DNA of 64,000 nt from Candidatus Saccharimonadota bacterium. Lineage in GTDB: Bacteria > Patescibacteriota > Saccharimonadia > Saccharimonadales > UBA10212. The DNA is taken from NCBI GenBank assembly GCA_016187125.1, contig JACPKF010000002.1, positions 1,469 to 65,468 on the forward strand, written 5' to 3'. Positions 1 through 64,000 of the stretch are shown piece by piece. How positions within the stretch are numbered: the first letter of the stretch is position 1; the number at the start of each line of letters is the position of its first letter. The notes below the pieces were generated by a model that made no database searches, was not told the DNA's origin, and worked only from the letters and a program-made list of their open reading frames with translations. The translations under genes were made by a program, and so were the position numbers.

Positions 1-1181
1 CAAGCCACGAAAAGATTAGCACTGGCGTAGCGGCGGCGGGTACCGCTATCCACTAAATAGTTCTCGGGACTGGCACTGGTCTTGATTGAATAGATCAGAT
101 TGCCGGAATTTATCGGTAGCTGAGCTAAACCCACAATTACGTTACTGACGGCACCGGCGGAAAAGCCCCAGGCATCCATCATTTGCGGCGAGGTAACTCT
201 ATAAGATTTACCACTGTCTACAAAATAAATATCCTGACTGCCACTGGGTCGCATCAACCTGCCAAGTGGCGGTCCTTCGGGTATAGTACCTAGGTAACCG
301 CCAACCATTGTATTGAGTGTCACATTCTGCAAACCCCAAGCCGTTTTTACATCTTCGTTAGCGATATGCTGGCGGATACCACTTTGGAGTACCCACTGGC
401 GCGGATCGCCGTTATCGGCTATTACCAGTGTGAAGTTGTCGCCCTGAGTCGGGCCAAACCAAGAGCTAAAGAAGTTTATAAAATTATAATTGCCGTAATA
501 ATGACTGCCATTGCCAGCTGTTTCGTAACCGCTGTCTGGGCGGTGCGGCGTGTAGGCGTATAAGGCGCCGGTGGCGCAAGTCTGAATCAACGTGGCTTTA
601 TCATCAACGGTTGTGGTATTGCCCAGACGCCACCGGGCATCAACGCTCCAGCCTGGATATGAAGATGAGTTCCCACAGTTGCGATCAACTCCGACTCTCA
701 GCAGCTTAGTGCCTAAATGAATTTGATTGGTAAAGCCAAAGTATTGGGAATCACAGACCGATTGTGATTCCGGGCAACCATAGCCCATGGCCGTTTGGTA
801 CTGACTTTCCAGGGGAAAATCATCAGTCACTAAACTTTGCTCTTTTTGCAGGGTAACTAAAATAACCTGGGGGTTGATACTAAATTCGATAGCTTTGTCA
901 TAAATTATCTGAGCGGCTGACTTGCCATTTTCCGTAAAATTTTTAAGACAGGTGTAGCCAGGGCGGCAAGACGGCACTTTGGCGTTTAAAAAAGCCTGGA
1001 TCCCCGCCGCCGACATCGAGCTAGTCTTGGTAAAAATATCATCGTCAATTATCCTAGCGTTATAGGACGGATCGAGTGGGGTTTTATGTATGCCGTGAGC
1101 CAAAACACTGCCGACCGGCAAGATGGTCCAAACCGTGGTCAAAAAAAACAGACCGAGCCCCAAAAATACCGCCTGCTTCAT
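1..1181 (-). CDS. secreted protein of unknown function; C-terminus cut by the window edge
   Basis: Absent from the ORF track because no stop lies in the window. My reverse-strand translation from the ATG at 1181..1179 stays open to base 1 (MKQAVFLGLGLFFLTTVWTILPVGSVLAHG...TLQKEQSLVTDD...). It has an N-terminal signal peptide, and its start overlaps the stop of ORF 1178..1672 (ATGA). Confidence 0.6.
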   Translation of the reverse strand, partial: MKQAVFLGLGLFFLTTVWTILPVGSVLAHGIHKTPLDPSYNARIIDDDIFTKTSSMSAAGIQAFLNAKVPSCRPGYTCLKNFTENGKSAAQIIYDKAIEFSINPQVILVTLQKEQSLVTDDFPLESQYQTAMGYGCPESQSVCDSQYFGFTNQIHLGTKLLRVGVDRNCGNSSSYPGWSVDARWRLGNTTTVDDKATLIQTCATGALYAYTPHRPDSGYETAGNGSHYYGNYNFINFFSSWFGPTQGDNFTLVIADNGDPRQWVLQSGIRQHIANEDVKTAWGLQNVTLNTMVGGYLGTIPEGPPLGRLMRPSGSQDIYFVDSGKSYRVTSPQMMDAWGFSAGAVSNVIVGLAQLPINSGNLIYSIKTSASPENYLVDSGTRRRYASANLFVA

Positions 1182-1672
1182 CCGGCTATTAACTCCAGAT
1201 CTGTGGCCTCAGCTTTGGCACCATCAGCCATGGTATACAGTTCAAGATAGAGAGTTTCGCCAGTTTTGGGACTTTTTTCCAAAATAATCTCAAAACTAAA
1301 AGCCTGGTTAGTCTTACTACTTGGAGTAATTTCCAGTGAATAATCAGTTAAGACCCCACTGCGCGAGCCTTTGACGATCACGTACAGCTTACCGTCGGAA
1401 CTTTGAGCGCTGCCGGCAATTTTCGTTCCATCCATCAGAATAGCGCCTTTTTTAGGAGCGGTAATCACTATCTTGGGACTGGCAACCAGCGGGCCGGGCG
1501 GCGGTATACTGCTGGAAGGTGGCACAGACTTTTCGGCATCGGATGACGAGCTATTGTTACTAACTGGGGGGCTGTTGTCTTGGCGGTTTAATAAAATAAT
1601 CGCGCCGCCGGCCGCCAGGCCAGCTAGGATAACTAAAATTAAGATTTTTCTGCGGTTCATCATCCAGTACAT
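1178..1672 (-). CDS. membrane-anchored protein with a Ser/Pro-rich linker, function unknown
   Basis: ORF track, 164 aa. N-terminal TM segment ILILVILAGLAAGGAIILL is followed by an SSSS/PPP linker and a beta-rich domain. It sits in the operon downstream of the ABC exporter genes. Confidence 0.6.
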   Translation of the reverse strand: MYWMMNRRKILILVILAGLAAGGAIILLNRQDNSPPVSNNSSSSDAEKSVPPSSSIPPPGPLVASPKIVITAPKKGAILMDGTKIAGSAQSSDGKLYVIVKGSRSGVLTDYSLEITPSSKTNQAFSFEIILEKSPKTGETLYLELYTMADGAKAEATDLELIAG

Positions 1673-1713
1673 TCCAGTTTATTTTTTAGTGTCTGTAGTT
1701 CAATTATACCGCT

Positions 1714-2922
1714 CTAATCGGCTTGACTCCAGCTGCCACTGATATAAAACTCGCCGTTTTGGGTTGATGAGCCTTCCAATATTGTAATAATAGGTACCTT
1801 AATGTCGTAGCTTGTATCAAGTACATCAATCAGCTTGGAGGCGTGGTTATAGACAGCCGCATTTACAAAATAATCTCCCTTGGTTAGCTGGCCGGCTTTT
1901 AGGCGGCAGGTTATCCGGTTTTTACCTTCTTGAGGCTTAAACTGACCAAGGTCGGAAGTGGTATTAATACCGGCCAAATATCGGCCATCGGGACGAACTA
2001 AGAACAGATTAAACTGGACTGGCTCGTTTAAGTTATGGACTCTAAAATCGATATCTACCAAAATATCTTCGCCACGTTCAAAATGCGACGTGGCCTTTTT
2101 TGGCGAACGGGTCTTGAGGTTCAGAAGCTTGAGCGGCGGATTGAGCGGGCGAGATGATTTTGTAGGGCCGGTCTGAACAGACTGCTCAGAAGCTGAGTTG
2201 GCTACTTCATAACGCAGGGCTACTTCCCGGGGTTTACCTATTATCAACATGTGGGAATCGGCAATCATCATGGCCCGATCGCAATACTCCTGAACAGCCC
2301 CCATGTCATGGGTTACAAAAATCACCGTTTTGCCATGGTTTTTAATATCTTTAAAGACGCCGAAGCATTTGCGTTGAAAAGCGGCATCACCAACCGCTAG
2401 GACTTCGTCTATCAGCAAAATGTCGTTATGAGCTTGGATAGCGATTGAAAAAGCCAAGCGCACTTGCATACCGGATGAATAGTTTTTAAGTTTCTGATCC
2501 ATAAATTTTTGAAGTTCGGCAAAGGCTACTATCTCATGATATTTGGCCTTAACCTCTTTTCTGGTCAAACCAAGGATGGCGCCGTTAAGAAAAACGTTTT
2601 CGCGGCCGGTTAGTTCCGGATTAAAACCGATCCCTAGTTCTATAAATGGTGTTAGTGATCCATGAACCTGAACTCGTCCGCTGGTGGGCTGATAAATCCC
2701 GGCGATAATTTTCAAAAGAGTACTTTTGCCGCTACCATTGCGGCCAACAATGCCAAAAAATTCGCCTTTCTTAACTTCAAAGTTAATATCTGATAGTGCT
2801 TGCAGTCTTTCATAAGTTGGCCGTTTAAAATGGACTACCCATTCTTTGAGTGAATTCTTACGCTCATGCGGCAGCTTAAATTCTTTGTAGAGGTTTTTGA
2901 CTGATACGGCTATATCATCCAT
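1714..2922 (-). CDS. wzt: polysaccharide/teichoic-acid ABC exporter ATP-binding protein (Wzt/TagH type) with a C-terminal extension
   Basis: Walker A GRNGSGKST, ABC signature YSSGMQVRLAF and Walker B ILLIDEVLAVGD. About 150 aa follow the NBD, as in Wzt-type exporters. It is adjacent to an ABC-2 permease. Confidence 0.85.
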   Translation of the reverse strand: MDDIAVSVKNLYKEFKLPHERKNSLKEWVVHFKRPTYERLQALSDINFEVKKGEFFGIVGRNGSGKSTLLKIIAGIYQPTSGRVQVHGSLTPFIELGIGFNPELTGRENVFLNGAILGLTRKEVKAKYHEIVAFAELQKFMDQKLKNYSSGMQVRLAFSIAIQAHNDILLIDEVLAVGDAAFQRKCFGVFKDIKNHGKTVIFVTHDMGAVQEYCDRAMMIADSHMLIIGKPREVALRYEVANSASEQSVQTGPTKSSRPLNPPLKLLNLKTRSPKKATSHFERGEDILVDIDFRVHNLNEPVQFNLFLVRPDGRYLAGINTTSDLGQFKPQEGKNRITCRLKAGQLTKGDYFVNAAVYNHASKLIDVLDTSYDIKVPIITILEGSSTQNGEFYISGSWSQAD

Positions 2923-3061
2923 CTAAGCCTCCGGAGGCAATTACCAATTTACAATTCTGCAATTTACAATCAATTTTCAATGACTCAATTTCCAAAGCCT
3001 TGCTTATTTGACCTTTTGGTTCTTGAATGAAAATTGAAAATTGAAAATTGAAAATTTTCAT

Positions 3062-3907
3062 TTAGAGTTCCTCGGCAAAATTACGAGAACTACGGCGGAA
3101 ATACCAAATCGATATAGCTGCCAGAACCAGAATAAAAATTACCGGCCAAACCCGGCCCAAAAACTGAGAATTAAATACCTGCTTGGTTGTCAGCGTTTGG
3201 GGAGTAATAGTTATCGAGCGCATATCCTGAATAATTTGAGTTAAGGGATTAATGCTCAGGAGCTCACGTATTGTTTGGGAGCTGGGATAAGTTAATGGAT
3301 AGAGTATTGGTGTGGCATAAAAAAGGGCTTGCAAAATTACTTCCCAAATGTGGCTAATGTCGCGGAATTTCACGAACAGCGCCGAAAGCGTGAACGAAAC
3401 TGCCAGACAAAGCAGCGCCAACTCGACAATAAGCAAAGGTACGAATACTAAGCTAGCTCGAAAAGGCACGTGGCCTATGATCATAAAAATAATCACTACC
3501 AGCAAGTTAAGGGAAAAGTTGATAAAGGCTGAAAGGGTCGTACTAATGACAATAATGTGTTTGGGGACGGAGACCTTACGAACCAAATCACCACGGCCGG
3601 TAATAGCGTTCAAGCCGCTCATTGTAGATTCGGTAAAGAAAGTCCAAAGAACTATGCCTAGCAGAAGATATGACGGAAAATATGGAACGTCTTTACCGAC
3701 ATTAAATACTTGGGTAAAAACTACATAAAGAACGCCGAACAGCATCAACGGCCGGAGCAGCGACCAAAGATACCCCAGCACCGACCCTTGGTAGCGCAAC
3801 TTAAAATCGCTAGCCACTAGTTCCCTCAGTAAGCTGCGGTTGCTGGCTTTAAAAAATTGCTGGGTTGAATTCACGCTAAACCACCTCCGAATAGAATTTT
3901 TCGGCAA
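3062..3907 (-). CDS. wzm: ABC-2 type polysaccharide exporter permease (Wzm/TagG type)
   Basis: 281-aa polytopic membrane protein with about 6 TM segments, located immediately upstream of the Wzt-like ATPase. Its start overlaps the upstream glycosyltransferase gene. Confidence 0.8.
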   Translation of the reverse strand: MPKNSIRRWFSVNSTQQFFKASNRSLLRELVASDFKLRYQGSVLGYLWSLLRPLMLFGVLYVVFTQVFNVGKDVPYFPSYLLLGIVLWTFFTESTMSGLNAITGRGDLVRKVSVPKHIIVISTTLSAFINFSLNLLVVIIFMIIGHVPFRASLVFVPLLIVELALLCLAVSFTLSALFVKFRDISHIWEVILQALFYATPILYPLTYPSSQTIRELLSINPLTQIIQDMRSITITPQTLTTKQVFNSQFLGRVWPVIFILVLAAISIWYFRRSSRNFAEEL

Positions 3908-5948
3908 TCTTCATTATGGCATCCCAGCGAAACTGGCGGGCGGTTTTTAGGCCCTCAGCTGCTAAACGCTGCCTCAGGGCATGACTCGACTGGAGTTTTT
4001 TAATTGCTTCTGATAAAGCTTGTTCGTCGTCTTGTTCAACCATTAGGCAGTTTTTGCCAGCCAAACTAAAGTCACGATTGCCATGGGCATCGGTACAAAT
4101 TACCGGGCAGCCGGCGGCCATGGCTTCCAGAATCGGTAAACAAAAACCTTCGTGGCGGCTGGTTTGGACAAAAAAAGTAGCTTGGTTGTAAAGCTTATTT
4201 ACTTCACTGTTCTGCGGTTTTTTAAAGTAGGTAATTTTTCGGTCAAGTCTAGCCATTTCTGGCTCCGCGCCATAAAGCCACATCTCGGGACGCTTGTCAC
4301 CCAGCAGTTTCCAACCTCTAAAAGTCATCGGAAAGTTTTTTTGGAAAAAGCTGCGGCCGACTGCCAGCATCACATTGGCTTGGCGCTCGACATTTTTCAG
4401 CGGATGGTAGATTTTGTCGTCATAGCCACAGGGCAATAGCGTGGCCTCAAGACCTATGGCCCTAAGTTCTTCCTGGTTGGAAGACGAGATGGTTAAATTA
4501 CGAAATTCCTTACGGTAACAAGAGACTACTACCGACTGGGCTACGATATCATCTGGATAAAACCATGTTTCGAATTCCGAAACCATATATACCGGAATAC
4601 CCCTTTTAACCGAAGCTAGCCAAACCGGAAAGGCTGTTTCCCACCAAGTGGCGACTTTTATGGCGTCTTCATGAGACAAAGCTTGGGTTAGGCGGTCATA
4701 ATTTTTAAAAGTTCGAATTTTTATCTTATCGGAGAAATCCCAGATGGGACGATCTCTGTCTAGCCCCCAAATTTCAATGTCAAAATTACGCTCTGATAAG
4801 CGGTTAGCCTGCTCAAAAATATTCTTTATTCCCCCAGACAAGCCAAAGGTTTGGAGCACAAAAATAATTCGGCGCTTCCCTGCAGCGTTTGTCACTCTTC
4901 GTTTATCAAACCAGTCGCCCCATTTGTTCCAAAAATAATCGATTGATTGTTTTTCTTTGACGGACATGGTTTTGTGTTTTGCCCTAGTAGCTGACTCCAC
5001 GTGGGTCAGGGTGGCTGAAGGGAAGTATAAGGTTCGATAGCCAGCTTCCCAACCGCGCAGGCACAAATCAACATCCTCAAAAGCAAATTCAAAGTTGGTA
5101 TCAACCCCGCCAACGTAATCCAAAAGTTCCCGTTTTATATACAAACAGGCACCAGTCATAAACAGACAATAATGCGGCACGTTGGCCGGGCCATAATTAG
5201 ACTCTTGGAAACGATAATAGTGGTCAAACCACTTCGGCTGATCGGTGTTACGATGGCCGCCGGCGCTCTGGATACGGCCATCCGGATAAAGCAGTTTTGG
5301 CCCAACGATGCCGGTATCAACACCAAATTCATAGGCTCCGTATTGCAGGGCTTCCAGCCAGCCTTGGTGGGCGATGATATCGCTGTTGAGCAGCACTACG
5401 TCGTGTTTTTTGTCAGCTGCTTCCAGACCGCTATTGACGGCTTTGGCAAAACCGCCATTTTGTTTGCGGTAAAGCACCTTAACTTGTCCGTCTTCCAAAG
5501 TTTTCAGATACTGGCGGCTGGCGGACGTACAATAATCATCAACTATCAAAATCGATACCATCTCAGGGTCAGTAGTTGTTTTAAGGCTGTCGACACAAGA
5601 AGCCAGTACCTCAAAGTCGTTATAGCTAGGGATAACGATAGTTACTGGTTTGGCATGCTTGGCATACCAGGGTGTTATCGCCTCAGACGATACGCCACTG
5701 ACCAAGCCGTTCGGCAGAGCCCAGCTATCACCAAGTCCCGATGCCCGACGGTCAAAGCTAATTAGCTCATGCTTGAATTTACGTATAAAAGCCGAGGGGC
5801 CAAAGCGAAATAAATATAGGGTAGCCAAAAAAATCGTCCTGATGGGTCCTTTACCTCGGTATTTAAAGTTCCCGTGGGCGGCTCTTCTGAGAATTTTTTT
5901 AAAGACTCGGAATAGTATTTTAAACTTATTCATCCCGTTAGATCTCAC
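3876..5948 (-). CDS. two-domain glycosyltransferase (N-terminal GT2-like, C-terminal GT4/GT1-like)
   Basis: The N-terminal half has VTIVIPSYND...ILIVDD...LLNSD (GT2-type). The C-terminal half has RHEGFCLPILEAMAAGCPVICTD (GT4 E-x7-E region). Confidence 0.8.
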   Translation of the reverse strand: MRSNGMNKFKILFRVFKKILRRAAHGNFKYRGKGPIRTIFLATLYLFRFGPSAFIRKFKHELISFDRRASGLGDSWALPNGLVSGVSSEAITPWYAKHAKPVTIVIPSYNDFEVLASCVDSLKTTTDPEMVSILIVDDYCTSASRQYLKTLEDGQVKVLYRKQNGGFAKAVNSGLEAADKKHDVVLLNSDIIAHQGWLEALQYGAYEFGVDTGIVGPKLLYPDGRIQSAGGHRNTDQPKWFDHYYRFQESNYGPANVPHYCLFMTGACLYIKRELLDYVGGVDTNFEFAFEDVDLCLRGWEAGYRTLYFPSATLTHVESATRAKHKTMSVKEKQSIDYFWNKWGDWFDKRRVTNAAGKRRIIFVLQTFGLSGGIKNIFEQANRLSERNFDIEIWGLDRDRPIWDFSDKIKIRTFKNYDRLTQALSHEDAIKVATWWETAFPVWLASVKRGIPVYMVSEFETWFYPDDIVAQSVVVSCYRKEFRNLTISSSNQEELRAIGLEATLLPCGYDDKIYHPLKNVERQANVMLAVGRSFFQKNFPMTFRGWKLLGDKRPEMWLYGAEPEMARLDRKITYFKKPQNSEVNKLYNQATFFVQTSRHEGFCLPILEAMAAGCPVICTDAHGNRDFSLAGKNCLMVEQDDEQALSEAIKKLQSSHALRQRLAAEGLKTARQFRWDAIMKIAEKFYSEVV

Positions 5949-6009
5949 TCAACTTCCGTATCTCAATAGACGTCTGAACACCTATGCCTGGTTCGACGTA
6001 TAGATAAGC

Positions 6010-7047
6010 ATGGTAAGACTTTTGAGATCTAACGGGATTCATCGGTTGATTAACTCTTCACCACTATACCATATGGGGTGGTCTCTGCCGTACAATGAAG
6101 CTATGGCTAGTACAGTTTTAATAACTGGGGTTAACGGCTTTGTTGGCAAGCACCTGGCGCGTGAACTTAAAAAACGAGGTGTTAAAGTTATTGGCGTTGG
6201 TCGGGAAGTCTCACTGGCGCCCGAGTTGCAAAATACGCTTAGTGATTACTGGGTCTGTGACCTTACCCATAAAGCAGCGGTTACCAAACTTCCCTTAAAA
6301 TCTATTGAGGGGCTAATAAGCCTGGCAGGACTAGCCCGGGTTGGTGATTCTTTTGCCGACCCGGAAAAATATGAAGCTGTTAATGTCGGTGTTTTAGCTA
6401 ATCTTTGCCAGGATCTGCTTGGCAAAAAACTAAACCCAAGAATTATAGCTGTCAGCACTGCTGCGGTTTATGAGCCAAATCAGCCTTTGCCTCTGACCGA
6501 AAACTCCAAACTAACCAAAGACGGTTCGCCTTACGCTATGAGCAAACTTTTAATGGAGCGCTCGGCCAGCCAGTTTCGCGCCCGAGGCCTAGAGTTAATA
6601 ATTGTCCGGCCCTTTAATCATATCGGGCCGGGGCAGGAAGAGGGTTTTTTGGTGCCTGACTTGTTCGCCAAACTCAGGGCGGCAAAATTTTCCGGCGAGA
6701 CTATAAAAGTTGGCAACTTATCAACTAAGCGTGACTACACGGACGTGCGCGATGTAGCTAGAGCTTATGCTGATTTGGCGCTGGCTGGTTCACTGGATTA
6801 TGATCTTTATAACATTGGCAGCGGCAAAAGTGTGGCCGGCCAACAAATGCTAAATCTCTTGCTGGAGAAAACCGGCAAAAGTGGTCAGATCAAGATTGAG
6901 ACCGATAGTTCGCTACTCAGGCCCAACGATATTGCCGACATATTTGGCAGTTACCAGCGCTTAAACCAACAGACTGGCTGGAAGCCTCTTATTCCGCTGG
7001 AAAAAACTATTGAGGATTTTGTTAATTCATTCGACTCATCCGCCTGA
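6010..7047 (+). CDS. NAD-dependent epimerase/dehydratase (extended SDR); candidate GDP-4-keto-6-deoxy-D-mannose reductase (Rmd-like)
   Basis: Rossmann motif ITGVNGFVGKHL and catalytic YAMSK (YxxxK). It is convergent with gmd. The real start is probably the ATG at 6103 (MASTVLITG...), 7 nt after a TACAAT hexamer. The Rmd assignment is by context only. Confidence 0.7.
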   Translation: MVRLLRSNGIHRLINSSPLYHMGWSLPYNEAMASTVLITGVNGFVGKHLARELKKRGVKVIGVGREVSLAPELQNTLSDYWVCDLTHKAAVTKLPLKSIEGLISLAGLARVGDSFADPEKYEAVNVGVLANLCQDLLGKKLNPRIIAVSTAAVYEPNQPLPLTENSKLTKDGSPYAMSKLLMERSASQFRARGLELIIVRPFNHIGPGQEEGFLVPDLFAKLRAAKFSGETIKVGNLSTKRDYTDVRDVARAYADLALAGSLDYDLYNIGSGKSVAGQQMLNLLLEKTGKSGQIKIETDSSLLRPNDIADIFGSYQRLNQQTGWKPLIPLEKTIEDFVNSFDSSA

Positions 7048-7181
7048 GGGCGGACTTGTTCAGCATTAATCTCTTCGAGCCTGAGCTGATTCGGTCTGGG
7101 CCTCAGAGCCGAAGGCTTGAGCTAGTCGCCCGTTCGATAAACTCAGGGCGACCCTGAACGATAGTCGAATGGGTCGAAGGG

Positions 7182-8222
7182 TTAAAAGCCGGGCTTGAAC
7201 CGTTTTAGGTCGGCATCAACCATCAACTTAATTAGTTCGGAAAATGTGGTTTTTGGTTCCCAGCCCAGCTCCTTTTTAGCCAGCGAGTAGTCGCCTTTGA
7301 GTTCTTTGATCTCGGTCGGGCGAAAGAATTTTTTATCCTCGATCGTATAATCTTTCCAATCCAAGCCAACATGGGCAAAAGCCACGGCCAAAGCATCTTT
7401 GACTGAGTAAGAAGTGTTGGTCCCAATAACATAATCTTTTGGGATTTTATTTTGCAGTATCAACCACATGGCCTCGACATATTCTTTAGCATATCCCCAA
7501 TCGCGCTTGGTACTGGTATCACCCATATGCAGCTTGCCGTCAGAGTCAATCAGCGGTTCGCCGGCTTCATTAATCGGCGGATTTTTAACCTTGTTTTTAA
7601 TGCAGGCCACCCCAGCCGTAATCTTGCGGGTTACAAAATGCAAGCTACGCCGCGGACTTTCATGATTAAATAAAATACCGCCGCAGGCAAACATGCCATA
7701 AGACTCGCGGTAACAGCGGGTTATCATATGGGCGTAAGTTTTAGCAATCCCGTAAGGATTATTGGCATCAAGCGGCGTTGATTCGTTGGCGCTGGCGGCC
7801 TTTATATTACCGAAAATTTCTCGGCTGGTGGCTTGATAAACCCGGGCACCCGGCGCAAAATTCCGCACTGCTTCAAAAACTCTCACCGGTCCTAGGGCCG
7901 TAACTTCACCGGTATAAATCGGGTGCGTCCAGCTATCAGCCGGTATTGATTGGGCGGCGATATTATAAACCTCATCCGGCCTTACTGACTTTATAACTTC
8001 ATTTAAGCTGGTCTGATCAATTAAATCGGCCGCTTGTATTTTTATTTTGCCGTAAAGATGAGCTAGATTGGGGTGCTGATAACCAGTTGTGCGGCGAATG
8101 GTACCGGTAACTTCGTAGCCTTTGGCCAGCAGAAGATCTGCCAGATATGACCCATCTTGTGACGAAACTCCAATAATAACTGCTTTTTTAGCCACCATTG
8201 CTCCCTTAGTTACTGCAACCAT
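7182..8222 (-). CDS. gmd: GDP-mannose 4,6-dehydratase
   Basis: Motifs IIGVSSQDGSYLADLLLAKGYEV, NPYGIAKTYAH (YxxxK) and GILFNHESPRRS are hallmark GMD sequences. Confidence 0.9.
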   Translation of the reverse strand: MVAVTKGAMVAKKAVIIGVSSQDGSYLADLLLAKGYEVTGTIRRTTGYQHPNLAHLYGKIKIQAADLIDQTSLNEVIKSVRPDEVYNIAAQSIPADSWTHPIYTGEVTALGPVRVFEAVRNFAPGARVYQATSREIFGNIKAASANESTPLDANNPYGIAKTYAHMITRCYRESYGMFACGGILFNHESPRRSLHFVTRKITAGVACIKNKVKNPPINEAGEPLIDSDGKLHMGDTSTKRDWGYAKEYVEAMWLILQNKIPKDYVIGTNTSYSVKDALAVAFAHVGLDWKDYTIEDKKFFRPTEIKELKGDYSLAKKELGWEPKTTFSELIKLMVDADLKRFKPGF

Positions 8223-8238
8223 TCTACCAAACCTGCTG

Positions 8239-8265
8239 CTGCTGCAAGGCTAGGCCTTGCAGCAG
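8239..8265. repeat. perfect 12-bp-stem hairpin (ctgctgcaaggc-tag-gccttgcagcag) beside the RAYT-like gene
   Basis: Read directly; the two arms are exact reverse complements. It lies in the divergent spacer between gmd and the transposase gene. Confidence 0.8.
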
Positions 8266-8291
8266 TGAGGTGAGTTTAGTACTATTATCAG

Positions 8292-8906
8292 ATGCCCGCT
8301 AAAAATCGAATAAAGATCTATGTGCCAGAGGCTTTTTATCATGTATACAACCGGGGGCTCGACAAACAACTGATCTTTATCGACAATACTGATTATTCTG
8401 TCTTCCTTAGTTTGTTTAAACGATATTTGGCTAATGAAACTGTTAAAGATCCCTCGAGAAGAACCTACGAAAAATTAGCCAACGAAGTAGAACTTCTGGC
8501 CTATTGCCTGATTCCTAACCACTTTCATTTACTTATTTACCAGATTGATTCAATGGGTATGCCAAAACTTGTGCAACGGGTCCTTACTTCATACTCAATG
8601 TATTTCAATAAAAAGTATAAGAGGACTGGACCGTTATTTCAGGATACCTATAGGGCGAGTCAGATCTCTTCGGATGAGTACCTACAACATGTATCACGCT
8701 ATATTCACCTCAACCCTAAAAATTGGCGGCATTGGGACTTTTCAAGTCTAAGATATTATCAGGGCAGTCAAAAAGCCGACTGGATAAATGTAAGCCGTGT
8801 CTTAAGAATTTTTCGTAATAATAAAGAATATTTGGAATTTGTTGCCGATTATGAAGATTATAAAAGATCAATTGATGAAATCAAATACGAATTGGCAGAT
8901 CATTAA
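8292..8906 (+). CDS. IS200/IS605-type Y1 HUH transposase, REP-associated tyrosine transposase (RAYT)-like
   Basis: Motifs YHVYNRG, CLIPNHFHLLI (HUH) and SRYIHLNP (catalytic Tyr region) match the Y1_Tnp/RAYT family. Confidence 0.8.
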   Translation: MPAKNRIKIYVPEAFYHVYNRGLDKQLIFIDNTDYSVFLSLFKRYLANETVKDPSRRTYEKLANEVELLAYCLIPNHFHLLIYQIDSMGMPKLVQRVLTSYSMYFNKKYKRTGPLFQDTYRASQISSDEYLQHVSRYIHLNPKNWRHWDFSSLRYYQGSQKADWINVSRVLRIFRNNKEYLEFVADYEDYKRSIDEIKYELADH

Positions 8907-8958
8907 TTCGCTGCAGTCCATAGCCTAAAAAGCTTATAAAAATAGCTATAATTATGAG

Positions 8959-10009
8959 ATGAAGATTGTGATTGATGCCCGTGAATCTGGCACCAGTACT
9001 GGCCGCTACATAGATAAGCTAGTTGAGTATCTACATAAGCAAAAGCCGGACTTCGACTTTACGGTCCTAACAATGCCAGGGAGAGTTAGTTATTTAAAAT
9101 CGGTGGCACCGGACTTTAAAATTGTGCAGTCTACTTATAAAGAATTTAGTATGGCGGAGCAAACCGGGTTTTTAAAACAGCTAAAGGCCCTTAATGCCGA
9201 TTTGGTACATTTTGGCATGACCCAACAACCGATTTTTTACCAGGGCAAGGTCGTAACCACCATCCACGACTTAACAACCGCCAGATTTACTAATCCGGCC
9301 AAGAACCGGCTGGTCTTTAAAATCAAGCAGATGGTATACAGATGGGTTATAAAGAAAGTTGCGCGTAAATCATATGCGCTTATTACGCCAAGCAATTTTG
9401 TAAAAAGCGATGTCGCACAATATGCAAAAATCGATTTAGACAAAATTGCCGTAATTTACGAGGCCGCCGATAAAATTAATAAGCTTGCTGAGCCGTTACC
9501 TAATTTGGTAGGTAAAAAATTTTTGCTGCATGTTGGCCGGCCTTTGCCGCACAAGAATCTCAATCGCCTAATCGATGCTTTTATTAAACTTAAGGCGACT
9601 CATCCCGATTTACAGCTGGTTTTAGCCGGGAAGTTTGACGATAATTACCAGCTTCTTAAAAACTACGCCGTAAAAAAATCGGCTAAGGACGTTATTTTTA
9701 CTGACTTTGTAAGTGAGGGCCAACTTCGCTGGCTGTATGAACAGGCTACAGCCTATGTTTTTCCATCACTTTCCGAAGGATTTGGCTTGCCAGGGCGATG
9801 CCACATGTTTACCAGAAGTTTATAAAGATGGGGCTCTGTATTTTAACCCGTTAGATGCTGACGATATGGCCACCAAAATCAGCGAAGTCCTGGATAGTCC
9901 GCAGCTATGCCACAGTTTAGTTACGGCTGGTAAAATTCAAGCCGCCAAGTACTCTTGGGACAAAACCGCCTCTCGAACACTCAACGTTTATAAGTCAGTC
10001 TTGAGCTAA
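8959..10009 (+). pseudogene. GT4 glycosyltransferase disrupted by a frameshift or internal deletion
   Basis: ORF 8959..9825 ends just after SLSEGFGLPG. The homologous C-terminus (ATCLPEVYKDGALYFNPLD...YSWDKTA) continues in the +1 frame as ORF 9713..10009. The expected LEAMAxGxPV segment between them is missing. Confidence 0.65.
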
Positions 10010-10356
10010 GCGGCGACCTCTACTGGTATAACTGCGATCGGGATTGGCGCAATCCCTCTAGGGAGTCTAGCATTGTTGCAGGCAACACTACCTGCGGCAA
10101 ATTCAAGGCAGGCTCTTGGCCGATTCGGGTTTTCATGGGCAGAACATTGAAGCCAACCGTCTTTTTTCTGTAAATATCCACAATCCGTAGTTAGCACAAA
10201 AACACCTCGGATCTCAGGCTGGTCCAGAGGTACTGGTACTATTGAGCGAAGTCCACCGCCACCTTCAGATATAAAATCGGCCTCGGCTCGATTTAGTTCA
10301 ACTCTCATGCCTTGACGACAGCAAGCCCCCACACAACCACTACATATTTCACTCAT
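10006..10356 (-). CDS. YkgJ-type cysteine-cluster (zinc/iron-chelating) protein
   Basis: N-terminal CSGCVGACC cluster with additional Cys residues, 116 aa. Confidence 0.55.
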   Translation of the reverse strand: MSEICSGCVGACCRQGMRVELNRAEADFISEGGGGLRSIVPVPLDQPEIRGVFVLTTDCGYLQKKDGWLQCSAHENPNRPRACLEFAAGSVACNNARLPRGIAPIPIAVIPVEVAA

Positions 10357-10370
10357 CTAAATATACTATA

Positions 10371-10880
10371 TCATTTTTGGTTACTTTTATCAATTTCAAC
10401 TGGTTTTAGGACGATGTGGCGTTCCAGGCCCTCTCCCACCGACTCCGTTTGCAGACCATAATCGGTGGCTGCTTGATGGATTATGCGCCGGTCAGCGGCG
10501 TTCATTGGTGATAAATCCTTAGACTTGCCGCTGCCTTGAACCTCTTTAAACCAGTCCTCGGCTTGCTGCAAAAGTCGCTGGGCTCGATGCTTCTTATAAT
10601 CAGCTACATCAACATTAACCCTGGTATGAGAAAAGTTTTGGCTTTTAAGAGCCGAGCTGATGGTGTACTGCAGAGCCCGCATTGTCTCCCCATGGGCGCC
10701 GATTAAAAAGCCGTTGAGGTGTGTTGAGGGCACATTAAGTTCAATTACCTCATGATCCTCGGTGGTGGCGTAAATGTCGGTGTTAAGCCCAAAAAACGAC
10801 AGCAGGTCTTCTAAATACTTTTTGGCATACAAGATCGCCTCTTCGATATCATTATTTGAGTTAGTGATATTGTCGCTCAT
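10371..10880 (-). CDS. jag: RNA-binding protein Jag/KhpB (KH + R3H domains)
   Basis: C-terminal R3H motif (NAADRRIIHQAATDYGL) and its position downstream of yidC. Confidence 0.8.
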   Translation of the reverse strand: MSDNITNSNNDIEEAILYAKKYLEDLLSFFGLNTDIYATTEDHEVIELNVPSTHLNGFLIGAHGETMRALQYTISSALKSQNFSHTRVNVDVADYKKHRAQRLLQQAEDWFKEVQGSGKSKDLSPMNAADRRIIHQAATDYGLQTESVGEGLERHIVLKPVEIDKSNQK

Positions 10881-10910
10881 GGGTAATAAATCCCTAGGCT
10901 TTCTTGCTCA

Positions 10911-10991
10911 GAGGTCTATCCTTGGTGAAAAAGAGGTAAAATTTAGTAATTTTTATAAAAAAATACTTTGCTTTCACCAAGGATAGACCTC
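10911..10991. repeat. 81-nt palindromic element P1 (perfect 20-bp arms, 41-nt AT-rich loop with promoter-like hexamers)
   Basis: The arms gaggtctatccttggtgaaa and tttcaccaaggatagacctc are exact reverse complements. It is homologous to the element at 12805..12886 and lies 30 nt upstream of the jag start. Confidence 0.8.
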
Positions 10992-11006
10992 CAACAACAA
11001 GTTGTG

Positions 11007-11921
11007 TCATCGTCTCTTCCTTTTATGATGACCCCGCTTAGCCGTTTTTTTACGAGGGGAGGCTTTGGAACCTAGTCTATCAGCATCAACAACTGGCGAG
11101 CTTGACATCACCGTTTCAGCTTCGGACACATCCTCTCGCAAAACCTTTGATTGCTGGATCAAGGCTACGAAGCTACTGGTTAACCAATAAAGCGGCAGGG
11201 CTACTGCAAAATTCAGTCCAACGACCAGCACGATAAAAGGTATAAAGATCAAAGTGCCTCGACCGACTGCGGCGCTAACCTCTTGCTGATCAGCTTGCTT
11301 GCCCTGCCCAGCCTCCTTGAGAATTGAGCGCAGACCCCGGCTGTCTTTAGCGGTTGGCATAAGTTGCTTGCTTTGGATGTATTGAACCAGGGCTGAGGCA
11401 GCTACAATAATAACTGCCGGCCAGTAGGTTCCCTTTGGCCCGCTGGCGGTGCGGCTCAAGTCTACCATCCCGAACAAAGTATTATCAAACTGATGAATAT
11501 TATGAGCCAGCGTATCAAGCCAACCAAAGTGCAAAAAAGAGTATGAAAAGTTTATGAGTTGGTTGGGGTCTTTAATGATTTTCTGCAAGCCGAAATATAA
11601 ACCAATTAGAATCGGTGCTTGTACAAGCGCTATACCGATGGTTGCCAGCGGATTGATTTCCCGCTCTTTATACAGTTCCATCGTCAGTTGTGACTCTTTG
11701 CGCCGATCACCTTTAGCCGCTAACTTAATTTTTCTGAGTTCCGGCATTAGTAATCGTATAGCCTTGGTGTGATGGAGCTGTTTTTTAACTAGCGGCCACA
11801 TTAGCAGCCGCACAACTATGGTGAAGATTATGATAGCCAGGCCAAAGTTATGGCCCGGCACTATGTTATAAATCAGCACCAGTAAATTAAAAATCGGTTG
11901 GACTATAAAGGTATCAAACAT
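11007..11921 (-). CDS. yidC: membrane protein insertase YidC
   Basis: Polytopic 304-aa protein (LMWPLVKKQ...MPELRKI...) with a basic C-terminal tail. The rnpA-yidC-jag synteny supports the call. Confidence 0.85.
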   Translation of the reverse strand: MFDTFIVQPIFNLLVLIYNIVPGHNFGLAIIIFTIVVRLLMWPLVKKQLHHTKAIRLLMPELRKIKLAAKGDRRKESQLTMELYKEREINPLATIGIALVQAPILIGLYFGLQKIIKDPNQLINFSYSFLHFGWLDTLAHNIHQFDNTLFGMVDLSRTASGPKGTYWPAVIIVAASALVQYIQSKQLMPTAKDSRGLRSILKEAGQGKQADQQEVSAAVGRGTLIFIPFIVLVVGLNFAVALPLYWLTSSFVALIQQSKVLREDVSEAETVMSSSPVVDADRLGSKASPRKKTAKRGHHKRKRR

Positions 11922-12122
11922 ATCAGCAACTTACCTCTTCCGAACTACTATATCACGCCAGAGGTACTTCCTTCCTTAACCTGGCGTTTTAGCAATTACC
12001 CACGCACCAGAAAGCCTCGAACTTTAGTTCGGGGCTGAATGCCAGTTCTGGCTTTTAAGTGCGGGGTTCCACGCTCCGAAAGCCGTAAGCCTGAAGCCAC
12101 GGACTTTAGTCCGTGGAGCGCT

Positions 12123-12485
12123 TCACTTTTTTATTCGTTTAGCTAGAACGCCGGCAGCAGACAGTTGTTTTTTTAGCTGGCTAGTTAGAGACTCGACAGG
12201 TTCATCAATAACACTGTCGTGAAAAACCGTTAACACGATATCGTAGGCTTTTAATATATCGTTTTCATTGGTACGCACAACCTCGTAAAGTCTCCGGCGT
12301 ATCCGGTTACGAGCCACCGCCGATTTATTGATCTTACGAGCTACTACTACTGCCAGTCGGTAACTATCCCGCTTGGGATTCTCTAAAACTTTTAGAGAAA
12401 ATGAAGGACCCCGCGTGGTTACACCATGCCTGTAAACATGACGCAAGCTGCCATAGTCATGAAACCGATGCTTCCTTGAAATCAT
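12123..12485 (-). CDS. rnpA: ribonuclease P protein component
   Basis: 120-aa basic protein located downstream of rpmH. Confidence 0.8.
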   Translation of the reverse strand: MISRKHRFHDYGSLRHVYRHGVTTRGPSFSLKVLENPKRDSYRLAVVVARKINKSAVARNRIRRRLYEVVRTNENDILKAYDIVLTVFHDSVIDEPVESLTSQLKKQLSAAGVLAKRIKK

Positions 12486-12642
12486 AAAGATATAGTAACT
12501 AGGAAATAGTAACTAGGAAATAGTATTAAAAAACTTCTGGTTCGAGGTCTTTGCATCCGGAAAATAGCCCGAGATGCGGATTCACTCCGCACCCGGTGCG
12601 ATAAGAAACCGCGAAGGGGTTTCTTATAAGGCGTAAGCCGCA

Positions 12643-12780
12643 TTAGTGCGTTAAACGCACTCGGCCTCTGGCTCGGCGTCGCTTCAAAACCTTACGGCCG
12701 GCTCGCGTGGCCATACGGGCAAAGAAACCATGCTCCCGGCTACGTTGACGCTTTTTGGGTTGGTAGGTTCTTTTTGGCAT
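12643..12780 (-). CDS. rpmH: 50S ribosomal protein L34
   Basis: Too short for the ORF track. My translation is [45 protein letters not shown], a classic L34 sequence. Confidence 0.9.
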
Positions 12781-12804
12781 GATCATACCTTAACATAGTT
12801 CTCT

Positions 12805-12886
12805 GAGGTCTGTCCTTGTAAAAAAGTTAAGTAAAATCTAGTGATTTTTACTAAAAAATACATTGTTTTTTACAAGGACAGACCTC
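12805..12886. repeat. 82-nt palindromic element P2 (perfect 21-bp arms, 40-nt loop), paralog of P1
   Basis: The arms gaggtctgtccttgtaaaaaa and ttttttacaaggacagacctc are exact reverse complements. It lies 25 nt upstream of the rpmH start, in the rpmH/dnaA divergent spacer. Confidence 0.8.
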
Positions 12887-12935
12887 CCAACCGGTACGTA
12901 GAATTCACAATAGTAAACCACAAATGAGAGGGAGT

Positions 12936-13134
12936 TTTCCACTTTTATCTAACTTTTGTCCACGTTTTTACAGATGAGCGGGCCGGCTGTGTACAACTTT
13001 TCCCTTCTGGGCGTTGGCTGGCTGGGTAGTATAGTAGTTTAGGCATAAGCTGTGGAAAAGCTCGCAATGATCAGCTATATTAAGAACTGCATTGTAAACA
13101 ACCAGGAAGAGTTGAAAGAGGGTTTTAGTCCACA
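12936..13134. other. candidate oriC part 1: DnaA-box cluster upstream of dnaA
   Basis: Boxes close to TTWTNCACA are TTTTCCACT (12936), TTGTACACA (rc of 12988..12996), a perfect TTTTCCACA (rc of 13051..13059) and TAGTCCACA (13126..13134). Confidence 0.55.
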
Positions 13135-14519
13135 TGCAGGAAAATACACTGTGGCAGGCTGTGCTAGGCGAGATTGAGCTTAGTGTTAGTAGAGGCAACT
13201 ATGTAACGTGGTTCAAAAATACCCAACTTATTCGCTATAAAGATGATGTTGCTGTGGTAGGTGTGCCAAACATTTTTGTTAAAAATCAGCTAGAGCGTAA
13301 ATTTAATGACTTAGTAGTTAATATACTTGCCAAAAATGGTATCCAGCCCTCAAGAGTCGAATACAAAATTCACTCCGGCATTGCGCCAACCACCAAACAC
13401 AACGACGAGGGTATTCTGAAAAACCCAGGCGCTATAACAGGTTTATCAGAGGTAAGCACAGGCCCTAAGTTGAGAATAGCTAATGTTACTCACTCTTACC
13501 GCCAAGGTTTAAACGACCGTTATAGTTTCGAGAATTTTGTTGTTGGCGCTGGTAATGAACTGGCCTACGCTGCTTGCCAAGCAATTGCCGGCAGCCCCGG
13601 TACTCGGTACAACCCTCTGTTCATATATGGAGGTGTAGGGATCGGTAAAACTCATTTAATTCAAGCTGTCGGCAGCGCTATTTTGGCAGCCAAACCAAAC
13701 GCTCGCATTATTTACGCTTCAACAGAACAATTTGTCCAAGAATTTGTGGATGCTCTGCGCTTTAAAAAAAATACTACTGATTTTGCTGGATTTTACCGCG
13801 GCGCCGACGTCTTAATTGTTGATGATGTACAGTTTTTGGCAGGCAAAGAAAGAGTTCAGGAAGAATTTTTTCATACTTTCAATGCTCTTTATCAAGCCAA
13901 CAAGCAAATTATTCTAACCAGCGACAAACCACCCAAGGAGATCCCAACCCTAGAGGAACGACTTAGATCGCGCTTTGCCTGGGGTATGTCTATAGATATG
14001 CAAACTCCGGATTTTGAAACCCGTTGCGCCATCCTGCAAAGTAAAGCTGCGATTCAAAACATAAATTTATCCCAGGCCGTAACTGAGCTTTTGGCAACCC
14101 ATATCCACAGTAATATTCGTGAACTAGAGGGAGCTCTAAACCAACTGTTGGCTTACTGCGAAATGAGAGGTGTCGAGCCAGATATTCAGGTTGCAACCGC
14201 CATGTTTGAGAATGTAAAAAACCGGCCAAAACACATTAACGCTCGCCAAATTATTGAAAGAACTGCTAAACATTTTCATGTTTCTATGGAGGATATTTTA
14301 GGACCAAAGCGAGATAAAGATATAGTAGTCCCCCGTCAAATTGCCATGTATATGCTCAGGTGTGAGTTGCATTTGTCTTTTCCCAAAATTGCTCACGAGC
14401 TTGGCCGCAAAGACCACACCACCGCCATTCACTCTATTAATAAGATCGAGAAGGAAACCGGTTTAGACGGCCCCATCAAGCAATATGTCAGTGAGTTGAA
14501 GGAGAAATTATATGTTTAA
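13134..14519 (+). CDS. dnaA: chromosomal replication initiator protein DnaA
   Basis: Walker A GGVGIGKTHL, then VDDVQFL, and a C-terminal DNA-binding helix region (HTTAIHSINKIE). Confidence 0.95.
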   Translation: MQENTLWQAVLGEIELSVSRGNYVTWFKNTQLIRYKDDVAVVGVPNIFVKNQLERKFNDLVVNILAKNGIQPSRVEYKIHSGIAPTTKHNDEGILKNPGAITGLSEVSTGPKLRIANVTHSYRQGLNDRYSFENFVVGAGNELAYAACQAIAGSPGTRYNPLFIYGGVGIGKTHLIQAVGSAILAAKPNARIIYASTEQFVQEFVDALRFKKNTTDFAGFYRGADVLIVDDVQFLAGKERVQEEFFHTFNALYQANKQIILTSDKPPKEIPTLEERLRSRFAWGMSIDMQTPDFETRCAILQSKAAIQNINLSQAVTELLATHIHSNIRELEGALNQLLAYCEMRGVEPDIQVATAMFENVKNRPKHINARQIIERTAKHFHVSMEDILGPKRDKDIVVPRQIAMYMLRCELHLSFPKIAHELGRKDHTTAIHSINKIEKETGLDGPIKQYVSELKEKLYV

Positions 14520-14839
14520 TGGCTGTGTACAAGGATTGTTTATGTTTGGTAAAAAACTAGCACAACTAATAGGTTTATGCACGCTGTACACAGTTTTGGG
14601 GTTGGCTGTTAATAAACTGGGGTTTTTTATACGCCAATTAATAACAGTTTATACATTGTTAGTTGAGTTTTATACACCTAAACAGTTTGGGTTTTTAAGT
14701 TGTTTAGCTAGGGTTTTTGCACACTTTCCACAAAACCTATATCTACAACTAAATAAAAGATTTGTATTAATAGACCCACTTAAAACCCTAGCTATCTTCC
14801 AACCTTCAAACAATCGTAATACAAACGGACTGTAAAGGA
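14520..14839. other. candidate oriC part 2: dense DnaA-box cluster plus AT-rich stretch between dnaA and dnaN
   Basis: Boxes are TTGTACACA (rc of 14524..14532), TTATGCACG (14575), TTATACATT (14649), TTATACACC (14669), TTTTGCACA (14715) and CTTTCCACA (14724). An AT-rich run lies around 14750-14775. Confidence 0.6.
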
Positions 14840-15931
14840 ATGAAGCTACAAACTACCCAAGAAAACCTAGCTAAAGCCCTAAACACGGTTGCTAAAGTTG
14901 CTACCACTCGTAACACACTACCAATTCTGGCTAACGTCCTTCTTAAAACAACCAACAATAGATTAAGTATTAGTGCTACTAATTTGGATATTGCCATAAC
15001 CCACACTATTGGTTCAAAAATCGAAAAAACTGGCTCAATTACTGTCCCAGCCCGCTTAATGCAAGATTTTATCTCAAGCCTTCCAGGAGGGGTGCTGCAA
15101 TTAAAACAAGACGACAATAAACTCCACATAACCACCGAAAAATACAACTCCACCATAAATGGAATAAGCGCTGAGGATTTCCCTGTAATGCCAGCCATTA
15201 AAGGTGGTGTAAATTGGAGAATGCCGGCAAGTGAGCTTAGAAAGGGTCTACAAAAAGTAGTACTAGCTGCTAGTAATGATGATGCCCGTCCTATCCTAAC
15301 GGGTGTCTATTTCCATAACCAACCCAACTCGGTCATGGTGGTCGCCACGGATAGTTACAGACTTGCCGAGTACAAACTATCCAAACAAAAGGCGCCAGTA
15401 AACTTTTTAGTGCCATCCACAGCAGCCAGCGACCTCCTAAGAATTATCAGCGATTCTAACCTAGAAGTGTTGATTACCCACGATGAACAACAGGTGCTTT
15501 TTCAATCCGGTGACATAACCTTAGTGGCTCGCTTGATTGAAGGCAATTATCCCGATTATCGTAAACTCATACCGGCTAAGTTTGCGACTGTGGCCAAGCT
15601 TCGCCGTGAAGATTTCATTAATATTGCTAAAGTATCGGCTTTATTCGCCCGCGAAAGCGCCGGCAGTATAACAATTAAAGTCGACGAAAATGACAAAAAA
15701 GTCAGTATTAACGCTGTAGCTTCCCAACTTGGGGAAAACACTGCCACCGCCGATGCCGAAGTTAGGGGCTCTGGTGAAGTAACGCTAAACTCTCGTTATT
15801 TAGTTGAAGCCCTAAACGCCTTTTTTGGCGAGGAGATCGAGCTTTGTTTCAATGGCAAACTAGAACCCTGTATTTTGCGCAGTAGCGACGACGTAAACTA
15901 TTTACACCTAATTATGCCCCTGCGGAGCTGA
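14840..15931 (+). CDS. dnaN: DNA polymerase III beta sliding clamp
   Basis: 363 aa, typical N-terminus (MKLQTTQENLAKALNTV...TLPILANVLL), dnaA-dnaN-recF synteny. Confidence 0.9.
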   Translation: MKLQTTQENLAKALNTVAKVATTRNTLPILANVLLKTTNNRLSISATNLDIAITHTIGSKIEKTGSITVPARLMQDFISSLPGGVLQLKQDDNKLHITTEKYNSTINGISAEDFPVMPAIKGGVNWRMPASELRKGLQKVVLAASNDDARPILTGVYFHNQPNSVMVVATDSYRLAEYKLSKQKAPVNFLVPSTAASDLLRIISDSNLEVLITHDEQQVLFQSGDITLVARLIEGNYPDYRKLIPAKFATVAKLRREDFINIAKVSALFARESAGSITIKVDENDKKVSINAVASQLGENTATADAEVRGSGEVTLNSRYLVEALNAFFGEEIELCFNGKLEPCILRSSDDVNYLHLIMPLRS

Positions 15932-16015
15932 AAGCTCAGCAGCCCCTAGTTACTAGTCATTAGTCTATGAGATAGTAGTTAAGAAACTAAACTAATCACA
16001 GGAGGATAGAGACTA

Positions 16016-17074
16016 ATGATCGAAAATATTCGCTTGCAAAATTTTCGATCATACCACGATGGTTCTTTTGAGTTTGATAAAGGTGTAAATATCGTGGTGG
16101 GCCCCAATGGCAGCGGCAAAACCAATCTTTTAGAAGCCGTGCTGGTTTTAGCAACCGGCAGTTCATTTAGAGCAAAAGACGCGGAGCTTATTGGGTTTGG
16201 CGGATCTTGGGCTCGACTCGATGGCTGGTTCGGACACAGCCAAAGGACGCTTAAAATTATCTTGCAGGGGACCAGCTTGCAAAAAAGCTTTGTAATTGAT
16301 GAAAAGCCATACCGACGCTTAAGCTTGGAACGTAGCCTGCCGGTCGTTTTGTTTGAGCCAAATGACTTACAGCTTTTAGGCCATGGGCCGCAAAGACGCC
16401 GCGATTATTTTGATGATATCTTGCAGCGCACCCAGGCTGGTTATAAATCACTAAACGTCAAATACTACCGGGCTCTGGTTCAGCGCAATGCTCTCCTTAA
16501 ACAACCAGCCGCCGCGGCAGCTCAGCAGATGTTTGCTTGGAATATTCGCTTAAGCGAACTCGGCGCCCAAATTGCCAAGACTCGCCGTCAACTTATCGGC
16601 GATATTAACAAAACTATTGGCGAGACATATAGTAAAATTGCTCACCAAAAAACGGCCGTGAACCTTGTTTATAAATCGCCTTTTAGTGACGCCAATTATT
16701 CCAGTAAACTGCTCTTAAAACTGGAGGCTTCCGCCACACTAGACCTTCAGCGTGGCTTTACGTCGTACGGTCCGCACCGTGAAGACGTCATTATTTACTT
16801 GAGCGATCAAGTTGCTAGTTCTATGGCTTCGCGCGGTGAAACCAGAAGCCTGCTGCTAGCCCTAAAAATATTCGAGTTGCAGTTGTTGCAAAAAGTTCAT
16901 GAGCAAAAACCGATTTTCCTATTGGATGATGTGTTTTCTGAACTTGACGCCGCCCGTCGCCAACACTTAGTCAAGCACCTCAAAGGTTATCAATCGATCA
17001 TTACTACCACCGACGCCGACGCTGTCTTAGAGTACTTCGCCGGCAAGCATAACCTTATACCGTTACAAAAGTAG
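16016..17074 (+). CDS. recF: DNA replication and repair protein RecF
   Basis: Walker A GPNGSGKTNLLEA, signature region SRGETRSLLLALK and Walker B LLDDVFSELD. Confidence 0.9.
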   Translation: MIENIRLQNFRSYHDGSFEFDKGVNIVVGPNGSGKTNLLEAVLVLATGSSFRAKDAELIGFGGSWARLDGWFGHSQRTLKIILQGTSLQKSFVIDEKPYRRLSLERSLPVVLFEPNDLQLLGHGPQRRRDYFDDILQRTQAGYKSLNVKYYRALVQRNALLKQPAAAAAQQMFAWNIRLSELGAQIAKTRRQLIGDINKTIGETYSKIAHQKTAVNLVYKSPFSDANYSSKLLLKLEASATLDLQRGFTSYGPHREDVIIYLSDQVASSMASRGETRSLLLALKIFELQLLQKVHEQKPIFLLDDVFSELDAARRQHLVKHLKGYQSIITTTDADAVLEYFAGKHNLIPLQK

Positions 17075-17075
17075 C

Positions 17076-18686
17076 CTAGCTATCTTTACCCCAAAAGAAA
17101 TTGAGATTGAGGCGCAAATCTTTCAAAAATACTACATTATCTGAGGGTATATTTTTTGATTTAAGATAAATCTTGGCCTCATCAATTCTCTTTTCGACTT
17201 CCTTGCTTTGTAAGCCTGGATTGGCAAAAAGCGGGTCTTTTATATCACCGGTGGTAGCGACAAAATAGACTTTATCTCCTAAGACGTCGAGTGTGTAATC
17301 GCTGGCTACATAGGGCAGATTACCAAGGACAGCTTGGTTATCCGCCGGCTGGCTAAGGTCTATTTTATAAAGTATTAAATTGAGGTCCAATAACGGGCTG
17401 ACAGCGAAAGTCTGCCCGCCTTGACCGCTATTTGCTCTGGTTGTTACGAATAAAGTATCACCGTTTTTCTCTAACCCTTCGTAGTCTAAAATCGCATTTG
17501 AAAAGACCATACTACTTGACTCGTTTTTAATGTCGAGTCTCTCCACGCCTTTATTGACGTCAAATGTTAAAAGTGTGTTATTGTTTTGCCAAAAGAATTT
17601 AGTGGGCCGCTTAACCACAAAGTCTGTAACTAGTTTTTTGCTAACAATATTGTAGATTCGCAAGCTGCCTTTATTGGTAACTAAACCGATTTTTTCATTA
17701 TCGGGGGAGGCTGTCATATAATTGATGGCTAAATCATTGACTTTAAAATTTATGGCCGGTCCTTCCTGATTTGAAACAGCATTAAAAGGAGTAATCGCCA
17801 AGTTATTAGAAGATTTACCTTTTCTTTTAGCCGGTATTTCTGACGAGGCTTCTTCAACGCTCGATATCGGGCCCTTATATAGGTAAAGGTTTTTGCCCGT
17901 GAAACTGGCTATCGGTCCGTTATCGCCAAAGCTATAGGAGTCACTCTTAACATCTAACTTAACAGGGTTAGCCTCGGTGTCTTTTAAGTAATAAAAATCT
18001 TTACTATCGAAATAAACTAGGCCGCTTTTATCGGCGCTACCTACTAATATAAACAGTTCACCAGCTGATGTATTATTGGACAAGCTGCGGATGTTATTAG
18101 TAACAGGATCGTAAATGGCTGCAACTGGTCCTATGAGGGATGTTTGGGTACCTATATATTTGTTATCGTAAACGACCATTGGGCTAAACGGTGCCGGTAA
18201 TATATGTAGAGAATTTTGTACAAAGGGAATATTGGGTAAATTACGGTGAAGCTCTACGGTAGTCTGCTGGCTTCCTTCATTCATGGTATAAATAACTCCT
18301 TTTGCTTCGGCGTGCAGCAAGCGGGTGTTGTTAGCTATTTTTTGGGCTTTTGCTTGACGGGCTAGACTGGGTTTAAAGCTGGTGGTCTTAAGCCATCCAG
18401 AGGACTCTAAATGGTATCTATAAATATCAGAACCCTTCGTGAAAGTGATAATTAATTTACCACTCCGGACAATCTGGGGGTTTTTCCTAATTAGTGTTTC
18501 TTTAGCACTGGCTTCTTCTCCCTTCTGAATTGTTACTTTGTCCCAGTTGGCTATATCAGGTATTGATAGCCGACCGTGTGTGGCCACAAAGATAGTAATA
18601 AGAACAATCAAAGTTAGTAGACCTACTAAAGCCAAACGCCGCGCTAGCCGGCCGTTTATTATTCTGACAATATCTCCTCTGCTCAT
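17076..18686 (-). CDS. membrane-anchored beta-rich protein, last gene of the T4SS-like operon (function unknown)
   Basis: 536 aa with one N-terminal TM segment (LALVGLLTLIVLITIFVAT). The remainder is repetitive and beta-strand-like, possibly a propeller. Its stop lies 1 nt from the convergent recF stop. Confidence 0.6.
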   Translation of the reverse strand: MSRGDIVRIINGRLARRLALVGLLTLIVLITIFVATHGRLSIPDIANWDKVTIQKGEEASAKETLIRKNPQIVRSGKLIITFTKGSDIYRYHLESSGWLKTTSFKPSLARQAKAQKIANNTRLLHAEAKGVIYTMNEGSQQTTVELHRNLPNIPFVQNSLHILPAPFSPMVVYDNKYIGTQTSLIGPVAAIYDPVTNNIRSLSNNTSAGELFILVGSADKSGLVYFDSKDFYYLKDTEANPVKLDVKSDSYSFGDNGPIASFTGKNLYLYKGPISSVEEASSEIPAKRKGKSSNNLAITPFNAVSNQEGPAINFKVNDLAINYMTASPDNEKIGLVTNKGSLRIYNIVSKKLVTDFVVKRPTKFFWQNNNTLLTFDVNKGVERLDIKNESSSMVFSNAILDYEGLEKNGDTLFVTTRANSGQGGQTFAVSPLLDLNLILYKIDLSQPADNQAVLGNLPYVASDYTLDVLGDKVYFVATTGDIKDPLFANPGLQSKEVEKRIDEAKIYLKSKNIPSDNVVFLKDLRLNLNFFWGKDS

Positions 18687-18716
18687 ATCGTTATTTTAAC
18701 CCCCATCGACCCCCAG

Positions 18717-20099
18717 TTATAATTGATTTTCCCCACATCTATTATTCATCGGCAAAGGATCCCAGTGCCATGATTCCGCGGAATATTGCTTGAAGCCAAA
18801 CTTTTCGGCATTCTCATAAAGCCATACCCACTCCTTGCTACTCCTATCGGTTATTCTCCCGGAGCAGCTGGTAGTATTGGAGCCTTTGATATATGTGTTG
18901 CCGCCAAAATCTATGGCTACCCCAAGTTGATGCGGTGATTGGCCCGGGCGGGCACAATAATCACCATCGCCAGTGCCACCGCAAGAATTAGCCAGCCTGA
19001 AAGAACTGGTCGCCAAAAAATTCATTCCTGCCGCCTTAGCCGCTTCGCCTAAAGCAAACCAGGCTCCAGACACACGGGAATTAACCGTTACGCCGCCGCT
19101 AATTTGGGTACCAGAGACATCATTACCAACGCCAGGGATGTTGGGTATTTGGCAAAGTCGTATTTTAAGATCCCCCTGATCTTTTTTAAATGTTCCGGTG
19201 TATTGGCTAGTTACAACACCCAAGTCTTTTGTTCCAGTCGCACAGGCTACAGAATCTGAACTCAAACCTATGTCGCCGACAATTTGTGAACTATCGCCCG
19301 ATGTTGTTGTACCGCCACCACATAAAGCTCCATCTCCCGTACCTCCAGTCGGGGAGCCTACCGGCGGTACATTAAATTGAATCTGAGAAGAAGGCGTAAG
19401 AATTTTTGCATCAGCATTGAAATTGATAATTTCTTGAACTATTGTTCCCACTGTTTGGGCATAGTCAGGAGCAGTTGCATACCCCCCTGCGGCTACGGCA
19501 GTAATAAACTGGATAGGATTGTTTGAGTACTGGAACGCTGATGAATAGTTAGAGTTTGTACGTAAGAAGTTTGAGTGGTCATTAAAACTTTCTTGAGCCG
19601 AAGCATAAACCCTGAATTTGGCTTGAACACGCACTGAGCTTCCATTAATTACTTCAGTCGTCCACAATAACTGTGTGGGGCCAGTCCAGCTACTGCTAGC
19701 TTTGATTCCAAAGAAGTTATTGCCAGGTGCGCTATCGCCAAAAGCTGACTCGACAATAGCTTGAGCTTGCGTCACCTCCCATGGGACACCCGATTGTATC
19801 GCATCATTATAAGCCATCTGCCCATAGGCTTTTACAAAGGCGGCTACTCGTTCGCTTGGCGATAGATTGCTAGGTATACTGGTAGATCCGCCAGGCGAAC
19901 TATTAGCACCACAGGCTTGTAGTGTTTCTTCTGTATTGAAATAATAAATTCCAGATTGGAAAACTTTTTTTTGAGCATCCGACAGGGCACTTACCGGAAC
20001 AGGAAATAGAACAATTAAAATCCCGACTCCGTACAACAACTTTGTTAAAATTCTAGCAGTCTTTTTCCCGGCACTTATATAAGAGAGTTCAGCGGTCAA
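18717..20099 (-). CDS. bifunctional peptidoglycan hydrolase: N-acetylglucosaminidase/muramidase-like domain plus M15 (VanY-like, LAS) peptidase domain
   Basis: The N-terminal half has AQAIVESAFGDSAPGNNFFGIKAS...FRVYAS...DHSNFL (glucosaminidase family). The C-terminal half has SPHQLGVAIDF and ESWHWD (SxHxxGxAxD / ExxH zinc peptidase). An N-terminal TM or signal segment is present. Confidence 0.7.
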   Translation of the reverse strand: MTAELSYISAGKKTARILTKLLYGVGILIVLFPVPVSALSDAQKKVFQSGIYYFNTEETLQACGANSSPGGSTSIPSNLSPSERVAAFVKAYGQMAYNDAIQSGVPWEVTQAQAIVESAFGDSAPGNNFFGIKASSSWTGPTQLLWTTEVINGSSVRVQAKFRVYASAQESFNDHSNFLRTNSNYSSAFQYSNNPIQFITAVAAGGYATAPDYAQTVGTIVQEIINFNADAKILTPSSQIQFNVPPVGSPTGGTGDGALCGGGTTTSGDSSQIVGDIGLSSDSVACATGTKDLGVVTSQYTGTFKKDQGDLKIRLCQIPNIPGVGNDVSGTQISGGVTVNSRVSGAWFALGEAAKAAGMNFLATSSFRLANSCGGTGDGDYCARPGQSPHQLGVAIDFGGNTYIKGSNTTSCSGRITDRSSKEWVWLYENAEKFGFKQYSAESWHWDPLPMNNRCGENQL

Positions 20100-20100
20100 T

Positions 20101-23100
20101 TTAATGTCCTCCTATGGAATAGTGGTAGTGGCCAGAGTTGCTACAGGTTTCTCCGGTTAGATCGGAAATATTATACTTTGTGCCGATTTGATCTGCTGAA
20201 AAGGCGTTAAATGGACAGCCAAAATCAACAGCCTTACCTTGATAATGATTTGATGTTATTTCTCCGTGGCACTGGCCGGCAAGGGCGTTAATTTGGATGT
20301 CTTGGACTTGGCTGAGCTCTTGGATAAATGCCAGTAGGTTGGTGCTTAAAGCAACCACGCTAACAGGAGCTTGGGCGCCACGCCCGCTGATCCCGCAGCT
20401 AGAAGTAGTATGGGCGAGCTGTCCGTTGGCTGTCTGTTGAATATTTTGCTCTGGTGTTGAACCGTCAGTTATATCTGAGCTACTAAGCACATTAAATTTA
20501 ATGTGCCCGGCCTTTGCTGAATTTAGTATTTGTTGGGCTAGTTGAGTAGCAGTCCCTGATGGAGTTGTACTGGGAGCTGTTGTCGAGCCAGAGCCTTGGA
20601 AATAAGTCTTCAGCTCGGCGATTATATTAATAATTGATTGTTGGTTGGAGCTGAAACTGTTGCCAATACACCAGCTTTTGGGATTTGGAATAAGACATTC
20701 ATTGACAACTTCTTTATCGACGAAGAAAAAGCCAGTTGCCGAGTCGCGTAACAGCAGAGACTTTTGCAGATCACCTGAGGAGTTAACTGCTTTATCATAT
20801 TCAGGATCACCTTGGGGATGGCCGGAAGCAGTACTTACCTGCCCCAAAATATCTTTTAGGTTGCTGCCTGGATGCAATTCCTGAGCTTTGGCAATAACTT
20901 CTGAAGCGGAAGGATTGGGTACTTGTACGGCAGCAAGACCAACTTGCCAGGCATAGCCAGGGGGACAAACATCAGTAAAGTTAATATGCGTATTGCCGCT
21001 GCCAGTACCACAGTTTGAATAGCCAATCGGGTTGTCGAGGCTTAGTACGCCTTCGCGCAGCGACCACCATGTACCGTTGGCGGCCATGGTAGCGTTTGCA
21101 TCAGCGCTACCACCTAGGTTTGGTACCACGTTTTCGGCTATATATTTTATCCACTTAGTTTGAGTGGCGTCTAGTTGTTGGCCACCCAAGCTTGTAAGAG
21201 GCGGAGCTGAAACAGAAGGGGTCGTGGAAGGCGCCGTACCAGTTGAGCCAGAGGTTTGGCCAAAACCGACTTGGGTACAAGAATCTTCGTCACCTTCCCA
21301 ACAGGCCATAGCATCCGCGAGGCGCGAATCAGCAACAAATAACATAATTCTATGCCAGTTTTCGCTACCATCGTCGCAACTAGCACTAGTGTAATCGCTT
21401 GAGCCAGGATTGACGTCGTCTTTAGCTATTACACTCCAGACACCGGAATCCTTGCTGATATCAACACCAAAGCAGCTTTTCGCACGGCTTATATAACTAC
21501 TATCTGCAGCTAAAAGCTTAGCTACCTCTTCACCATTGGCATACGGGTTTTCATATTTAGGGTCTTCGGCTAAACTCTGCGGAATGCCATAACGTGCAAA
21601 TCCCCAGTCATAAGGCTGTGGCTCAGCGTGAGTCAATGGTGTAAAGAGCTTGGAGGCTGTCGAGAATATACTACCGAAATTTGTAAACACAGAGCCCAGC
21701 TTAGCTATATTCTGCTGGATACTTGGGCTGTAGCCATCCACTACCTTAGATGCCAACGAACGGTAGTCATGAACATCGAATAATTTGCTGGCCAGACTTT
21801 TCGAATTGAAATCTTGCTGATCAGCCAACCTTTGCTGGCTGTCAAGCATAGCGCTCTCCGAATCACTTAGCTCAACGCCGCCAGAACTACGAGCGACTAT
21901 ATTACCCAACTCCCGGCCACTATACGCCAGTATGTTGCCGCCTAACGGGCCGCTAAGGGTTTCTGGAATCACTGCTTTATCTTCTAATAAAGGCGCTAAT
22001 TGCTGGTGAAGAACAAACAGTACGGTAGCAGTTGCCGCCAAAGCGGCGCCTTGCTGAGCCGCATATAAGCCCCAGCTGCCACCGAAGGTAAAGGCTCCTG
22101 CTGCAAGCAGTACTATACTGGCAACGCCTTGTACAATTAGCCCAGGAGTGCTGCAAAGGAAGCCGGTAGCATCAACCCCACTAACTTTTATTTGAACCTC
22201 GTTTCTTATCTTATCGGCAGTTGTACTATTGGAAAAAGCTGCCCCGATGCCGGTGGGTAAATCAGGCCCCGTCGGGTTAGCCGTACCAGCAGTGGCTTGG
22301 AGTGCCTTAGCTTGCCATATTGATTGGCCATTTTCATCAATAAGACTATTAGCCACCGCTCCGAGTTCAGTCGACGTGAAACCTCCCTGGCCCGACTGGC
22401 CTTGCGAACCCACTGCTATTTTGTCTGTGGCGTTTACTACCCCGGGTAGGACAATTACGCCTCGGTTGACGGTTACGGCGTCGTCCGCAAGTCCCCTAAC
22501 TTCACACAGCAAAGCCGACGCAGCCAAGGCGGTCGATGCTCCTATTGCTGCTACTTTACCTTTATTCGATTGTAGAAAACCTTTTACTTTTGCCCGGGCT
22601 CCGGAAACTTTTTGTGCGCCGGGCTCTTGTAGTTTCGCTTGGCGTTCCCTCTCAGCCTTAGCAGCATCGGCTGCCGAAAACTGGGCGCTTACTTTGGCTT
22701 TAACACGGTTAGACAGCGGCGAAAATAGCTTTGGTAAACCAAAAGCCGTTCTCACAAACCTAGTTTGCATCGCAGAGGTTATTGCTCCGTCACCCAGTTT
22801 TCCAATCGAAGTCTTAACCAGCATTTTTGTAAAATTCATCCCCTTTACGCTAGTGGCGTCAAGTTTTATGCTCCAGCGATCAGAGTCTACTTGGGTTAAT
22901 ATGCTAGCATCCTTGATCTCAAAATCACTCAATAATCTCTCCCTTAAGGTTAAGTTGCGTATCCCCTTATATTCATTTTTGGACGTATCAATGATAAGCT
23001 CATTCGGTACCCCAAAAGAGTTTTTCCTAAATTCAAAGCCCAGGTCCCTCAATTGCGACAGTGTGCCTCGGTAAATCCTACTCCCAACTAGATTAAGGCG

Positions 23101-23751
23101 GGTTTCGCCAATATCGCCGCTGCGGGCGTAGCGGAATAAACCTTTATATCTGGTTGAGGAAGTTTGTTGATTGCCAAAAAAATTTTTACCTAAAATCTGC
23201 GACAGATGAATAAGCTGCAGCGGTCCCTGAAGAATGGAAAAACCAAAAAATAGGCCAATGATGGTGCCGGTAATCCCACCAATACCCAAAATTTTCCGTC
23301 GGCGGGTACGGAAAAGATTTTTAAGTCTTGAAGTCTCAGATGAGGCTCCCGGACTTGGCTTATATAAACTACGTTCAGCCTTTGGAACCGCGGCGCCGGT
23401 TTTATCTGCCGCGCCTTTGTCGGTTGAGTCTTCCTTGTCTTTGAGATTTTGGGCGGCTTGTTTGGGACTTTCCGGGCTGCCCGACTGGCCACGATTCCAA
23501 GGTCTCCACGGTGTCTTCTGAGTAGGGTGTTGGTCGGTGGCAGTTTCGGGTACATTGCCCGGTCGGTCATAGGTCGGCCTTTTTTCCTCTACGGGCTGCT
23601 TGGAGCTATCTTGCAGATGATCTTTGCTTCTTGGTGTTGTTTGCCCTTGGCCGTCAATGGCTTTTAGGTCTGGGCGGTAGCCGGTACCAGAAGACTGTTC
23701 ACCGGGTTCATTATAGTCATCCGGCTCTAATTTTGGTGCTGGCTGTGCCAT
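20101..23751 (-). CDS. 1216-aa polytopic membrane protein with a C-terminal LAS-type (M15-like) zinc-peptidase motif; T4SS-associated
   Basis: Disordered N-terminus, TM segments near aa 165 and aa 540-600, and Thr/Pro/Ser linkers. The extreme C-terminus carries SNHYQGKAVDF (HxxGxAxD) and SGHYHYS. It is tightly packed between the VirB4 and hydrolase genes. Confidence 0.6.
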   Translation of the reverse strand: MAQPAPKLEPDDYNEPGEQSSGTGYRPDLKAIDGQGQTTPRSKDHLQDSSKQPVEEKRPTYDRPGNVPETATDQHPTQKTPWRPWNRGQSGSPESPKQAAQNLKDKEDSTDKGAADKTGAAVPKAERSLYKPSPGASSETSRLKNLFRTRRRKILGIGGITGTIIGLFFGFSILQGPLQLIHLSQILGKNFFGNQQTSSTRYKGLFRYARSGDIGETRLNLVGSRIYRGTLSQLRDLGFEFRKNSFGVPNELIIDTSKNEYKGIRNLTLRERLLSDFEIKDASILTQVDSDRWSIKLDATSVKGMNFTKMLVKTSIGKLGDGAITSAMQTRFVRTAFGLPKLFSPLSNRVKAKVSAQFSAADAAKAERERQAKLQEPGAQKVSGARAKVKGFLQSNKGKVAAIGASTALAASALLCEVRGLADDAVTVNRGVIVLPGVVNATDKIAVGSQGQSGQGGFTSTELGAVANSLIDENGQSIWQAKALQATAGTANPTGPDLPTGIGAAFSNSTTADKIRNEVQIKVSGVDATGFLCSTPGLIVQGVASIVLLAAGAFTFGGSWGLYAAQQGAALAATATVLFVLHQQLAPLLEDKAVIPETLSGPLGGNILAYSGRELGNIVARSSGGVELSDSESAMLDSQQRLADQQDFNSKSLASKLFDVHDYRSLASKVVDGYSPSIQQNIAKLGSVFTNFGSIFSTASKLFTPLTHAEPQPYDWGFARYGIPQSLAEDPKYENPYANGEEVAKLLAADSSYISRAKSCFGVDISKDSGVWSVIAKDDVNPGSSDYTSASCDDGSENWHRIMLFVADSRLADAMACWEGDEDSCTQVGFGQTSGSTGTAPSTTPSVSAPPLTSLGGQQLDATQTKWIKYIAENVVPNLGGSADANATMAANGTWWSLREGVLSLDNPIGYSNCGTGSGNTHINFTDVCPPGYAWQVGLAAVQVPNPSASEVIAKAQELHPGSNLKDILGQVSTASGHPQGDPEYDKAVNSSGDLQKSLLLRDSATGFFFVDKEVVNECLIPNPKSWCIGNSFSSNQQSIINIIAELKTYFQGSGSTTAPSTTPSGTATQLAQQILNSAKAGHIKFNVLSSSDITDGSTPEQNIQQTANGQLAHTTSSCGISGRGAQAPVSVVALSTNLLAFIQELSQVQDIQINALAGQCHGEITSNHYQGKAVDFGCPFNAFSADQIGTKYNISDLTGETCSNSGHYHYSIGGH

Positions 23752-23757
23752 TGGGGA

Positions 23758-25713
23758 CTAAACTCCGCCGGGCTGTTGTGACGGAGGGCTGGCTTGTTGC
23801 ACCGCGGACGCTGGCTGGTCTTGCGTCTCAAGTTCATCCTCCTCACCGGTCTCAGTCTCATCTATATCCTCATTTTCCAGGACCTCCTCCGCTTCGGGAT
23901 TTGGGCTAATTAAGCTGGCTTCGGTGGGACTGGCGATCACCTGAATGTGCACGTGATTCTGGCCGGCAAAAAACAGCCCTTGGCCAATCGGAAACTGGCT
24001 TAAGCGTTTTTTTTCTTCCTCAGTCAGCTTAAACACATCGCTCAATACATCGACGGCGCTAACGCTTTGTTTGAGTAAAATCTGGACACTGGCGTTGGCC
24101 ACAATGGCCCGTCCCATGCGCGAGGCCATGAAATCTTCCACGTCTTGAGTCACGGTCGTCAGGCCCAAATTATATTTGCGGGCCCGCTTGGCCAGACTAA
24201 ACATAAAGTTGGCGCTATCTTCAAAACGCATCAACTGCCAGGCTTCGTCAACGATCAGCAGCCGCCGCTTTTTATCGGCTTTGGTTTTATTCCATATAAA
24301 ATTCAGCACGATGTACATGGCCACCGGTCGCAGTTCGTCTTCCAGATCCCGGATGTTGAAAACAACCATGGAGTTATTGACGTTAATGTTGCTGGGCTGG
24401 CTAAAAATACCGGCAAAAGTTCCGGATGTGTACTTGCGCAGGCGCTGGGCCAGCTGCGGTCCGGTGCTGCCCATGTGCAGCAATGTGTCATATAAGTCAT
24501 GAATGGTTGGCGGCATTGAGCCGTGAGTCAAAGGATCATTGGTGATTCCGGCTTTAGCATAAGTTTCAATCAGTGCCGCGTCCAAATCGGCTTCTTCAAC
24601 CGGATTAAGAGCCGGCGCCATGGTCAGTCCGGTTTGCAGCATCTGAGCCTGAGCGCCGCCCATCATCAACCGGAACAAACCGTGCAAAGTAATGAGATTG
24701 CTTCTCAGGGCATTATCGGCTTCTTCGTCATCCACCACTTGCGGCAAGTCAAAGGGATTAATGCGCGTCGAGCTATTTAAGCTGAGTCGGACATAAGCGC
24801 CACCAACGGCATCGCACATTTTTTGATATTCGTTTTCCGGATCAATAATAAAAATTTCGGTGCCAAACATCATGCTGCGCAGAGCTTCTAGCTTAACCAT
24901 AAAGCTCTTGCCGGCGCCGGATTTGGCAAAGACTACGCTGTTGCCGTTTTCCAAAGAGAAACGGTCAAAAATAACCAAGCCCGAATTATGCATATTAATG
25001 CCGTATAAAATGCCGTTTTCCTGAGTCAGGTCAGCTGAAGTGAAAGGAAAGCTGGTGGACAGGGCGGCGGTATTCATGTTGCGGTAAATCTGCAGCTGAT
25101 CAACAAACTGCGGGATGACGCTGTTTAAGCCCTGTTCTTGTTGAGCCGTGGCCGCCTTGGAATAAACCAGCTGCTGTCCCAGCATCGATTCCACTTTATG
25201 GCTAATGAACTCTAATTCCTCATCTGAACCGGCGTAAATTGTAAAATAAAAGCCAAAGCGGAAGAAGCGTTCTTCGCCGACCTGCAGCTTATCGCGCATT
25301 TCTTCAGCGTCTTGGATAGCAGCTTCTTTGCCTGGGTCTCTAACCCGGCCTTTTTCGCTGTCAATTTGGATGCCGGCCTGCAGCTGAGAAACTTTCTTGC
25401 GCAGATTATTTAATACTACCTGGCTGTCTACCGGTTGAACGATCATAGACAGATCTATAACTTCGTCCAAATTGACCATGCCGGAAAGCCAGCCGGTATA
25501 AACTTGGCGAGGATAGCCATAAACATAATAAGTTCGGGCAAAGCGGGTGCCGATTCTGAAATTGTTACCGTTAAATTCCAGCGAGCTGGGGGCGATAAAA
25601 TCGCGCAGGGCGGTAATGCCTTTTTGAAAAGCCGTGCTAACCTCTTGAGCTTCGACTGCTTGCTGCCCAGCTACCGGATCGTCCGGTTTTTTCTTGCCAA
25701 AACCTAGCATCAA
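23758..25713 (-). CDS. VirB4/TrsE/PrgJ-family T4SS ATPase (ATPase-bearing part)
   Basis: Walker A FAKSGAGKSFMVK and Walker B RRLLIVDEAWQLM. The N-terminal region DFIAPSSLEFNGNNFRIGTRFARTYYVYGYP is typical of Gram-positive VirB4 homologs. The ATG at 25710 behind a GGAGG is the likely start. Confidence 0.85.
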   Translation of the reverse strand: MMLGFGKKKPDDPVAGQQAVEAQEVSTAFQKGITALRDFIAPSSLEFNGNNFRIGTRFARTYYVYGYPRQVYTGWLSGMVNLDEVIDLSMIVQPVDSQVVLNNLRKKVSQLQAGIQIDSEKGRVRDPGKEAAIQDAEEMRDKLQVGEERFFRFGFYFTIYAGSDEELEFISHKVESMLGQQLVYSKAATAQQEQGLNSVIPQFVDQLQIYRNMNTAALSTSFPFTSADLTQENGILYGINMHNSGLVIFDRFSLENGNSVVFAKSGAGKSFMVKLEALRSMMFGTEIFIIDPENEYQKMCDAVGGAYVRLSLNSSTRINPFDLPQVVDDEEADNALRSNLITLHGLFRLMMGGAQAQMLQTGLTMAPALNPVEEADLDAALIETYAKAGITNDPLTHGSMPPTIHDLYDTLLHMGSTGPQLAQRLRKYTSGTFAGIFSQPSNINVNNSMVVFNIRDLEDELRPVAMYIVLNFIWNKTKADKKRRLLIVDEAWQLMRFEDSANFMFSLAKRARKYNLGLTTVTQDVEDFMASRMGRAIVANASVQILLKQSVSAVDVLSDVFKLTEEEKKRLSQFPIGQGLFFAGQNHVHIQVIASPTEASLISPNPEAEEVLENEDIDETETGEEDELETQDQPASAVQQASPPSQQPGGV

Positions 25714-25852
25714 TCGGCCTCCGGCCTTCCATTAACCATTAACCATTTACTATTTACCACACATTTACCATTTGCCATTAACCACTGACCATGGATAACT
25801 GTAAAAGTAGAGAGTATGGTGAAAGGTGAAAAGTGAAGGGTAAACGGGTTTG

Positions 25853-26815
25853 TCATGACAAACCTTCCTTGCCAAAGTGCGGTTGGTGGGCATTACCCTT
25901 GCCTTTGGTTATAATCGGCACGTTCAAATCGCCGGCGTCGCCCAGTTGCTGATTGGCAGCGGTGTCGGGATTATAAGCCTCATAATAAAGCTCAATTAGC
26001 TCCTGCGTATCCAGCGGTATGCTATTGACTCCACACTGCAGCAGTCCCTGCATAACGGAATTTACCCGGTTGCGCAACTCTGTCTTGGCTTTTTCCAGCG
26101 TGCCTTCATCTATAACTACATGCGGTGTTTTGGTACCGCCTAGAAGTTCGGCCACTCCGGTAAAAAAGCCAGTACTTTGGCGAAGAGCCCGCCGGATATC
26201 GGCGTTGGCGTCGGGATAACCAATAACTATGTAAAAACGCTTATCCATGATGTTGGTACTCTGGGCAATTTGGGCTAAAAAATTAATGTAATCTTCCATA
26301 AGTACCCCCAGCAGCATGCTCTCTTGCTGCATACGTAGTTTGTCCAATTTGTCGAGGTAGGGGTCAAGATCTACCTTCTGAGAGCGCATGTATATCTGGA
26401 TCGGAAAATAAAGCGAATTCAAAAAGCCTTGGTAAGCAAATTCCACAGCTTCTCGTTCACTGGAATTCATCAGATCGAAGTTGATGGATTTACACATTAC
26501 TACTGCTCGGAAGGAACCGTCATTTAAAATAGCCAATCCGTCGCGGATTTCGGCGATTTGCAGAGTATTTTGAGTACTGTTCAGGTTGGCAACACCGGTC
26601 TTATCGGGCGTTTGCTTGGCTGGTATAACCTGGGGCGAGACCGCAGCCGCTGGCATTGGCGGCATTATCGGTTGAGTAACATTGTCAGTCGGCAGGGATT
26701 GCGGCGGGGGTTGGGCAGGCGCAGGTGCCGCTGGCAAAGGCGCAGCCGAAGAAGTTGGCGGGGGCTGACCACCCACGGTAGGGGTTATGATGTTCGGCTT
26801 TTGACTAGGATTCAT
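25853..26815 (-). CDS. proline-rich protein whose ordered part resembles the extreme N-terminal domain of Gram-positive VirB4 proteins (possible split VirB4 N-fragment)
   Basis: The first ~70 aa are Pro/Ala-rich and no TM segment is present. The remainder (IAEIRDGLAILNDGSFRAVVMCKSINFDLMNSSEREAVEFAYQGFLNSL...ELIELYYEAYNP) is recalled from memory as VirB4 N-domain-like and has not been verified. Confidence 0.45.
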   Translation of the reverse strand: MNPSQKPNIITPTVGGQPPPTSSAAPLPAAPAPAQPPPQSLPTDNVTQPIMPPMPAAAVSPQVIPAKQTPDKTGVANLNSTQNTLQIAEIRDGLAILNDGSFRAVVMCKSINFDLMNSSEREAVEFAYQGFLNSLYFPIQIYMRSQKVDLDPYLDKLDKLRMQQESMLLGVLMEDYINFLAQIAQSTNIMDKRFYIVIGYPDANADIRRALRQSTGFFTGVAELLGGTKTPHVVIDEGTLEKAKTELRNRVNSVMQGLLQCGVNSIPLDTQELIELYYEAYNPDTAANQQLGDAGDLNVPIITKGKGNAHQPHFGKEGLS

Positions 26816-27031
26816 CCCAGGCCTCCTTCGGAGGCAATTATCAATTTACAATTTACAATTTTCATTAAATTTACATTTAACAGTCTCCAAACATAGCTTA
26901 GGGCTTGAAGTTGAGTGCAAGAATTTTTTTTGGGCTGTGGACTGTTAGCTGTGGACTGTGGACTCATTTTTCTCCCACCCTCTTTGGTTATGCGGCTTGC
27001 CCGCCTAAAATCTCTAAGAAATTTTGATGGG

Positions 27032-27949
27032 TCAGTGCAAAGATATGACTACTTCGTTAGGACCGATCTGCTGCACGGCGTTTTTACGATTGGCTAATCT
27101 GGCAATCGAAGCCACACTTAAATCATTACCGCTTTGGGCTAGCTCCAGTTTATCAGCTCTAGCGGTAGCTGTCACGGGAGAAGAACTGGCCGAAGCTCCG
27201 GCTTGATTTTGGTCATTGCCATCAGCCGCCGCGGCGGTCGTTGAAGCCGAGTCAGCCGTAATAGTTGGCTCAACCGGCAAGGCCGCCTGAGTTCTGGCAG
27301 CCGAAATAGTATGAGAAATTTTTTTCCGGCGCTGATCATCTTGCTGCTGCATCAAACCGCTAAAATATTGGGCCGTCGGATTATTTTTCTCGTCCATGAT
27401 GTCATCGGCCGGATTTATATCTACGTCAATTGCCGCTTGGTTCAAGGTATTGGGGGCCACCAGGCGGTCGCTCATAGCTTCAAATGCCGGGTTGGGTTGA
27501 AGGTTCAGATTTTTTATAGCCCAACCCCGGCTATCCAGTGTCGCCGTTAAAGTCTGCAATCGGCTGCGAACCTCGGTCTCGCTGAGGCCCTTAGTGTGAA
27601 GCTTGGCGATTTTTTTAGGCGCTGTTATACTCACCAGTTTACTAATTCCGGTCTGATCCCAGAGGCGCTGGCGCGGTTTAACTAAAAAGCGTAGATGAGC
27701 CAGCAGCCAAACCTCCGTCGGCTGCTGCCGCCCTAAAGGCGATGCCAGTACGCCAAACAAGGCCATGGGAAGTACTAAAAGCAGTATCACCAGCCAGCGC
27801 CAGCTACCGACATCTGGGGCCAAAACTAGTCTAAAATCAATAAAAGCGCAAAGCCCGGCAATAACAGCGTAAATAAAGCCCTTTAGCGTCAAAGGTCCCA
27901 GGAGCTTATCTTCGGACTCAATATCTTGTATTACTTTATATACGGCCAT
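27032..27949 (-). CDS. PrgI-family (VirB3-like) T4SS membrane protein with a long C-terminal extension
   Basis: The N-terminus YKVIQDIESEDKLLGPLTLKGFIYAVIAGLCAF followed by two TM segments matches the PrgI family signature (..DI..EDK..GPLT.KQF.Y). Confidence 0.7.
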   Translation of the reverse strand: MAVYKVIQDIESEDKLLGPLTLKGFIYAVIAGLCAFIDFRLVLAPDVGSWRWLVILLLVLPMALFGVLASPLGRQQPTEVWLLAHLRFLVKPRQRLWDQTGISKLVSITAPKKIAKLHTKGLSETEVRSRLQTLTATLDSRGWAIKNLNLQPNPAFEAMSDRLVAPNTLNQAAIDVDINPADDIMDEKNNPTAQYFSGLMQQQDDQRRKKISHTISAARTQAALPVEPTITADSASTTAAAADGNDQNQAGASASSSPVTATARADKLELAQSGNDLSVASIARLANRKNAVQQIGPNEVVISLH

Positions 27950-28092
27950 AAAAATAGCTCGTAGCTGCTAGCTCGTAGCCGTTAGCTTAATCCTTTTTAG
28001 CCTTTATCATTTTTCTTGCTATTAGCTATCTGCTAATCGCTAACCCTCAGTATCTAACAGATTAACGCTTATGGCAATAATTACTGGCAAGG

Positions 28093-28353
28093 TTATTTTC
28101 TATAAACTTCTCTGCGATGATCAACGGCCAATACGCTAATTTTTTTATTCCCGGCATCAAAGAGTATCCGGTAATTACCAACTCGCCACCTGTATTGCCC
28201 GCTGCGCTTATCGGTAAGCTTCGCAGCGTAACTTAGCGGGTTTGGTTGCGCTAGGAAAAACTTAATTTTCTCACCAATCCTGCTACGGACTACCGGGTTA
28301 AGTTTCTCTAAGTCTTTTCTAGCTGTTTCTTTGAATTCAATCTGCCAGTTCAC
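28093..28353 (-). CDS. type II toxin, RelE/ParE family
   Basis: 86 aa ending YRWRVGNYRILFDAGNKKISVLAVDHRREVY. It overlaps the upstream antitoxin gene by 4 nt. Confidence 0.8.
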   Translation of the reverse strand: MNWQIEFKETARKDLEKLNPVVRSRIGEKIKFFLAQPNPLSYAAKLTDKRSGQYRWRVGNYRILFDAGNKKISVLAVDHRREVYRK

Positions 28354-28628
28354 AGACCGTCGCCAAATACTTCTTCAAAACTGTATGTCTTAGTCTCGCG
28401 ACGGGCCCTGGCTATCTTTTTTATAAAACGGGGGTTCTGGCTGGTCAGAAAATCTTCTAATATGTCAGTATCCACTAAGGCAATATCTGGTTTCCCGCGG
28501 CGCTTAACAATCAGTACGTCGCCTGAAGACACATTGTTGAGTGCCTCGGCCATATTCTCGCGGAGTTTCGCGGAAGTTATTACTGTTGTAGTCATATCTT
28601 CTCCTTTTTGTACATCAATAGTGTACAT
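28350..28628 (-). CDS. type II antitoxin, Phd/YefM family
   Basis: Sequence TTTVITSAKLRENMAEALNNVSSGDVLIVKRRGKPDIALVD. The likely start is the internal Met (MTTTV). Confidence 0.75.
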   Translation of the reverse strand: MYTIDVQKGEDMTTTVITSAKLRENMAEALNNVSSGDVLIVKRRGKPDIALVDTDILEDFLTSQNPRFIKKIARARRETKTYSFEEVFGDGL

Positions 28629-28862
28629 TATATCAGAAGGTCAGTCAACGATTTTTCGGCTAAAAGCTGTTAGCTAACAGCTCATAGCTATTTTCTGCAG
28701 GGTTCTGCAGGGATTGTCCCTGCAAACGGGGGAAATATTGTATAGTATATAGTCTTCGGGTTATTACCTTATTGTTTCCAGGGTGGTACCCTGTAAATGG
28801 GTCTCGGATTTCCAAGATTTCCAAGGACGGTTCTTGGAAAAATGATGGAGTAAATGGATCTC

Positions 28863-29198
28863 TTAAACTAGGCCTAACAGCTGTGCCAGCCTGCGCCTGA
28901 CTTCGGCCATTATTTTGGTGCTGACTTTGCCAACTGAGCGATCAATAATAAACGCCTCAACGGTGTAAATTTTATCTGGTCTAATGTAGCTATTAATCCG
29001 TAGGCCGCCTTCAATAAAATCTGTGTTGCGCAGTGTGATAGCACTTTGAGAAGCCAAGTCTTTGCTGGTTATTTGGCAAATGATATAGTTGTCAAAATCA
29101 GCCAGGCCAATTATTAAGGCCGGTCTTTTTTTGTATTTTAGGTAGTTGGAGTATGGAAACTCAACCGCTACGACATCGCCTACTGCAAGTACGCCCAT
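28863..29198 (-). CDS. type II toxin, MazF/PemK family
   Basis: Motifs GDVVAVEFPYS...KKRPALIIG...ICQITSK are typical PemK/MazF sequences. Confidence 0.75.
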   Translation of the reverse strand: MGVLAVGDVVAVEFPYSNYLKYKKRPALIIGLADFDNYIICQITSKDLASQSAITLRNTDFIEGGLRINSYIRPDKIYTVEAFIIDRSVGKVSTKIMAEVRRRLAQLLGLV

Positions 29199-29437
29199 GC
29201 CGCATCTTCTTCAGGTGTATCCCAGTCTTTAGCTAAGGCTGAGTAGCCAGGCCCGTAAGCCTTGATCATAGCCATTTTTTTAGCCTTGCTGGCAGGTCTT
29301 TTTTTTGCAGGCTCGATAAAAATCTTGCCATTTTTTAGCTTAAGCTCTAGCTCGGTACCCAGGCCAGCTTCTTCAATCAAGACTTTTGGTATGCGCACAC
29401 CTCGGGAGTTGCCAATTTTTATCAGACTTGCTTTCAT
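29180..29437 (-). CDS. type II antitoxin, AbrB/MazE/SpoVT family
   Basis: LIKIGNSRGVRIPKVLIEEAGL forms a looped-hinge-helix motif. It overlaps the MazF-like gene. Confidence 0.75.
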   Translation of the reverse strand: MKASLIKIGNSRGVRIPKVLIEEAGLGTELELKLKNGKIFIEPAKKRPASKAKKMAMIKAYGPGYSALAKDWDTPEEDAAWAYLQ

Positions 29438-29480
29438 AATTACATTGTATGTACATAGCCGATAGCTGTCAAGTGTTCTT

Positions 29481-29524
29481 TCAAGGACGGTTCTTGAAGA
29501 TCTTCTTTCAAGAACCGTCCTTGG
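29481..29524. repeat. hairpin made of two inverted copies of CAAGGACGGTTCTTG; a third copy lies at 28821..28837
   Basis: Read directly: tcaaggacggttcttga ... tcaagaaccgtccttgg. Together with the copy at 28821..28837 it brackets the MazEF cassette. Confidence 0.75.
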
Positions 29525-29557
29525 AAGTTTGGTAAATTTCTAATGCTTAATTATGGA

Positions 29558-32500
29558 CTAACGAGGTAAATTACCAGGGTCATTAGGCCCGCGAACTTCC
29601 GGAGGTGGTTCATTGCCTGGTATTGGTGGATTGGTTGGTGGTGTGGTATTGGCTCCTTGGCGTTTTCGTTGTTCGACGGCTTCGGCTCTATAAGCTCTCC
29701 TCGTCTCACGATTTATCAAGTCAGCCAACCTATCCTCGGCGGCAGGGTTGTTGTGCGAAATCCTCAGTTCACTTGTATCCACCGATCCCCCTCCGCCGCG
29801 CAGACTGCCTGTTGATACGGAACCCGTATTGTCAGATTGAGAGAGCGTTCTCACGCTAGACGCCGGAGCGGCGGTTTGGTTAACAACTGTCTGCTCGACC
29901 TTAGTTACTTGAGGAGCCGGAGTTGCAGCGAACAAGTTAGGATTTGCTGGTGGTGCGGCCGGCATTGGAATGAATTGTGCTGTGGGCGCTGCGTGAGCAG
30001 GTGCAGTCACAATCTCAGGTTGGTTAGATACCGGCTGAGCTTGAGGTGCTGGTGCTGTGGCGGCGGCTTGAGGAGCCCGAGTTGGTGTTGCAGTTGGAGC
30101 AGCTACAGCAATCGCCGCAACCTGCGTGCGAGGGCCGCTTGCTTGGCTAAGCGGAGTTGCTTCAAGTGCCTTCATTTCAGCCTCAAGGCTGTGTACATCA
30201 TCAGCAGAAACCAAGGCGCCGGGTTTAAGAGCATTCATTTCACCTTCCAGATGGAGTATTACATCAAAGGCTACCTCGCGTTCCGCCTCACTGGCCGCTT
30301 TAGCCGCCTTTTCAAAAGTACTACGGATTTGAGCGCCGGTGGCCTTAACCTTAGTTTCTACTTCTGGTCGCGAAGTTGAAGTTGCCTGCGGGGCTGGGGC
30401 TACTCCTTTAGCCGCTAAACTAGCCTCAGCACGTGCACCGCCTGCGGCCTGCATATGTCCAGGGCCAAGGTATTGATCTTCGGCTGCCGGACCAGGTCCG
30501 CCAGACAATGCCTCGCCGCCAGGGCGAGGATTAACTGGGGGGACACCGCCGCGACGTGCACCAATCCGCGCCTCAGCAGCCGCACCTCCCGAAGCCATAG
30601 CTGGACCGCCAATGTCGCGAAGGCTGAATCTTCTTATTTCTTCAGGGGTGAGTGGCGGATTAGGCGGGCCGGGTTTAAAATCATCCGGTAATGCATCGAA
30701 ATCAGCCGGAACTGCCGGCTTAACACCCTTAGGATCTTTTTTGCGATCCCAATAAGCTCTGACTGTCTCAATATCCGCTTGAGGATACCATTCCTGAAGC
30801 TGAGCCATATTTTCCATAATGAATAAATCTCTAAGCTCGTTCGGCCGTCCATCGTAACGATCAATGCCCATTAGATCTCTTAGCTCAATGGCCTTTCTTG
30901 AGGCTGCTGCATAGTATGGCCGATTCTCCGGAATTCTAAGCGCCTTGGGCACCATCTTTTCTAAAATATTCTTTGGATTCCAAGTATTTTCTAGTACTTT
31001 TTCATAGCCGCGGGCGGTGCTGGGCACACCCCGCCAGCTAGCTATTACCTGCGATGTAGAGGCATCGCGGTGTCCAATGTCTTTCACTGTTTCTTCCAAA
31101 AACTTTGTGCTTTCTCCCAAAGCCAAGCCGTAGTTTCCATCAGCATCCGGTATATTGTCATGGCCGATTAAGCCAATATCAACGTTCTCGATATCTTCCG
31201 CAGCTCTTTCAGCCATAGCATATACCGATCCTTCAGACATCGAAGCTTTAGCCGATGGAGGCGAGTGGTCTGTATCGGCATATTGGCCTATGTCACCTCT
31301 ACTATACTTCCCTTTACCAATGAGGGCATCGGGGTCATTAGTGGACTGGTAATGTCTTAGTGTTCCTGGAACCAGCATGGCGTCAAATTTTGAATGGACA
31401 TTGGCGTTGGCGTACCGGTCAAGCTGCTTTAGACGTTCATTCAATTCAGGTGTTGAGGCTGATTTCATGGTTAAACTAGGATCATTCGTTAAAGTTTCCA
31501 TATAAAACTCTTCACCGGGTTTCTTAATTTCATCAATTACTTTGCCAAATGGGGTATTATCGACCGGCTCCAGCGCCCATTCTCTGGTTTTTCTAAGGTA
31601 GTCGATTTTTTCCCTCATTCTCTTGGTCCTACCCCGGCGAGTCTTTTTGACTCCTCCCTGCCATAACTCAAACATTACCTGAATTTCTTCCATTTCTTTC
31701 TGTTCTTCAGGTGTCCTATCCCTGCCCTCAGTCTCGGGAATGGCATGTAGCTCCTCGAACTTATTCATGTCGTCAGCAGCTTCTTGAGTCGATTGCTTTG
31801 CATCATAAGGCCTTCGTTTTTTACCCGGGTGGCGTTTGTTCCACAAATGATTCAGTGCTCTAAACTCAAGGTCATCTGGATCAAGCTTGATGCCATCACC
31901 CATATGGATTCCTACCTCTGGGTGGGTTCCGGCGGCTAGAGCTGCTGCCTCACCAATGCGGTCATCTTTTTTCCTGTCAGCATTCAGCAGTGGCAAAGCG
32001 GCTGCGAAACCGGCGTCGTAACTCGGATTTTTTTCACCTTTAGGGAAAGCTTTGCGTTGCCATTTGCCGTCTTTTTTGAAGTATTTTAACGCCGGTATAC
32101 TACCAGCACGTGCAGCCTCTATAAGTCGGGAAAATCTGGTTTTTCCACCTTCATCAGTTGTACCTTTGTGTTGTTCAGACCGTCTGAGCATGCCCTCTAA
32201 TTGTCGGCGTGATTCCCACAGGGCACCGCCGCCAACGCCGACAATTTTTCTACCTTCCCAACCGAAAAGATTCCTGCGGCCGACTAATCTTCCTTCGGCA
32301 TCTCTCTCTCCCTTGGTCGTAGCAAATGCAAGCGGGTTGTATTTACGAGAACCTCTTTGCCACCACCTACCTTGTCCGTTCTTGCCCGTGCCGAATGTTT
32401 GGCGTTTTAGGTAGTCATCCTTCTCGTTATAATACCTGCCAAAGCGAAGAGCCGAGCGATCGCCAAACATATCTTTAATAAACTGGTTGCCCAGGCCTTT

Positions 32501-34666
32501 GCCTTGATTGAGTAGTTTATTCTCGCGGACAGCTTGGTTGACTCCTGCCAGAATTGAGCCGCCCCACTTAAAGGTTTTAGGCAAGAAGAAGAGCGGGCCA
32601 AAAAAAGCAATCAAAACCACCAGGTAGTCAATCGGTCCCGGCAAACCAATATTGCCCCCCAGCCAGGCGGCGATACGACCGGCGTAAATCATGGCTATTA
32701 CCAGCGGAAACAGTAGCAGCAGTTTTATAAAGTTGTCGGTGTATTTTTTCCAATATCCTTGAAAGGTTTGTCCCGGCAGCACCCAAAGCAGCAGTGCCAA
32801 AGGCGAAAATATGACAGCCATTATTATTAATATATTTCTGAAGACTAAAGTTACCAGCGCCACAAACAGCGCCGAGCCGACTGCCAGCGCAATAAACAGT
32901 ACAGCCGGCAAAATAAACGTCTTAAAGGTAAACAGCAAAGTTAACATCACACCCATGATCGCCCAATTAGCTACTGGTGGATATTCTGGATTCAAATGGT
33001 GCATTATGCTCGGTAAATCCAAATTACCACCACCGCCAAACGGTGCCAGCATAATTTGTTTAAGGCCTACGCCCAACTCATTAGCAAAGCCAATCATGTA
33101 CTTAGTCAGCACCCAAGAAAATTGCATGACAATTACCGCAATCACTAATTTAGGCAAGACTTTTTTGACCGTATAAGGATCAAAAGGCCCCTTGTCAATG
33201 GCTTGAGAAATAACCATCACCAGCATAATAATTACCAGCAGGGCGGCCACGATATTTTTAATGATGCTCCAGGCCCTATTAACTTGACAATCTTGATCGC
33301 TGCTGGACTTACTACAATCGGGCAGCATGCTGTCTACCCTAAAATGCAGCTGGTCTTCCACGTAACCATTAATCACATCTGCAAACTTGGACATTGAAGT
33401 CATCAGCGGGCAGGCAAGCCATTCGAAGCCGGTTTGACTATCAGCTGCGCAGGCCGAAGAATCCGGTCCTTCAGTGGTGTTTAAGCAAGCAGACAGATCC
33501 CCGCAGGCGCCAGGTACCTCCCCGGCTTGTAAGGCGGCATCTTGGGACGACGGGTTAGCCTGACCAGCCACCACTACCTCGAACGGATTGATTACAGCAT
33601 TGGGTTGGCCGGCGTCAAACTTACTTATAGTTACGTTTTGCTTACCAGCGCCAATGGCTTTAATATCCTGCTGTGAGCCATGCAGCCATAAATCCGAGCC
33701 ATTACAGGCTTTATTTAGATACTTATCACCGCACAAAGTGAAAGTCCTTGAATCTCGCATTTTTTCGGAAACGTGCTGGATAACCAGGTTATTAGTACCA
33801 GTGGAATCCGGCCCGACGGTATAAGTTATATTAAAGTTTTCTAAATCTTTAAAATTATCCAAGCCAATCTGAAAACCCTTGACCCCGCCCACGGGACTAT
33901 CACTAAAACCAAGTGCGCTATCATCCGATCCACTGTTATGGCACTCCCATTTTGGGGTACCGCCATCGGCCAAAGTGAAGTTTGAATCACTACCGTTACA
34001 GTCGTAGCTAATTATTGCACTGCTCGACTCAAAAGACAGGGTGATTTCCGCCTTTTGCAGGTATTGCTTCAGATCATTGATGTCAACTATTTTATCTCGT
34101 CCACCAGCACCATCTTCGGGAATACTAAGCCCAACCAACTGGTCAATTCTGGTATCATCGTCGGAGTCATCACCCGATGTGCGGTCACGGTATTGCCACT
34201 TGTTACCATCCGTGTTGTTTAGGTTGTCATTAGTTAAGAGTAGGATATTGTCTTGGCCGCTGATGTTTTTAAATATCTCGGCAAATGTAACGTTACCGAA
34301 AAAAGTAGCCGAATTTGTAGTAGCCGGAATTTGACAATTGCCCTTGGCATGGTACTCGATCTTAATTTCCGCCCTACTAACAAAACTAGCGCTCAGCCAA
34401 TCTTTAACCGCGTGATGGTTGTTATCAGTGCCGCCCTGATATTGCGGTACGCAAATCTCGTCACGATTTTTAATACTATCCGCTAGAGCTTTATGCGGCA
34501 AAGCCAAAAGCGGCAACAGGAACGCCAACGCGTAAAGCAGGATAAGACCTAGACCATTTTTTTTGAAGATTTTCATTTTAGGGGTACTGCTAGATCGTAA
34601 TATAGCATAAGCGTAAAGTGGTGTACAGATGTTTGTTGCCTTTTTGCCTGCCGCCCCATATTGCAT
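29558..34666 (-). CDS. giant VirB6/TrbL-like polytopic T4SS membrane protein (1702 aa in the ORF track)
   Basis: A signal peptide (MKIFKKNGLGLILLYALAFLLPLLALPHKALA) suggests the true start is the ATG at 34576. A Cys-containing extracytoplasmic domain of ~400 aa is followed by about 7 TM segments (aa ~470-700). The cytoplasmic tail of ~1000 aa is charged and Ala/Pro-rich. Confidence 0.65.
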   Translation of the reverse strand: MQYGAAGKKATNICTPLYAYAILRSSSTPKMKIFKKNGLGLILLYALAFLLPLLALPHKALADSIKNRDEICVPQYQGGTDNNHHAVKDWLSASFVSRAEIKIEYHAKGNCQIPATTNSATFFGNVTFAEIFKNISGQDNILLLTNDNLNNTDGNKWQYRDRTSGDDSDDDTRIDQLVGLSIPEDGAGGRDKIVDINDLKQYLQKAEITLSFESSSAIISYDCNGSDSNFTLADGGTPKWECHNSGSDDSALGFSDSPVGGVKGFQIGLDNFKDLENFNITYTVGPDSTGTNNLVIQHVSEKMRDSRTFTLCGDKYLNKACNGSDLWLHGSQQDIKAIGAGKQNVTISKFDAGQPNAVINPFEVVVAGQANPSSQDAALQAGEVPGACGDLSACLNTTEGPDSSACAADSQTGFEWLACPLMTSMSKFADVINGYVEDQLHFRVDSMLPDCSKSSSDQDCQVNRAWSIIKNIVAALLVIIMLVMVISQAIDKGPFDPYTVKKVLPKLVIAVIVMQFSWVLTKYMIGFANELGVGLKQIMLAPFGGGGNLDLPSIMHHLNPEYPPVANWAIMGVMLTLLFTFKTFILPAVLFIALAVGSALFVALVTLVFRNILIIMAVIFSPLALLLWVLPGQTFQGYWKKYTDNFIKLLLLFPLVIAMIYAGRIAAWLGGNIGLPGPIDYLVVLIAFFGPLFFLPKTFKWGGSILAGVNQAVRENKLLNQGKGLGNQFIKDMFGDRSALRFGRYYNEKDDYLKRQTFGTGKNGQGRWWQRGSRKYNPLAFATTKGERDAEGRLVGRRNLFGWEGRKIVGVGGGALWESRRQLEGMLRRSEQHKGTTDEGGKTRFSRLIEAARAGSIPALKYFKKDGKWQRKAFPKGEKNPSYDAGFAAALPLLNADRKKDDRIGEAAALAAGTHPEVGIHMGDGIKLDPDDLEFRALNHLWNKRHPGKKRRPYDAKQSTQEAADDMNKFEELHAIPETEGRDRTPEEQKEMEEIQVMFELWQGGVKKTRRGRTKRMREKIDYLRKTREWALEPVDNTPFGKVIDEIKKPGEEFYMETLTNDPSLTMKSASTPELNERLKQLDRYANANVHSKFDAMLVPGTLRHYQSTNDPDALIGKGKYSRGDIGQYADTDHSPPSAKASMSEGSVYAMAERAAEDIENVDIGLIGHDNIPDADGNYGLALGESTKFLEETVKDIGHRDASTSQVIASWRGVPSTARGYEKVLENTWNPKNILEKMVPKALRIPENRPYYAAASRKAIELRDLMGIDRYDGRPNELRDLFIMENMAQLQEWYPQADIETVRAYWDRKKDPKGVKPAVPADFDALPDDFKPGPPNPPLTPEEIRRFSLRDIGGPAMASGGAAAEARIGARRGGVPPVNPRPGGEALSGGPGPAAEDQYLGPGHMQAAGGARAEASLAAKGVAPAPQATSTSRPEVETKVKATGAQIRSTFEKAAKAASEAEREVAFDVILHLEGEMNALKPGALVSADDVHSLEAEMKALEATPLSQASGPRTQVAAIAVAAPTATPTRAPQAAATAPAPQAQPVSNQPEIVTAPAHAAPTAQFIPMPAAPPANPNLFAATPAPQVTKVEQTVVNQTAAPASSVRTLSQSDNTGSVSTGSLRGGGGSVDTSELRISHNNPAAEDRLADLINRETRRAYRAEAVEQRKRQGANTTPPTNPPIPGNEPPPEVRGPNDPGNLPR
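34599..34607 (-). promoter_or_regulatory. candidate extended -10 (TGcTATATT on the minus strand) for the VirB6-like gene
   Basis: Read by eye; located about 23 nt upstream of the ATG at 34576. Confidence 0.3.
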
Positions 34667-34704
34667 AACTAAGCCCCTTGGATCTCAATCCAACTAAGCG
34701 TAAA

Positions 34705-34740
34705 CATAACAAAATCCAGCGATCGCTGGATTTTGTTATG
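34705..34740. promoter_or_regulatory. perfect 36-bp palindrome in the divergent T4SS/pilin control region
   Basis: cataacaaaatccagcgatcgctggattttgttatg is its own exact reverse complement. It lies between two genes that diverge from it, so it is not a terminator. Confidence 0.6.
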
Positions 34741-34879
34741 GGTTCTGAAGATTGCTCCTTTTCACTCCATTAGAAGTTGGTTAATCCTATCGGAAGGCCA
34801 CGGGTTTAGAGCTTGAGTTTAGGAAATGACATTAGCTATTGTGGCGTCGGCTAAACGCTAACGGCTTTTAGCTAAATCG

Positions 34880-34888
34880 TGCTATAGT
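34880..34888 (+). promoter_or_regulatory. candidate extended -10 (TGcTATAGT) for the pilin operon
   Basis: Read by eye; located about 27 nt upstream of the ATG at 34915. Confidence 0.3.
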
Positions 34889-34914
34889 TGTAGATGTTAA
34901 GCATCTAAAAAGAC

Positions 34915-35496
34915 ATGCCAAAAACAAAATTGCATAATCTCACCATGGCTCTGGTCTCTGTCTTATTCTTTGCAATATTATTTTTAGCGCCAACTGCTCC
35001 AGCTCAAGCCGTCCAATGCACAGATACCACTTGTGACAGTAGTGGCAATCCCAACCCGCCAAGCTCGGGAACTTCTCAAGCCGCTAGTAATAGTGGACTC
35101 TGTGACCCCGCGAAAATCAAAGACTACCCGGTTCCTGATACGGAAAAAGATCGAATAACCAAAAGCTGTAACTGTGATGGTACCCCAAGCTTAACCACCG
35201 ATCAGATAAAGAGCTGTGAAGCCTGCGCAAAAGGCGCTGAAAGCTGCCTGAAAAATAATGGGATTATAAAAAAATTCATTCAGCCGATCGTGAATTTTTT
35301 GAGCGCCGTGGTGGCGGTAGTAATTGTCGGTTCGATTATGTTCGCCGGTATCCAATATGCCCTAGCCGGCGATAAGGCCGAGGCCGTCGGCGCCGCTAAA
35401 AAACGCATCGTTAGTAGTCTTTTTGCTTTTTTGGTCTTTTTGTTAACTTTTGCCTTTTTGCAATGGCTTATACCCGGAGGAGTTTTTAAGACGTGA
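34915..35496 (+). CDS. VirB2/TrbC-like T4SS pilin paralog 1 (Cys-rich N-domain)
   Basis: Signal peptide, then a Cys-rich ~90-aa region, then two C-terminal TM helices separated by a short loop (FAGIQYALAGDKAEAVGAAKKRIVSSL). Confidence 0.65.
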   Translation: MPKTKLHNLTMALVSVLFFAILFLAPTAPAQAVQCTDTTCDSSGNPNPPSSGTSQAASNSGLCDPAKIKDYPVPDTEKDRITKSCNCDGTPSLTTDQIKSCEACAKGAESCLKNNGIIKKFIQPIVNFLSAVVAVVIVGSIMFAGIQYALAGDKAEAVGAAKKRIVSSLFAFLVFLLTFAFLQWLIPGGVFKT

Positions 35497-35888
35497 CAGC
35501 GCTAGTTTTTGCTTTTGCTAAACTTGTCTCACCGGTCCTGGCGGTTTCCTGCGAGGCCAAAAAATTCTTTTTTTTCCCACCATGGTGGGAATACTTACAG
35601 ACCGGCGATGACGGCGTAGGCGGCTGCAGGCTTATCACCAATGGCTTTCAGTTTGGCGATGTTTTGGCCGTCGGCTTGGCGGTTTTGGACATCTTGCTTA
35701 GAATTGCTGGTTTTGTGGCGGTAATTTCTATAATTTGGGCCGGCGTAAATTATATAACCACCATGGGCAATCCCGAAAAGGCCGCTGCCGCCAGAAAAAG
35801 GATTTACAATTCTTTGATTGGTCTAGCCATTGTCTTTGTAGCCACGGCTCTAGTAACCTTCTTGGGTAATAGTTTAGCGAGCAAATAG
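35493..35888 (+). CDS. VirB2/TrbC-like T4SS pilin paralog 2
   Basis: GTG start overlaps the previous stop (GTGA). The two-TM core is AGVNYITTMGNPEKAAAARKRIYNSLIGLAIV. Confidence 0.65.
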   Translation: MTALVFAFAKLVSPVLAVSCEAKKFFFFPPWWEYLQTGDDGVGGCRLITNGFQFGDVLAVGLAVLDILLRIAGFVAVISIIWAGVNYITTMGNPEKAAAARKRIYNSLIGLAIVFVATALVTFLGNSLASK

Positions 35889-35889
35889 A

Positions 35890-36159
35890 ATGAATGTACT
35901 TGCACAATTGATCAGCGGTGATAACTTACCTAAAACTTCAGACCAAAGTCTAAAGACCGGCCTGACTATTACCTTTTCAGTTATCGGCGCTGTCGGTTTT
36001 TTGTTCTTGGTCATTGCTGGTGTGCGCTACGTTTTTGCCCGCGGTGATACCAACAAACTTGCCGAAGCTAAGAATATGATTCAACATATCATAATCGGCT
36101 TAATTATTGCCGCCTTGGCAGCCTCAATTGTCGCTGTTGTGGTCAGCAGGGTCCAATGA
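35890..36159 (+). CDS. VirB2/TrbC-like T4SS pilin paralog 3 (short, no Cys domain)
   Basis: The two-TM core is AGVRYVFARGDTNKLAEAKNMIQHIIIGLII. Confidence 0.6.
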   Translation: MNVLAQLISGDNLPKTSDQSLKTGLTITFSVIGAVGFLFLVIAGVRYVFARGDTNKLAEAKNMIQHIIIGLIIAALAASIVAVVVSRVQ

Positions 36160-36626
36160 AAAGCCTGACTACATTAAAAATATTTTTGATAAGCCTAGCC
36201 ATGCTTTTAGGCACGTGGGTATTTACGCCGCTGGCTTTAGCTCAAGGCTTTGATCCATTTTGCAGCAAAGTTGATCCCTCTACAGGAAAATGCACTGAAG
36301 GTGTCTGCGTCGGCGAAGCGGCTACCGGCCCGGTCTGTCAACAAAAAAAAGCTCAGCAAACAAAAAAGGATAACCCGGCTATAAGAGTTATCCACACCGC
36401 CACCAACATTTTAGCTCTGGTGGCTGGCGTAGGCGCCGTAATTATTATTATTTATAGCGGCTATGTGTTTGTAACGGCCGGCGGCGCCATAGGCGGCCAA
36501 CGTTCCGGCGATAATCCTACCAGGGCTCGCCAAGCTCGCTCAAGCTTGATCGGAGCTCTTATCGGCCTGATTATCGTGGCTCTTTCTTGGAGCATTATCA
36601 CCTTCTTTACAAATCGGTTACTATAG
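36156..36626 (+). CDS. VirB2/TrbC-like T4SS pilin paralog 4
   Basis: Signal peptide, Cys-containing region and two TM helices. Its start overlaps the previous stop (ATGA). Confidence 0.6.
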   Translation: MKSLTTLKIFLISLAMLLGTWVFTPLALAQGFDPFCSKVDPSTGKCTEGVCVGEAATGPVCQQKKAQQTKKDNPAIRVIHTATNILALVAGVGAVIIIIYSGYVFVTAGGAIGGQRSGDNPTRARQARSSLIGALIGLIIVALSWSIITFFTNRLL

Positions 36627-36630
36627 ACTT

Positions 36631-37077
36631 ATGACTGGCAAAATCAAAAAATTAATACTTCTGACGGTCTTAAGTCTTATCCCAATACTAATTCCCGCTT
36701 CGGCTTTGGCCGCTGTCGACTGCAGCCAGCCCAATTTATCCTCTAAACAGGCCATACAATGCGGCACTCAAGGAGCCAGCGGCAGCGACCAGGATCCCTC
36801 CGCTGCCGGAACCAACATTGATAATACTATCGCCAAATTTGTTAATGTCTTCTCGGTCATAATCGGCGTAATTGCCGTCGTCATGATTATTGTCGGTGGC
36901 TTCCGCTATATTACCAGTGCCGGTAACACCGAAAAGCTGACCCAGGCCAAAAACACTATTATGTATGCAATTATTGGCCTGGTGGTAGTAGCCTTAGCCC
37001 AAGCTATAAGTAGCTTTGTACTATCTAAAACGACCGATTGTGTAAAAGGCAAAACCAGCACCGGCCAAAAGTGCTAA
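36631..37077 (+). CDS. VirB2/TrbC-like T4SS pilin paralog 5
   Basis: GGFRYITSAGNTEKLTQAKNTIMYAIIGLVVVALAQ, a motif shared with paralogs 6 and 7. Confidence 0.7.
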   Translation: MTGKIKKLILLTVLSLIPILIPASALAAVDCSQPNLSSKQAIQCGTQGASGSDQDPSAAGTNIDNTIAKFVNVFSVIIGVIAVVMIIVGGFRYITSAGNTEKLTQAKNTIMYAIIGLVVVALAQAISSFVLSKTTDCVKGKTSTGQKC

Positions 37078-37087
37078 TTGCCATAAG

Positions 37088-37157
37088 CCCAGCACTTAGC
37101 TCCGCGTGCTTCGCAAGTATCTTCCAAAGGAAGATAGTCGCGGAGCTAAGTGCTGGG
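37088..37157. terminator. strong bidirectional hairpin (perfect 19-bp outer stem plus inner hairpin) between convergent genes
   Basis: cccagcacttagctccgcg ... cgcggagctaagtgctggg, with inner hairpin atcttcc-aaa-ggaagat. It lies between pilin 5 and the convergent GIY-YIG gene. Confidence 0.6.
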
Positions 37158-37167
37158 TAAGTAGGGT

Positions 37168-37422
37168 TCACCCCCTGGAATCAGACTTGAGGCGCTTATC
37201 AAGAAACATTTTCCCATAATGCGTCTTGAGATATTTTTCTCTTCGTAACGCATCTTTGTGAGTACGACAAGCTTCATAATAAATCAACTTAAGCGGTCGT
37301 CGATAAACTGTTGATGTCACGAGGCCCTTTTGGTGAGACTCAAGTCTGGCTTGTAAATCTGGAGTACAGCCTATGTAGTGTTTGCGGTCTTTAACACTGT
37401 ACAAAACATATGTGTAATACAT
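37168..37422 (-). CDS. GIY-YIG nuclease family protein
   Basis: YYTYVLYSVKDRKHYIGCTPDLQARLESHQKG...ALRREKYLK matches GIY-YIG/URI motifs. It lies antisense within the pilin array. Confidence 0.8.
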   Translation of the reverse strand: MYYTYVLYSVKDRKHYIGCTPDLQARLESHQKGLVTSTVYRRPLKLIYYEACRTHKDALRREKYLKTHYGKMFLDKRLKSDSRG

Positions 37423-37451
37423 AGCTTATATTTTACGAGCATTCCAGGGGG

Positions 37452-37479
37452 TTGACTAAACTATAACCACGTATATACT
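37452..37479 (+). promoter_or_regulatory. candidate sigma70-type promoter (TTGACT-N16-TATACT) for pilin paralogs 6-7
   Basis: Read by eye; located ~40 nt upstream of the ATG at 37518. Confidence 0.35.
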
Positions 37480-37517
37480 TATGCTTATAAAATGAAAATA
37501 ACAAAGGAAATCTAAAA

Positions 37518-37946
37518 ATGCTTCAAAAAATAAAAACTTTAATTATGTCTTTGTCGCTGCTCTTTGCTTTTGCTGCGCCTGTTTCTCTGCCGGTTGCTGT
37601 TTCGGCTGTATCACCCGATGTTCAAAAAAGTGTTTGTGAGGGCGCTAAAAAACTACAAATTTCCCCTGATAATCCCACTGGCGAACCATGTGCAGAAGAT
37701 ACAGATGGTGGTGGCACTACTAAAGTAAATCTTCTCTTGCAAAAAATCATCAATATTTTCTCAGTAATTGTCGGCGTAGTAGCCGTCGTCATGATCATCT
37801 GGGGCGGCTTCAAGTATATAACCAGCGGCGGTACCTCCGAGAAAGTGACTACTGCCAAAAACACCATTCTATACGCGCTTATTGGTCTGATCATTGTGGC
37901 CTTGGCTCAAATAATCGTCCGCTTCGTACTAGCAAAATCCACTTAA
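37518..37946 (+). CDS. VirB2/TrbC-like T4SS pilin paralog 6
   Basis: GGFKYITSGGTSEKVTTAKNTILYALIGLIIVALAQ, with a signal peptide and a Cys pair. Confidence 0.7.
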   Translation: MLQKIKTLIMSLSLLFAFAAPVSLPVAVSAVSPDVQKSVCEGAKKLQISPDNPTGEPCAEDTDGGGTTKVNLLLQKIINIFSVIVGVVAVVMIIWGGFKYITSGGTSEKVTTAKNTILYALIGLIIVALAQIIVRFVLAKST

Positions 37947-37991
37947 ACTTTCTATTCCCGCGTTGGCTTAGCCACTGCTATACTTACTAGC

Positions 37992-38402
37992 GTGAAATAC
38001 TTGTCTAGCTTTGCCCTTATCTTGAGTGTATGGCTGGTTATGGCCTTGGGCCAGGCACCGCCGGTTTTTGCTCAGAATGGCCAGCAACAAATCAACCGAG
38101 GCTTATGCGCCGGCGCCAATTTGCAGTTCACCGAAGGCGGTGCCAGCTGCCAAGGCGGAGATGATGCCACCGCCAAGTTTAATCAAATCATTAAGGTTGT
38201 TATTAATCTGCTGTCAGTCATCGTCGGCATAGTTGCCGTCATCATGATTATTGTCGGCGGCCTGCGCTATATTACCAGTGGCGGTAGCGACACCAGTGTT
38301 ACCAGTGCCAAAAACACCATTCTTTACGCTGTTATTGGCTTGATTATCGTCGCCCTCGCCCAAGTATTAGTCCGCTTTGTCCTTCGCAAAATTACCCAAT
38401 AG
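37992..38402 (+). CDS. VirB2/TrbC-like T4SS pilin paralog 7
   Basis: GTG start; GGLRYITSGGSDTSVTSAKNTILYAVIGLIIVALAQ. Confidence 0.7.
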   Translation: MKYLSSFALILSVWLVMALGQAPPVFAQNGQQQINRGLCAGANLQFTEGGASCQGGDDATAKFNQIIKVVINLLSVIVGIVAVIMIIVGGLRYITSGGSDTSVTSAKNTILYAVIGLIIVALAQVLVRFVLRKITQ

Positions 38403-38446
38403 CTAAGCCTAGGCTTAGCTAGTCCCTAGTCCATAGCCGATAGTCC

Positions 38447-38791
38447 TTAGCTATAGCTTATTGATAAAGTTATTGAGCAGTTTGTAAATTTCGTGAACTT
38501 TATTAATTGAATTTCTTCTTCGGAGCTGATGTAACTGAGCTTAGTAGCAATTACTAACATTGATTCAACTTCGGCGGCTGAGCCTTTGGCTATGAATAAG
38601 AAGTTTCGAAATGCCTTATCACTGCGTCTGGCATAACCCTCAGCAATATTATTGGGAATGGATAGTGCAGCACGCTGGATCTGATCTCGGAAGCTAAAAT
38701 CTTTGGATTTAGAGAAAGTTTTGTATATCTCAATGGAAAAATCGCTTGCTTTCTGCCAAACTACTAGGTCTCTAAAAGAGTAAACACTCAC
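38447..38791 (-). CDS. four-helix-bundle protein (23S rRNA intervening-sequence protein family)
   Basis: FRDLVVWQKA...QIQRAALSIPNNIAEGYARRSDKAFRNFLFIAKGSAAEVES. Confidence 0.8.
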   Translation of the reverse strand: MSVYSFRDLVVWQKASDFSIEIYKTFSKSKDFSFRDQIQRAALSIPNNIAEGYARRSDKAFRNFLFIAKGSAAEVESMLVIATKLSYISSEEEIQLIKFTKFTNCSITLSISYS

Positions 38792-38853
38792 AGCCCCATC
38801 CTACCAGGCTAAGTGCCAAGGACTAAGTGCTAATGGCTAATCGCGTTTGGCGA

Positions 38854-39333
38854 TTACATTACCGGTATTTTCTTTACTGTGTCTTGTTTAACTTTAGGCG
38901 AGCTGATGGTTAGTACGCCGTCTTTCAGCACAGCTTCGATCTCTTCTTCCTTGACCGGCACCGGCAGCACAATGCTGCGGCTAAATTCGCCCCAATAACA
39001 TTCCTGCAAAAAATAATTCTCGACGTCGTCTTCGGCACCCGAACTCAGCGTGCCTTTAATTGTCAGCGTATTATCAGAAATACTGACATCTAAATCAGCT
39101 TTATTAACACCGGCTACGCGGCCTTTAACATAGAGCTTTTCTTTAGTTTCGTAAACGTCTACGGCTAGTTGTCCGGCAACCGGCTCCTCGCCGTCCCAAT
39201 CTTGATCATCGGCGCTAGCATCGGAGCCAGCCGCATCGTCATTAGTAGTTACGGCCTCGTCCTCACTCAAGAAAGCCGAAGTTATATCATCGCCCATTAA
39301 AAGATCATCTTGCTGTTGGCTACCTCGAGCCAT
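38854..39333 (-). CDS. Hsp20/alpha-crystallin family small heat-shock protein
   Basis: Alpha-crystallin domain (LAVDVYETKEKLYVKGRVAGVNKADLDVSISDNTLTIKG...GEFSRSIVLP...KDGVLTI). Confidence 0.85.
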   Translation of the reverse strand: MARGSQQQDDLLMGDDITSAFLSEDEAVTTNDDAAGSDASADDQDWDGEEPVAGQLAVDVYETKEKLYVKGRVAGVNKADLDVSISDNTLTIKGTLSSGAEDDVENYFLQECYWGEFSRSIVLPVPVKEEEIEAVLKDGVLTISSPKVKQDTVKKIPVM

Positions 39334-39526
39334 AGCTTTACCCTCCTTGTCCGCCTAAAACCTCGCAGAGAATCTGTGCGGACGAACCCGCCGGTTCTTT
39401 GAAATTTTGGCGAGCGAGCTTAAAAATTTATCCGAAATTGCCTGTTTGTGTTAATGTCAGTATAGCTGAGCACTATCTTTATACGCAACATGTTACAATG
39501 AACATTTACAACAGAACAATTACAAC

Positions 39527-40219
39527 ATGGGTGTCTTTGAAACAGCAATTGGGTGGTTGGCGCCACCGCAGTGTATTGGCTGTGATATTGAAGGCACTGC
39601 CTTGTGCGAAGCTTGCTCCACCTCTGAAATTGTGGCTTACGGCGAGCGTTGCTACTTGTGCGGCGCGGTTGCTCCGGGTGGCCGGACTTGCCCGAGTTGC
39701 CGGCCCGGCTCACCCCGCTTTGTGTGGATAAGTACTAACTATGAAGGCCCAGCTAAAGACTTAGTTAAGCTATATAAATTTAGGCATCAACGTGCGGCTG
39801 CCTCGACTTTGGCACAGCTGATGAATCAAACTATGCTGGATTTTAATACCAAAGCCGATGTTGCGCGAACCGACTATTTGGTTGTACCGGTGCCTACAGC
39901 CACCAGCCGTATTCGGCAGCGTAGTTTTGATCATTCAACTTTGTTGGCTCGAGCTTTAGCTAAAAAACTTGGCCTCAAAGAGGCTGCAGTTCTAGGCCGG
40001 CTTGGCCAATCCCGCCAACTTGGCGCTCCCAGAAGTACCCGGCTCAAACAAGCCGATGGCCAATACTATGTCCGTCTTCCCCACTTGGTCAAAGGCCGCA
40101 ACATTCTGCTAATTGACGATGTTGTCACCACCGGCGCGACTATAAAAGCCGTAACTAAGCAGCTGCGGCGGGCTGGCGCCCGCCGCATTGATGCCCTAGT
40201 CTTCGCCAAACGGTTGTAG
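39527..40219 (+). CDS. comFC: ComF family protein (ComFC-like phosphoribosyltransferase-fold competence protein)
   Basis: N-terminal zinc-finger cysteines (CIGCD...CEAC...CYLCG...CPSC) and the PRTase motif ILLIDDVVTTGATI. Confidence 0.8.
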   Translation: MGVFETAIGWLAPPQCIGCDIEGTALCEACSTSEIVAYGERCYLCGAVAPGGRTCPSCRPGSPRFVWISTNYEGPAKDLVKLYKFRHQRAAASTLAQLMNQTMLDFNTKADVARTDYLVVPVPTATSRIRQRSFDHSTLLARALAKKLGLKEAAVLGRLGQSRQLGAPRSTRLKQADGQYYVRLPHLVKGRNILLIDDVVTTGATIKAVTKQLRRAGARRIDALVFAKRL

Positions 40220-40220
40220 C

Positions 40221-40886
40221 TTAACTGGTATCCATTTTCCCTCTGATAGGAATATCGTGCCATGGCTTGTCGGCCATGCCCACCAAATCCACAGCCCAAC
40301 TAGGGTCTCTTCGCCCTACTTCACTGTCCAGAATCCTTTGATCCGATATTAGCGTGCCATTAGGTCGAGTGGGATGGCTAACATCTAAACCCCAAGGCTC
40401 CATTTTAAATTGTACTTGATCAAGAATTGGTGCGCCCTTTTCTCTATTTGGACTAGGTGTAAACTTCATACCCTTCGCAACTTGTTTTAATCGTAAACTG
40501 GCAAGACCGCCAATGTTATCAGTGTTATCCAAAGGGGTGTATTCAGCCACAAAACGACCTATGGCATATTCAGGACTAGCCACCCGGTTTGGATGTTTGG
40601 GGTTCTTTACTCTGGGTATCATCACGGGGTTAAAATAGGTAGTTTCCCCGTCTTTTACTGTACCTCTGTAAAGTATGACTGGCTCCCCAGATCTAAGCAC
40701 CCTAGCTGCTCGTGTGGTTAGTACTTCTATAGGAATAAACTGTTCGTGCCCGGAAACATCCTCTATGTTTGATCCTCCAATTACAGGGCTCGGTTTTGCT
40801 TCCACCCTACCAGCTAGAGTTGCCGCAACGCCTACTGCAGCAGCAGTGGCGGCAATGTTACGGATGGTTTTTCTTCGTTCTGACAT
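40221..40886 (-). CDS. secreted hypothetical protein
   Basis: 221 aa with N-terminal RRKTIRNIAATAAAVGVAATLAGRVEA (signal peptide, possibly Tat-like). Confidence 0.55.
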   Translation of the reverse strand: MSERRKTIRNIAATAAAVGVAATLAGRVEAKPSPVIGGSNIEDVSGHEQFIPIEVLTTRAARVLRSGEPVILYRGTVKDGETTYFNPVMIPRVKNPKHPNRVASPEYAIGRFVAEYTPLDNTDNIGGLASLRLKQVAKGMKFTPSPNREKGAPILDQVQFKMEPWGLDVSHPTRPNGTLISDQRILDSEVGRRDPSWAVDLVGMADKPWHDIPIRGKMDTS

Positions 40887-41025
40887 TTTTTGATTTCCTT
40901 TTCTTTAACCTGACACCATACTACCATACTTGTGCTAAAAAGTCAATATTGATGTCAAATCCTCCATAGCTCCAACACAAGGCCGGAGCAACGGAGGATG
41001 GCGGAGCCAGATACAGTCTTGTACC

Positions 41026-41115
41026 TGGCGGAGAGAGTGGGATTCGAACCCACGATACCGTTGCCGGCACACCAGTTTTCAAGACTAGCGCCTTCAACCA
41101 CTCGGCCATCTCTCC
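41026..41115 (-). tRNA. tRNA-Ser (anticodon TGA), CCA encoded
   Basis: Folded by hand: acceptor GGAGAGA/TCTCTCC, anticodon loop CTTGAAA, long variable arm, T-arm GTGGG-TTCGAAT-CCCAC. Confidence 0.85.
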
Positions 41116-41198
41116 GCCATCGATTATACCAGTGAGCCTAAAAACAGAGGTTATTTGTTATTATGTATTAGCTATTCTAGAAAAGCGTAGCGATACCC

Positions 41199-41250
41199 AA
41201 TTTTGCAAAATCGTGCTTAGCAGATGTTTGCAAAATTGAAGAGGAGGAAG
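41199..41250 (+). promoter_or_regulatory. conserved hairpin leader motif, copy 1 (upstream of tRNA-Ser GCT)
   Basis: aattttgcaa-N19-ttgcaaaatt followed by gaagaggagg. Related copies lie at 42396..42447 and 47662..47710. Confidence 0.6.
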
Positions 41251-41314
41251 TGACCCGAGATTGAAAGTAAGCAAGCTTTACGCGCTTACGGAAACCGAGT
41301 GTCGATTCCGACGA

Positions 41315-41407
41315 GGAGAGGTACCCAAGTGGTTGAAGGGGACGGTTTGCTAAATCGTTAGGGGTGCGCAAGTGCCCGCGAGAGTTCGAATCTCTCCCTC
41401 TCCGCCA
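41315..41407 (+). tRNA. tRNA-Ser (anticodon GCT), CCA encoded
   Basis: Hand-folded: acceptor GGAGAGG/CCTCTCC, anticodon loop TTGCTAA, long variable arm, T-arm GAGAG-TTCGAAT-CTCTC. Confidence 0.85.
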
Positions 41408-41669
41408 GCTTAAGTCGTGACTCCAGCTTCCGTAAAACAGCGGAAGCTGTTTTACTTCCAGCTTACTCGTGCCTTTAAGCTACGCCCCATGAAGAATCCT
41501 CTTTTCGCAGGGACCCCTTAACACCCCGATATCTCGGTGTGTTTTGTTGAGACTGCGCTACAATAAACATAAGCATGAATCCCGTTAGACCCCAAAAGAC
41601 TCACAAGCATCGTATGTCGGTTGAATCTCGGCATAGTTTATCAATCGTTAACCAGCAACAGAAGGTTAA

Positions 41670-42257
41670 GTGGGGTCTAACGGGATGAATGATGACGAAA
41701 ATGGGTCTTGGGATTATAAACCCGACGGCCAAAATGTTTCCAAGCAGCCGGAGCTGCCCAGCACCAAGTCTGGAAAAACTCATCGTAGGCAGCCAGAACT
41801 AAAGCCGGTTAGTTGGACAGCTTCGGAATACATTGACCATAGCCGGGGGCCGGTTTGGTATATTTTACTAAGTTTCATCACCGTGTTACTAGCCGCTGCA
41901 GTTTATTTTCTTACCAAAGATCGTTTTGCAACTGGCCTGGTTGCAGTTGTTGGCATAATTGTAGCTGTTTATAGCCTAAAAAAACCTCAACAACTTACAT
42001 ATGAGCTATCTGAGTCCGGCTTGAGGGCCGGTGAGAAGGTCTACACCTACAGACTTTTTAAATCGTTTGCCATTATCCATGAAGGCGCTCTGTCCAGCAT
42101 AACTTTTCTGCCCATCAAAAAATTTATGCCGCCACTTAGTATCTTTTTTGACGCAGCGGACGAAGAAAAAATAGTCAAAATTCTTGGTCAGCACCTGCCC
42201 TACGAGCAGCGAGGACTGGACAGCATGGATCGTCTTACCCGTCGCCTCCGCTTCTAA
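41670..42257 (+). CDS. membrane protein with two TM segments and a C-terminal ~90-aa domain (bacterial PH-like?), function unknown
   Basis: 195-aa ORF; the likely start is the ATG at 41685. TM pair VWYILLSFITVLLAAAVYFL / GLVAVVGIIVAVYSL. Confidence 0.55.
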   Translation: MGSNGMNDDENGSWDYKPDGQNVSKQPELPSTKSGKTHRRQPELKPVSWTASEYIDHSRGPVWYILLSFITVLLAAAVYFLTKDRFATGLVAVVGIIVAVYSLKKPQQLTYELSESGLRAGEKVYTYRLFKSFAIIHEGALSSITFLPIKKFMPPLSIFFDAADEEKIVKILGQHLPYEQRGLDSMDRLTRRLRF

Positions 42258-42395
42258 GTAATGAGACAAAACCAATGGTTTTTTCTCATCAGACCTGACG
42301 AAATGAATTCGTCTCCGCTAATAGCGGATCGGTCCGGCTCTTTTTCCTCTATACATCTTAAAGCCCTAAATGGTAAAATAACCCCTGTTCTTACC

Positions 42396-42447
42396 AATTT
42401 TACAAGATCGTGCTTTAGCAGATTCTTGCAAAATTGAGAGGAGGAAG
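42396..42447 (+). promoter_or_regulatory. conserved hairpin leader motif, copy 2 (upstream of tRNA-Arg)
   Basis: aattttacaag-N18-cttgcaaaatt followed by gagaggagg. Confidence 0.6.
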
Positions 42448-42507
42448 CAACCAAAGGCTGAAGATAATTTGTTATCTGACAAATTAAGGAAGCCAGTCCG
42501 TCGATTC

Positions 42508-42695
42508 CGACCCGTTCGACAAGCTCAGGGTCGTCCTGAGTGAAATCGAATGGACGACGAGCACCCGTAGCTCCCGCCTACGCCACCCCCTTCGTTATCT
42601 CCTTCGCTGAAGCTACGAAGATCAAGGAAGCTTCCTCCTTCGCAAATGCTTCGGAGAACAAATCGGAGGTCAAGAAGGCTTCGGCGGGCAGGCAG
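42508..42695. repeat. composite of two dispersed repeat families in the tRNA-Arg leader
   Basis: 42508..42562 resembles 7125..7181 and 49957..50013. 42581..42695 is ~90% identical over shared blocks to 55939..56029 inside murE. Confidence 0.7.
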
Positions 42696-42719
42696 CTGGA
42701 TCGCCCTAGCACTTATCAA

Positions 42720-42794
42720 GTCCCCATAGTTTAATGGATAGAACACTGGCTTGCGGAGCCGGCGATAGAGGTTCGAATCCTCTTGGGGGCACCA
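42720..42794 (+). tRNA. tRNA-Arg with genomically encoded GCG anticodon, CCA encoded
   Basis: Hand-folded: acceptor GTCCCCA/TGGGGGC, anticodon stem CTGGC/GCCGG, loop TTGCGGA, T-arm AGAGG-TTCGAAT-CCTCT. Confidence 0.7.
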
Positions 42795-42885
42795 AAATCG
42801 GTCACATTAAGGAGAGTCGTACCATAAGGTTTGGGTCTGATGATGAGGCCGGGGATTCTCATATATCCCTAAAGGGTACATTTTA

Positions 42886-43164
42886 GTGAAAGAAATCTTA
42901 AAGCAGACTTTAATACTGGCTTACGCTGGAGTTGGCGTTGTCGGGCTTATTGCCTATTGGCCAACTATCAAAGACTTGTATCACCATCAAAAACCGAGTG
43001 CTAATGTATCTTCATATGCGATATGGACGGCAACTTCTGGTACTGGGTTTCTGTATAGCTTATTTATTCTCCCCGATTTGCTTTTTAGGATTGTGTCAGG
43101 GATTAACTTTGGAGCCTGCGCCTTGGTACCCTTTTTGAGTATCAGACTCAAGAATAATCGTTAA
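42886..43164 (+). CDS. small 3-TM membrane protein (PQ-loop/SemiSWEET-like?)
   Basis: 92 aa with three hydrophobic segments. The family assignment is a weak guess based on size and topology. Confidence 0.4.
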   Translation: MKEILKQTLILAYAGVGVVGLIAYWPTIKDLYHHQKPSANVSSYAIWTATSGTGFLYSLFILPDLLFRIVSGINFGACALVPFLSIRLKNNR

Positions 43165-43303
43165 AATATTATTCTAACCTTAAGTACTTGTAAATCTGGT
43201 TTACCGCGCCGGATAAATTTTTTTGACTCGTCTAACATCGGTTTGGCCCATTTACTAATTTTGTTAGAGCAAGACTAAGCTTACAAATCTATCCTCCGAG
43301 TTG

Positions 43304-43756
43304 TTACGTATCTGGAAATGGAGGGTACGTAACGTCCATAAGCCCGTCAGGAGCGGGGAGAGTCGTAAAAGGTTGTACCAAATGAATAAGTCTGTGGTCG
43401 CCGAGAGTGCGAGCTTGTCCGTTAGTCACTCCGCCGCTTAGAGGAACCACGGTTATCTCATCCGGGTTAGTTGGATCTTCATGGATTTCTATTACAAACC
43501 CGGGTAATATCCCCCGAGGATCGTAGTGGGTGGAATCATACATCACCCATGGTCGCAATAATCCTGGAACTAAGGTTCCTGAAGAGGGATCTATCACGTC
43601 CACTTCATGTCCTGGGGCAACTTCTACTTCCTCGGGCACTACAACTTTTTCCCGAGGATATACAACTTCGGCTTCTCCAAGAGAATCTAGAAATGCTTGC
43701 GACTCTGGCGGTAATTGCCAACCCCGGCTACGGTCTTCCACTTTTTTATTTGCCAT
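43304..43756 (-). CDS. hypothetical protein
   Basis: 150-aa ORF with no recognisable motif. Confidence 0.45.
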   Translation of the reverse strand: MANKKVEDRSRGWQLPPESQAFLDSLGEAEVVYPREKVVVPEEVEVAPGHEVDVIDPSSGTLVPGLLRPWVMYDSTHYDPRGILPGFVIEIHEDPTNPDEITVVPLSGGVTNGQARTLGDHRLIHLVQPFTTLPAPDGLMDVTYPPFPDT

Positions 43757-44020
43757 AAATACTCTTCTTTATTTATATCATTAAAAATTATTTATCAAGC
43801 TCTAGTTTAGCATCATTCTAAAAAAAAGTCAATCAGCTATCCCTGAACCTCAAAACCTCCGTCAAAGTCCATCGCCCAAGGTACAACTCATCCGTTGTTT
43901 ACAAGTTGTTTACAAGGAGCCTCCTTGTAAACGGCAAAAATATTGTCTAATAAATTATGTTTTGAGATTCAGGTAGCTATGGCTTAAATAAGAACTCTGA
44001 ATTGGTATTATAGAAAATGC

Positions 44021-45232
44021 ATGTTAAAAAGCGCTCACAATTTGGTTAAAAGTGTTGGTAAAAAGCTGAAGCTTGACGATGCGACCGTAGAAAAGCTTCT
44101 GAAGGCGGACGCGGAGCACCAGTTTGAAATTAGTTTGAAAAGTGGGAAGCAGTTTAAGGCTTACCGTGTCCAGCATAGCAATAAACTAGGCCCCTATAAA
44201 GGCGGAATCAGATTCCATCCTCGGGTGAATCTGGATGAAATAAGAACTCTGGCAACTTTAATGAGTCTTAAAACTGCCGCTGTGGGGCTGCCGCTTGGTG
44301 GCAGCAAAGGCGGCGTGACGGTGGATCCAAAGGTACTTACTCAAGACGAACTCGAGGAACTAAGTCGTAAGTATGTACAGCACCTGCAATCTCATATAGG
44401 ACCGGCTAAAGACGTCCCTGCTCCTGATGTAAATACCAATGCCCAAATCATGGATTGGATGATTGACGAATACCAAAATCTGACTGGCAACCTGAGCCAG
44501 GCTAGTTTTACCGGTAAAAGTCTGACTAGTGGCGGCAGTGAAGGCCGTGATGAAGCCACCGGCCGCGGCGGCGTAATTGCCCTGCGCGAACTCCTTATGC
44601 TACAAGGATTATCCTTGCAGCATAAGGGGGATCAGGTATTGCGTTTTGCCGTTCAGGGATTTGGCAATGTGGGTTCGAATTTTGCAATCGTCGCTGAGCA
44701 GGAGCAGCCCAACTGGAAGTTAATTGCCGCCAGTGATTCTGGTGCCACTATTTTTGACTCAGAAGGACTTAGTGCCTCTAGTCTGGCGGCCTTTAAAAAA
44801 CAAGCTGGCCGCTTTAGCCAGTACAAAAATGCTCAAGTCCTAAACAGTGACGCAATATTGTTCCTGGAAGTTGATGTTTTGGTCCTAGCGGCCCTGGAGG
44901 ATGCCATAACAAATAAGAACATGCAGCAGGTTAAGGCCCGACTTATCGTTGAGCTAGCCAATGGGCCGATTAACGAAACCGCCTATGGTTACTTGGCCAA
45001 AAAAGGCATAACTGTTTTACCGGACATTATCACCAATGCCGGAGGCGTTATTGTAAGTTATTTGGAGTGGCTACAAAATAAGGCTGATGAGCGTTGGACG
45101 CGCGCCAAAGTTAACACCGAGCTAGAACAGTACATGATTAAAGCCATAAGCGAGGTTTATAAAACTTCTAGTTCACAAAATCTGACACTCAAAGAAGCGG
45201 CAATTATGCTAGCTCTCAAACGCCTGACTTAA
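44021..45232 (+). CDS. gdh: Glu/Leu/Phe/Val dehydrogenase family (glutamate dehydrogenase-like)
   Basis: Catalytic region KGGIRFHP...LPLGGSKGG and the Rossmann motif AVQGFGNVG. Confidence 0.85.
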   Translation: MLKSAHNLVKSVGKKLKLDDATVEKLLKADAEHQFEISLKSGKQFKAYRVQHSNKLGPYKGGIRFHPRVNLDEIRTLATLMSLKTAAVGLPLGGSKGGVTVDPKVLTQDELEELSRKYVQHLQSHIGPAKDVPAPDVNTNAQIMDWMIDEYQNLTGNLSQASFTGKSLTSGGSEGRDEATGRGGVIALRELLMLQGLSLQHKGDQVLRFAVQGFGNVGSNFAIVAEQEQPNWKLIAASDSGATIFDSEGLSASSLAAFKKQAGRFSQYKNAQVLNSDAILFLEVDVLVLAALEDAITNKNMQQVKARLIVELANGPINETAYGYLAKKGITVLPDIITNAGGVIVSYLEWLQNKADERWTRAKVNTELEQYMIKAISEVYKTSSSQNLTLKEAAIMLALKRLT

Positions 45233-45393
45233 ACAATGTTCGATGTCTCATAGAATAAGGCGAGACCAAAAGCAATGCAGTATTGCTATTTATTTGCTAC
45301 AAGGATAATCCTTGTAGCAAATCTTGTAGCAAATAAATAGTCTCTAGACTACTGACGGAGAGTGCTTTTACAGTTAATAAATTTAGTAGTCTG

Positions 45394-46530
45394 TTATTGG
45401 ATGATGATCTTTTTCGTAGGCTTCTTTTTTGGCTTTGGGGCTGGAGCCCGTGGTATAGTCTCTGGTTTCGTGACAGCCGCGGGAGTCTCAACCGGTTGCT
45501 CTTTATCCGAGGTTGGCTCGGAACGTTGCGACTTCCCTTTGCCTAAAACCATCGGACCAGCAATGGCTAAGACACCCAGAGCAGCATATGTACCGCCAAA
45601 AATATAGTAAGTTTTGTTTATGTTAGCTATGATGTCGGCGGCCAAGGTTGTTATTGTTTCCTGCATAGCCTTATTCTCTATCTTCAGCTGCGGCAGTAGC
45701 TTTTTATTAACACCCCAGTTCAGGGTGTAGGCCGAGATTAGTAAGAAGACGCCAATGGTAGTAAGTGTGACGCCTAAACGGCGCAATCCCCGTGTCCGGC
45801 TGGCGCTCAGGAAGATTATGCCAAGGGCGGTTAACAGACTCAAAAGTGCCAAATAAAGCGGTGTCTTTTTAACCTGCTGATAATAGTTTGGTACGTCTTT
45901 TAGCTGGTCGGCAAAAACCGATTGGCTAGAGCCTGATAACTTAACAATGTCGGCTGTGATAACCGGGTCTTTTAAGAAGCCCTCGCTGCTGCTCAAGCTG
46001 TTTCGTATTTGCTCGGCTACGCTGGCTGGCGTTGTACCTTTGGGCAAACAAGTGGCGCTGAACGGTTCATATGAATCGGCGCTGCCAGATAATCCCGCCG
46101 GACAAGCAGGCAGCGTAGCGGCCCGGGCCTGAGCTGCCTTGGCGGTTTCGGTGGCAAAGGTCTCTTTGAGTCCGGATAAGTCAAGCTTAAAGTCAGGCAC
46201 CTTTGTCTTACCATCCAGCCATAAAAAGACACTATCTAGTACTTTTTCGGTGTTTTCCTGCAAAAACTGGGGTGTAAAAGTTTTTTCGGCTACCGCTTTA
46301 ATGTTTGGATCGGTCAGAGAGATTCCTTCACCTTCCCCACCAGAAGTCTTAACCTGATCCAGGGTACTGGAGATTAGGGAATTATAAATGTCGCTGTCAG
46401 ACAGAAACTTTTTTATATTCCCAGAGCTGCCGGCCGTGCGGATAATACCGGTGTCTATAGCCAGCGTAAACAAAAAAAGCGGCAATATAAGCGCCAAAAA
46501 AAACACTAAAGTCTTCCGCACAAAACGCAT
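45394..46530 (-). CDS. membrane protein, function unknown
   Basis: 378 aa with an N-terminal TM segment, C-terminal TM segments and a Lys/Pro-rich tail. Confidence 0.55.
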   Translation of the reverse strand: MRFVRKTLVFFLALILPLFLFTLAIDTGIIRTAGSSGNIKKFLSDSDIYNSLISSTLDQVKTSGGEGEGISLTDPNIKAVAEKTFTPQFLQENTEKVLDSVFLWLDGKTKVPDFKLDLSGLKETFATETAKAAQARAATLPACPAGLSGSADSYEPFSATCLPKGTTPASVAEQIRNSLSSSEGFLKDPVITADIVKLSGSSQSVFADQLKDVPNYYQQVKKTPLYLALLSLLTALGIIFLSASRTRGLRRLGVTLTTIGVFLLISAYTLNWGVNKKLLPQLKIENKAMQETITTLAADIIANINKTYYIFGGTYAALGVLAIAGPMVLGKGKSQRSEPTSDKEQPVETPAAVTKPETIPRAPAPKPKKKPTKKIIIQ

Positions 46531-46531
46531 A

Positions 46532-46658
46532 CCTAGTAGTAGACTTTCTGTTTGGCTATCGCCAAGCTCTTAATAACTACGCCTATCTTGAACCGAGTAT
46601 GAGATTTTATCTCATCCACTGTTGTACTGCGAAGCAGTACAGAAAGCTTACTACTAGG
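46532..46658 (-). ncRNA. candidate structured 5' leader (20-bp outer stem enclosing three hairpins) abutting the start codon of the 378-aa gene
   Basis: cctagtagtagactttctgt (46532..46551) pairs with acagaaagcttactactagg (46639..46658) at 18 of 20 positions. Inner hairpins are atgagat-ttt-atctcat, tgtactgc-gaa-gcagtaca and ttggc-tatc-gccaa. Confidence 0.4.
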
Positions 46659-46752
46659 CATAAGCGTTATTGTAAGCTATTAATTCTAGCTATGCCAGAG
46701 TAACGGTACTGACTCTCAAAAATTCCGGCCGGGCTGGGTCCAACGTAACTTT

Positions 46753-47532
46753 TTACCAATCGTGTTGATTGTTGGGTATATTCCAGTATTTTGTTTGGGC
46801 AGCATAATTCGTCAACCAGTCTATTTGCCACTGTGGGGCACCAATTTCAGTTAGTGCATCAGCTTGTATTGCTATACACTCCAGCTCAGCTTTTTCGCCA
46901 AAAAACACATCCTCTGGCACCACTTGGCCTGGATGTTCTTTCTCGTACTTACGATACTGCAATGCATGGTTACCATCATGGACCATTGTGCTTGCAAACC
47001 AAGCCGTGCCCGCTTCAAACAGCCTATCGCTAGCAAAAAATCTAGGCGGTGTTTTTTCTACTTGTATACTCGATCCACTTTTTACGCGTAATATTATTCC
47101 CATATTATCAACAACCATTTTAAAATAGTCGGGCGCTTTAGATTGCAACAGATCAAGTGCTGCTTTGGTTTGTTCAATAAAATTATCATTACCAATGATT
47201 TTTATTTCGCCGACAGGACTTTTGTAAATTTCAGTATATACCGCATTTATCTCCTCCCGCATGAATTTACTGGGGCGATTGGCCACTAAACTAAGAGGAT
47301 GATTGGGTTTAGGTCCGCCCTTGTTTATTAATGGTGCATTCGGACCACCTTCAAATATTCTGGCGTGAGCCACTTGAGTCTGATTAGGCCCACCCATAAG
47401 CGTAATAGTAGCAACACCACTGCCCGCAGCCGCGAGTACTTTGTGACCAAGGCCTCCTAATTTGCGTTTCTTTTTTTCTGGTGCTGGGTGTTTTTCTGAC
47501 ATTTTCAATGCTTTCAGTATTGAATATAACAC
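46753..47532 (-). CDS. hypothetical secreted or anchored protein
   Basis: 259 aa with a basic N-terminus and a hydrophobic segment. Confidence 0.5.
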   Translation of the reverse strand: MLYSILKALKMSEKHPAPEKKKRKLGGLGHKVLAAAGSGVATITLMGGPNQTQVAHARIFEGGPNAPLINKGGPKPNHPLSLVANRPSKFMREEINAVYTEIYKSPVGEIKIIGNDNFIEQTKAALDLLQSKAPDYFKMVVDNMGIILRVKSGSSIQVEKTPPRFFASDRLFEAGTAWFASTMVHDGNHALQYRKYEKEHPGQVVPEDVFFGEKAELECIAIQADALTEIGAPQWQIDWLTNYAAQTKYWNIPNNQHDW

Positions 47533-47553
47533 AGGTAGCTTAAAAAGTCAAAT

Positions 47554-47641
47554 TGGCGGAGAGGGAGAGATTCGAACTCTCGGTACCTTGCGGCACACTG
47601 CTTTTCGAGAGCAGCGCCTTCAACCACTCGGCCACCTCTCC
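47554..47641 (-). tRNA. tRNA-Ser (anticodon CGA), CCA encoded
   Basis: Hand-folded: acceptor GGAGAGG/CCTCTCC, anticodon loop CTCGAAA, long variable arm, T-arm GAGAG-TTCGAAT-CTCTC. Confidence 0.85.
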
Positions 47642-47661
47642 GCGTCGTCCGCCTAGGCGGA

Positions 47662-47710
47662 CTCCCTTTCAATTTTGTAAGAGTCTACTACGCACGACCC
47701 TACAAAATCG
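47662..47710 (-). promoter_or_regulatory. conserved hairpin leader motif, copy 3 (upstream of tRNA-Ser CGA)
   Basis: Minus strand reads attttgtagg-N18-cttacaaaat followed by tgaaagggag. The stem keeps pairing through compensatory changes relative to copy 1. Confidence 0.6.
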
Positions 47711-47772
47711 GGAAGACTAAGAAACAGAGGTAATTATACCCCGATTAAGACAGTTTTTGATATCATGGACTT

Positions 47773-47943
47773 ATGGGGAAAGGTTTTATTAGTTTTTTGT
47801 TGACGGTCGGGGCCTGCACCTGGATTTACGGTAAGTTCCAGCGCTACAGTGGCAATAACACCCAGCAATCCCTGACAGCAGTCGGCGTGGCCGGAGTACT
47901 GATTTTTATTGTCAGCTTTGTAGTATTAAGTCTTATCCTATGA
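47773..47943 (+). CDS. possible 56-aa two-TM membrane peptide
   Basis: Below the ORF-track cutoff. My translation is MGKGFISFLLTVGACTWIYGKFQRYSGNNTQQSLTAVGVAGVLIFIVSFVVLSLIL. No clear SD sequence is present. Confidence 0.3.
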   Translation: MGKGFISFLLTVGACTWIYGKFQRYSGNNTQQSLTAVGVAGVLIFIVSFVVLSLIL

Positions 47944-48058
47944 TGATTCGTTCCACTCACCATCAGCTAAAAGTCCTTAGCTCAGAGTCCTTAGCCACCT
48001 CATTTAGGTTAATAGCTAACAGCTCTCAGCTTTCAGCTACAGCGACGGAAGGAGCTGC

Positions 48059-48460
48059 TTGATGTCGGATAGTATTTTCAGCCGAATTATTAAGGGTGAG
48101 CTTCCCTGCCATAAAATCTACGAGGACGAGTTAACCTTCGCTTTTTTGGACATCCACCCTAAAACTCCGGGCCACGTTTTGGTAGTTCCAAAATCCGAAG
48201 TGGACAATTTATGGGACTTATCGGATCAAGATTACCAAGCTGTAATGCGAACGGCCAAGAAAGTCGCCCAGAAGATACAAGAAATTCTGGCGCCCAAGCG
48301 GGTAGGCCTGATGGTAGAAGGCATAGCCGTACCCCATGCCCACATCCATGTTTTTCCTTTTAATTCCTTAGATGAATTTCACCACGTGCCGGACATGCAG
48401 GCCGAGCCCAACCACCAAGAACTGGCCGAAATGGCCAAGAAGCTTGGCTTCGGTAATTAG
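48059..48460 (+). CDS. HIT-family (histidine triad) nucleotide hydrolase
   Basis: Histidine triad VPHAHIHVFP. The likely start is the ATG at 48062. Confidence 0.85.
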   Translation: MMSDSIFSRIIKGELPCHKIYEDELTFAFLDIHPKTPGHVLVVPKSEVDNLWDLSDQDYQAVMRTAKKVAQKIQEILAPKRVGLMVEGIAVPHAHIHVFPFNSLDEFHHVPDMQAEPNHQELAEMAKKLGFGN

Positions 48461-48541
48461 TTCACTTTCTAGCCTTCTAATGCTATTTTCTAGTTCCTAA
48501 TTTCTATTTTCTGGTACTATAGTGCTAGATGAGGTGGCGTT

Positions 48542-49408
48542 TTGGGTAGTGTTACCAATGAAACAGAATTGGGTAAAAAATTGCAGCTGGCTCGCAAACG
48601 TGCCGGCTTAACCCAACAACAGCTATGCCAAAAAGCCGGTCTGTCTTATTCAACCCTGGCCAAAATCGAACGCGGCGCTATTCGTTCCCCCTCGGTATTT
48701 ACGGTTGCCTCCATAGCCAGCGCCACTAGTACGCCTTTAGAAGACCTGCTTGATTTAGATACCCAAAGTGGCGGCTCCCCTGCCCCGCCGAACGCCAAAA
48801 AACGCTCCAAAACCGGAATCAGATTTGTTTATTTTGATATTGACGGCGTTTTGATAAGGTTTGTTATGCACGCCTTTCCTAAAATAGCTCGGGACCACGG
48901 GCTTCAACCAGACGTCGTCGAAAATGCTTTTTGGCGTCACAACGACTCGGTTTGCAGGGGGGATATTAGCCTGGAAGAGTTTAACTCAGTCGTTGGCCAA
49001 GAGCTCGGCATAAGCGGCTTCAGTTGGCTAAAATATTATTTTGAATCAGCCGAACCAACTCCCGGAGCCATCGATTTTTTGAAATGGGCAGCCCAACACT
49101 ACGACGTCGGCCTTATCAGCAACCATATGCCCGGTGAGACCGAAGAGTTATTCAAACGCCAGATTATCCCTGAGCTGGACTTTAAAACCGTGGTTGATTC
49201 TTGCAAGGTGGGAGCTGTCAAGCCAGAGGCCAAAATTTATGAAACCGCCACTGAGCTGGCAGCCGCTACGCCACCAGAAATTCTGTTGATTGACGATAAC
49301 CGGACCAATTTAACGGCTGCCGACCGTGCCGGCTGGCAAATATCCTGGTTTGACCAGTTTCAACCGGCCGAGAGTATCGAGCGGGCCAAAGCTCAGCTGG
49401 AGTTTTAA
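48542..49408 (+). CDS. fusion protein: N-terminal XRE-type HTH domain plus C-terminal HAD-superfamily hydrolase domain
   Basis: HTH region LGKKLQLARKRAGLTQQQLCQKAGLSYSTLAKIERG. HAD motifs are FDIDGV (I), LISNH (II), K-containing (III) and LIDDNRTN (IV). Confidence 0.7.
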   Translation: MGSVTNETELGKKLQLARKRAGLTQQQLCQKAGLSYSTLAKIERGAIRSPSVFTVASIASATSTPLEDLLDLDTQSGGSPAPPNAKKRSKTGIRFVYFDIDGVLIRFVMHAFPKIARDHGLQPDVVENAFWRHNDSVCRGDISLEEFNSVVGQELGISGFSWLKYYFESAEPTPGAIDFLKWAAQHYDVGLISNHMPGETEELFKRQIIPELDFKTVVDSCKVGAVKPEAKIYETATELAAATPPEILLIDDNRTNLTAADRAGWQISWFDQFQPAESIERAKAQLEF

Positions 49409-52251
49409 ATATTTTTGACAGCTGTTTGGAAAGCCGCGATTTCGTGTTTGATAGCTTCTAAAAGTTGCTGCTCTTCGACTAATTGAGTTTTTGTTTGTTT
49501 GACTAATTCCTTCGGCGCTTTTTGAGTGTAAGATTTGTTAGATAGGCGCTTTTGCAGCAGCTTTATGGCGGCTTCTCGCGCCTTTTGGGAGGTTTTTAGC
49601 CGGCCTAAGTAGGCTTGAGCGGTTTCCCGGTCAATGTCCAGCCAAGCGGCGTATTTAGTGCCGGTTAGTCGTAAGCCCTTAGCTGCTTTAGCTTCTTTTA
49701 CCTGGCTTAAGCGTCCTAAACTTTTGACTAATTCTTTATTTTCATCAATCAGCGGCGCGGCTTTATAAAACAGCGCCGGTTTAGTAACACCAACATTGGC
49801 GGCTATTTGCCTGGACTGGGTAATAATTTCTTGGAGCTCTTTGAATTGGCTAACCTTAGCTAGATCAACTTTCTGAAATTTTGGCCAAAGCTGCGAGGCC
49901 AGCAAACTCTCCTTTTCCAAGGCCAGGCCTTGGAAAAGGTTTTTATCCTGAGCAGAGTCGCCCATTCGACCTTGCTCAGGGCGGTCCTGCCCATTCGACG
50001 AGTTCAGGGCAGCCTTAGTGTTAATCGAAGGCTGAGTTTTGTCGAACGGATCGAAGGATTGCCAGATGGTTTCGGTAACAAATGGAGCAAATGGGTGGGC
50101 TATTTTTAGAGTTGATTTAAGCACGAAGGCCAGCACTTCTCTGTTGGGCGTTGTTTTGCTGACTTCTACGTACCAGTCGGCAAAATCATCCCAAACAAAA
50201 TGGTACAGCGCGTCATAAGCTTCGCTGAAACGGAAATTATCCAAGTCCTCAGAAACAGCCCTCGCCGCAATACTTAACTTGTTAAGTATCCAATGATCGG
50301 CAACCGATTTTGGCATAACACTACCCCTGTTATGACCTAAGGGTACGACCCTTAGACTTCTTCTACCTATGTTGTTCTCCTCGCCCTCTAAGGGTCGTAC
50401 CCTTAGGTCGTCTATGTAGCGGGCGATGTTCCAGAGCTTGTTAACAAAATTACGGTTGGCTACGATCTTTGACTTTCTTACTCGCTGGTCAGTTCCTGGA
50501 GAAGTGCCGGCTATCAAAGCCAAGCGCAGAGCGTCAGTGCCGTATTCATTTATAACTCCAACTGGATCAACGATGCTGTCTGGATCACTTTTGCTCATTT
50601 TCTTGCCGGTTTCTGTCCGCACTAGGCCATGCAGATAAACGGTTTTAAATGGTACTCGGCCAGTAACATAAGTAGTGGCTAGAATCATTCGGGCAACCCA
50701 GAAAAAGAGAATTTCATAAGCTGTTTCTAAGACATCAGTCGGGTGGTAAGTTTGATAGTCAATACTTTTGGCTAAAAGATCATCCAGCGATAGCGAAAAG
50801 TCCTTTGTCAGTTCTGGATCGACTAAGGTGCTCCAGGTCCAAAGCGCCGAGGAAAACCAGGTATCCAGCGTGTCCGGATCTTGCTGCCAGCCCTCTTCCT
50901 GCGGCGGCCTAACGCCTACATAAACACTGTCTTTGCTGTGGACCGCGGACTGTGGACTGTGGACTGATTCCTGTCTGTACCACACCGGAATCTGATGTCC
51001 CCACCAGATTTGACGGCTGATGCACCAGTCCCGCAGATTATCAATCCAGTGGTAGTAAATTTTCTCGAACCGTTTAGGCACAATCTTAATATCGCCATCT
51101 TCAATAACAGCTCTCATGACTTCCTTGAGGCTGCGTTTTTGACCCTTCCAATCTACCGCCGGCCGGTTGACATCAATAAACCATTGCAGTTTGATTTGTG
51201 GTTCAATAACACCTTTGCCGCGGCTATTTAAAGCGATGTTATGGGTGTATGTCTTGTCAATGCTGACCAATAAATTTTTCTGACGCAATTTTTCCACAAT
51301 TTTAGGCCGGGCTTCATCTATTTTTATAGCTTCGAATTCGCCGGCGATAGCTAAAAGCTTTCCATCAAAATCAATAATTTGTTCTTTTTCCAGACCGTGC
51401 CGCTCGGCGATTTCAAAGTCAGTGCGGTCGTGCCACGGCGTGATGGTCATCACCCCTGTTCCAAAGGCTGGGTCCACGGCCTCGTCTTTAATAATGGTGG
51501 CGGTAACTGGGCCATTGATCCATTCACATTCAAAAGTGTCGCCGGTTTTATATTGAGCGTAGCGTTTGTCACCGGGATGCATAACGACGTATTTGTCGCC
51601 AAACTTGGTTTCGGGACGGGCCGTGCTTATCTTAAAAGGGCCGTACTGTAAGGTGTAAAGTGGCGACTCCTCTTCTTTGTAAATAACTTCATCGTCAGAA
51701 ACCGTAGTTTCCAGATTGGGGTCCCAATTAACTATCCGATGGCCCCTGTAAATTAGCCCGTCTTGGTACATTTTTATAAAGACTTCGTTAACGCAACGGT
51801 TAAGTGCCTCGTCTAAGGTGTATCGCAGCCGGCTCCAATCGGCGCTGGCGCCCATAGCCCGCATTTGCTTAAGCATTGTACCTCTGTTACGATCGGCAAA
51901 CTCCTTGACCTTGGCAACAAAGGCTTCGCGGCCCAGTTCGTGTTTATTGGTCCCCTGCTCTGCCAGTTGTCGCTCAACTACAGAATTTGTAGCAATCGCT
52001 GCGTGGTCGGTTCCCGGTAACCAGAGAGCGTCGTAACCCACCTGGCGCGCATGCCTGATTAGAATGTCTTGAAGCGTTATGAATAATGCCCCGCCAAGGT
52101 GGAGGGTGGATGTTTCATTGGGGGGTGGCATGGCTATAGAGAAATGAGGTTTGGAGCTACTCGGATCAGCTATAAAGACGCCGCTCTTCTCCCAAAGGGC
52201 ATAAATATCGGCTTCATAATCACCTGCAACATAGGCTTTAGGTAATCCCAT
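49405..52251 (-). CDS. valS: valine--tRNA ligase carrying several repeat-derived in-frame insertions
   Basis: PPPNETSTLHLGGA (HIGH region with an HLGG variant), LWLPGTDHAAIAT, KMSKS (GKKMSKSD) and a C-terminal coiled coil; 948 aa. Confidence 0.9.
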   Translation of the reverse strand: MGLPKAYVAGDYEADIYALWEKSGVFIADPSSSKPHFSIAMPPPNETSTLHLGGALFITLQDILIRHARQVGYDALWLPGTDHAAIATNSVVERQLAEQGTNKHELGREAFVAKVKEFADRNRGTMLKQMRAMGASADWSRLRYTLDEALNRCVNEVFIKMYQDGLIYRGHRIVNWDPNLETTVSDDEVIYKEEESPLYTLQYGPFKISTARPETKFGDKYVVMHPGDKRYAQYKTGDTFECEWINGPVTATIIKDEAVDPAFGTGVMTITPWHDRTDFEIAERHGLEKEQIIDFDGKLLAIAGEFEAIKIDEARPKIVEKLRQKNLLVSIDKTYTHNIALNSRGKGVIEPQIKLQWFIDVNRPAVDWKGQKRSLKEVMRAVIEDGDIKIVPKRFEKIYYHWIDNLRDWCISRQIWWGHQIPVWYRQESVHSPQSAVHSKDSVYVGVRPPQEEGWQQDPDTLDTWFSSALWTWSTLVDPELTKDFSLSLDDLLAKSIDYQTYHPTDVLETAYEILFFWVARMILATTYVTGRVPFKTVYLHGLVRTETGKKMSKSDPDSIVDPVGVINEYGTDALRLALIAGTSPGTDQRVRKSKIVANRNFVNKLWNIARYIDDLRVRPLEGEENNIGRRSLRVVPLGHNRGSVMPKSVADHWILNKLSIAARAVSEDLDNFRFSEAYDALYHFVWDDFADWYVEVSKTTPNREVLAFVLKSTLKIAHPFAPFVTETIWQSFDPFDKTQPSINTKAALNSSNGQDRPEQGRMGDSAQDKNLFQGLALEKESLLASQLWPKFQKVDLAKVSQFKELQEIITQSRQIAANVGVTKPALFYKAAPLIDENKELVKSLGRLSQVKEAKAAKGLRLTGTKYAAWLDIDRETAQAYLGRLKTSQKAREAAIKLLQKRLSNKSYTQKAPKELVKQTKTQLVEEQQLLEAIKHEIAAFQTAVKNI
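50336..50407. mobile_element. 72-bp MITE-like element with perfect 20-bp terminal inverted repeats, inserted in frame in valS
   Basis: cctaagggtacgacccttag ... ctaagggtcgtacccttagg are exact reverse complements. 72 nt is 24 codons, which encode LRVRPLEGEENNIGRRSLRVVPLG in a variable part of ValRS. Confidence 0.65.
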
Positions 52252-52823
52252 CCTGTTAGAAGTCCTTCGGATTAGCTTGAATAAGGTAAACTAAATTAAA
52301 CTCGCAAATCGAGGTTTTTGATAAATTAACATCTGGAAGACTCCTAACGGGACCCATAGGGGTAAGTATACAATAAGTAGCTGACGGCAAATAGCATTAG
52401 AATACTCGTTTATAATTTCAACCGGCTACCGTAAACCATACTACTGTCAACTTGCTAGAACCCATTTCAATACCTCCTTCGGAGTTCGAGAGACTCAATT
52501 CCAGGTTAAAGATGACTGATTTCTTGCCACAAGCTGTACCCATTGGTACATCGCGAAGCAAAAATCAGTTAGATTGCCTGGAATCTGGTTCGCAGAACAA
52601 AAAACGGCCTTTCATATGAAAAGGGTTACCCTCAACTCTTCTGTTAACGCGTATCACAGAAGAACAGATCCGAATTGATTTATTTTTACCACCCGTGTTT
52701 GTTTTCAAATTAAGTATACCCAGTAGTGAGCTTTCAAGTCTACCCCAAAAGTGGTGTATAACTCGAGGAGCTTGAAAGTCTACTACCGGGTAGAACAGGT
52801 AAAAGAGTAGGGGACAAGACTAT

Positions 52824-53597
52824 CTAAGATTCAACCAGTACCAATAAAGGATGATGGTCTGATGGGCCTCTTTCGGCCACTTCCAGGCTAGTTTTATCAG
52901 TCAAATCGGGGGTGACCAGTACATGATCAAGCTCGAATGTGCCAAGAGGTATTCTACCAACGCGAAGCGGCCAAGTAGTTCGACGAGTGCTGCTTTGGAG
53001 GTCTCTCCACCCTTGTTTATTTGCCTCTTTTATTAACTTCTTGTTAACCCCAGTATTCAAATCTCCTAGAAGCATTTGTCTGCCTACTGCGGGGCCAATT
53101 TGCCTTAATATCGCCTGTCTTTCAACTGGGGGAGGGGAGTGATAGGAAGCATGGGTAGTATGAACTTTTAGTCCATCTACTACTAGTGTTCCAAGTTTGC
53201 GGGTATGGAATCTTGACTTTCTTCTTAAATGCTCAATTTTATGAAAATGAGCCCACTGTAAATGAGTGCTAACAAATCTACTACCTCCTATGAGAGTTAC
53301 AAAATCCGGGTCACGGCTGGCAAAACTCAGACCTTCAAATAAAGGTAGAGTTTTAAAGACTGTGGTGAGGCTGATATTAACTTCAAACCCCTCTTGCTCT
53401 AGTAACTCAAGAAGGGTTTCGCCATTGTAGTTTGATCTTGTTAAAGGTGCGGTTACTTCACTCAAGCTTAGTAGTACAGCTCTCGCTCCGGCCTGTCTTA
53501 ATCTTGCTTCTTGTAGCTCGATATGGCGGAACTGATCAGCTGGTTGGGCTTTATCGCAGACGTTCCAACCAATAACACCAAGAATTTCGGCAGCCAT
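52824..53597 (-). CDS. endonuclease/exonuclease/phosphatase (EEP) family protein
   Basis: LLGDLNTG and PSDHHPLLV are terminal EEP motifs. Confidence 0.7.
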   Translation of the reverse strand: MAAEILGVIGWNVCDKAQPADQFRHIELQEARLRQAGARAVLLSLSEVTAPLTRSNYNGETLLELLEQEGFEVNISLTTVFKTLPLFEGLSFASRDPDFVTLIGGSRFVSTHLQWAHFHKIEHLRRKSRFHTRKLGTLVVDGLKVHTTHASYHSPPPVERQAILRQIGPAVGRQMLLGDLNTGVNKKLIKEANKQGWRDLQSSTRRTTWPLRVGRIPLGTFELDHVLVTPDLTDKTSLEVAERGPSDHHPLLVLVES

Positions 53598-53691
53598 TTA
53601 ACAAATAAAACACTTTTTAATGCCTATCGTCAAGCCTAACATTGACAAATAAATATAAGTATTTTAATGCTAAGATGTTAAAACAAACTGG

Positions 53692-54891
53692 CTACATAGA
53701 TAGACCTGGATTAACCTCGAGGGAGTACGGATCGGCGGGTTTTTGTTTTATAGCGGCTTTAAAGTAGCCTAAACTGGCTACCATGGCGGCGTTGTCGGTG
53801 CAAAGTTTGATATCAGGGAAAAAGACCGGAGTCTTGGCGAATTTTTTGGCCACTGTTTGGCGCAAAAGCTGATTGGCGGCAACACCGCCGGCGATAACGA
53901 TAGAATTTGGCTGGAATTCTTTCTCAGCTTTCTTTAATGACTCAACCAGTGTTTCAATAGCAATATACTGAAAACTGGCGGCTATATCGGCTTTCTGGGT
54001 CTCATTTAAGGCTTCAGGCAGCTTAGTAGAAGGAAAGGTGTAATCATGACCACTTTGTTCTTGAGCTACTCTTAAAACCGCTGTTTTTAGGCCGGAGAAA
54101 CTAAAAGGATAAGCATTAGTGTGATAGGTTGAACCTATCACATTGTCGAATTTGGCTTTGGGGAACTTAAAAGCGTGAGGATTACCTTTGGTAGCAACTC
54201 TAGCGACGGATTGGCCACCGGGGTAGGGCAGGCCGAGCATTTTGGCTACTTTATCAAAAGCTTCGCCTACGGCATCATCTGTGGTTTGGCCTAAAACTTG
54301 GTAATTCATATGGCTTTTCATCAACACCAGCTGGGTGTGGCCACCGCTCACAATAAGCGCCAGAATAGGAAATTCTGGCTGCTTATTGTTCAAGCTAATA
54401 GCTGTTAGCTGAGAGCTGTTAGCTTTTTCGGTGAGGAAGGCGGCGTAAATGTGGGCCTGGACGTGATCAACAGCATACACGGGTTTGTTTTTGGCAATAG
54501 CTAGAGTCCGGGCCGTTAAAACGCCAATCAGTAAACTGCCAAGCAACCCTGGGCCCTGAGTAACGGCGATAGCATCAATCTGCGACCAAAGGTCGTCAGA
54601 TTGAGGAATTAGCAATTGGGAATTAGCAATTAGCTTTGATTTTTTACTATTTTCTAATTTCTGATTTCTATTTTCTCCGAAAGCATCCCGTAGGGCTTTG
54701 TCTATCACCGGGATGATGCTTTCTATGTGGCTGCGGGCGGCGATTTCTGGCACCACTCCTCCGAAGGCGGCGTGCAGATCTACCGAGCTGGCCACCACAT
54801 TGCTGAGCAGTTTAAGCCTCCGCCGGCCGGCGGATTCAACTACTGCCGCGGCCGTCTCGTCACAACTGGTTTCTATTCCTAAAACCTTCAT
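53692..54891 (-). CDS. tsaD: tRNA N6-adenosine threonylcarbamoyltransferase TsaD with two low-complexity insertions
   Basis: MKVLGIETSCDETAAAVV, VSGGHTQL and GLPYPGG. At 399 aa it is ~60 aa longer than usual. Confidence 0.9.
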   Translation of the reverse strand: MKVLGIETSCDETAAAVVESAGRRRLKLLSNVVASSVDLHAAFGGVVPEIAARSHIESIIPVIDKALRDAFGENRNQKLENSKKSKLIANSQLLIPQSDDLWSQIDAIAVTQGPGLLGSLLIGVLTARTLAIAKNKPVYAVDHVQAHIYAAFLTEKANSSQLTAISLNNKQPEFPILALIVSGGHTQLVLMKSHMNYQVLGQTTDDAVGEAFDKVAKMLGLPYPGGQSVARVATKGNPHAFKFPKAKFDNVIGSTYHTNAYPFSFSGLKTAVLRVAQEQSGHDYTFPSTKLPEALNETQKADIAASFQYIAIETLVESLKKAEKEFQPNSIVIAGGVAANQLLRQTVAKKFAKTPVFFPDIKLCTDNAAMVASLGYFKAAIKQKPADPYSLEVNPGLSM

Positions 54892-54995
54892 AGGTTACAG
54901 GTTACAGGTTAGAGGGGATAGTGTACAGACCAGACAAATATTGCATACTCAATACCTAATACCGCATACTTTATACTGAAGATGAGTTTTAGGCG

Positions 54996-56396
54996 TTGGT
55001 TAACGGGATGAATCCGAAAAAGCTGGCTCGCAAGGTCTTGCCGCGGCGCGGCGTGCGCCTGGCCGAGGAGACCTATCGGAAGGGCAGGGTATATAGCCTC
55101 CAAGCTCTCAACCTATTTCCGGCCAGAGGCCTGCGGGTAATAGGCGTAACCGGAACAAATGGCAAGACTACAACCTGTAATTTTATAAACGAAATGCTGA
55201 AAAACGCCGGCTATAAAACGGCTCTGTACAGCACAGCCATCATAGAAATTGATAGCCAAAAGCGACTTAATGAATCTCACCGGACGGTGCCGTTGACCGC
55301 TGAGCTGATAGGGTTTTTCAAAGATGCCGCTAAAGCCAAGGTGGATTTTGTGGTTATGGAAGTCACCAGTATGGCTCTTGACCAGCATAAAATGATCGGT
55401 ATTCCGGTGGAAGTGGCGGTTATGACAAATCTTAGTCAAGAACACCTTGATTACCACGGGACTATGGAAAATTACGCGGCGGCCAAAGCCCGGTTATTTA
55501 ACAAATATATGCATCCCAAATATGCAGTGCTAAACCGTGACGAGCAGTGGTATGAGTATTTTGCCGGGCAAGCCTCCGGCGAAGTTATTTCTTATGGCAA
55601 AGACCAGGCCAGCTCCGTCAGGATTGTTAATATAAGCCCTACAACTAACGGCAGCGATTTCAGTCTGGAAATTGATGGAAAAAATCTGGATGCTCATAGC
55701 CAATTAGTTGGCGAATTTAATGTTTATAACGCCGCGGCGGCAGCTGCCGCGGGCTTGGCGATTGGCCTAGATAACCAACAAATCACCAGCGGTATTGCAA
55801 CTCTAAAAGGGGTGCCTGGGCGCATGGAAAAAATTGAAGCCGGGCAAGACTTTGAAGTGATTATAGACTACGCTGTTACACCCGACGCTCTAGCCAAAGC
55901 CCTGCAAGCTACAGCTCAAACCACAAAGGGCCCTCCATCGCCACCTCCTTCGCTGAAGCTACGAAGATCAAGAAAGCTTCCTCCTTCGCAAGTGCTTCGG
56001 AGGACAAGAAGGCTAGGGAGGGCAGGCAGGGTAATAGTTGTTTTTGGCGCGACGGGAGACCGTGATAAGTCTAAGCGGCCGCTTATGGGTGAAGTGGCTG
56101 CCAAATATGCTGATCGGATTTTTTTAACTGATGACGAAACCTATAGCGAAGATCCGGCCGCTATCCGCCGGGCCGTCTATGAGGGCATTTTGGCAGCTGG
56201 TGGCGCCACAAAAACCACCGAAATTGGCGATCGCCGCCGGGCGATTAAAGCCGCTTTTAATGACGCCAAACCAGGCGACACCGTGCTGCTAACTGGTATA
56301 GGCCATCAAACGACTCGCAATATGGGCGGGCACGAGGAGCCCTGGAATGAGCACGAAGTTGCCAAAGAGCTATTGAGCCAATTAACTAAAACCTAA
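54996..56396 (+). CDS. murE: UDP-N-acetylmuramoyl-L-alanyl-D-glutamate ligase (MurE) with a repeat-derived insertion
   Basis: GVTGTNGKTTT, DYAVTPDAL and VFGATGDRDKSKRP. The amino-acid substrate (DAP or Lys) cannot be told by eye. Confidence 0.85.
   Translation: MVNGMNPKKLARKVLPRRGVRLAEETYRKGRVYSLQALNLFPARGLRVIGVTGTNGKTTTCNFINEMLKNAGYKTALYSTAIIEIDSQKRLNESHRTVPLTAELIGFFKDAAKAKVDFVVMEVTSMALDQHKMIGIPVEVAVMTNLSQEHLDYHGTMENYAAAKARLFNKYMHPKYAVLNRDEQWYEYFAGQASGEVISYGKDQASSVRIVNISPTTNGSDFSLEIDGKNLDAHSQLVGEFNVYNAAAAAAAGLAIGLDNQQITSGIATLKGVPGRMEKIEAGQDFEVIIDYAVTPDALAKALQATAQTTKGPPSPPPSLKLRRSRKLPPSQVLRRTRRLGRAGRVIVVFGATGDRDKSKRPLMGEVAAKYADRIFLTDDETYSEDPAAIRRAVYEGILAAGGATKTTEIGDRRRAIKAAFNDAKPGDTVLLTGIGHQTTRNMGGHEEPWNEHEVAKELLSQLTKT
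55939..56029. repeat. dispersed repeat copy inside the murE coding sequence (paralog of 42581..42695)
   Basis: Shared blocks are ctccttcgctgaagctacgaagatcaag[a/g]aagcttcctccttcgcaa[g/a]tgcttcggag and caagaaggct...ggcaggcag. In murE it is translated as a basic/Pro-rich segment (PPSLKLRRSRKLPPSQVLRRTRRLGRAG). Confidence 0.75.
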
Positions 56397-56442
56397 CTAA
56401 GACTGCGTTGCAAATTGGATTAAACTGTGATATAATACATAC

Positions 56443-57117
56443 GTGAAAAAAGGCCCCGGCGAACATCAAGCTCCTCCCCCCTTAGACCCAGGCGATTTAT
56501 CGGCAGGTCACTTTGAATCTGTCTTCGAACATTACTTACCCCCAGGGGCTATATACCGTATTTCCCGACGAGGCTATGAATTCGTTACTATAGATCCTAC
56601 AGTTCCCTATCCAGATTCGAGAGCTCTATCCGGGCCGGTAAGAGAACTTTTGCTTGATGAAGAGTCCTTACCAAGTGATCTAAGGACTTTTCGACTGCCC
56701 CCAAACACCATACTGATGGGCATGGCTCTTAATGAAGCAGCTGGTACTCAAGCCCAAACTGGGCGAATATTAAGACACCAAAGGGATAAACCACTGGATC
56801 TACTATTTAGAACTTTCGGAGCTATGTTTAGCCAAATTGGAGATGCTTTGAATCAGGGTTATACATTTAGCGGTCTTGATTATCGTCAAGTATTAGTGCA
56901 AAAGGATGTGCTTAAAGTAAGGTTGCTTCCGCCGCTAGAAGTGACAACTTTACCAGCTGAAGCAAGTGTGGCGTCTGAGGAGCAGCGTCTGGCTGATGGT
57001 TTTGTGGAAAGCCTACAAAGGGGCATTAAAACCCCTAGTGATTATGCGTTATACTCAAGGCTTAAAAGCCGGCTTGACGAGGTAATAAGGCAATCACTAG
57101 AGAAGGCCCGCAAATGA
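56443..57117 (+). CDS. hypothetical protein, translationally coupled to the downstream kinase-like gene
   Basis: 224-aa ORF with a 4-nt overlap with the next gene. Confidence 0.5.
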   Translation: MKKGPGEHQAPPPLDPGDLSAGHFESVFEHYLPPGAIYRISRRGYEFVTIDPTVPYPDSRALSGPVRELLLDEESLPSDLRTFRLPPNTILMGMALNEAAGTQAQTGRILRHQRDKPLDLLFRTFGAMFSQIGDALNQGYTFSGLDYRQVLVQKDVLKVRLLPPLEVTTLPAEASVASEEQRLADGFVESLQRGIKTPSDYALYSRLKSRLDEVIRQSLEKARK

Positions 57118-57923
57118 CCAACAGATTAAGGAAAAAAGTAGTTCCAGAATCAACACATAACGAACGTTATGCGGCTTTGAATCCTCAGTTTACTCCGCTG
57201 CCTGGATTAGCGCTCGGTGCAACTGATTCGGCACACGGTGTCTTTTTCGGCCGCGAAAATGGGCGGGATGTTGCCGTCAAGCCATACGTTAACGGGGATG
57301 ACCCGCATGGTAAAGCCGAGCACGAACGTAGAATGTACGATATTACGGCTGGGCTAGGTTTTCTTACTCTCAAGCCTGTCAAAGTTATTTTTGACGGAAC
57401 TCGACACGCATATTTAGTAACCGAACATGACCCAAACCTAGTTTCATTGCTTTCGGTTTCTCCGGGCTCCCAGGGCTACTTCGGTCTTATCCGCGGAGCT
57501 GCGGCCACGCTCGGTCGTTTTCATAGTGCTGGCATGATTCATGGCGATGCTCAAGTTAAGAACTTTGGTGCTAATAGAGGTCAAGTTGAGGAAGGCCTTC
57601 CCGGCCAAACGATGATTTTTGATTTTGAACGAACAGGGCCAACTGAAAGTGTTAGTGATCATCGTACCCACTCTTATGACCTTGGCAAACTATCCGAGTC
57701 TTTGGCTTTCACAAACTTTGGCAATACTTATAATCTCGATTTGGCTAGCGCTGCTCTCGAACATCACGTGCTTGATCCCTGGGGCGAGCAAGCTAGAGTT
57801 ACTATCCCACAAAAAGAGATTGATAGAGCAAAAGCCGAAGCTTACACGAGGTTTATTGACCGCTTTACAGCCCGCTTGCGCGAAGGCAGACATACTTCCA
57901 GGCGCCACAACCGCGCAGCATAA
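57114..57923 (+). CDS. protein-kinase-like fold protein (Kdo/WaaP/RIO/APH-like)
   Basis: VAVKPY (VAIK-like Lys), catalytic MIHGDAQVKNF (HGDxxxxN) and IFDFERTG (DFG-like). Confidence 0.55.
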   Translation: MTNRLRKKVVPESTHNERYAALNPQFTPLPGLALGATDSAHGVFFGRENGRDVAVKPYVNGDDPHGKAEHERRMYDITAGLGFLTLKPVKVIFDGTRHAYLVTEHDPNLVSLLSVSPGSQGYFGLIRGAAATLGRFHSAGMIHGDAQVKNFGANRGQVEEGLPGQTMIFDFERTGPTESVSDHRTHSYDLGKLSESLAFTNFGNTYNLDLASAALEHHVLDPWGEQARVTIPQKEIDRAKAEAYTRFIDRFTARLREGRHTSRRHNRAA

Positions 57924-58047
57924 TTGTGAGAAATATTCTTGACGAGAAGTTGGCACTCGGGTATTATGAGTGCTAATAATAGCTAATAGCCCATAGCTCT
58001 TAGCCGATAGCTAACCGCTAATCGCTATAAGCTACCAGCTGGAGAGA

Positions 58048-58329
58048 GTGAAAGGAGTGATTATGACAGTTCAATTGCAGCCCTTGGCTGATTGGGTGGT
58101 TGCCGAGCAAGAAGAAGCCGTTACTAAAACCGCTAGCGGCCTATATTTGCCCGACAAAGCGGCTGAAAAGCCCAAGATCGCCAAAGTTTTGAAGGTCGGT
58201 AATAAAGTCAAAGACGTTAAAGCCGGCGATAGAATTGTTTACAAAAGTTACAGCACGACTGAACTGAAAATCAACGGCACTGAATATGTGCTGGTTAAAG
58301 AGGAAGACGTGCTAGCTACTGTTAAGTAG
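58048..58329 (+). CDS. groES: co-chaperonin GroES
   Basis: LQPLADWVVAEQEE...TASGLYLPD...GDRIVY. The likely start is the ATG at 58063, behind AAAGGAG. Confidence 0.9.
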   Translation: MKGVIMTVQLQPLADWVVAEQEEAVTKTASGLYLPDKAAEKPKIAKVLKVGNKVKDVKAGDRIVYKSYSTTELKINGTEYVLVKEEDVLATVK

Positions 58330-58459
58330 CCCATTAACCATGATCCATTCACCATTTACCTTGCATTATCAATCAACCATTAACGGTGAACGGAACACGG
58401 AACATGCACGGAAAACGGTGAACAGTGAACGGTAAAAGTTAACAACGAAGGAGTTATAG

Positions 58460-60100
58460 ATGGCCAAGAAAGTTTTTTATGATGATGACGCCCGCCGCCG
58501 AGTGCTAGGCGGAGCCGAGATTTTATATAACGCTGTAAGAACAACCATGGGGCCCAAGGGTCGCAATGTGGTTATCAGCAAGAGTTATGGCAATCCCACT
58601 GTTACGCACGACGGCGTGGCTGTGGCCAAGGGCGTAGAATTGGACGATGTTGATGATGAGACATTAGGCTATAAAGTTGGCGCCGAGCTAATCAAACAAG
58701 CCGCCAGCAAGATGAATGATGTAGCCGGCGACGGTACGACAACCGTAACGATCTTGACTTATCACATTTTGAACGAGGCCAATAAACTGATCGCCGCCGG
58801 CCACAACCCGATGTTGCTTAGAAAAGGCCTGGAAGCCGCGGCCCACGATGTACTGGCCAAGCTCGGCGGCCTGAGTGAAAATATTGCTAGCAAACCAAAA
58901 CGGGTAGCCGAGGTAGCCACAATTTCGGCCGGTGATCCAGAAATTGGCGAACTGATAGCCGGCGTTATGGCTAGTGTCGGCAAAGACGGCGTGGTAACGG
59001 TAGAAGAAGGCCAGGGTCTAGCACTGGAAAGCGAAGTAGTCGAAGGCTTTACCATGGACCGCGGTTACGTCAGCCCCTATATGGTGACTGATACTGCCCG
59101 CATGGAAGCGATTTACGATAAACCGGCCATTCTGATCACCGACCAAAAAATCGCTGCCATTGCCGAATTTTTGCCGATGCTGGAAAAACTGGCTACTGCT
59201 GGCAAAAAAGATTTAGTTTTGATCGCCGACGAAGTTGAGGGCGAGGCTCTTGGCACGCTGATCCTTAACCGTCTAAAGGGAGTGTTTAATACTGTGGCCA
59301 TCAAGGCTCCGGCTTTTGGTGATCGCCGCAAGGAAATTCTGGAAGATATTGCCATTTTGACCGGTGGGGAAGTCATTAGCGAAGAAACCGGCATGACGTT
59401 TGAAAACGCTGATGTTTCGGTGGTTGGCTCGGCCCGCAAAGTAATTGCCACCAAGGATGAAACCACTATTATTGAAGGCGGCGGTTCCGCGGCAGCAATA
59501 AGAGCGCGCATCGAACAAATTAATAAGCAGATCGAAGCTGCGACTTCCGAGTATGATAAAGAAAACCTAGAAAAAAGGCGGGCGGCGCTGTCTGGCAAAG
59601 TGGCCGTTATTAAAGTCGGCGGCGCTACCGAGACCGAAATTGAAGAAAAGAAATTCCGGGTTGATGATGCCGTAGCCTCTGTTAAATCGGCGCTTGATGA
59701 GGGAGTGGTACCAGGCGGCGGCCTGACTTTAGTTGACCTTTCCAAACTTGTAAAAACCGGAGGCAGTGATTCGGTCTCAGCCGGCGCCGGAATTTTAAAA
59801 AATGCTTTGCTGGAACCGTTCAAGCAATTAATGGCCAATGCTGGCCTTAACGCCGAAGCCAAATTAGAAAAGTTACTGGAAGGCGGCAAGGGCCTGGGCT
59901 TTGATGTCAATAATCCCGACCAGCTGGTGAACCTTAAAGAGGCCGGCATAGTAGACCCAACCCGAGTAGTTAAAGAAGCGATCCAAAACGCTGTTTCTAT
60001 CGCCGGCACGGCTATGACCATGGGCGCCTTAGTAAACGACGTACCCGAAAAATCTGCCCCAATGCCCGGCGGAGCGCCGGACATGAGCGGCATGATGTAA
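58460..60100 (+). CDS. groEL: chaperonin GroEL
   Basis: AKKVFYDDDARRRVLGG...GPKGRNVV...AGDGTTT, with a C-terminal GGAPDMSGMM tail. Confidence 0.95.
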   Translation: MAKKVFYDDDARRRVLGGAEILYNAVRTTMGPKGRNVVISKSYGNPTVTHDGVAVAKGVELDDVDDETLGYKVGAELIKQAASKMNDVAGDGTTTVTILTYHILNEANKLIAAGHNPMLLRKGLEAAAHDVLAKLGGLSENIASKPKRVAEVATISAGDPEIGELIAGVMASVGKDGVVTVEEGQGLALESEVVEGFTMDRGYVSPYMVTDTARMEAIYDKPAILITDQKIAAIAEFLPMLEKLATAGKKDLVLIADEVEGEALGTLILNRLKGVFNTVAIKAPAFGDRRKEILEDIAILTGGEVISEETGMTFENADVSVVGSARKVIATKDETTIIEGGGSAAAIRARIEQINKQIEAATSEYDKENLEKRRAALSGKVAVIKVGGATETEIEEKKFRVDDAVASVKSALDEGVVPGGGLTLVDLSKLVKTGGSDSVSAGAGILKNALLEPFKQLMANAGLNAEAKLEKLLEGGKGLGFDVNNPDQLVNLKEAGIVDPTRVVKEAIQNAVSIAGTAMTMGALVNDVPEKSAPMPGGAPDMSGMM

Positions 60101-60403
60101 GAAACTTTTGCCACCTTTACCGCAAAGCTGGCGCCAAACTCTCGGACATTCGTAAACGAGACGGTTACCCAAGTCTCTAAATAAGTGAGCCTCGGCAACT
60201 CTTCGCCTTTGGCGAATCAAACACTCCTCGGCTCGGCTTATTTCTCAACTTTCACTCCCTCTGTTTTCTCGAGTCCGAACTATAAGCTCAAAGCTGCAGC
60301 AAAAAAGGAAGCGAGTTGAATACTGATTCAATTATGGTATAATTGGTTAAGTTTATTCGCCCTAAATTTCGCCGAAATTTAGGGCGGACGAAGGAGGAGT
60401 TTT

Positions 60404-60913
60404 ATGGAGCCAGACAAGAAACCGGAAGTTAAGACTGAAACAGTCGAAACCTCAAAAACTGAACCTATCACCACGGCGCCCGTAATTCCGCCGCCAGTGG
60501 TTCATGAATTCCACGAAAAGCCGGGCCGGCGATGGCCAATAGTCGTAGCCTATTTATTGGCGGCTCTGATAGTAGCGGTAATCGTGGTCTATCTGGCCAG
60601 ATGGATTTATCATAAAACTACTCATCAAACCACCAAACCAGTTCCTGCGGCTAATACTAGTAAAGTTCCGGAAGCGCCGGTGACTACGGTTACTCCCAAT
60701 CAAACCCCCTCGTCTGCGACAACTCCTAGTTCTGGTACTAGTCCGGACTCCAGCTCAGGCGCAGTTGCCAATCAAAATCAAACCCCGCAATCTGGAGCTA
60801 ACGGACAACTGCCCAACAGCGGTCCTGGCGACGTGGTAGCCATATTTTTGGGTGTCAGTCTGATATTCGGTGGCTTACACTATTTGCTTAGTTTACGTCG
60901 CTCGCGGGTCTAG
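60404..60913 (+). CDS. small Thr/Ser/Pro-rich surface protein with a C-terminal LPxTG-like sorting signal
   Basis: The C-terminus has LPNSG, then a hydrophobic segment (DVVAIFLGVSLIFGGLHYLLSL), then RRSRV. An N-terminal TM anchor is also present. Confidence 0.55.
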   Translation: MEPDKKPEVKTETVETSKTEPITTAPVIPPPVVHEFHEKPGRRWPIVVAYLLAALIVAVIVVYLARWIYHKTTHQTTKPVPAANTSKVPEAPVTTVTPNQTPSSATTPSSGTSPDSSSGAVANQNQTPQSGANGQLPNSGPGDVVAIFLGVSLIFGGLHYLLSLRRSRV

Positions 60914-61116
60914 CACGCACATACCCATTTACCGATTTTTCATTTAACAAATTAATTATCAATTTTCATTTGCCAAACTTTTAAAAAATGGTCAATGGTA
61001 AATAATTAGTAAATTGTTAAATGGTAAATTTGCAACCTTCGCCCGGCCGTCGTAGCCAGGGCTACTATGGCGGAGTCGGCTAGCCGTATTACGGCTAAGT
61101 AGGCTAAAATTAAATC

Positions 61117-62160
61117 ATGCTAGATGATCTCAAATACATACATCAAAAGGACTCGCAGGACGCTTTGGGAATTGCCCAGCGACAATGGCAACAACTCGAA
61201 CACAAATTTGAGGTGACAGGTGACAGCTTACAGGTGACAGGTGGATTCTCTAGCGTCGTGTATGCGGGTATGGGTGGGTCCGCCTTAGCAGCCCTTTTAA
61301 GTAAAAGTTGGCCGGGTTATAGTGTGCCGCTTGAAGTTTGCCGCCAGTATCATGTCCCGGCTTACGTTTCGCTGGGGACGCTATTTATAGCTGCCAGTTA
61401 TTCTGGCAATACCGAAGAAACATTGTCGGCTCTGGCGGAAGCTCAAGGCAAAGGCGCGACGATTGTGGTAATCGCCAGTGGTGGCCAGCTGCAAGAAATC
61501 GCTAAGGCTAAAAGCTATCCATTTATGATGATTCCTAAAGTTGAGCAGCCGCGCTATGCTGTTTTGTATAACCTCAAGGCGCTGGTTACGATTTTGGAGG
61601 CGGCTAGTTTGCTTGAGAAAGAGCAGGCCAGTGCGGCTATTACCCAGGCGGCCAATTTTTTGAAAGACAAAGTCACCGCCTGGATCGCCACTGTCCCAAC
61701 TAAGGACAACCCCGCCAAAAAATTGGCCGAGGATTTAGCAGGCAAGTCGGTAGTAATTTACGGCGGTCCGCTGCTGGCGCCGGTAGCTTATAAATGGAAG
61801 ATAAATTTTAACGAGAATGCCAAAAACGTGGCCTGGTGGAATGAATTTCCGGAATTTAACCATAACGAAATGATTGGCTGGAGCAGCCACCCGGTAGAAA
61901 AACCTTACGGAATTGTGGAGCTGCGCAGCAATTTAGAACATAAACGAGTTCAGCGCCGGTTTGAAGTAAGCGCCAAGCTACTTTCTGGCCGCCGCCCCGC
62001 ACCGTATATAGTTCAAGTTGAAGGCAACACTCTGCTGGAGCAACTGCTGTGGGCTTTGGCTTACGGAGATTTTGTCAGTATTTATTTAGGCATCCTGAAT
62101 GGACTTAATCCGGCGCCAGTTGAACTGGTCGAAAAATTCAAAACCGAACTTAACAAATAA
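61117..62160 (+). CDS. bifunctional phosphoglucose/phosphomannose isomerase (SIS-domain PGI/PMI)
   Basis: SYSGNTEETL, and NEFPEFNHNEMIGW is characteristic of the PGI/PMI family. Confidence 0.8.
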   Translation: MLDDLKYIHQKDSQDALGIAQRQWQQLEHKFEVTGDSLQVTGGFSSVVYAGMGGSALAALLSKSWPGYSVPLEVCRQYHVPAYVSLGTLFIAASYSGNTEETLSALAEAQGKGATIVVIASGGQLQEIAKAKSYPFMMIPKVEQPRYAVLYNLKALVTILEAASLLEKEQASAAITQAANFLKDKVTAWIATVPTKDNPAKKLAEDLAGKSVVIYGGPLLAPVAYKWKINFNENAKNVAWWNEFPEFNHNEMIGWSSHPVEKPYGIVELRSNLEHKRVQRRFEVSAKLLSGRRPAPYIVQVEGNTLLEQLLWALAYGDFVSIYLGILNGLNPAPVELVEKFKTELNK

Positions 62161-62162
62161 TT

Positions 62163-62909
62163 ATGTTTGACTGGCTGTATTTTCATGCTACTCACTTCAA
62201 GAAGCACCCCCTGGATTCCCACTATGAACCAAAGCAGGCGATCACTAAACGTTATTTTGTAAGTCACCCTAGCAATCAAAAACTAGCCGTCATTTTTCCT
62301 AATTGGCATCCGAGCGGAAAAATCTATAAAGTTCTACGCAAACGCCTCCACAGACGAGGCTGGACAGTTTTATATTACGAATTTCACTCTCAAATATTGA
62401 TGGCTAACGAGCAGCTAGTTATTCGGTCTATGCAACATATCCAAAAAACTGTTGCGGCTGAGCTATGTGAGCTTTCTGACAAAAACAGGTACCGAAATAT
62501 ACACCTGATTGGTCTAAGCCTGGGGAATGTTCCACTAACCATGGTCTCTGATAATTTTTCTGACTTTAGCGGAGCGACTTTGGTTGTGCCTGGTGATGAC
62601 CTGGCGGTTGATACTTGGCATAGCAACGTAACACAAGATATAAGAAAGTCTTTTGAAGATAATCATGTTGGAATAACAAAGCTAGATACCGACTGGAAAA
62701 ATGAAGCGCCCCGGGATTATGTCCGTAACTTTACCAATAAACCCGTCACCATTTTTATGTCTTTAAACGATAAAGTTATACGAACGCGGTATCAGAGAAA
62801 AATGGTCGAATTGATTACAAAATCGCGGGCGCGGGTGGATCTTAAAACCAGCCGGCTTGGTCACGTTCTAACTATTGTTCGATTTTGTTTAGCGGGTCCT
62901 TTGCCCTAG
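62163..62909 (+). CDS. alpha/beta hydrolase-fold protein
   Basis: Nucleophile elbow HLIGLSLGN (GxSxG). Confidence 0.5.
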   Translation: MFDWLYFHATHFKKHPLDSHYEPKQAITKRYFVSHPSNQKLAVIFPNWHPSGKIYKVLRKRLHRRGWTVLYYEFHSQILMANEQLVIRSMQHIQKTVAAELCELSDKNRYRNIHLIGLSLGNVPLTMVSDNFSDFSGATLVVPGDDLAVDTWHSNVTQDIRKSFEDNHVGITKLDTDWKNEAPRDYVRNFTNKPVTIFMSLNDKVIRTRYQRKMVELITKSRARVDLKTSRLGHVLTIVRFCLAGPLP

Positions 62910-62910
62910 C

Positions 62911-64000
62911 TTACTCGCCGCGCAGCGCAGTAATCGGATCTTTTCGGGCAGCTTTAAGGGCCGGGGCAACACTGAAAATAATGCCTACGGCGATCGATAC
63001 CCCGACAGCCAGCAGGACCACGGGTATTGATACTACGGGATCTAGGCCGGTGTAAAGTTTTAAGCCCAAATTGATTAGCAGAGCCACTACCACTCCAATT
63101 AAGCCACCGCCGACGCTCAGGGCCAAGCCTTCAACTAAAAACTGACTTAGGATTTGACGATTAGTGGCGCCAAGGGCTTTTCTAATGCCGATTTCACGTG
63201 TACGTTCACTGACGCTGGCCAGCATGATATCCATGATGCCAATGCCACCGACTAGCAGGGCTACAGCGGCAATAGCCGAAACAAATCTGGTTGCCGAGCT
63301 AACCACTCCGCTTGCTAAATTAAGTAGTTCAGTTTGTTTTAAAACACTAAAGTCTTCCTGTCCCGCATGATTTTTTAGGACCGTGGCGCGGACTTCGGCA
63401 ACGGCCGCGCTGGGGTTACCTCCATCACGGGCAACGGCCAGTATTTGCAGGATATTATCCTTATCTCCGACTAAGGCCTTGCCGGAACTGAATGGTACAA
63501 AGACGGCCGAATCAAAATCAGCTTGAGCTAGCGAGGGCAGGCCAGTGGAAGACTTCGCCAAAACCCCGTGAATTATAAAATCCTGCTCCAGAATTTTTAT
63601 CGTGTAGCCTAGAGGATTAACATCTCCGTACAACTGTCTGGCAATAGTTGCCCCAATTACGGCAAAGTTTTGACCTTCATCCTTGTCGCCAAAAAAATTA
63701 CCAGAGTCAAGGCTCGTATGCAGAATCTCCGGCAGGGCAGCGCTGGTTGCCAGCACCGCCACGTTATCCAGGGCTTGGTTGTCACTACTGACGCTGCTGC
63801 TAACAAAGTCGATAGGCGCTACAGCGCCGACGCTGCTGAGCTTAGTTAGTGAGCTTACGTCTTGAGTGCTGAGAGTAGAAGTACTAAGCAGGGCTAAGGG
63901 ATTCAAACTTTCACTACCATTTGAGCTGCTAACCAATTTTCCGGGGCGAACGGTAATCACATTGCCGCCAAGATGATTAACCTGACCGACTATTTTATGC
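62911..64000 (-). CDS. ABC transporter permease, FtsX/MacB type; N-terminus beyond the window
   Basis: C-terminal FtsX domain (ERTREIGIRKALGATNRQILSQFLVEGLALS). The frame stays open upstream of the track's GTG start (63960) to base 64000. Confidence 0.8.
   Translation of the reverse strand, partial: HKIVGQVNHLGGNVITVRPGKLVSSSNGSESLNPLALLSTSTLSTQDVSSLTKLSSVGAVAPIDFVSSSVSSDNQALDNVAVLATSAALPEILHTSLDSGNFFGDKDEGQNFAVIGATIARQLYGDVNPLGYTIKILEQDFIIHGVLAKSSTGLPSLAQADFDSAVFVPFSSGKALVGDKDNILQILAVARDGGNPSAAVAEVRATVLKNHAGQEDFSVLKQTELLNLASGVVSSATRFVSAIAAVALLVGGIGIMDIMLASVSERTREIGIRKALGATNRQILSQFLVEGLALSVGGGLIGVVVALLINLGLKLYTGLDPVVSIPVVLLAVGVSIAVGIIFSVAPALKAARKDPITALRGE

Follow-up and report, generated by a model that had tools for sequence, protein, structure and literature searches.

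Tandem repeats of seven-nucleotide units have been known since 1990, when the short tandemly repeated repetitive (STRR) heptanucleotides of heterocystous cyanobacteria were described (Mazel et al. 1990, as summarized in PMC4692102), and their excess in bacteria since 2007, when heptanucleotides were set out as a class of long simple-sequence repeats (LSSRs; Mrazek et al. 2007, as summarized in PMC4692102 and PMC4679880). Repeats of GGGAATC in Xanthomonas and of GGGGA(T/C)T in Nostoc have also been described (PMC4692102). The TAACTGA direct repeats of Beggiatoaceae, Cyanobacteria, and Bacteroidetes come in sets of 2–6 copies, lie mostly just 5′ of starts, are patchy over phyla, and occasionally fall within ORFs, and mobility has been raised for them (MacGregor 2015, PMC4679880). 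REP/REPIN elements are mobilized by RAYT tyrosine transposases (PMC3116915, PMC3733652); the first of these papers also cites work by Elhai et al. on small dispersed repeats (SDRs). Dispersed seven-base tandem repeats that recur in tolerant protein loops are a little-studied class, and our literature search combining Saccharibacteria or Patescibacteria with heptamer repeats found nothing relevant. Rickettsia palindromic elements (RPEs), which Ogata et al. reportedly found in 2000 inserted in frame in protein-coding genes, are said to span ~100–150 bp, and the SDRs of Nostoc punctiforme, reportedly termed "very small mobile repeated elements" by Elhai et al. in 2008, are said to be 21–27 nt long and non-tandem.

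Here, we analyzed a 64-kb stretch of Saccharibacteria DNA (the window, meaning the whole stretch) in which GTCCACA modules occupy two loci, one intergenic and one inside the gene for valine–tRNA ligase (ValRS). The features concerned are:

49405–52251, minus strand: valS, valine–tRNA ligase of 948 aa, host of the in-frame copy (product identical to P0001; homologous to 1GAX)
50935–50966, minus strand: in-frame heptamer-array module in valS, (CA) GTCCACA GTCCACA GTCCGCG GTCCACA GC, coding for S429–S439 (SVHSPQSAVHS)
26816–27031, minus strand: T4SS intergenic spacer of 216 nt with two unlike heptamer arrays, GTCCACA and TAAATTG (the latter at 26842–26879)
26934–26965, minus strand: intergenic GTCCACA module, A GTCCACA GTCCACA GCTAACA GTCCACA GC

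The valS copy, gctgtggaccgcggactgtggactgtggactg, and the spacer copy, gctgtggactgttagctgtggactgtggactc, agree at 26 of 32 positions in a single register, bearing out the match first reported in a preliminary description of this DNA. On the minus strand, both read A GTCCACA GTCCACA, then a third unit, then GTCCACA GC. The third unit (GTCCGCG in valS, GCTAACA in the spacer) mismatches at five of its seven positions, and the remaining module is identical, so the two copies are alike in register, length, possession of a deviant third unit, and the off-pattern terminal GC. TRF assigned period 7 to both, with 4.4 copies at 50936–50966 and 4.9 copies at 26931–26964. The spacer copy lies 67 nt past the stop codon of a PrgI-family gene (27032–27949, minus strand) and 115 nt ahead of the start of the next ORF, which is weakly TraC-like (25853–26815, minus strand); the cluster was identified as a T4SS from PrgI, VirB4-like neighbors, and T4SS pilins. 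Directly ahead of the start codon, the spacer carries a hairpin containing the Shine-Dalgarno (SD) sequence, GCCTCCGAAGGAGGC.

Chance resemblance of two low-complexity stretches could be entertained from the bare word count, as exact TGTGGAC occurs eight times in the window (six of them within the two module loci), which is not significant against 4.2 expected (8 or more in 10 of 100 shuffles), and a single 26/32 pair is expected ~0.1 times per window. Longer matches contradict this. The 15-mer GTCCACAGTCCACAG, allowing up to three mismatches, has 8 matches versus 0.78 expected, a number reached in 0 of 100 shuffles, and an all-against-all comparison of 32-mers gave 39 pairs matching at 26 or more positions, versus 0.125 per shuffled window (8 dinucleotide shuffles, one event in total), placing the 32-mer similarity above background. 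The imperfections common to both copies and the unit-sharing statistics given below also speak against chance, and the pattern is replicated in five other loci (L121, L123, L127, L171, and L195), where the valS unit is found again elsewhere on its own contig. The repeat shared between valS and the spacer is therefore real, and chance is an extremely improbable explanation for it.

The host gene encodes a protein identical to one annotated by NCBI as "valine–tRNA ligase [Candidatus Saccharibacteria bacterium]" (P0001), and it is the single valS gene. Searching the protein database returned no near-identical ValRS, the next closest being ~73% identical. At 948 aa, the enzyme exceeds the ~866 aa of typical Saccharibacteria orthologs and has three lineage-specific insertions; in an AF2 model, pLDDT falls below 50 only at these three (residues 429–439, 624–642, and 735–777) and the prediction is otherwise confident. 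The first is the translated array, S429–S439, which lies between the HQIPVWY and DTLDTWFSS blocks in ORF 49405–52251 (minus strand), as the preliminary description had read it, and which AlphaFold places between strands 423–426 and 442–445 in a loop that is variable among ValRS and predicted to be disordered. Loop lengths among Saccharibacteria ValRS are 4 aa (n = 44), 9 aa (n = 46), 14–19 aa (n = 11), and 117 aa (n = 8). VHSPQS occurs in the window ValRS only, and neither it nor a VHSPQST-type word is found in the 119 other Saccharibacteria ValRS. The valS copy is thus a lineage-specific, in-frame, stop-free insertion of 10–11 codons at a β-hairpin tip, and it is most likely carried along as a tolerated passenger that contributes nothing to aminoacylation. 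It differs from a phase-variation (contingency) repeat in that its host is the only valS, which would be frameshifted by the gain or loss of one or two units.

We detected 17 period-7 arrays in the window, 12 of which fall in the ~14% of the DNA that is intergenic, so the valS array can fairly be called an intergenic-type repeat sitting in frame, as had been claimed. Perfect period-7 arrays of at least two copies number 16, versus 3.6 expected. At least 15 different units are present within the 64 kb. Out of the 17 arrays, three pairs have exactly the same unit class, versus ~0.12 expected (our own calculation, assuming uniform units). Two further loci hold arrays in frame:

54607–54676, minus strand: two adjoining in-frame heptamer arrays in tsaD, one AGAAAAT-type and one GCTAATT GCTAATT CCCAATT GCTAATT
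61211–61243, plus strand: in-frame array near the N-terminus of a bacterial PGI-family gene, AGGTGAC AGGTGAC AGCTTAC AGGTGAC AGGTG

By alignment, arrays are present at the tsaD insertion site in two other Saccharibacteria as well, and the window array retains one CCCAATT, which is the unit repeated in L125 at this position. In tsaD (GCTAATT to CCCAATT) and in L172, deviant units do away with in-frame stops. Stop avoidance as the sole reason for a deviant third unit (the order P-P-D-P) was considered and dropped, as it fits the tsaD GCTAATT and L172 AAGTTGA arrays and fails for GTCCACA, GAATCAA, and AAATCCC; P-P-D-P is biased toward the sense direction of coding sequences (10 versus 2, p ~0.04).

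Many window arrays lie directly 5′ of an SD/start and keep a constant orientation with respect to the gene (TAAATTG at 2945 and 26842; TAAATGG at 25729 and 60986), raising the question of whether the arrays are functional cis-elements, that is, RNA or DNA platforms for a repeat-reading protein, with the valS copy as an internal regulatory site. The readers suggested for TAACTGA repeats are S1, cold-shock, or CsrA-like proteins, and regulatory roles have been proposed for such repeats (PMC4679880; bioRxiv 10.1101/2022.06.06.494920). Across phyla, GTCCACA arrays are more often sense than antisense (79 versus 33), although the ORF calls are crude and the bias could equally stem from the replication strand. 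Against this reading, the spacer copy does not adjoin the SD, being 115 nt away from the start codon, and folding of the spacer RNA left the GTCCACA array unpaired, with a z-score of −0.5 and no structure signal. A promoter and terminator scan gave no match on the GTCCACA array, and an Rfam scan returned four tRNAs only. The diversity of units within 64 kb argues against a single specific reader, and in other lineages the ValRS loop holds unrelated units, with most lineages having no array there. We consider the cis-element reading very unlikely. The intergenic copies may influence expression in cis or may have no such effect.

Period-7 arrays were also examined in other genomes. In 894 kb of GTCCACA-bearing loci, arrays of at least three perfect copies number 196 for period 7 and at most 15 for each other period in the range 4–12. 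The lengths of perfect period-7 runs in 1.16 Mb of CPR loci show a gap at 21–27 nt (4 runs) followed by a second cluster at 28–35 nt (12 runs), and periods 5, 6, 8, 9, and 10 show no such long-run tail. The array lengths given by TRF likewise have their mode at 30–32 nt (37 of 138 arrays), a mode that owes something to the score threshold, from whose influence the perfect-run analysis is free. Units are diverse, with 142 canonical units among 183 arrays, yet one unit at several loci of a genome is far commoner than one unit shared between genomes: 13 of 475 same-locus array pairs share a unit, compared with 38 of 15,429 pairs between loci (odds ratio 11.4, p = 2e-9). Such copies also have registers or imperfections in common (27/31 positions with the same ends in L123; 23/23 including a deviant unit in L136 and L143; 29/30 in L206). 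The GTCCACA array itself occurs in at least 120 loci in many phyla, versus ~4 expected by our own calculation, one of which lies in frame within the polA gene of a different Saccharibacteria genome. Variants within the GTCCACA arrays of other phyla suggested a CAG/CAGT core (a GTCNNCA superfamily), an idea dropped as a general rule when CAG/CTG was found in 27 of 142 unselected CPR units against 14.7% expected.

These data bear on the proposal that the arrays are independent microsatellites formed in situ by slippage with a 7-nt preference, so that the sharing of GTCCACA would be coincidental or would stem from mutation or base composition favoring certain heptamers. Heptameric repeats are over-represented in many bacteria, and an origin by polymerase slippage has been proposed for them (PMC4692102, PMC4679880); a polymerase prone to slip by 7 nt could make arrays in place (Mrazek 2007, as summarized in the same two papers). 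The great diversity of units is in keeping with such an origin, as are the ACAG-like words in the flanks of the valS array, and 17 arrays in one window make some sharing possible. However, this reading accounts poorly for the 11-fold enrichment of same-contig unit sharing, the three exact pairs among those 17 arrays, and copies that agree not only in register and length but also in end bases and even in deviant units. Array lengths cluster near 30 nt instead of decreasing monotonically, and stepwise growth by 7 nt within an essential gene would pass through frameshifted, lethal intermediates. Taken together, these points make in-situ slippage quite unlikely.

The ValRS loop offers a second line of comparison, because heptamer arrays of ~30 nt with differing units occupy it in at least 12 CPR lineages. 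In seven Saccharibacteria valS loops, the array consists at the DNA level of four units plus 2 nt, or 30 nt each, with the units GTCCACA, GCTGACA, GTCGAAA (twice), GGGGATA (twice), and GGTGACA/GGTTAGA. Further CPR lineages with an array in this loop are L171, L172, L177, L192, and L195, and in the distant CPR L171 and L195 the array sits in a distinct, zinc-knuckle type of loop. A common codon-phase start for all valS arrays was considered and dropped, as the periodic region of 30–33 nt allows more than one layout. In a neighbor-joining tree, array-bearing ValRS are dispersed over at least seven separate positions, adjoining sisters with 4-aa loops. Array density elsewhere in the locus is higher where the valS loop carries an array (median 0.27 versus 0.056 per kb, p = 0.008).

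One ancient orthologous insertion into the ValRS loop, inherited vertically, with concerted evolution or ectopic conversion homogenizing and replacing its units and with many losses, could also produce this recurrence, in which case the spacer copy would be a conversion donor or recipient and would not point to a new insertion. The seven Saccharibacteria arrays all sit at one position and have one length, the flanks RQ[EGA]...[KQ]D[SK] are common to the window, L121, L122, and L123, and the sisters P0004 and P0006 both carry arrays with unlike units. The CCCAATT retained in the tsaD array points the same way, as does the terminal GC of both window GTCCACA copies, which matches the GCTNACA array of L121. 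Set against this, the tree positions would require many independent precise losses, arrays are present also in distant CPR with the zinc-knuckle loop, and perfect arrays such as that of L125 look young. On balance, we consider a single ancient insertion unlikely.

Our preferred reading, which we regard as probable, is that the valS and spacer copies belong to one genome-specific family of ~30-nt heptamer-array modules of the STRR/LSSR type that has been copied between loci. The module, which we take to be four head-to-tail GTCCACA units plus two bases, would spread between loci as a whole, through ectopic templated repair, gene conversion, or a trans-acting enzyme, and replication slippage would then homogenize the units inside an array. 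As the third units differ at five of seven positions amid an otherwise identical module, simple copying followed by divergence is inadequate, and partial overwriting of pre-existing arrays fits better. In essential genes, the survivors would be those arrays that have a length divisible by three, lack stops, and lie in a permissive surface loop, others being purged by selection; such a filter would explain why ValRS and TsaD loops collect arrays repeatedly.

If modules are copied in this way, the loop of an essential single-copy gene has gained unlike ~30-nt arrays in many lineages, each matching arrays in its own genome, and the ValRS loop becomes a concrete handle on the origin, spread, and function of heptanucleotide repeats. 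Arrays in this loop allow gains and losses to be dated on the ValRS tree and block insertion to be told from stepwise slippage, and array density allows a search for co-varying gene families. For annotation and protein-family analysis in CPR, some "extra" loops of housekeeping proteins would be translated repeat DNA and not evolved protein sequence. More tentatively, the ~30-nt modules (four 7-nt units plus 2–4 nt) might constitute distinct, very small mobile or conversion-driven DNA cassettes of CPR and several other phyla, written or copied whole by some machinery. Their length of ten codons would then permit independent, repeated colonization of permissive loops in the essential genes valS, tsaD, polA, and pgi, and the deviance of the third unit in the sense direction and the orientation bias would be footprints of the process.

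Comparison with the described systems places the module closest to the STRR and LSSR heptanucleotides. Like STRRs, it consists of tandem 7-nt units dispersed across one genome and mostly intergenic; like LSSR heptanucleotides, it belongs to a population in which period 7 exceeds other repeat periods and is enriched between genes. In the broad sense, it is a member of this type by its head-to-tail 7-nt units in 4.4 and 4.9 copies, by the over-representation of period 7 relative to other periods and to chance, and, within the window and the contigs compared, by the 12 of 17 intergenic arrays, the two GTCCACA loci, and the sharing odds ratio of 11.4. STRR units read CCCCAGT, TTGGTCA, and CAACAGT, and GTCCACA, written as CCACAGT, differs from STRR1 and from STRR3 by a single base each without being any of STRR1–3 in the strict sense. 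Cyanobacterial GTCCACA arrays directly adjoin GTCCCCA and GTCAACA arrays (written from another base, CCCCAGT and CAACAGT) as well as TAATGAC arrays, and the CPR contig L136 carries arrays of the STRR unit TTGGTCA. Unlike STRRs, which in the strict sense belong to heterocystous cyanobacteria, the module resides in a Saccharibacteria (CPR) host, recognizable from its ValRS and from a CPR-like gene content with a T4SS, and there it is accompanied by many units per genome, a mode at 30–32 nt, and in-frame recurrence in essential genes. A slippage origin of the LSSR kind predicts neither genome-specific sharing of units in the same register nor the ~30-nt mode.

The other systems are more distant. 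GTCCACA copy number fits the TAACTGA repeats, and other window arrays adjoin an SD as those repeats do; however, the unit differs, and of the two GTCCACA copies one is 115 nt upstream of a start and the other is internal to a coding sequence. Furthermore, the TAACTGA work concerns a single unit with ORF-internal copies at protein ends or in hypothetical proteins, whereas the window and other CPR have many units, in conserved essential enzymes and repeatedly in one loop. RPEs resemble the module as short repeats found between genes and in frame in conserved proteins at fold-compatible surface positions, and the window indeed has both an in-frame surface insertion and an intergenic copy, but RPEs are reportedly ~100–150 bp and palindromic, and the module comprises 30–33 nt of direct repeats with no inverted symmetry, remaining unpaired in the predicted fold. 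With SDRs it shares dispersal, a length of a few tens of nucleotides, and mobility inferred from insertions in otherwise conserved sequence; SDRs, by description, are 21–27 nt of defined non-tandem sequence, compared with 30–32 nt of tandem heptamers here. The module has no hairpin, inverted symmetry, or GTAG/CGTC tag of the REP/REPIN kind, although inverted pairs of heptamer arrays, potential hairpins, are present in L022 and L136, and the window combines many short dispersed repeats with a putative RAYT-like Y1 transposase gene. This gene, at 8292–8906, scores 42.8 bits against Pfam Y1_Tnp, above the cutoff, and 43 bits against the NCBIfam REP-associated tyrosine transposase model, below its 80-bit cutoff, and it has one other homolog in the 2.06 Mb compared.

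A direct sequence check placed both 32-mers where the preliminary description had reported them, one in valS and one in an intergenic spacer of a type IV secretion system (T4SS) cluster:

50935–50966, − strand, valS copy: A GTCCACA GTCCACA GTCCGCG GTCCACA GC
26934–26965, − strand, spacer copy: A GTCCACA GTCCACA GCTAACA GTCCACA GC

The two share one register, each holding four heptamer units of which units 1, 2 and 4 are perfect and unit 3 deviates, and both end in GC, where the GTCCACA unit predicts GT. The bare TGTGGAC word count in the window was not significant; six of its eight occurrences fall in the valS and spacer loci. The 15-mer GTCCACAGTCCACAG, allowing up to three mismatches, matched the window eight times versus 0.78 expected, a count reached in none of 100 shuffles. 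The claimed similarity of the 32-mers likewise withstood comparison with shuffled sequence: pairs with at least 26 matching positions numbered 39 in the window versus one in eight dinucleotide shuffles. Because both counts exceed those of the shuffles, the valS/spacer pair is one instance of a genuine overabundance of short dispersed repeats.

The window belongs to a Candidatus Saccharibacteria genome, its valS reading frame (49405–52251, − strand) being identical to an NCBI valine–tRNA ligase (ValRS) of that taxon. The spacer copy, flanked by a PrgI-family gene and the ORF that follows, lies 67 nt past the stop codon and 115 nt ahead of the start codon, in a T4SS cluster that also encodes a VirB4-like ATPase and T4SS pilins. 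A promoter and terminator scan gave no promoter-like or terminator-like match overlapping it, and it is unpaired in a predicted RNA fold that is itself unremarkable (z = −0.5). Both valS and the gene at the spacer are transcribed from the − strand. The two copies also lie on one replichore and one strand, so transcription-linked and replication-linked orientation are inseparable in the window. The window further carries the origin-region genes jag-like (KH/R3H), yidC and rnpA, then dnaA, dnaN and recF; a 14-nt tandem repeat (ATAGTAACTAGGAA, 2.4 copies, 12492–12525) occupies the presumed origin region between rnpA (12123–12485) and dnaA (13134–14519).

TRF identified 17 period-7 arrays in the 64 kb, and perfect period-7 arrays of at least two copies numbered 16 versus 3.6 expected. 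Their units are diverse (TAAATTG, TAAATGG, AATTTTC, GCTAATT, AGGTGAC, AGGTTAC, TAATAGC and others), with three unit classes present twice. Intergenic DNA makes up about 14% of the window yet is home to 12 of the 17 arrays, many of them directly 5′ of a hairpin at the Shine–Dalgarno (SD) sequence and start codon, in fixed orientation to the gene; the five in-gene arrays are in valS, tsaD (three) and a PGI-family gene. Four 5′-UTR modules (2928–3006, 26825–26900, 25729–25792 and 60986–61029) share one layout: a TAAATTG or TAAATGG array in mRNA sense, immediately after it an SD-sequestering hairpin (GCCTCCGGAGGC / GCCTCCGAAGGAGGC), then the start codon. The first two, which precede an ABC-transporter ATPase gene and a T4SS ORF, form a 79-nt repeat of 78% identity.

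In valS, the copy is an in-frame insertion specific to this lineage, and the loop that holds it is permissive, variable and predicted to be disordered. The preliminary description had read it as SVHSPQSAVHS, a repeat of intergenic type sitting in frame, and among 120 Saccharibacteria ValRS only the window's sequence has VHSPQS-type words. Loop length in these proteins, counted between PVWY and xYVG, was 4 aa (n = 44), 9 aa (n = 46), 14–19 aa (n = 11) or 117 aa (n = 8). Since Thermus ValRS (1GAX) has a Cys-rich segment here, the loop is variable among bacteria. Modeled with AlphaFold2 from the alignment of 120 sequences, the protein gave a structure that was confident overall (pLDDT 83.5, pTM 0.80), with pLDDT below 50 only at residues 429–439, 624–642 and 735–777, which coincide exactly with SVHSPQSAVHS and two other lineage-specific insertions; SVHSPQSAVHS (429–439) is modeled at a hairpin tip, with strands 423–426 and 442–445 on either side.

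All 14–19-aa loops show 7-residue periodicity. Of the eight for which we examined the DNA, seven fit a 30-nt layout of four heptamers with two extra bases, and the eighth (L124) is longer:

Heptamer arrays in the ValRS loop (window and compared CPR loci)
Window: GTCCACA ×4 (third unit GTCCGCG) GC
L121: GCTAAGA GCTCACA GCTGACA GCTGACA GC
L122: GTCGAAA GTCGAAA GTTGAAA GTTGAAA GT
L123: GGGGATA GGGCTGA GGGGGTA GGGGATA GT
L125: GTCGAAA ×4 GT
L126: AGGGATA AGGTAGA GGGTAGA GGGGATA GT
L127: GGTGACA GGTTAGA GGTTAAA GGTGAGA GT
L124: ACAGCGT/CAGCGGG, about 4.7 units

More distantly related CPR loci, found by scanning metagenomes, likewise have arrays in the loop (L171, L172, L177, L195 and, with two adjacent arrays, L192), and we conclude that arrays recur at this site. 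One old insertion, followed by concerted evolution and many losses, could also place arrays here; the neighbor-joining tree, in which array-bearing Saccharibacteria ValRS are scattered in at least seven places among sisters with 4-aa loops, favors repeated gains. The same site carries a ~112-aa domain after PVWY in eight Saccharibacteria ValRS (P0008, P0010–P0012, P0014, P0022, P0046 and P0063) and at loci L163 and L165, with a weak ASCH match (20.6 bits versus a cutoff of 21.2). As P0007 and P0008 are near-identical apart from this domain, the site is polymorphic for a whole domain too.

The pattern first described for the window, a valS unit found again elsewhere, was replicated within five CPR contigs:

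L121, 160–185: AGCTGAC
L123, intergenic spacer: perfect GGGGATA ×4.6, 27/31 identical, first and last bases equal
L127, 2299–2328: AGGTTAG
L171: CGTAATC ×6.3
L195: TCAGGGT ×4.6

Across 179 arrays in 1.16 Mb, the canonical unit was shared by 13 of 475 same-contig pairs versus 38 of 15,429 between-contig pairs (odds ratio 11.4, p = 2e-9). Imperfections are shared as well, with pairs at L136 and L143 identical at 23/23 positions including the deviant unit and one at L206 at 29/30, and loci with an array in the valS loop have more arrays elsewhere (p = 0.008). Heptamer arrays form genome-specific families with a shared register.

Array lengths peak at 30–32 nt (37 of 138), with few above 35 nt. 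Independently of any score threshold, perfect period-7 runs cluster at 14–20 nt (peak at 20) and 28–35 nt (12 runs), with four runs at 21–27 nt, a two-cluster profile not expected from slippage equilibrium alone; for control periods 5, 6, 8, 9 and 10, run lengths simply decay. No in-gene array breaks the reading frame or introduces a stop codon, and in arrays whose unit includes a stop, the deviant unit falls exactly at the would-be stop: GCTAATT to CCCAATT in tsaD removes TAA, and AAGTTGA to AAGTAAG in L172 removes TGA. The GTCCACA unit is stop-free in all frames. Together these features demonstrate selection against stop codons and indicate that ribosomes translate the in-gene arrays and that selection filters them. 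Among exact-unit arrays of the CPR loci (L121–L208) and the window, the order unit-unit-deviant-unit inside coding sequences occurred 10 times in gene sense versus twice in mirror order (p ~0.04); stop-codon avoidance accounts for only some of these cases.

Three arrays lie in tsaD:

54399–54424, − strand, tsaD heptamer array
54607–54634, − strand, tsaD heptamer array
54643–54676, − strand, tsaD heptamer array

The window's TsaD has 399 aa versus 355–387 in relatives. One tsaD site carries two adjacent arrays in the window, L125 and L127, with differing units, and none in L123 and L126. GTCCACA ×4 also lies in frame in a family-A DNA polymerase of another Saccharibacteria genome.

Scanning 185,579 species genomes for GTCCACAGTCCACA-N(0–14)-GTCCACA, we found at least 120 array loci versus ~4 expected by chance on our own estimate. 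The matches listed include Verrucomicrobiota, Bacteroidota, Cyanobacteria, Planctomycetota, Omnitrophota, Acidimicrobiia, Saccharibacteria and other Patescibacteria, and among them several genomes have many loci. Period 7 accounted for 196 arrays at the listed loci versus at most 15 for any other period, and by crude ORF calls the arrays listed (L001–L120) are sense to neighboring genes in 79 cases and antisense in 33. Cyanobacterial GTCCACA arrays adjoin arrays of GTCCCCA, GTCAACA and TAATGAC, the first two being the units of STRR1 and STRR3, heptanucleotide tandem repeats of cyanobacteria. Within the arrays of L001–L120, GTC..CA stays constant and variants differ at the two central bases (GTCGACA, GTCGGCA, GTCTACA, GTCAACA), and some genomes strictly alternate two units, as in (GTCCACA GTCGGCA)n of L014. 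Closely spaced inverted array pairs, potential hairpins, occur in L136 (6835–6901, 16592–16686) and L022 (6156–6220), pairing AAGTGCC/ACTTGGC, AATGACC/ATTGGTC and GTCCACA/TGTGGAC; ATTGGTC, here on a CPR contig, is the STRR2 unit TTGGTCA.

Heptanucleotide tandem repeats have been described as STRR in cyanobacteria and as an over-represented 7-nt class of long simple-sequence repeats (LSSR), and TAACTGA heptamers in Beggiatoaceae, Cyanobacteria and Bacteroidetes (PMC4692102, PMC4679880). The window arrays belong to this heptanucleotide-repeat class. The ~30-nt module works like STRR/LSSR heptamer repeats and, like Rickettsia palindromic elements, occupies protein loops in frame. Strictly, it falls outside STRR1–3, since its unit and host are different, and it is neither a TAACTGA repeat nor a REP nor a contingency locus. 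Our literature search found no work linking CPR bacteria with heptamer repeats. Chances seem about even that modules travel or are copied from locus to locus in blocks of ~30 nt, their units being homogenized by slippage or conversion. Two observations suggest that existing arrays were partly overwritten, as opposed to modules being cleanly inserted: the deviant spacer unit GCTAACA and the terminal GC belong to the GCTNACA family, which is common in the window and makes up the L121 valS array, and the window tsaD array (GCTAATT GCTAATT CCCAATT GCTAATT) retains one unit equal to that of L125 at the same site.

The window's valS carries two further insertions. The second (50332–50406, residues 616–640) is a 75-nt in-frame block in which 19-nt palindromes CTAAGGGTACGACCCTTAG and CTAAGGGTCGTACCCTTAG, mutual reverse complements, flank 32 nt and read LRVRPL...LRVVPL; the region is predicted disordered (624–642), and 'LRVVP'-like insertions occupy the same site in the ValRS P0007, P0008 and P0011. 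The third (49906–50052, residues 734–782; ~49 aa, pLDDT <50 over 735–777) contains the palindrome AAAACCTTTTCCAAGGCCTGGCCTTGGAAAAGG at 49904–49946. Palindromes with the same CAAGG..CCTTG core recur at 8239–8265, 43904–43936, 44589–44620, 45287–45327 and 28807/29507 and may constitute a REP-like family. An ORF at 8292–8906 (+ strand, 204 aa) encodes a RAYT-like Y1 transposase and has HUH (PNHFHLL) and YIHLNP motifs. Its Pfam Y1_Tnp score (42.8 bits) exceeds the cutoff; its score on the NCBIfam model for REP-associated tyrosine transposases (43 bits) is below the cutoff. The GTCCACA module has no hairpin, though this gene is present in the window. The gene is single; the genome that carries it abounds in short dispersed repeats, and a perfect 12-nt hairpin sits just upstream of the gene. 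A tRNA-Arg gene (42720–42794, + strand) has anticodon GCG, unusual in bacteria, where tRNA-Arg has ACG (read as ICG) as a rule; adjoining it is a 76-nt dispersed repeat (42586–42661), 89% identical to 55932–56007.

Follow-up and report, generated by a model that had tools for sequence, protein, structure and literature searches.

In-frame heptamer arrays and palindromes in tsaD of a Saccharibacteria genome, and their counterparts in intergenic spacers

The tsaD gene and its extra segments

The window (that is, the whole 64-kb stretch of DNA analysed) encodes on its minus strand a TsaD protein that is 100% identical to an NCBI TsaD from a Candidatus Saccharibacteria genome. The host enzyme, the product of an essential gene for tRNA modification, is ordinary, with a canonical TsaD/Kae1 fold (ASKHA two-lobe): it matches the Pfam profile PF00814 (TsaD) at E = 1.8e-82, insert 1 (listed below) dividing the match into two stretches; the T. 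maritima and E. coli TsaD chains match it at E = 1e-60 to 1e-69; and its AF2 model (mean pLDDT 91.8) finds YgjD/TsaD structures as its best Foldseek matches in the PDB (3ZET, 4YDU and 4WQ5; E ~1e-34, target TM-score 0.90-0.92). Residues H143, H147 and D366 are invariant in 120 homologues and align with the corresponding residues of T. maritima TsaD; going by E. coli TsaD, we take His143, His147 and Asp366 to be the metal ligands.

What sets the protein apart is its length. Solved TsaD chains span 327-354 aa and the shortest Saccharibacteria orthologues have 343 aa, so that the excess of the window protein over the latter is 56 aa, close to the ~60 aa given in an earlier note on this DNA. This excess is fully accounted for by four indels, all of which are encoded by repeat or palindromic DNA. 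The two larger ones are the in-frame insertions that the note had described, with the same peptides and with boundaries within a few bases of those given here; its repeat words were also borne out, although the 7-base period, the hairpin layout and the two further palindromic indels had escaped it. The features of the gene are as follows.

53692..54891, minus strand: tsaD coding sequence, 399 aa (ORF list, Pfam, alignments)
54592..54678, minus strand: insert 1, residues 72-100, GENRNQKLENSKKSKLIANSQLLIPQSDD, 87 nt (alignments, heptamer layout)
54607..54634, plus-strand unit: array (AATTAGC) x4, 3' half of insert 1 (TRF, lag-7 scan)
54643..54676, plus-strand unit: array (TTTTCTA) x4.9, 5' half of insert 1 (TRF)
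54603..54677, no strand: imperfect inverted repeat with arms 54603-54633 and 54647-54677 (inverted-repeat search)
54385..54426, minus strand: insert 2, residues 156-169, KANSSQLTAISLNN, 42 nt (alignments, TRF)
54392..54425, no strand: insert-2 hairpin, a self-complementary array (fold of 54335-54445)
54350..54389, no strand: strong 17-bp hairpin in which NNKQPE codons pair with core ILALIV codons
54118..54144, minus strand: insert 3, residues 250-258, NVIGSTYHT (sequence, alignment)
54819..54834, no strand: perfect 16-nt palindrome tccgccggccggcgga (read from sequence, alignments)

Insert 1 consists of two neighbouring heptamer arrays that are imperfect reverse complements of one another, the coding strand reading GAAAATA/GAAATTA in the 54643..54676 array and CTAATTG/CTAATTC in the 54607..54634 array. 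The inverted arms, 31 nt each, are 74% complementary and spaced 13 nt apart, and the predicted fold has -22.5 kcal/mol (z = -1.8) on the plus strand and -11.2 kcal/mol (z = +0.6) on the mRNA strand; the hairpin thus forms mainly on the strand opposite the mRNA, and in the form found in the window it is weak. Reading the sequence showed no terminal repeats that would stand apart from the arrays. In the protein, fold topology would place insert 1 at the end of the first interface helix, off the catalytic and TsaE-binding face (the helices of the TsaD-TsaB bundle are described in PMC4330362). Residues 73-82 are modelled as a continuation of this helix and residues 83-100 have pLDDT 51-58, the values for residues 71-100 in ten-residue blocks being 72, 58 and 51 (AF2).

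Insert 2 is made up of a heptamer array of GCTAACA type whose core, AGCT, is palindromic; TRF reports TAGCTGT x3.7 at 54399-54424. The insert is modelled with pLDDT ~97 (AF2), and more distant Saccharibacteria share its C-terminal part, which has the pattern xxYxLPxx. The region 54335-54445 folds with z = -5.4 on the plus strand and z = -7.05 on the mRNA strand, 0 of 200 shuffles being as good, and the adjoining stem at 54350..54389 is kept through paired changes (GAA/CTG in the window versus AAA/TTG in the related loci L083 and L001). The two smaller indels are palindromic: insert 3 (pLDDT ~60) is encoded by the palindrome 54120..54142, with the perfect core gtgataggttgaacctatcac and a self-match of 22/23, and the palindrome at 54819..54834 encodes the four-residue indel SAGRRR (residues 20-25), present in some relatives only.

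Heptamer arrays in spacers and other genes

The same kind of DNA is widespread between the genes of the window. A lag-match scan found 14 period-7 segments, where 0.05 were expected from shuffles, and no segments at lags 4-6 or 8-13. Ten of the 14 are intergenic, in the 14% of the window that lies between genes, which makes them about 15 times denser there than within genes; the lag-7 match rate is 0.298 in intergenic DNA versus 0.247 in genes. TRF places period-7 arrays at 54399-54424, 54607-54634 and 54643-54676 and at least 12 others in the window. The units are diverse (40 distinct canonical units among 45 arrays), AT-rich and in no case G-rich. Arrays and in-frame elements referred to below lie at the following positions.

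54892..54915, no strand: array (AGGTTAC) x3.4 adjoining the tsaD start codon, in the tsaD-murE spacer (TRF, lag-7)
48483..48512, no strand: spacer array with the HIT and HTH-HAD genes on either side, paralogous to the TTTTCTA arm
48007..48041, no strand: spacer array of AGCTAAC type upstream of the HIT gene, holding the insert-2 18-mer
50934..50976, minus strand: in-frame heptamer array (GACTGTG) in valS, encoding ESVHSPQSAVHS
50334..50409, minus strand: in-frame palindromic element in valS with 23-nt perfect inverted arms

The earlier note had proposed that inserts and spacers share a repeat vocabulary, and all five spacers that it cited do contain heptamer arrays. Its suggested k-mer comparison agrees: the log-odds of intergenic versus genic composition are +0.32 to +0.37 for the inserts and -0.13 to -0.17 for the remaining tsaD, and the insert composition is spacer-like to a degree reached by 0 of 2000 genic control segments. 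The link exceeds shared words, as an exact 18-mer of insert 2 (54407..54424) lies on the opposite strand in the spacer at 48014..48031, and bases 54647..54676 of insert 1 are identical to the spacer array 48483..48512 at 27 of 30 positions (BLAST E = 1.8e-4), a paralogy that we compared four ways (two loci in two genomes). A full-length paralogue of insert 1 was found neither in the 64-kb window nor in 12 related loci, where only one arm has a match.

Other genes are affected as well. The GACTGTG unit of the valS array also occurs in the spacer 26935..26964, with a 16/16 match at 26949-26964, and the valS palindromic element belongs to a family (21-23-nt inverted arms around a 24-30-nt centre) whose members lie in valS in four genomes and in tsaD in L083 alone. 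Between the window and L081 this palindrome shows coordinated changes in both arms, and the stem is kept. Its motif GGGTACGACCC is represented in 64 kb only by the two valS copies, on which ground an uptake-sequence-like abundance was rejected. In-frame arrays or palindromes are likewise carried by murE and a PGI-like ORF.

The idea that arrays in general form hairpins was also rejected, given that the association between arrays and hairpins is only moderate (median minimum z -1.67 versus -1.13 at random positions, p = 3e-4). Scans for known signals gave two sub-threshold CRISPR-repeat matches and nothing else in Rfam (53500-55100) and no sigma-70-like site (54200-55100); the only terminator-like matches in 54200-55100 fall on a core-codon hairpin at 54359-54379.

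The inserts among relatives

Scans of genome and metagenome contig collections returned relatives of at most 65% identity, and the comparisons that follow cover 64 kb of this genome and short loci of its relatives, whose insert homologues come from independent NCBI, ENA and Logan assemblies. Array density is 1.9-8.8 per 10 kb in the window, L081, L083, L001, L085-L088 and L169-L173; no period-7 arrays were found in the ten other Saccharibacteria loci scanned, and eight loci from other lineages gave a single period-7 segment. Among the loci scanned, arrays are abundant only in the closest Saccharibacteria relatives. The inserts follow suit: ortholog alignment, which the earlier note had called for, shows that their sequences are absent from TsaD of other phyla and of the ten other Saccharibacteria loci, and that unrelated sequences occupy the same sites within the clade.

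Wherever they are filled in this clade, both TsaD loop sites carry heptamer arrays, with units that differ by lineage. For insert 1 these are, for example, GAAATTA/CTAATTG in the window, GCTAAAA/CTTTCAG in L086 and L171, and GTAGACA/GTCTACC in L173; for insert 2 they are GCTAACA, AGCAAAA, TTCAAAC, AGATCAA or CCGTCTA. Insert 1 lies at the same codon in all insert-bearing lineages and is near-constant in length in 10 of 11 of them (87-96 nt, 26-31 aa), the insert of L085 being shorter by exactly 21 nt (that is, three units). Insert 1 is lacking in L001 and many orthologues. An empty insertion site is available only in distant relatives. The reading frame remains open across the inserts in 12 of 12 lineages, and because every version stays in frame, the inserts are presumably translated. 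That the inserts date far back and occupy common sites across the clade, and that the DNA of insert 1 is conserved, had also gone unnoticed earlier.

The distribution of insert types is incongruent with the rest of tsaD: outside the insert, L083 groups with L171, yet its insert 1 is shared with the window. The arms of insert 1 match each other in a lineage-specific manner, own-arm pairs folding at a mean of -29.0 kcal/mol versus -18.7 (sd 5.4) for cross-lineage chimeras on the mRNA-complementary strand. A common structure did not emerge, as RNAalifold on 11 insert-1 sequences gave no consensus and the window hairpin, mapped to the alignment, pairs in 58.9% of cells, equal to the value when partners are slid by 3 columns. 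As fixed-register pairing is thus no better than the slid control, we reject a positionally conserved RNA in insert 1.

What is conserved lies at the level of DNA. Substitutions in insert 1 fall on the three codon positions in the ratio 16:15:19, versus 271:172:653 in the core (p = 0.0045), and within one insert type divergence is ~7% per site versus ~54% at core third positions (about eightfold lower). At positions encoding the same residue, codons are identical in 88-96% of cases in insert 1 versus 46-60% elsewhere (p down to 5e-6). This pattern of slow divergence recurs in three insert-type groups. Since substitutions ignore codon position and divergence is low, protein-level selection does not explain the conservation of insert 1, and the amino-acid sequence is not the conserved thing. 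Two further explanations were considered and rejected. Ordinary recombination tracts do not fit, because codon identity in the 20-codon flanks is mostly average (not raised in four of six pairs, p = 0.7-1.0; marginally raised in two L081 pairs, p = 0.02-0.05) and because in 5-6 syntenic genes the only 84-nt windows of at least 90% identity are tsaD insert 1 and the valS palindromic insert; an exchange tract limited to the element itself may still fit. Clade-wide synonymous constraint around insert 1 does not fit either, the flanks standing at 0.45-0.54 versus a mean of 0.46. From the even spread over codon positions and the slow divergence it follows that either the DNA or RNA of insert 1 is maintained, or the segment has a more recent shared ancestry through element-centred exchange.

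The HIT/HTH-HAD spacer, in which the TTTTCTA array sits immediately upstream of an HTH-domain gene, is 90% identical overall between the window and L083, whereas the flanking genes are 55-78% identical. Certain other array-bearing spacers have just 79-80% identity between relatives; the groES-groEL spacer, at 80% identity between the window and L081, keeps an equal unit count.

Origin of the inserts and comparison with known systems

Taking these observations together, we consider it probable that the extra segments of TsaD are in-frame, translated copies of the clade-specific repeat DNA that also fills the spacers, namely tandem arrays of 7-base units, often in inverted pairs that would form imperfect hairpins, and short palindromes. 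The arrays may arise and turn over through slipped-strand events in the 7-base register. As the unit is 7, the three reading frames alternate along an array and the frame is kept by three-unit steps only, so that within genes only such steps (21 nt, 7 aa) would survive. Arrays would persist solely at sites that the protein tolerates, which for insert 1 is the end of the first interface helix, where the model gives it a short helical extension and then a loop of low confidence. The complementary arms might be kept by arm-to-arm templating or by selection. Slippage alone leaves the joint change of both arms and the stable array copy number between relatives unexplained. Nor does in-place slippage predict incongruent insert types, and recombination must therefore be added to the model.

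A bolder extension, which we offer only tentatively, is that hairpin-forming repeat modules are dual-use: loops of TsaD, ValRS and MurE on the one hand, and on the other DNA or RNA elements on which purifying selection acts more strongly than on the enzyme cores, swapped as cassettes between lineages at fixed sites. If so, a nucleic-acid-level function would be embedded in housekeeping genes.

The strongest competitor to repeat-derived loops, a serious possibility even if we give it clearly less weight, holds that the inserts serve first of all as functional nucleic-acid elements (hairpins in DNA or RNA, or protein-binding arrays) under purifying selection that is blind to codon position, with translation a tolerated by-product. 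The low and even divergence of insert 1 argues for this, the more so as it is repeated in the three type groups, the valS palindromic insert and the HIT-HAD spacer, and so do the stem-keeping changes of the valS palindrome between the window and L081, the arm complementarity particular to each lineage and the z-scores of the insert-2 region (-5.4 and -7.05). Because the TTTTCTA array lies directly upstream of the HTH-domain gene, it could be an operator-like site. However, positional covariation was not found, the window-type insert-1 hairpin is weak, Rfam matches and promoter-like sites are missing from the regions scanned, and some array-bearing spacers are at just 79-80% identity; furthermore, insert sequences are wholly different between type groups, and therefore no common motif is conserved.

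That miniature mobile elements like the Rickettsia palindromic elements (RPEs) or MITEs transposed into tsaD in frame, with no growth in place by slippage, seems unlikely to us. Palindromic repeats inserted in frame are documented for Rickettsia (PMC10969869), spacers hold paralogues of both inserts, insert types are incongruent with the gene backbone, and the palindrome that four genomes have in valS, and L083 alone in tsaD, resembles a lineage-specific gain by a second gene. Yet the window and the 12 related loci hold no full-length insert-1 paralogue (an absence that is provisional because only 64 kb of the genome was searched), terminal inverted repeats distinct from the arrays were not seen, and the strict 7-base period with many units is unlike MITE families. 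The shared codon and near-equal length (except in L085) fit one ancient gain followed by turnover better.

A reading in which the inserts serve the protein, as lineage-specific loops of adaptive value (say, to bind a partner in a reduced t6A machinery), and the DNA periodicity is incidental, is improbable. Position and length of insert 1 (the latter in 10 of 11 lineages) are indeed conserved across the clade, a step of three heptamer units makes a 7-residue period, the interface helix is continued in the model by residues 73-82, and insert 2 combines pLDDT ~97 with an xxYxLPxx pattern that recurs in more distant Saccharibacteria. Against this, insert-1 substitutions take no account of codon position, the entire peptide differs from lineage to lineage, residues 83-100 are modelled at pLDDT 51-58, matching DNA is present in non-coding spacers, and there are many orthologues, that of L001 among them, which function with no insert 1. 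An assembly or gene-calling artefact, which repetitive sequence in metagenome-assembled genomes might suggest, can safely be set aside in view of homologous inserts at the same codon, all in frame, in the independent NCBI, ENA and Logan assemblies.

The preferred reading, repeat DNA translated in frame, has its closest parallel in bacterial heptanucleotide repeats (PMC4692102), which comprise the cyanobacterial STRR arrays and the GGGAATC and GGGGA(T/C)T repeats of Xanthomonas and Nostoc, and for which slippage tied to the DNA polymerase footprint has been hypothesized. Common to both are 7-base tandem units in a lineage-specific excess not seen for other unit lengths, a mainly intergenic location near gene ends, inverted hairpin pairs in some cases, and sequences that vary at the same locus between relatives. 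The window arrays differ in their Saccharibacteria host, in having many unrelated AT-rich units instead of one or a few G-rich consensus units (none matches the published STRR or GGGAATC consensus) and no G-quadruplex potential, in lying in frame in universal housekeeping genes at conserved loop sites, and in that one array insert is the most conserved DNA of its gene. Our literature search found no paper linking Saccharibacteria with heptanucleotide repeats.

RPEs (PMC10969869) are likewise short palindromic DNA found both between genes and in frame in unrelated housekeeping genes, where they are translated as an extra peptide tolerated by the fold. They form ~150-bp families with a conserved consensus and a conserved encoded peptide, whereas the window elements are 42-87 nt long, have an internal 7-base period and lack a family-wide consensus; one site carries different sequences in different lineages, and full-length paralogues were not found in the 64 kb and 12 related loci. 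REP/BIME-type repeats resemble the arrays as dispersed short repeats, often in inverted hairpin pairs near gene ends. DNA uptake sequences, too, occur inside genes in permissive protein regions. Unlike either, the window repeats have no single conserved motif. Borg repeats within genes reportedly have unit lengths divisible by three. The unit here is 7, and the hosts are bacterial chromosomes, not archaeal extrachromosomal elements; fast turnover, occurrence both between and within genes, and low-complexity, probably disordered peptides are shared with Borg tandem repeats (PMC9879509).

Proteins of the candidate phyla radiation often exceed the length of their orthologues, and here the whole excess of a universal enzyme was traced to one kind of repeat DNA, a concrete mutational source for lineage-specific protein loops. 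As the 7-base unit is not a multiple of three, the system offers a clean natural experiment on the survival of non-triplet repeats in genes. We had not expected the inserted repeats to evolve more slowly than any other DNA of their genes while the peptide sequence is unconstrained; if selection is responsible, essential genes of these reduced genomes host a nucleic-acid signal, and if element-centred exchange is responsible, hairpin repeats are recombination hot spots in uncultured, probably naturally competent bacteria. At a practical level, inserts of this kind will mislead orthology filters based on length, as well as alignment trimming, in this phylum.

TsaD and its extra segments

The tsaD open reading frame (53692..54891, minus strand) encodes a 399-residue protein, and an NCBI TsaD of a Candidatus Saccharibacteria assembly matches it at 100% identity. 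The protein's Pfam TsaD match (E = 1.8e-82), the lack of variation at His143, His147 and Asp366 among 120 homologues (residues that we take, by analogy with E. coli TsaD, to be the metal ligands) and the superposition of its AlphaFold model (mean pLDDT 91.8) on Salmonella and E. coli YgjD (target TM-score 0.90-0.92) together indicate that the host gene is an ordinary TsaD. Solved TsaD chains comprise 327-354 residues and the shortest Saccharibacteria orthologues 343; the 56 extra residues all fall in four indels, as located by orthologue alignment and by alignment to T. maritima TsaD. The earlier note had described two of these (inserts 1 and 2) as in-frame insertions, with coordinates and peptides that proved correct within a few bases.

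Extra segments of TsaD, from the alignment
54819..54834: SAGRRR indel, residues 20-25, net gain of 4; encoded by a perfect 16-nt GC palindrome, tccgccggccggcgga
54592..54678: insert 1, residues 72-100 (29 residues)
54385..54426: insert 2, residues 156-169 (14 residues)
54118..54144: insert 3, residues 250-258 (9 residues); encoded by a 21-23-nt palindrome

Insert 1 comes after a long helix (residues 48-71) that the AF2 model continues over residues 73-82 before passing into coil, and its pLDDT by ten-residue block is 72, 58 and 51. In E. coli, the corresponding YgjD helices form the YeaZ-binding bundle, with YjeE on top of the bundle (PMC4330362). Judged by beta-alpha-beta topology, the C-terminal end of the insert-1 helix would lie at the far end of the bundle from the nucleotide site. 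Model pLDDT is ~97 for insert 2 and ~60 for insert 3. The SAGRRR indel occurs in some relatives and not in others, in a pattern discordant with the rest of tsaD.

Heptamer arrays in the window and its relatives

Tandem Repeats Finder (TRF) places three arrays (that is, head-to-tail repeats of a 7-base unit) within inserts 1 and 2 and a fourth beside the gene, and detects, elsewhere in the window, more than 12 arrays of period 7 or 14.

Arrays in and beside tsaD (TRF)
54607-54634: AATTAGC x4, in insert 1
54643-54676: TTTTCTA x4.9, in insert 1
54399-54424: TAGCTGT x3.7, in insert 2
54892-54915: AGGTTAC x3.4, adjoining the tsaD start codon

A lag-match scan of the window (at least 16 matches per 21 positions) gave 14 lag-7 segments, 9 lag-14 segments and none at lags 4-6 and 8-13, with 0.05 in shuffled sequence; the genes themselves have the usual period of 3. 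Ten of the 14 lag-7 segments lie in intergenic DNA, which makes up 14% of the window (a ~15-fold enrichment), and the lag-7 match rate is 0.298 in intergenic compared with 0.247 in genic DNA. The four genic segments are in tsaD (two), valS (one) and a PGI-like ORF (one). Arrays are associated only moderately with predicted structure (median minimum z -1.67 versus -1.13 at random positions, p = 3e-4).

The earlier note had proposed that the tsaD insertions are built from the word repeats of the spacers, and all five spacers that it cited do contain arrays. On intergenic-versus-genic log-odds, the scores are +0.32 (5-mers) and +0.37 (6-mers) for the inserts and -0.13 and -0.17 for the rest of tsaD; the insert score was reached by none of 2,000 genic control segments. 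True paralogues exist as well: the TTTTCTA arm of insert 1 (an arm being one half of an inverted pair) is identical to spacer 48483-48512 at 27 of 30 positions, an exact 18-mer of the insert-2 core recurs on the other strand in spacer 48014-48031, and the valS array matches spacer 26949-26964 at 16/16 bases. The k-mer scores and these paralogues support the proposal, and we did not find the insert peptides conserved in distant TsaD orthologues.

The window and the loci of every close Saccharibacteria relative fetched (L081, L083, L001, L085-L088 and L169-L173; TsaD 58-75% identical) carry 1.9-8.8 period-7 arrays per 10 kb. Ten tsaD loci of more distant Saccharibacteria yielded none, and eight loci scanned from other lineages contained only one period-7 segment. 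Where the loop sites of inserts 1 and 2 are filled, they carry heptamer arrays in every such relative, but the units differ; those of insert 2 are GCTAACA, AGCAAAA, TTCAAAC, AGATCAA, CCGTCTA or CTACCAA.

Units of insert 1, first array then second
Window, L081, L083, L085: GAAATTA-type then CTAATTG-type
L086, L171: GCTAAAA then CTTTCAG
L087, L170: GCACCTA/GCTCTCA then CTAAGTG
L173: GTAGACA then GTCTACC
L172: AGAGGTT then a CT-rich arm

Insert 1 is 87-96 nt long in 10 of the 11 lineages bearing it, is shorter by exactly 21 nt (three units) in L085 and is wholly absent from L001 tsaD. The reading frame is open in every version despite the many unrelated sequences, in which stops or frameshifts would otherwise be expected, so the inserts are presumably translated. 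In L083 (2637..2693), the annotated 19-residue N-terminal extension of protein P0030 is a read-through of two upstream arrays (GTATGAA and CCCTAxA), its start codon probably having been mis-called.

Array growth is, in our view, the most likely explanation of the inserts, and the account has four elements. The clade would be strongly prone to make and retain 7-base tandem arrays; a published hypothesis explains the heptamer excess of other bacteria by replication slippage linked to the polymerase footprint (PMC4692102). Arrays would then build up where tolerated (that is, in spacers and permissive protein loops), within genes only three-unit steps would survive (for example, the L085 deletion), and complementary arms would be kept by templating or selection. 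Two known kinds come nearest: the heptamer repeats of bacteria (STRR in cyanobacteria, and those of Xanthomonas and Nostoc), whose structural definition fits the present arrays although consensus units and hosts differ, and Rickettsia palindromic elements, which are likewise in-frame, palindromic and tolerated. The literature searched contained no paper connecting Saccharibacteria and heptanucleotide repeats. The origin of the inserts would be ordinary repeat biology; out of the ordinary is that their sites are fixed, that their arms co-vary in a lineage-specific way and that their DNA is exceptionally conserved.

Paired arms and DNA conservation

The two arrays of insert 1 are, in each lineage, imperfect reverse complements of one another (arms 54603-54633 and 54647-54677 in the window, 74% complementarity). 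When the 5' half of one lineage's insert was joined to the 3' half of another's, cross-group chimeras folded at a mean of -18.7 kcal/mol (sd 5.4) on the mRNA-complementary strand compared with -29.0 for own arms, and at -13.9 compared with -19.6 on the mRNA strand, which argues that the complementarity is sequence-specific and that both arms have changed together. The complementary strand is always the better folder, because its G-U pairs become C-A mismatches in the mRNA. Insert 1 is without positionally conserved structure: RNAalifold predicted none, and the window hairpin projected on the alignment paired 58.9% of cells, the same as a 3-column slide. For the window-type hairpin, z-scores of -1.8 on the complementary strand and +0.6 on the mRNA strand show weak folding.

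The AGCT-core array of insert 2 is self-complementary and adjoins a 17-bp stem (54350..54389) in which codons of the conserved TsaD core pair, those for NNKQPE with those for ILALIV. The region of array and stem together folds at z = -5.4 on the + strand and -7.05 on the mRNA strand, and of all 90-nt windows in the 64 kb it is among the most structured. In L083 and L001 a paired change preserves the stem, GAA/CTG to AAA/TTG, which is Glu to Lys on one side and synonymous for Leu on the other.

No part of tsaD is more conserved at the DNA level than insert 1. Among the four lineages with the window-type insert, its nucleotide identity is 0.86-0.97 versus 0.68-0.73 elsewhere in the gene, and where residues are the same, 88-96% of codons are identical versus 46-60% elsewhere (p = 7e-3 to 5e-6 against distant gene parts). 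Two other type groups are comparable (L086 and L171, 18/20 identical codons in insert 1 and 88/183 elsewhere; L087 and L170, 15/19 and 112/201). Substitutions in insert 1 are spread evenly over codon positions (16:15:19 versus 271:172:653 in the core, p = 0.0045), so the peptide is not what is conserved. Between window and L083, the insert diverges by ~7% per site versus ~54% at core third positions. In 5-6 syntenic genes, identity to L083 or L081 reaches 90% over an 84-nt window only in tsaD insert 1 and in an in-frame palindromic insert of valS. Spacer 48461..48541, between the HIT and HTH-HAD genes and containing the paralogue of an insert-1 arm, is ~90% identical to L083, and its flanking genes are 55-78% identical. 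The TTTTCTA array in this spacer lies just upstream of the HTH-domain gene and could be an operator.

Outside the insert, L083 is nearest to L171 (0.75 identity), yet its insert 1 is of the window type; L171 has its insert type in common with L086, with a backbone identity of only 0.63; and groupings by insert-1 and insert-2 type disagree. This incongruence clearly points to shuffling of tsaD by recombination. Of six pairs, four show no elevation of codon identity in the 20-codon flanks and the two that involve L081 only a marginal one (p = 0.02-0.05), and ordinary recombination tracts reaching into the flanks are unsupported in most pairs. The conservation of insert 1 may reflect either purifying selection acting on the element as DNA or RNA, or element-centred exchange or gene conversion, by which the element would have younger ancestry than its flanks. 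A primarily nucleic-acid function, which overlaps in part with array growth, is a possible but less favoured explanation.

Related elements and remaining alternatives

In-frame repeat and palindromic inserts are not peculiar to tsaD.

Elements in other genes and in spacers
49405..52251: valS
50934..50976: valS, in-frame GACTGTG array, residues 426-440, encoding ESVHSPQSAVHS; unit matches spacer 26935..26964
50334..50409: valS, in-frame palindromic insert, residues 615-640, common to the window, L081, L088 and L083
~49890..50030: valS, 45-residue insert, residues ~745-790, with several strong hairpins, found in this genome only
54996..56396: murE-like ORF, with a 33-residue insert PPSPPPSLKLRRSRKLPPSQVLRRTRRLGRAGR at 55932..56030, an imperfect palindrome (CCCTCC pairs GGGAGG)
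61117..62160: PGI-like ORF, with an in-frame AGGTGAC array at 61206..61245 encoding EVTGDSLQVTGG near the N-terminus
58325..58462: groES-groEL spacer, two heptamer arrays
10911..10991, 12805..12886, 29478..29527, 52717..52792: long intergenic hairpins

At the site of the valS array, L081 carries other units (AAATCAA/AAGATCA). In the valS palindromic element, a 24-30-nt centre lies between inverted arms of 21-23 nt, CTA[A/C]GGGTACGACCC[T/G]TAG; the element's codons are identical at 15/15 and 19/24 positions versus 43-47% in the core. Between window and L081 it is the most conserved stretch of valS, and coordinated changes in both arms keep the stem. The hairpins of the 45-residue insert reach ~-60 to -66 kcal/mol over 150 nt and include a near-perfect 12-bp palindromic stem, CCTTTTCCAAGG, with arms around a short GC-rich loop. 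The murE insert is not in relatives, whose MurE has 430-434 residues.

The valS palindromic element also occurs in tsaD, in L083 only (L083 3262..3327), which suggests that this lineage gained it there. It is unlikely that the tsaD inserts arose by transposition of a miniature element; unlike Rickettsia palindromic elements, the arrays showed no full-length multi-copy consensus in the window and 12 related loci. Still less probable are adaptive protein loops, against which the even spread of substitutions over the codon positions of insert 1 speaks. An assembly artefact can be dismissed, since the inserts are present in independent NCBI, ENA and Logan assemblies.

Hairpins 10911..10991 and 12805..12886 have the arm GAGGTCTRTCCTTG in common, which suggests a further dispersed, non-heptameric hairpin family. 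The groES-groEL spacer folds well only opposite to transcription (z = -3.9 versus -0.8), and in L081 it has the same unit count at 80% identity.

Follow-up and report, generated by a model that had tools for sequence, protein, structure and literature searches.

A probable frame-preserving insertion of small hairpin-forming repeat DNA in murE of a Candidatus Saccharimonadota bacterium

How does a stretch of DNA that is non-coding in front of a tRNA gene come to lie in frame within murE, the gene of an essential Mur ligase? The question was raised by 64,000 nt of a Candidatus Saccharimonadota bacterium contig (GCA_016187125.1, JACPKF010000002.1), here called the window, in which the original prediction had described a dispersed repeat shared by the tRNA-Arg leader and murE. 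We found that the two copies (42586-42695 upstream of tRNA-Arg and 55932-56029 in murE) share an ungapped 76-nt match with 89% identity (42586-42661 versus 55932-56007), a core of 63 nt at 95% identity (blastn E 2e-24) and, past a 12-nt indel, a further 21-25 nt matching at 86-88%. With up to three mismatches allowed, the window holds exactly two occurrences of the shared 19-mer CTTCGCTGAAGCTACGAAG, against 0.04 matches expected in shuffled sequences. On these alignments the similarity is genuine and greatly exceeds what chance would give, and similarity at chance level, which would have refuted the prediction, can be set aside. No further copy of this repeat was found elsewhere in the 64-kb window, so that the term dispersed fits its 30-nt building block but not the whole repeat; the two composite copies examined in the source genome both come from this window.

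The murE product and an NCBI MurE of Candidatus Saccharibacteria, which carries Pfam Mur_ligase_M and Mur_ligase_C, are 100% identical; PF08245 and PF02875 are both present in the window MurE, which matches solved MurE structures at E 3e-60. The public annotation gives 462 aa, versus 466 aa from the first TTG. The MurE motifs around the repeat are intact, and the invariant alignment columns include TGTNGKTTT and GDRD/KRP. As predicted, the repeat adds a basic and Pro-rich stretch, PPSPPPSLKLRRSRKLPPSQVLRRTRRLGRA, immediately ahead of the conserved motif GRVIVVFGATGDRD, and it keeps the frame. The peptide carries 10 Arg/Lys, 8 Pro and no acidic residue, and its DNA has a GC content of 57% versus 50% in the remainder of the gene. 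The inserted DNA, whose murE limits had been predicted correctly to within about 8 nt, has a length that is a multiple of three and no stop in the used frame, with a stop in one forward frame. Since four of its six frames are open, frame openness is only weak evidence for translation.

Exactly these 32 residues are missing in all 18 of the closest MurE homologs (59-74% identity), which leave a 32-column gap in the alignment, and no insert at this position occurs in any other MurE among the 120 best homologs. Two orthologous loci (L148 and L147) differ from the window murE by one clean 96-nt gap, with empty sites reading GGGC^AGGGT and GGGA^AAGGT, and L148 is syntenic, having the same divergent tsaD-murE gene order. 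Because the 18 homologs and both orthologous loci lack the segment, it is an insertion and not a conserved part of MurE; conservation in distant MurE orthologs, which would also have refuted the prediction, is thereby ruled out. An identical murE gene is present in an independent Logan assembly of SRR12113385, and the insert is therefore not an assembly artefact. We also observed that the native site, GGGCAGG, is similar to the 3' end of the 30-nt unit described below. In-frame repeat DNA, of a different kind, is also present in the adjacent gene tsaD.

Table 1. Features of the window bearing on the murE insert and the repeat upstream of tRNA-Arg.
Feature	Position	Strand	Basis or remark
murE ORF (UDP-MurNAc-tripeptide synthetase)	54996..56396	+	ORF list; 466 aa from first TTG
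Insert in murE	55931..56026, equivalently 55932-56027	+	96 nt = 32 aa, in frame
Insert junction sequences in murE			...TTKGPPSPPPSLK and ...LGRAGRVIVVFGATGDR
murE, outer unit, 5' half up to loop apex (CCCTCCATCGCC)	55931..55942	+	Parse; pairs with GGGAGGG 56017-56023
murE, unit U1 ACCTCCTTCGCTGAAGCTACGAAGATCAAG	55943..55972	+	Profile HMM from other organisms' units only, E 5e-07
murE, unit U2 TCCTCCTTCGCAAGTGCTTCGGAGGACAAG	55979..56008	+	Profile HMM, E 2.9e-08; perfect 6-bp outer stem
murE, outer unit, 3' half (AAGGCTAGGGAGGGCAGG)	56009..56026	+	Parse; 18/21 identical to 42675-42695
Conserved upstream element and leader	42392..42510	+	Alignment of the four tRNA upstream regions of the window
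Element A, hairpin repeat of a second family (CCGTTCGACAAGCTCAGGGTCGTCCTGAGTGAAATCGAATGG)	42511..42555	+	blastn, sequences
Composite repeat upstream of tRNA-Arg	42573..42695	+	Sequence, HMM matches, alignment with murE copy
tRNA-Arg composite, outer halves	5' 42573-42585; 3' 42675-42692		
tRNA-Arg composite, middle halves	5' 42586-42596; 3' 42663-42674		
tRNA-Arg composite, inner block	U1 42597-42626; U2 42633-42662		Spacer gaagct
tRNA-Arg, anticodon GCG	42720..42794	+	ARAGORN; Rfam tRNA model 64 bits

What had escaped the original prediction is that the repeat is a composite of 30-nt units belonging to a family found across many phyla. The unit has the consensus Y-CCTCC-TTC-GC-YRAR-GC-TWC-GGAGG-R-CAAG, that is, a 26-nt hairpin with a CAAG tail, and its 30 nt correspond to 10 codons. 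In 128 distinct instances from other organisms, conservation was limited to these 30 columns and the flanks were random. Stem positions covary: pair 7-32 is UA in 67 instances, CG in 40, GC in 6 and AU in 2; pair 8-31 is CG in 110, UA in 4, AU in 3 and GC in 3; and pair 18-21 is CG in 56, UA in 52 and UG in 7. Stem cells were paired in 94.6% of cases versus 35-56% with slid partners, and none of 500 shuffles reached the observed values. Each unit is thus a hairpin that has the support of covariation. We considered whether CAAG is a target site and not part of the unit, and rejected this, because in perfect nested cases (L061) the outer loop is restored intact only if all 30 nt are removed. Column counts revealed no conserved flanking tetranucleotide at the units.

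A profile HMM built without the window recovered exactly four units in it, at two loci, with E values of 3e-8 to 1e-6; those upstream of tRNA-Arg were matched at 42598-42626 (E 1.2e-06) and 42633-42661 (E 1.4e-07). The murE composite is parsed as 30 + 66 = 96 nt, in which a 66-nt block of two units and a 6-nt spacer splits an outer unit at its loop apex; a structural scan found six of six stem pairs in its U2. The block before tRNA-Arg is 92% identical to the murE block and lies inside one or two further nested units. The shared DNA is a nested and tandem composite of 30-nt units and not a lineage-specific 100-nt element. The presence of the 66-nt block in both places indicates that it was copied whole between them, or to both from a third place. 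As the exact U1-spacer-U2 junction had no match in the metagenome scan, the evidence for dispersal of the 66-nt composite is limited to the two copies in the window. The split point of the outer murE unit recurs in nested units of other loci, and nesting at the loop apex was observed in unrelated genomes (perfect in L061; also L104, L141, L044 and L012, and by eye L142). Units also stand in a context of heptamer repeats (L137/L145, L111, L126, L132, L019 and L079). RNA folding of the two window copies gave z scores of only -1.0 to -2.6, and the murE segment folds as compact nested hairpins (-38.7 kcal/mol, z -1.0), not significantly stabler than its shuffles. Single-sequence stability is no proof of structure; covariation across instances is.

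The upstream copy ends 25 nt before tRNA-Arg(GCG). A conserved upstream element is common to all four tRNA genes of the window; at tRNA-Ser(GCT) its end, GTCGATTCCGAC, abuts the tRNA, and at tRNA-Arg about 210 nt of repeats lie in between. A second copy of Element A is located at 7128-7175. The repeat copy lies between the conserved element and tRNA-Arg; that it belongs to a leader, presumably a transcribed one, is a reasonable inference. The claim that the same DNA is non-coding here and coding in murE holds in the sense that the murE copy is part of an in-frame ORF; its translation has not been shown.

The unit family was found at no fewer than 120 loci in species-representative genomes of many phyla, including Patescibacteria, PVC, Bacteroidota, Proteobacteria and Acidobacteriota, among others, as well as on viral contigs. 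Host GC contents ranged from 31% to 72%. Nearly all of these genomes are MAGs, and the isolates carrying units are Aequorivita capsosiphonis DSM 23843, where the unit sits within a PMT_2 gene, and Rhodohalobacter halophilus JZ3C29. Sixteen checked units, confirmed with Pfam, lie on either strand inside recognisable, mostly housekeeping genes (RecF, RF, TsaD, TatD, TopA, TGT, GltX, Cu-ATPase, ArgRS, G6PD, PMT_2, MutL, Alr, a further TatD, ThrRS and ABC-F), at least six of them on the opposite strand. By ORF criteria, 29 units were in the same orientation as the gene versus 24 in the opposite one. The frame used in murE (PPSLKLRR...) differs from the commonest frame in other genes (SFAKASEDK). 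On several viral contigs the unit follows a stop codon and precedes the next ATG, its GGAGG being at Shine-Dalgarno distance. Matches in thiolase genes (L028, L039, L054, L094 and L122) were dismissed as coding or chance similarities, as were, with less certainty, L073 and L125; the exact 10-aa gap expected of one unit was not clean in the TatD alignment, the TatD inserts being larger composites. Among INPHARED phages and PLSDB plasmids, a BLAST search with the consensus unit yielded nothing beyond partial matches at chance level. Rfam contained no family matching either window copy at E up to 10, its hits in the whole window at gathering threshold were the four tRNAs only, and a canonical tandem copy (L043) drew only chance-level matches to unrelated eukaryotic or viral families, far below gathering scores.

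The ortholog alignment and structural placement proposed with the original prediction were both carried out. The AlphaFold model of MurE (pLDDT 84, pTM 0.83) has a single segment with pLDDT below 50, residues 313-341, between a helix (296-309) and a strand (346-350), with a confident fold on both sides, and the phmmer alignment to the PDB MurE 4bub breaks exactly at the insert. In this model the insert lands in the loop that leads from the helix into the first Mur_ligase_C (PF02875) strand. The loop is inferred to face away from the active-site side, because it is at the N-terminal end of the strand carrying the GDRD motif. Most likely, the insert is translated, and its 32 residues form a strongly basic, disordered loop on the surface that the enzyme tolerates, although translation is an inference.

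We consider it probable that dispersed repeat DNA, small and hairpin-forming, inserted into murE without disturbing the frame, that its units are selfish and non-autonomous, and that the insert is tolerated. Its survival in murE would be explained by a length that is a multiple of three, an open used frame and a landing site in a loop. The units may spread through some activity that recognises the hairpin in trans, or by recombining with one another, and the 66-nt block would have been copied as a whole. Mobility of the units is inferred, as is the near-neutrality of the insert. For the units we identified neither a transposase nor a target-site rule nor an excision product. Direct repeats of at least 5 nt are enriched in their flanks (33 observed versus about 13 expected), but they vary in length and position, many derive from the heptamer-repeat context, and no regular target duplication was seen. 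Given the resemblance of the native GGGCAGG to the unit's 3' end, microhomology-mediated copying, and not transposition, could have placed the insert. A basic 32-residue loop in an essential enzyme might also be selected and not merely tolerated.

Selection enters in two other accounts of the data. The units could be functional motifs rather than selfish or mobile DNA, with the murE copy kept for its function as RNA or DNA: a binding site of a conserved protein, a hairpin with paired CCUCC/GGAGG that stabilises mRNA or modulates translation, or a sequence resembling an uptake signal. Strong conservation across phyla and across the full GC range, extending to the unpaired TTC/TWC internal loop and the CAAG tail, favours such a function, as does the stem covariation, which indicates selection on, or templating of, structure, and so does the Shine-Dalgarno spacing on viral contigs. 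However, units in either orientation argue against a single mRNA-level role; nesting, tandem arrays and heptamer repeats are the behaviour of proliferating DNA; syntenic orthologs manage without the murE insert; and Rfam has no matching family. We regard this account as unlikely. More doubtful still is an adaptive origin, in which the loop would give MurE a new interaction, for instance with the membrane, a nucleic acid or a divisome partner, and the repeat would be mere raw material. The composition of the peptide and its frame, which is not the commonest one, would fit, but no other MurE among the 120 has an insert here, the AlphaFold model shows the segment as disordered, the copy before tRNA-Arg is non-coding, and the in-frame repeat DNA in tsaD points to general tolerance.

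That the insert never reaches the mature enzyme, being excised from the mRNA or bypassed in translation, strikes us as very improbable. The compact nested fold of the segment is suggestive, and the copy before tRNA-Arg, in a pre-tRNA leader, would be lost by processing; against this, the fold is not significantly stabler than its shuffles, only translation of the insert would lead one to expect a stop-free used frame together with a length divisible by three, and we know of no bacterial mechanism that excises a 96-nt hairpin from mRNA. An origin of the similarity in chance or low complexity, or of the insert in metagenome assembly, is effectively refuted: the source genome and nearly all unit-carrying genomes are MAGs, but the strength of the match, the identical gene in an independent assembly, the preserved frame and the units in two isolates all oppose it.

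The closest analogues of the units are cyanobacterial small dispersed repeats and Rickettsia palindromic elements (RPEs). SDR1-8 of Nostocaceae are the subject of Elhai et al. 2008 (Genome Res 18:1484), a paper listed in PMC3116915 (reference 43) and PMC5861425. They are said to be hairpins of 21-27 nt with compensatory changes, to be inserted within one another and to occur often amid tandem heptamer repeats; they are reported as restricted to that one cyanobacterial subgroup. Our units share the very small size, the compensatory changes, the self-nesting (in murE, the tRNA leader and the other nested loci named above) and the heptamer context, but they cross phyla and are prominent as in-frame copies in housekeeping genes. 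As far as the summary in PMC10969869 goes, RPEs (Ogata et al. 2000) are palindromic elements of about 100-150 bp, confined to Rickettsia and relatives, that lie between genes and, in frame, in unrelated housekeeping genes, where they encode a fold-compatible peptide. The units are likewise both intergenic and in frame within unrelated genes (murE, and 16 further genes elsewhere); in contrast to RPE families 1-10, they are 30 nt long, form composites by nesting, have a Saccharibacteria host and occur in many phyla.

Other families are more distant. REP/REPIN sequences are extragenic, species-specific, present in hundreds of copies, typically as inverted doublets, and RAYT-linked (PMC3116915); the units resemble REPs as short, dispersed, GC-rich imperfect palindromes with a short conserved non-palindromic tail beside the hairpin, whereas their copies are intragenic, in direct tandem or nested, spread between phyla, and at only two loci in 64 kb. 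Intragenic MITEs such as ERIC, enterobacterial RU-1/2/3 and Nezha are 50-500 bp long, with terminal inverted repeats, regular target-site duplications and an origin from identifiable IS (PMC2759123, PMC3184786, PMC10969869). Like them, the units are repeats, by inference non-autonomous, that contribute peptide sequence to ORFs; terminal inverted repeats, a regular target duplication and a parent IS were not demonstrable for the units. A full-text literature search with unit nucleotide or peptide strings found no paper, and keyword searches returned only general MITE, REP and RPE papers.

A broader reading, which we put at somewhat less than an even chance, is that the 30-nt unit is an undescribed, horizontally spread, self-nesting micro-element of ten or more phyla and phage contigs. 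It would survive preferentially as in-frame inserts, with peptides such as SFAKASEDK, LLRQGFGGQ and PPSLKLRRT, in essential genes (murE, leuS, gltX, argS, topA, recF, tsaD and mutL). The unit would then be among the smallest mobile DNAs known and a general source of low-complexity inserts, and together with heptamer repeats it would lie behind unexplained inserts of this kind in CPR and other uncultured bacteria.

The murE gene offers a clean natural experiment, in which an essential Mur ligase has a highly basic 32-residue loop, predicted to be disordered, from DNA that is non-coding elsewhere in the same genome, and orthologous loci display the empty site. The same 30-nt hairpin occurs within conserved domains of aminoacyl-tRNA synthetases, topoisomerase I, RecF, MutL, TsaD and others. 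Such inserts break profile alignments, as seen against 4bub, and can lead gene callers and alignments of phylogenetic markers astray. Should the unit prove mobile, selfish DNA in protein-coding genes, as known from Rickettsia, would be a phenomenon of a large part of uncultured bacterial diversity, mobile DNA would reach down to smaller sizes than before, and an explanation would be at hand for many of the strange low-complexity protein inserts and 'hypothetical peptides' of metagenome annotations.

We found that the repeat shared by two loci of the window, one within murE and one upstream of tRNA-Arg, is real. The two copies align without gaps over 76 nt at 89% identity (repeat family D4), identity rises to 95% in the central 63 nt (blastn, E 2e-24), and beyond a 12-nt indel they agree again at 18 of 21 nt. 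A 19-mer common to both copies occurs only at these two sites in the window (46% GC) when up to three mismatches are allowed, with a chance expectation of 0.04. The original prediction of related stretches at these loci was thus borne out, and its overall interpretation, that the repeat is intergenic before tRNA-Arg and in frame within murE, is supported, with translation being inferred.

The murE copy is a precise in-frame insertion. An NCBI protein of a Candidatus Saccharibacteria MAG matches the window's MurE at 100% identity. All 18 of the closest homologs (59–74% identity) lack exactly one 32-residue block, (G)PPSPPPSLKLRRSRKLPPSQVLRRTRRLGRA, located directly before GRVIVVFGATGDRD; where listed homologs are longer, the difference is at the termini only. 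We also compared murE with the DNA of the two closest homolog loci (L-numbers denote loci of other genomes or contigs), namely L148, which has the same divergent tsaD-murE order as the window, and L147, whose sequence ends just upstream of murE and therefore gives no synteny information. The alignment contained one clean 96-nt gap, with empty sites GGGC^AGGGT and GGGA^AAGGT in the orthologs and AAAGGGC[96 nt]AGGGTA in the window. The insert has a GC content of 57%, versus 50% for the rest of murE. In an AlphaFold model built on the alignment and of good overall confidence (pLDDT 84, pTM 0.83), the insert, residues 313–341, is the sole segment with pLDDT below 50 and is positioned between helix 296–309 and strand 346–350, which leads into the GDRD motif; sequence matches to solved MurE structures split in two at the same point. 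Both conditions set to refute the prediction, similarity below chance and a murE segment conserved among distant orthologs, therefore failed.

Within each copy, two 30-nt stretches resemble each other and are spaced 36 nt apart. Public collections were scanned with an 18-fixed-base pattern from the window units, CCTTCGCNNNNGCTNCGNAGNNCAAG, which gave 14 matches among IMG/VR viral contigs and at least 120 loci in GTDB species-representative genomes; after removal of a handful of chance matches in thiolase genes, the matches listed comprised 128 distinct instances. Bases outside the fixed pattern were conserved too (C, C and T at columns 8–10 in 111, G28 in 119 and G31 in 115 of the 129 instances present before the last removal), and conservation ended sharply beyond the 30-nt unit Y CCTCC TTC GC-YRAR-GC TWC GGAGG R CAAG. 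This unit forms a hairpin with covariation at pairs 7–32 (UA 67, CG 40, GC 6, AU 2), 8–31 (CG 110, UA 4, AU 3, GC 3) and 18–21 (CG 56, UA 52, UG 7). Paired cells made up 94.6% of the alignment versus 35–56% with partners slid by 1–3 columns, and none of 500 shuffles reached the observed pairing. A profile HMM trained on foreign instances only, with none from the window, found exactly four units in the window (E 3e-8 to 1e-6).

Units are also nested in one another. In our parse, the murE insert is an outer unit, CCCTCCATCGCC ... AAGGCTAGGGAGGGCAGG, interrupted at the apex of its loop by a 66-nt block made of two inner units, U1 and U2, and the spacer aaagct; 30 + 66 gives the 96 nt of the insert. 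We parse the tRNA-leader copy as the same block, identical at 61 of 66 positions, nested both in the outer unit CCCGCCTACGCC ... AAGGCTTCGGCGGGCAGG and in an apparent additional middle unit that is partly decayed. A compensatory change (CCGCC/GGCGG versus CCTCC/GGAGG) distinguishes the two outer units. Nesting between columns 18 and 19 was also found in unrelated genomes: excising a perfect 30-nt inner unit from L061 (Doudnabacteria) leaves a perfect outer unit, similar nesting is present in L104, L141, L044 and L012, and L142 looks triply nested.

We infer that the copy upstream of tRNA-Arg was likewise inserted, in this case into the leader of a pre-tRNA transcript. A leader ending in GTCGATTCCGAC is common to tRNA-Ser(GCT) and tRNA-Arg; it adjoins the tRNA in the former and is separated from it by ~210 nt in the latter, where a hairpin of a second small family is followed by the nested 30-nt units. 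A conserved element of ~45 nt, CCAATTTTGCAAAATCGTGCTTAGCAGATTCTTGCAAAATTGA, lies upstream of each of the window's four tRNA genes; it probably represents a promoter or leader common to them and was a poor fit in a sigma-70 consensus scan. Hairpins of the second family, CCGTTCGACAAGCTCAGGGTCGTCCTGAGTGAAATCGAATGG, have an 8-bp outer and a 6-bp inner stem and read FDKLRVVLSE in one frame; other CPR genomes carry related peptide strings (LRQAQ...) within their LeuRS and ArgRS. The small ORFs overlapping the tRNA-Arg upstream copy extend into the tRNA itself and are implausible as genes.

Positions of the repeats and associated genes in the window
Feature	Positions	Strand	Remark
murE ORF	54996-56396	+	contains first repeat copy
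murE insert	55931-56026		equivalently 55932-56027
Repeat family D4	42586-42661; 55932-56007		ungapped alignment
30-nt units (HMM)	55979-56008; 42633-42661; 55943-55972; 42598-42626
tRNA-Arg(GCG)	42720-42794		second repeat copy ends 25 nt before
tRNA upstream element	42392-42434; 41195-41245
tRNA upstream element	upstream of tRNA-Ser genes at 47641, 41115	-
Second-family hairpin	42511-42555; 7128-7175
tsaD	53692-54891	-	in-frame repeat DNA, especially 54606-54689, 54394-54428
Intergenic relatives of tsaD heptamers	47966-48042; 48463-48515; 28659-28700; 57980-58037
Hairpin-heptamer loci (D6, I1)	2928-2956 and 26825-26853; 3023-3056 and 26836-26869		CCTCCGGAGG / CCTTCGGAGG
197-nt direct repeat (D1)	36839-37035; 37747-37943; 38200-38396
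25-nt palindrome (D9, I11)	8240-8264; 44598-44622; 45295-45319		TGCTACAAGGATTATCCTTGCAGCA

The unit is distributed across phyla and is frequently intragenic, on both strands. The matches listed include Patescibacteria (several Saccharibacteria among them), Planctomycetota, Verrucomicrobiota, Kiritimatiellia, Lentisphaeria, Bacteroidota, Balneolales, Alpha- and Gammaproteobacteria, Acidobacteriota, Cyanobacteriota, Elusimicrobia and others, at loci of 31% to 72% GC. Nearly all of these hits are in MAGs; the unit is also present in two isolate genomes, those of Aequorivita capsosiphonis DSM 23843 and Rhodohalobacter halophilus JZ3C29. No full-length match to the consensus unit was found in 50,697 deposited phage genomes and 72,556 plasmids. 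By our ORF criteria, ~40% of the listed instances lie within long ORFs, with 29 in the coding orientation and 24 against it, and all sixteen in-ORF instances checked with Pfam fell in recognisable genes. In a first set of ten (RecF, peptide release factor, TsaD, TatD, topoisomerase I, TGT, GltX, copper P-type ATPase, ArgRS and G6PD), the unit lay within a Pfam domain envelope in nine; the exception was the ATPase, where it fell between the envelopes of HMA and E1-E2. In a second set of six, it lay within the envelope in alanine racemase and TatD, and outside the best-matched stretches in the other four: in the linker joining two C-terminal domains of MutL, ahead of the C-terminal domain of ABC-F, on the N-terminal side of tRNA_SAD in ThrRS, and past the C-terminal end of the PMT_2 stretch of a glycosyltransferase from the Aequorivita isolate. 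LeuRS was seen by eye to carry the unit in two genomes (L040 and L112). The most frequent peptide reading is (S/P)SFAKASE(D/G)K; others are LLRQGFGGQ and PPSLKLRRT, the murE frame. In four high-GC phage contigs from IMG/VR (L001, L002, L007, L008), the unit lies exactly between a stop and the next start codon, with its GGAGG, paired with CCTCC, 5–15 nt before ATG; because of this position and spacing, it may have been co-opted there as a structured ribosome-binding site.

Unit flanks are unrelated between loci, and neither a fixed target sequence nor a regular duplication emerged from them. Within loci, repeats of at least 5 nt were in excess, both direct (33 observed versus ~13 expected), mostly from units embedded in tandem heptamer repeats, and inverted (28 versus ~10.5), from units at the apex of larger hairpins. 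Compared with its syntenic ortholog in L148 (69% identity), the tsaD gene next to murE has a 28-aa insert, RDAFGENRNQKLENSKKSKLIANSQLLI, whose 84 nt are 12 heptamers of GAAAWTA and CTAATTG types, and a second, smaller insert of GCTAACA-type heptamers. One TsaD loop before the conserved VSGGHT (alignment A5, columns ~160–180) holds the 30-nt unit in L058 and heptamer repeats in the window, and appears to be a permissive hotspot. Two JGI metagenome contigs (L137, L145) carry, in frame within an ORF of >620 aa, six CAAATTA-type heptamers followed directly by a unit with the unusual loop of window U2 (GCAAATGC), giving IIQITNDKLQISNQISSFANASEDKQ; here heptamers and unit were inserted together. At two window loci a short hairpin is followed by CAATTTA-type heptamers, the same architecture as around 30-nt units in other phyla. 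Other repeats of the window are a palindrome, perfect or nearly so, and a three-copy direct repeat (70–72% identity), whose copies probably correspond to repeated domains within a single gene.

We infer that the units are selfish DNA that moves or is spread by recombination, or did so formerly, and that the 66-nt block travelled in one piece between its two loci in the window. The native murE site GGGCAGG resembles the 3' end of the unit itself, so a microhomology-guided copy event, instead of transposition, remains a live alternative. That the units are a selected RNA or DNA motif, conserved in its pairing, is less likely, though no experiment excludes it.

We also infer that the murE insert is translated, and that it is tolerated because the frame is kept and the insert forms a loop between secondary-structure elements; from Rossmann-fold topology, this loop is inferred to lie on the face opposite the strand ends that bind substrate. 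In the murE frame the insert has 10 Arg/Lys and no acidic residues, and four of its six frames are open. An adaptive basic loop, or removal of the insert before translation, is considered less probable, and experiment has ruled out neither. An artefact is similarly disfavored without experimental exclusion: the same murE, insert included, is present in a Logan assembly made independently from run SRR12113385, which rules out a single assembler as the source of the insert.

The small dispersed repeats of cyanobacteria described by Elhai are reportedly 21–27 nt long, form hairpins with compensatory changes, nest in themselves and lie within heptamer repeats, and the 30-nt units resemble them in these features. 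Those repeats are reported to be confined to Nostocaceae and the 30-nt family is not, and on this ground it is not counted among them. Unlike REP/REPIN elements, the units often lie within genes and are arranged in direct tandem or nested order; their flanking direct repeats are in excess but variable, where MITEs have target-site duplications of fixed length. They match no Rfam family. Rickettsia palindromic elements insert in frame in unrelated housekeeping genes (PMC10969869); the behavior matches, but size and host range differ, and on these grounds the unit is not counted among these elements either. No paper containing the unit sequence was found in the searchable literature, which is no proof of novelty. 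The murE finding opens onto a broader family of 10-codon hairpin inserts, undescribed as far as we could determine.
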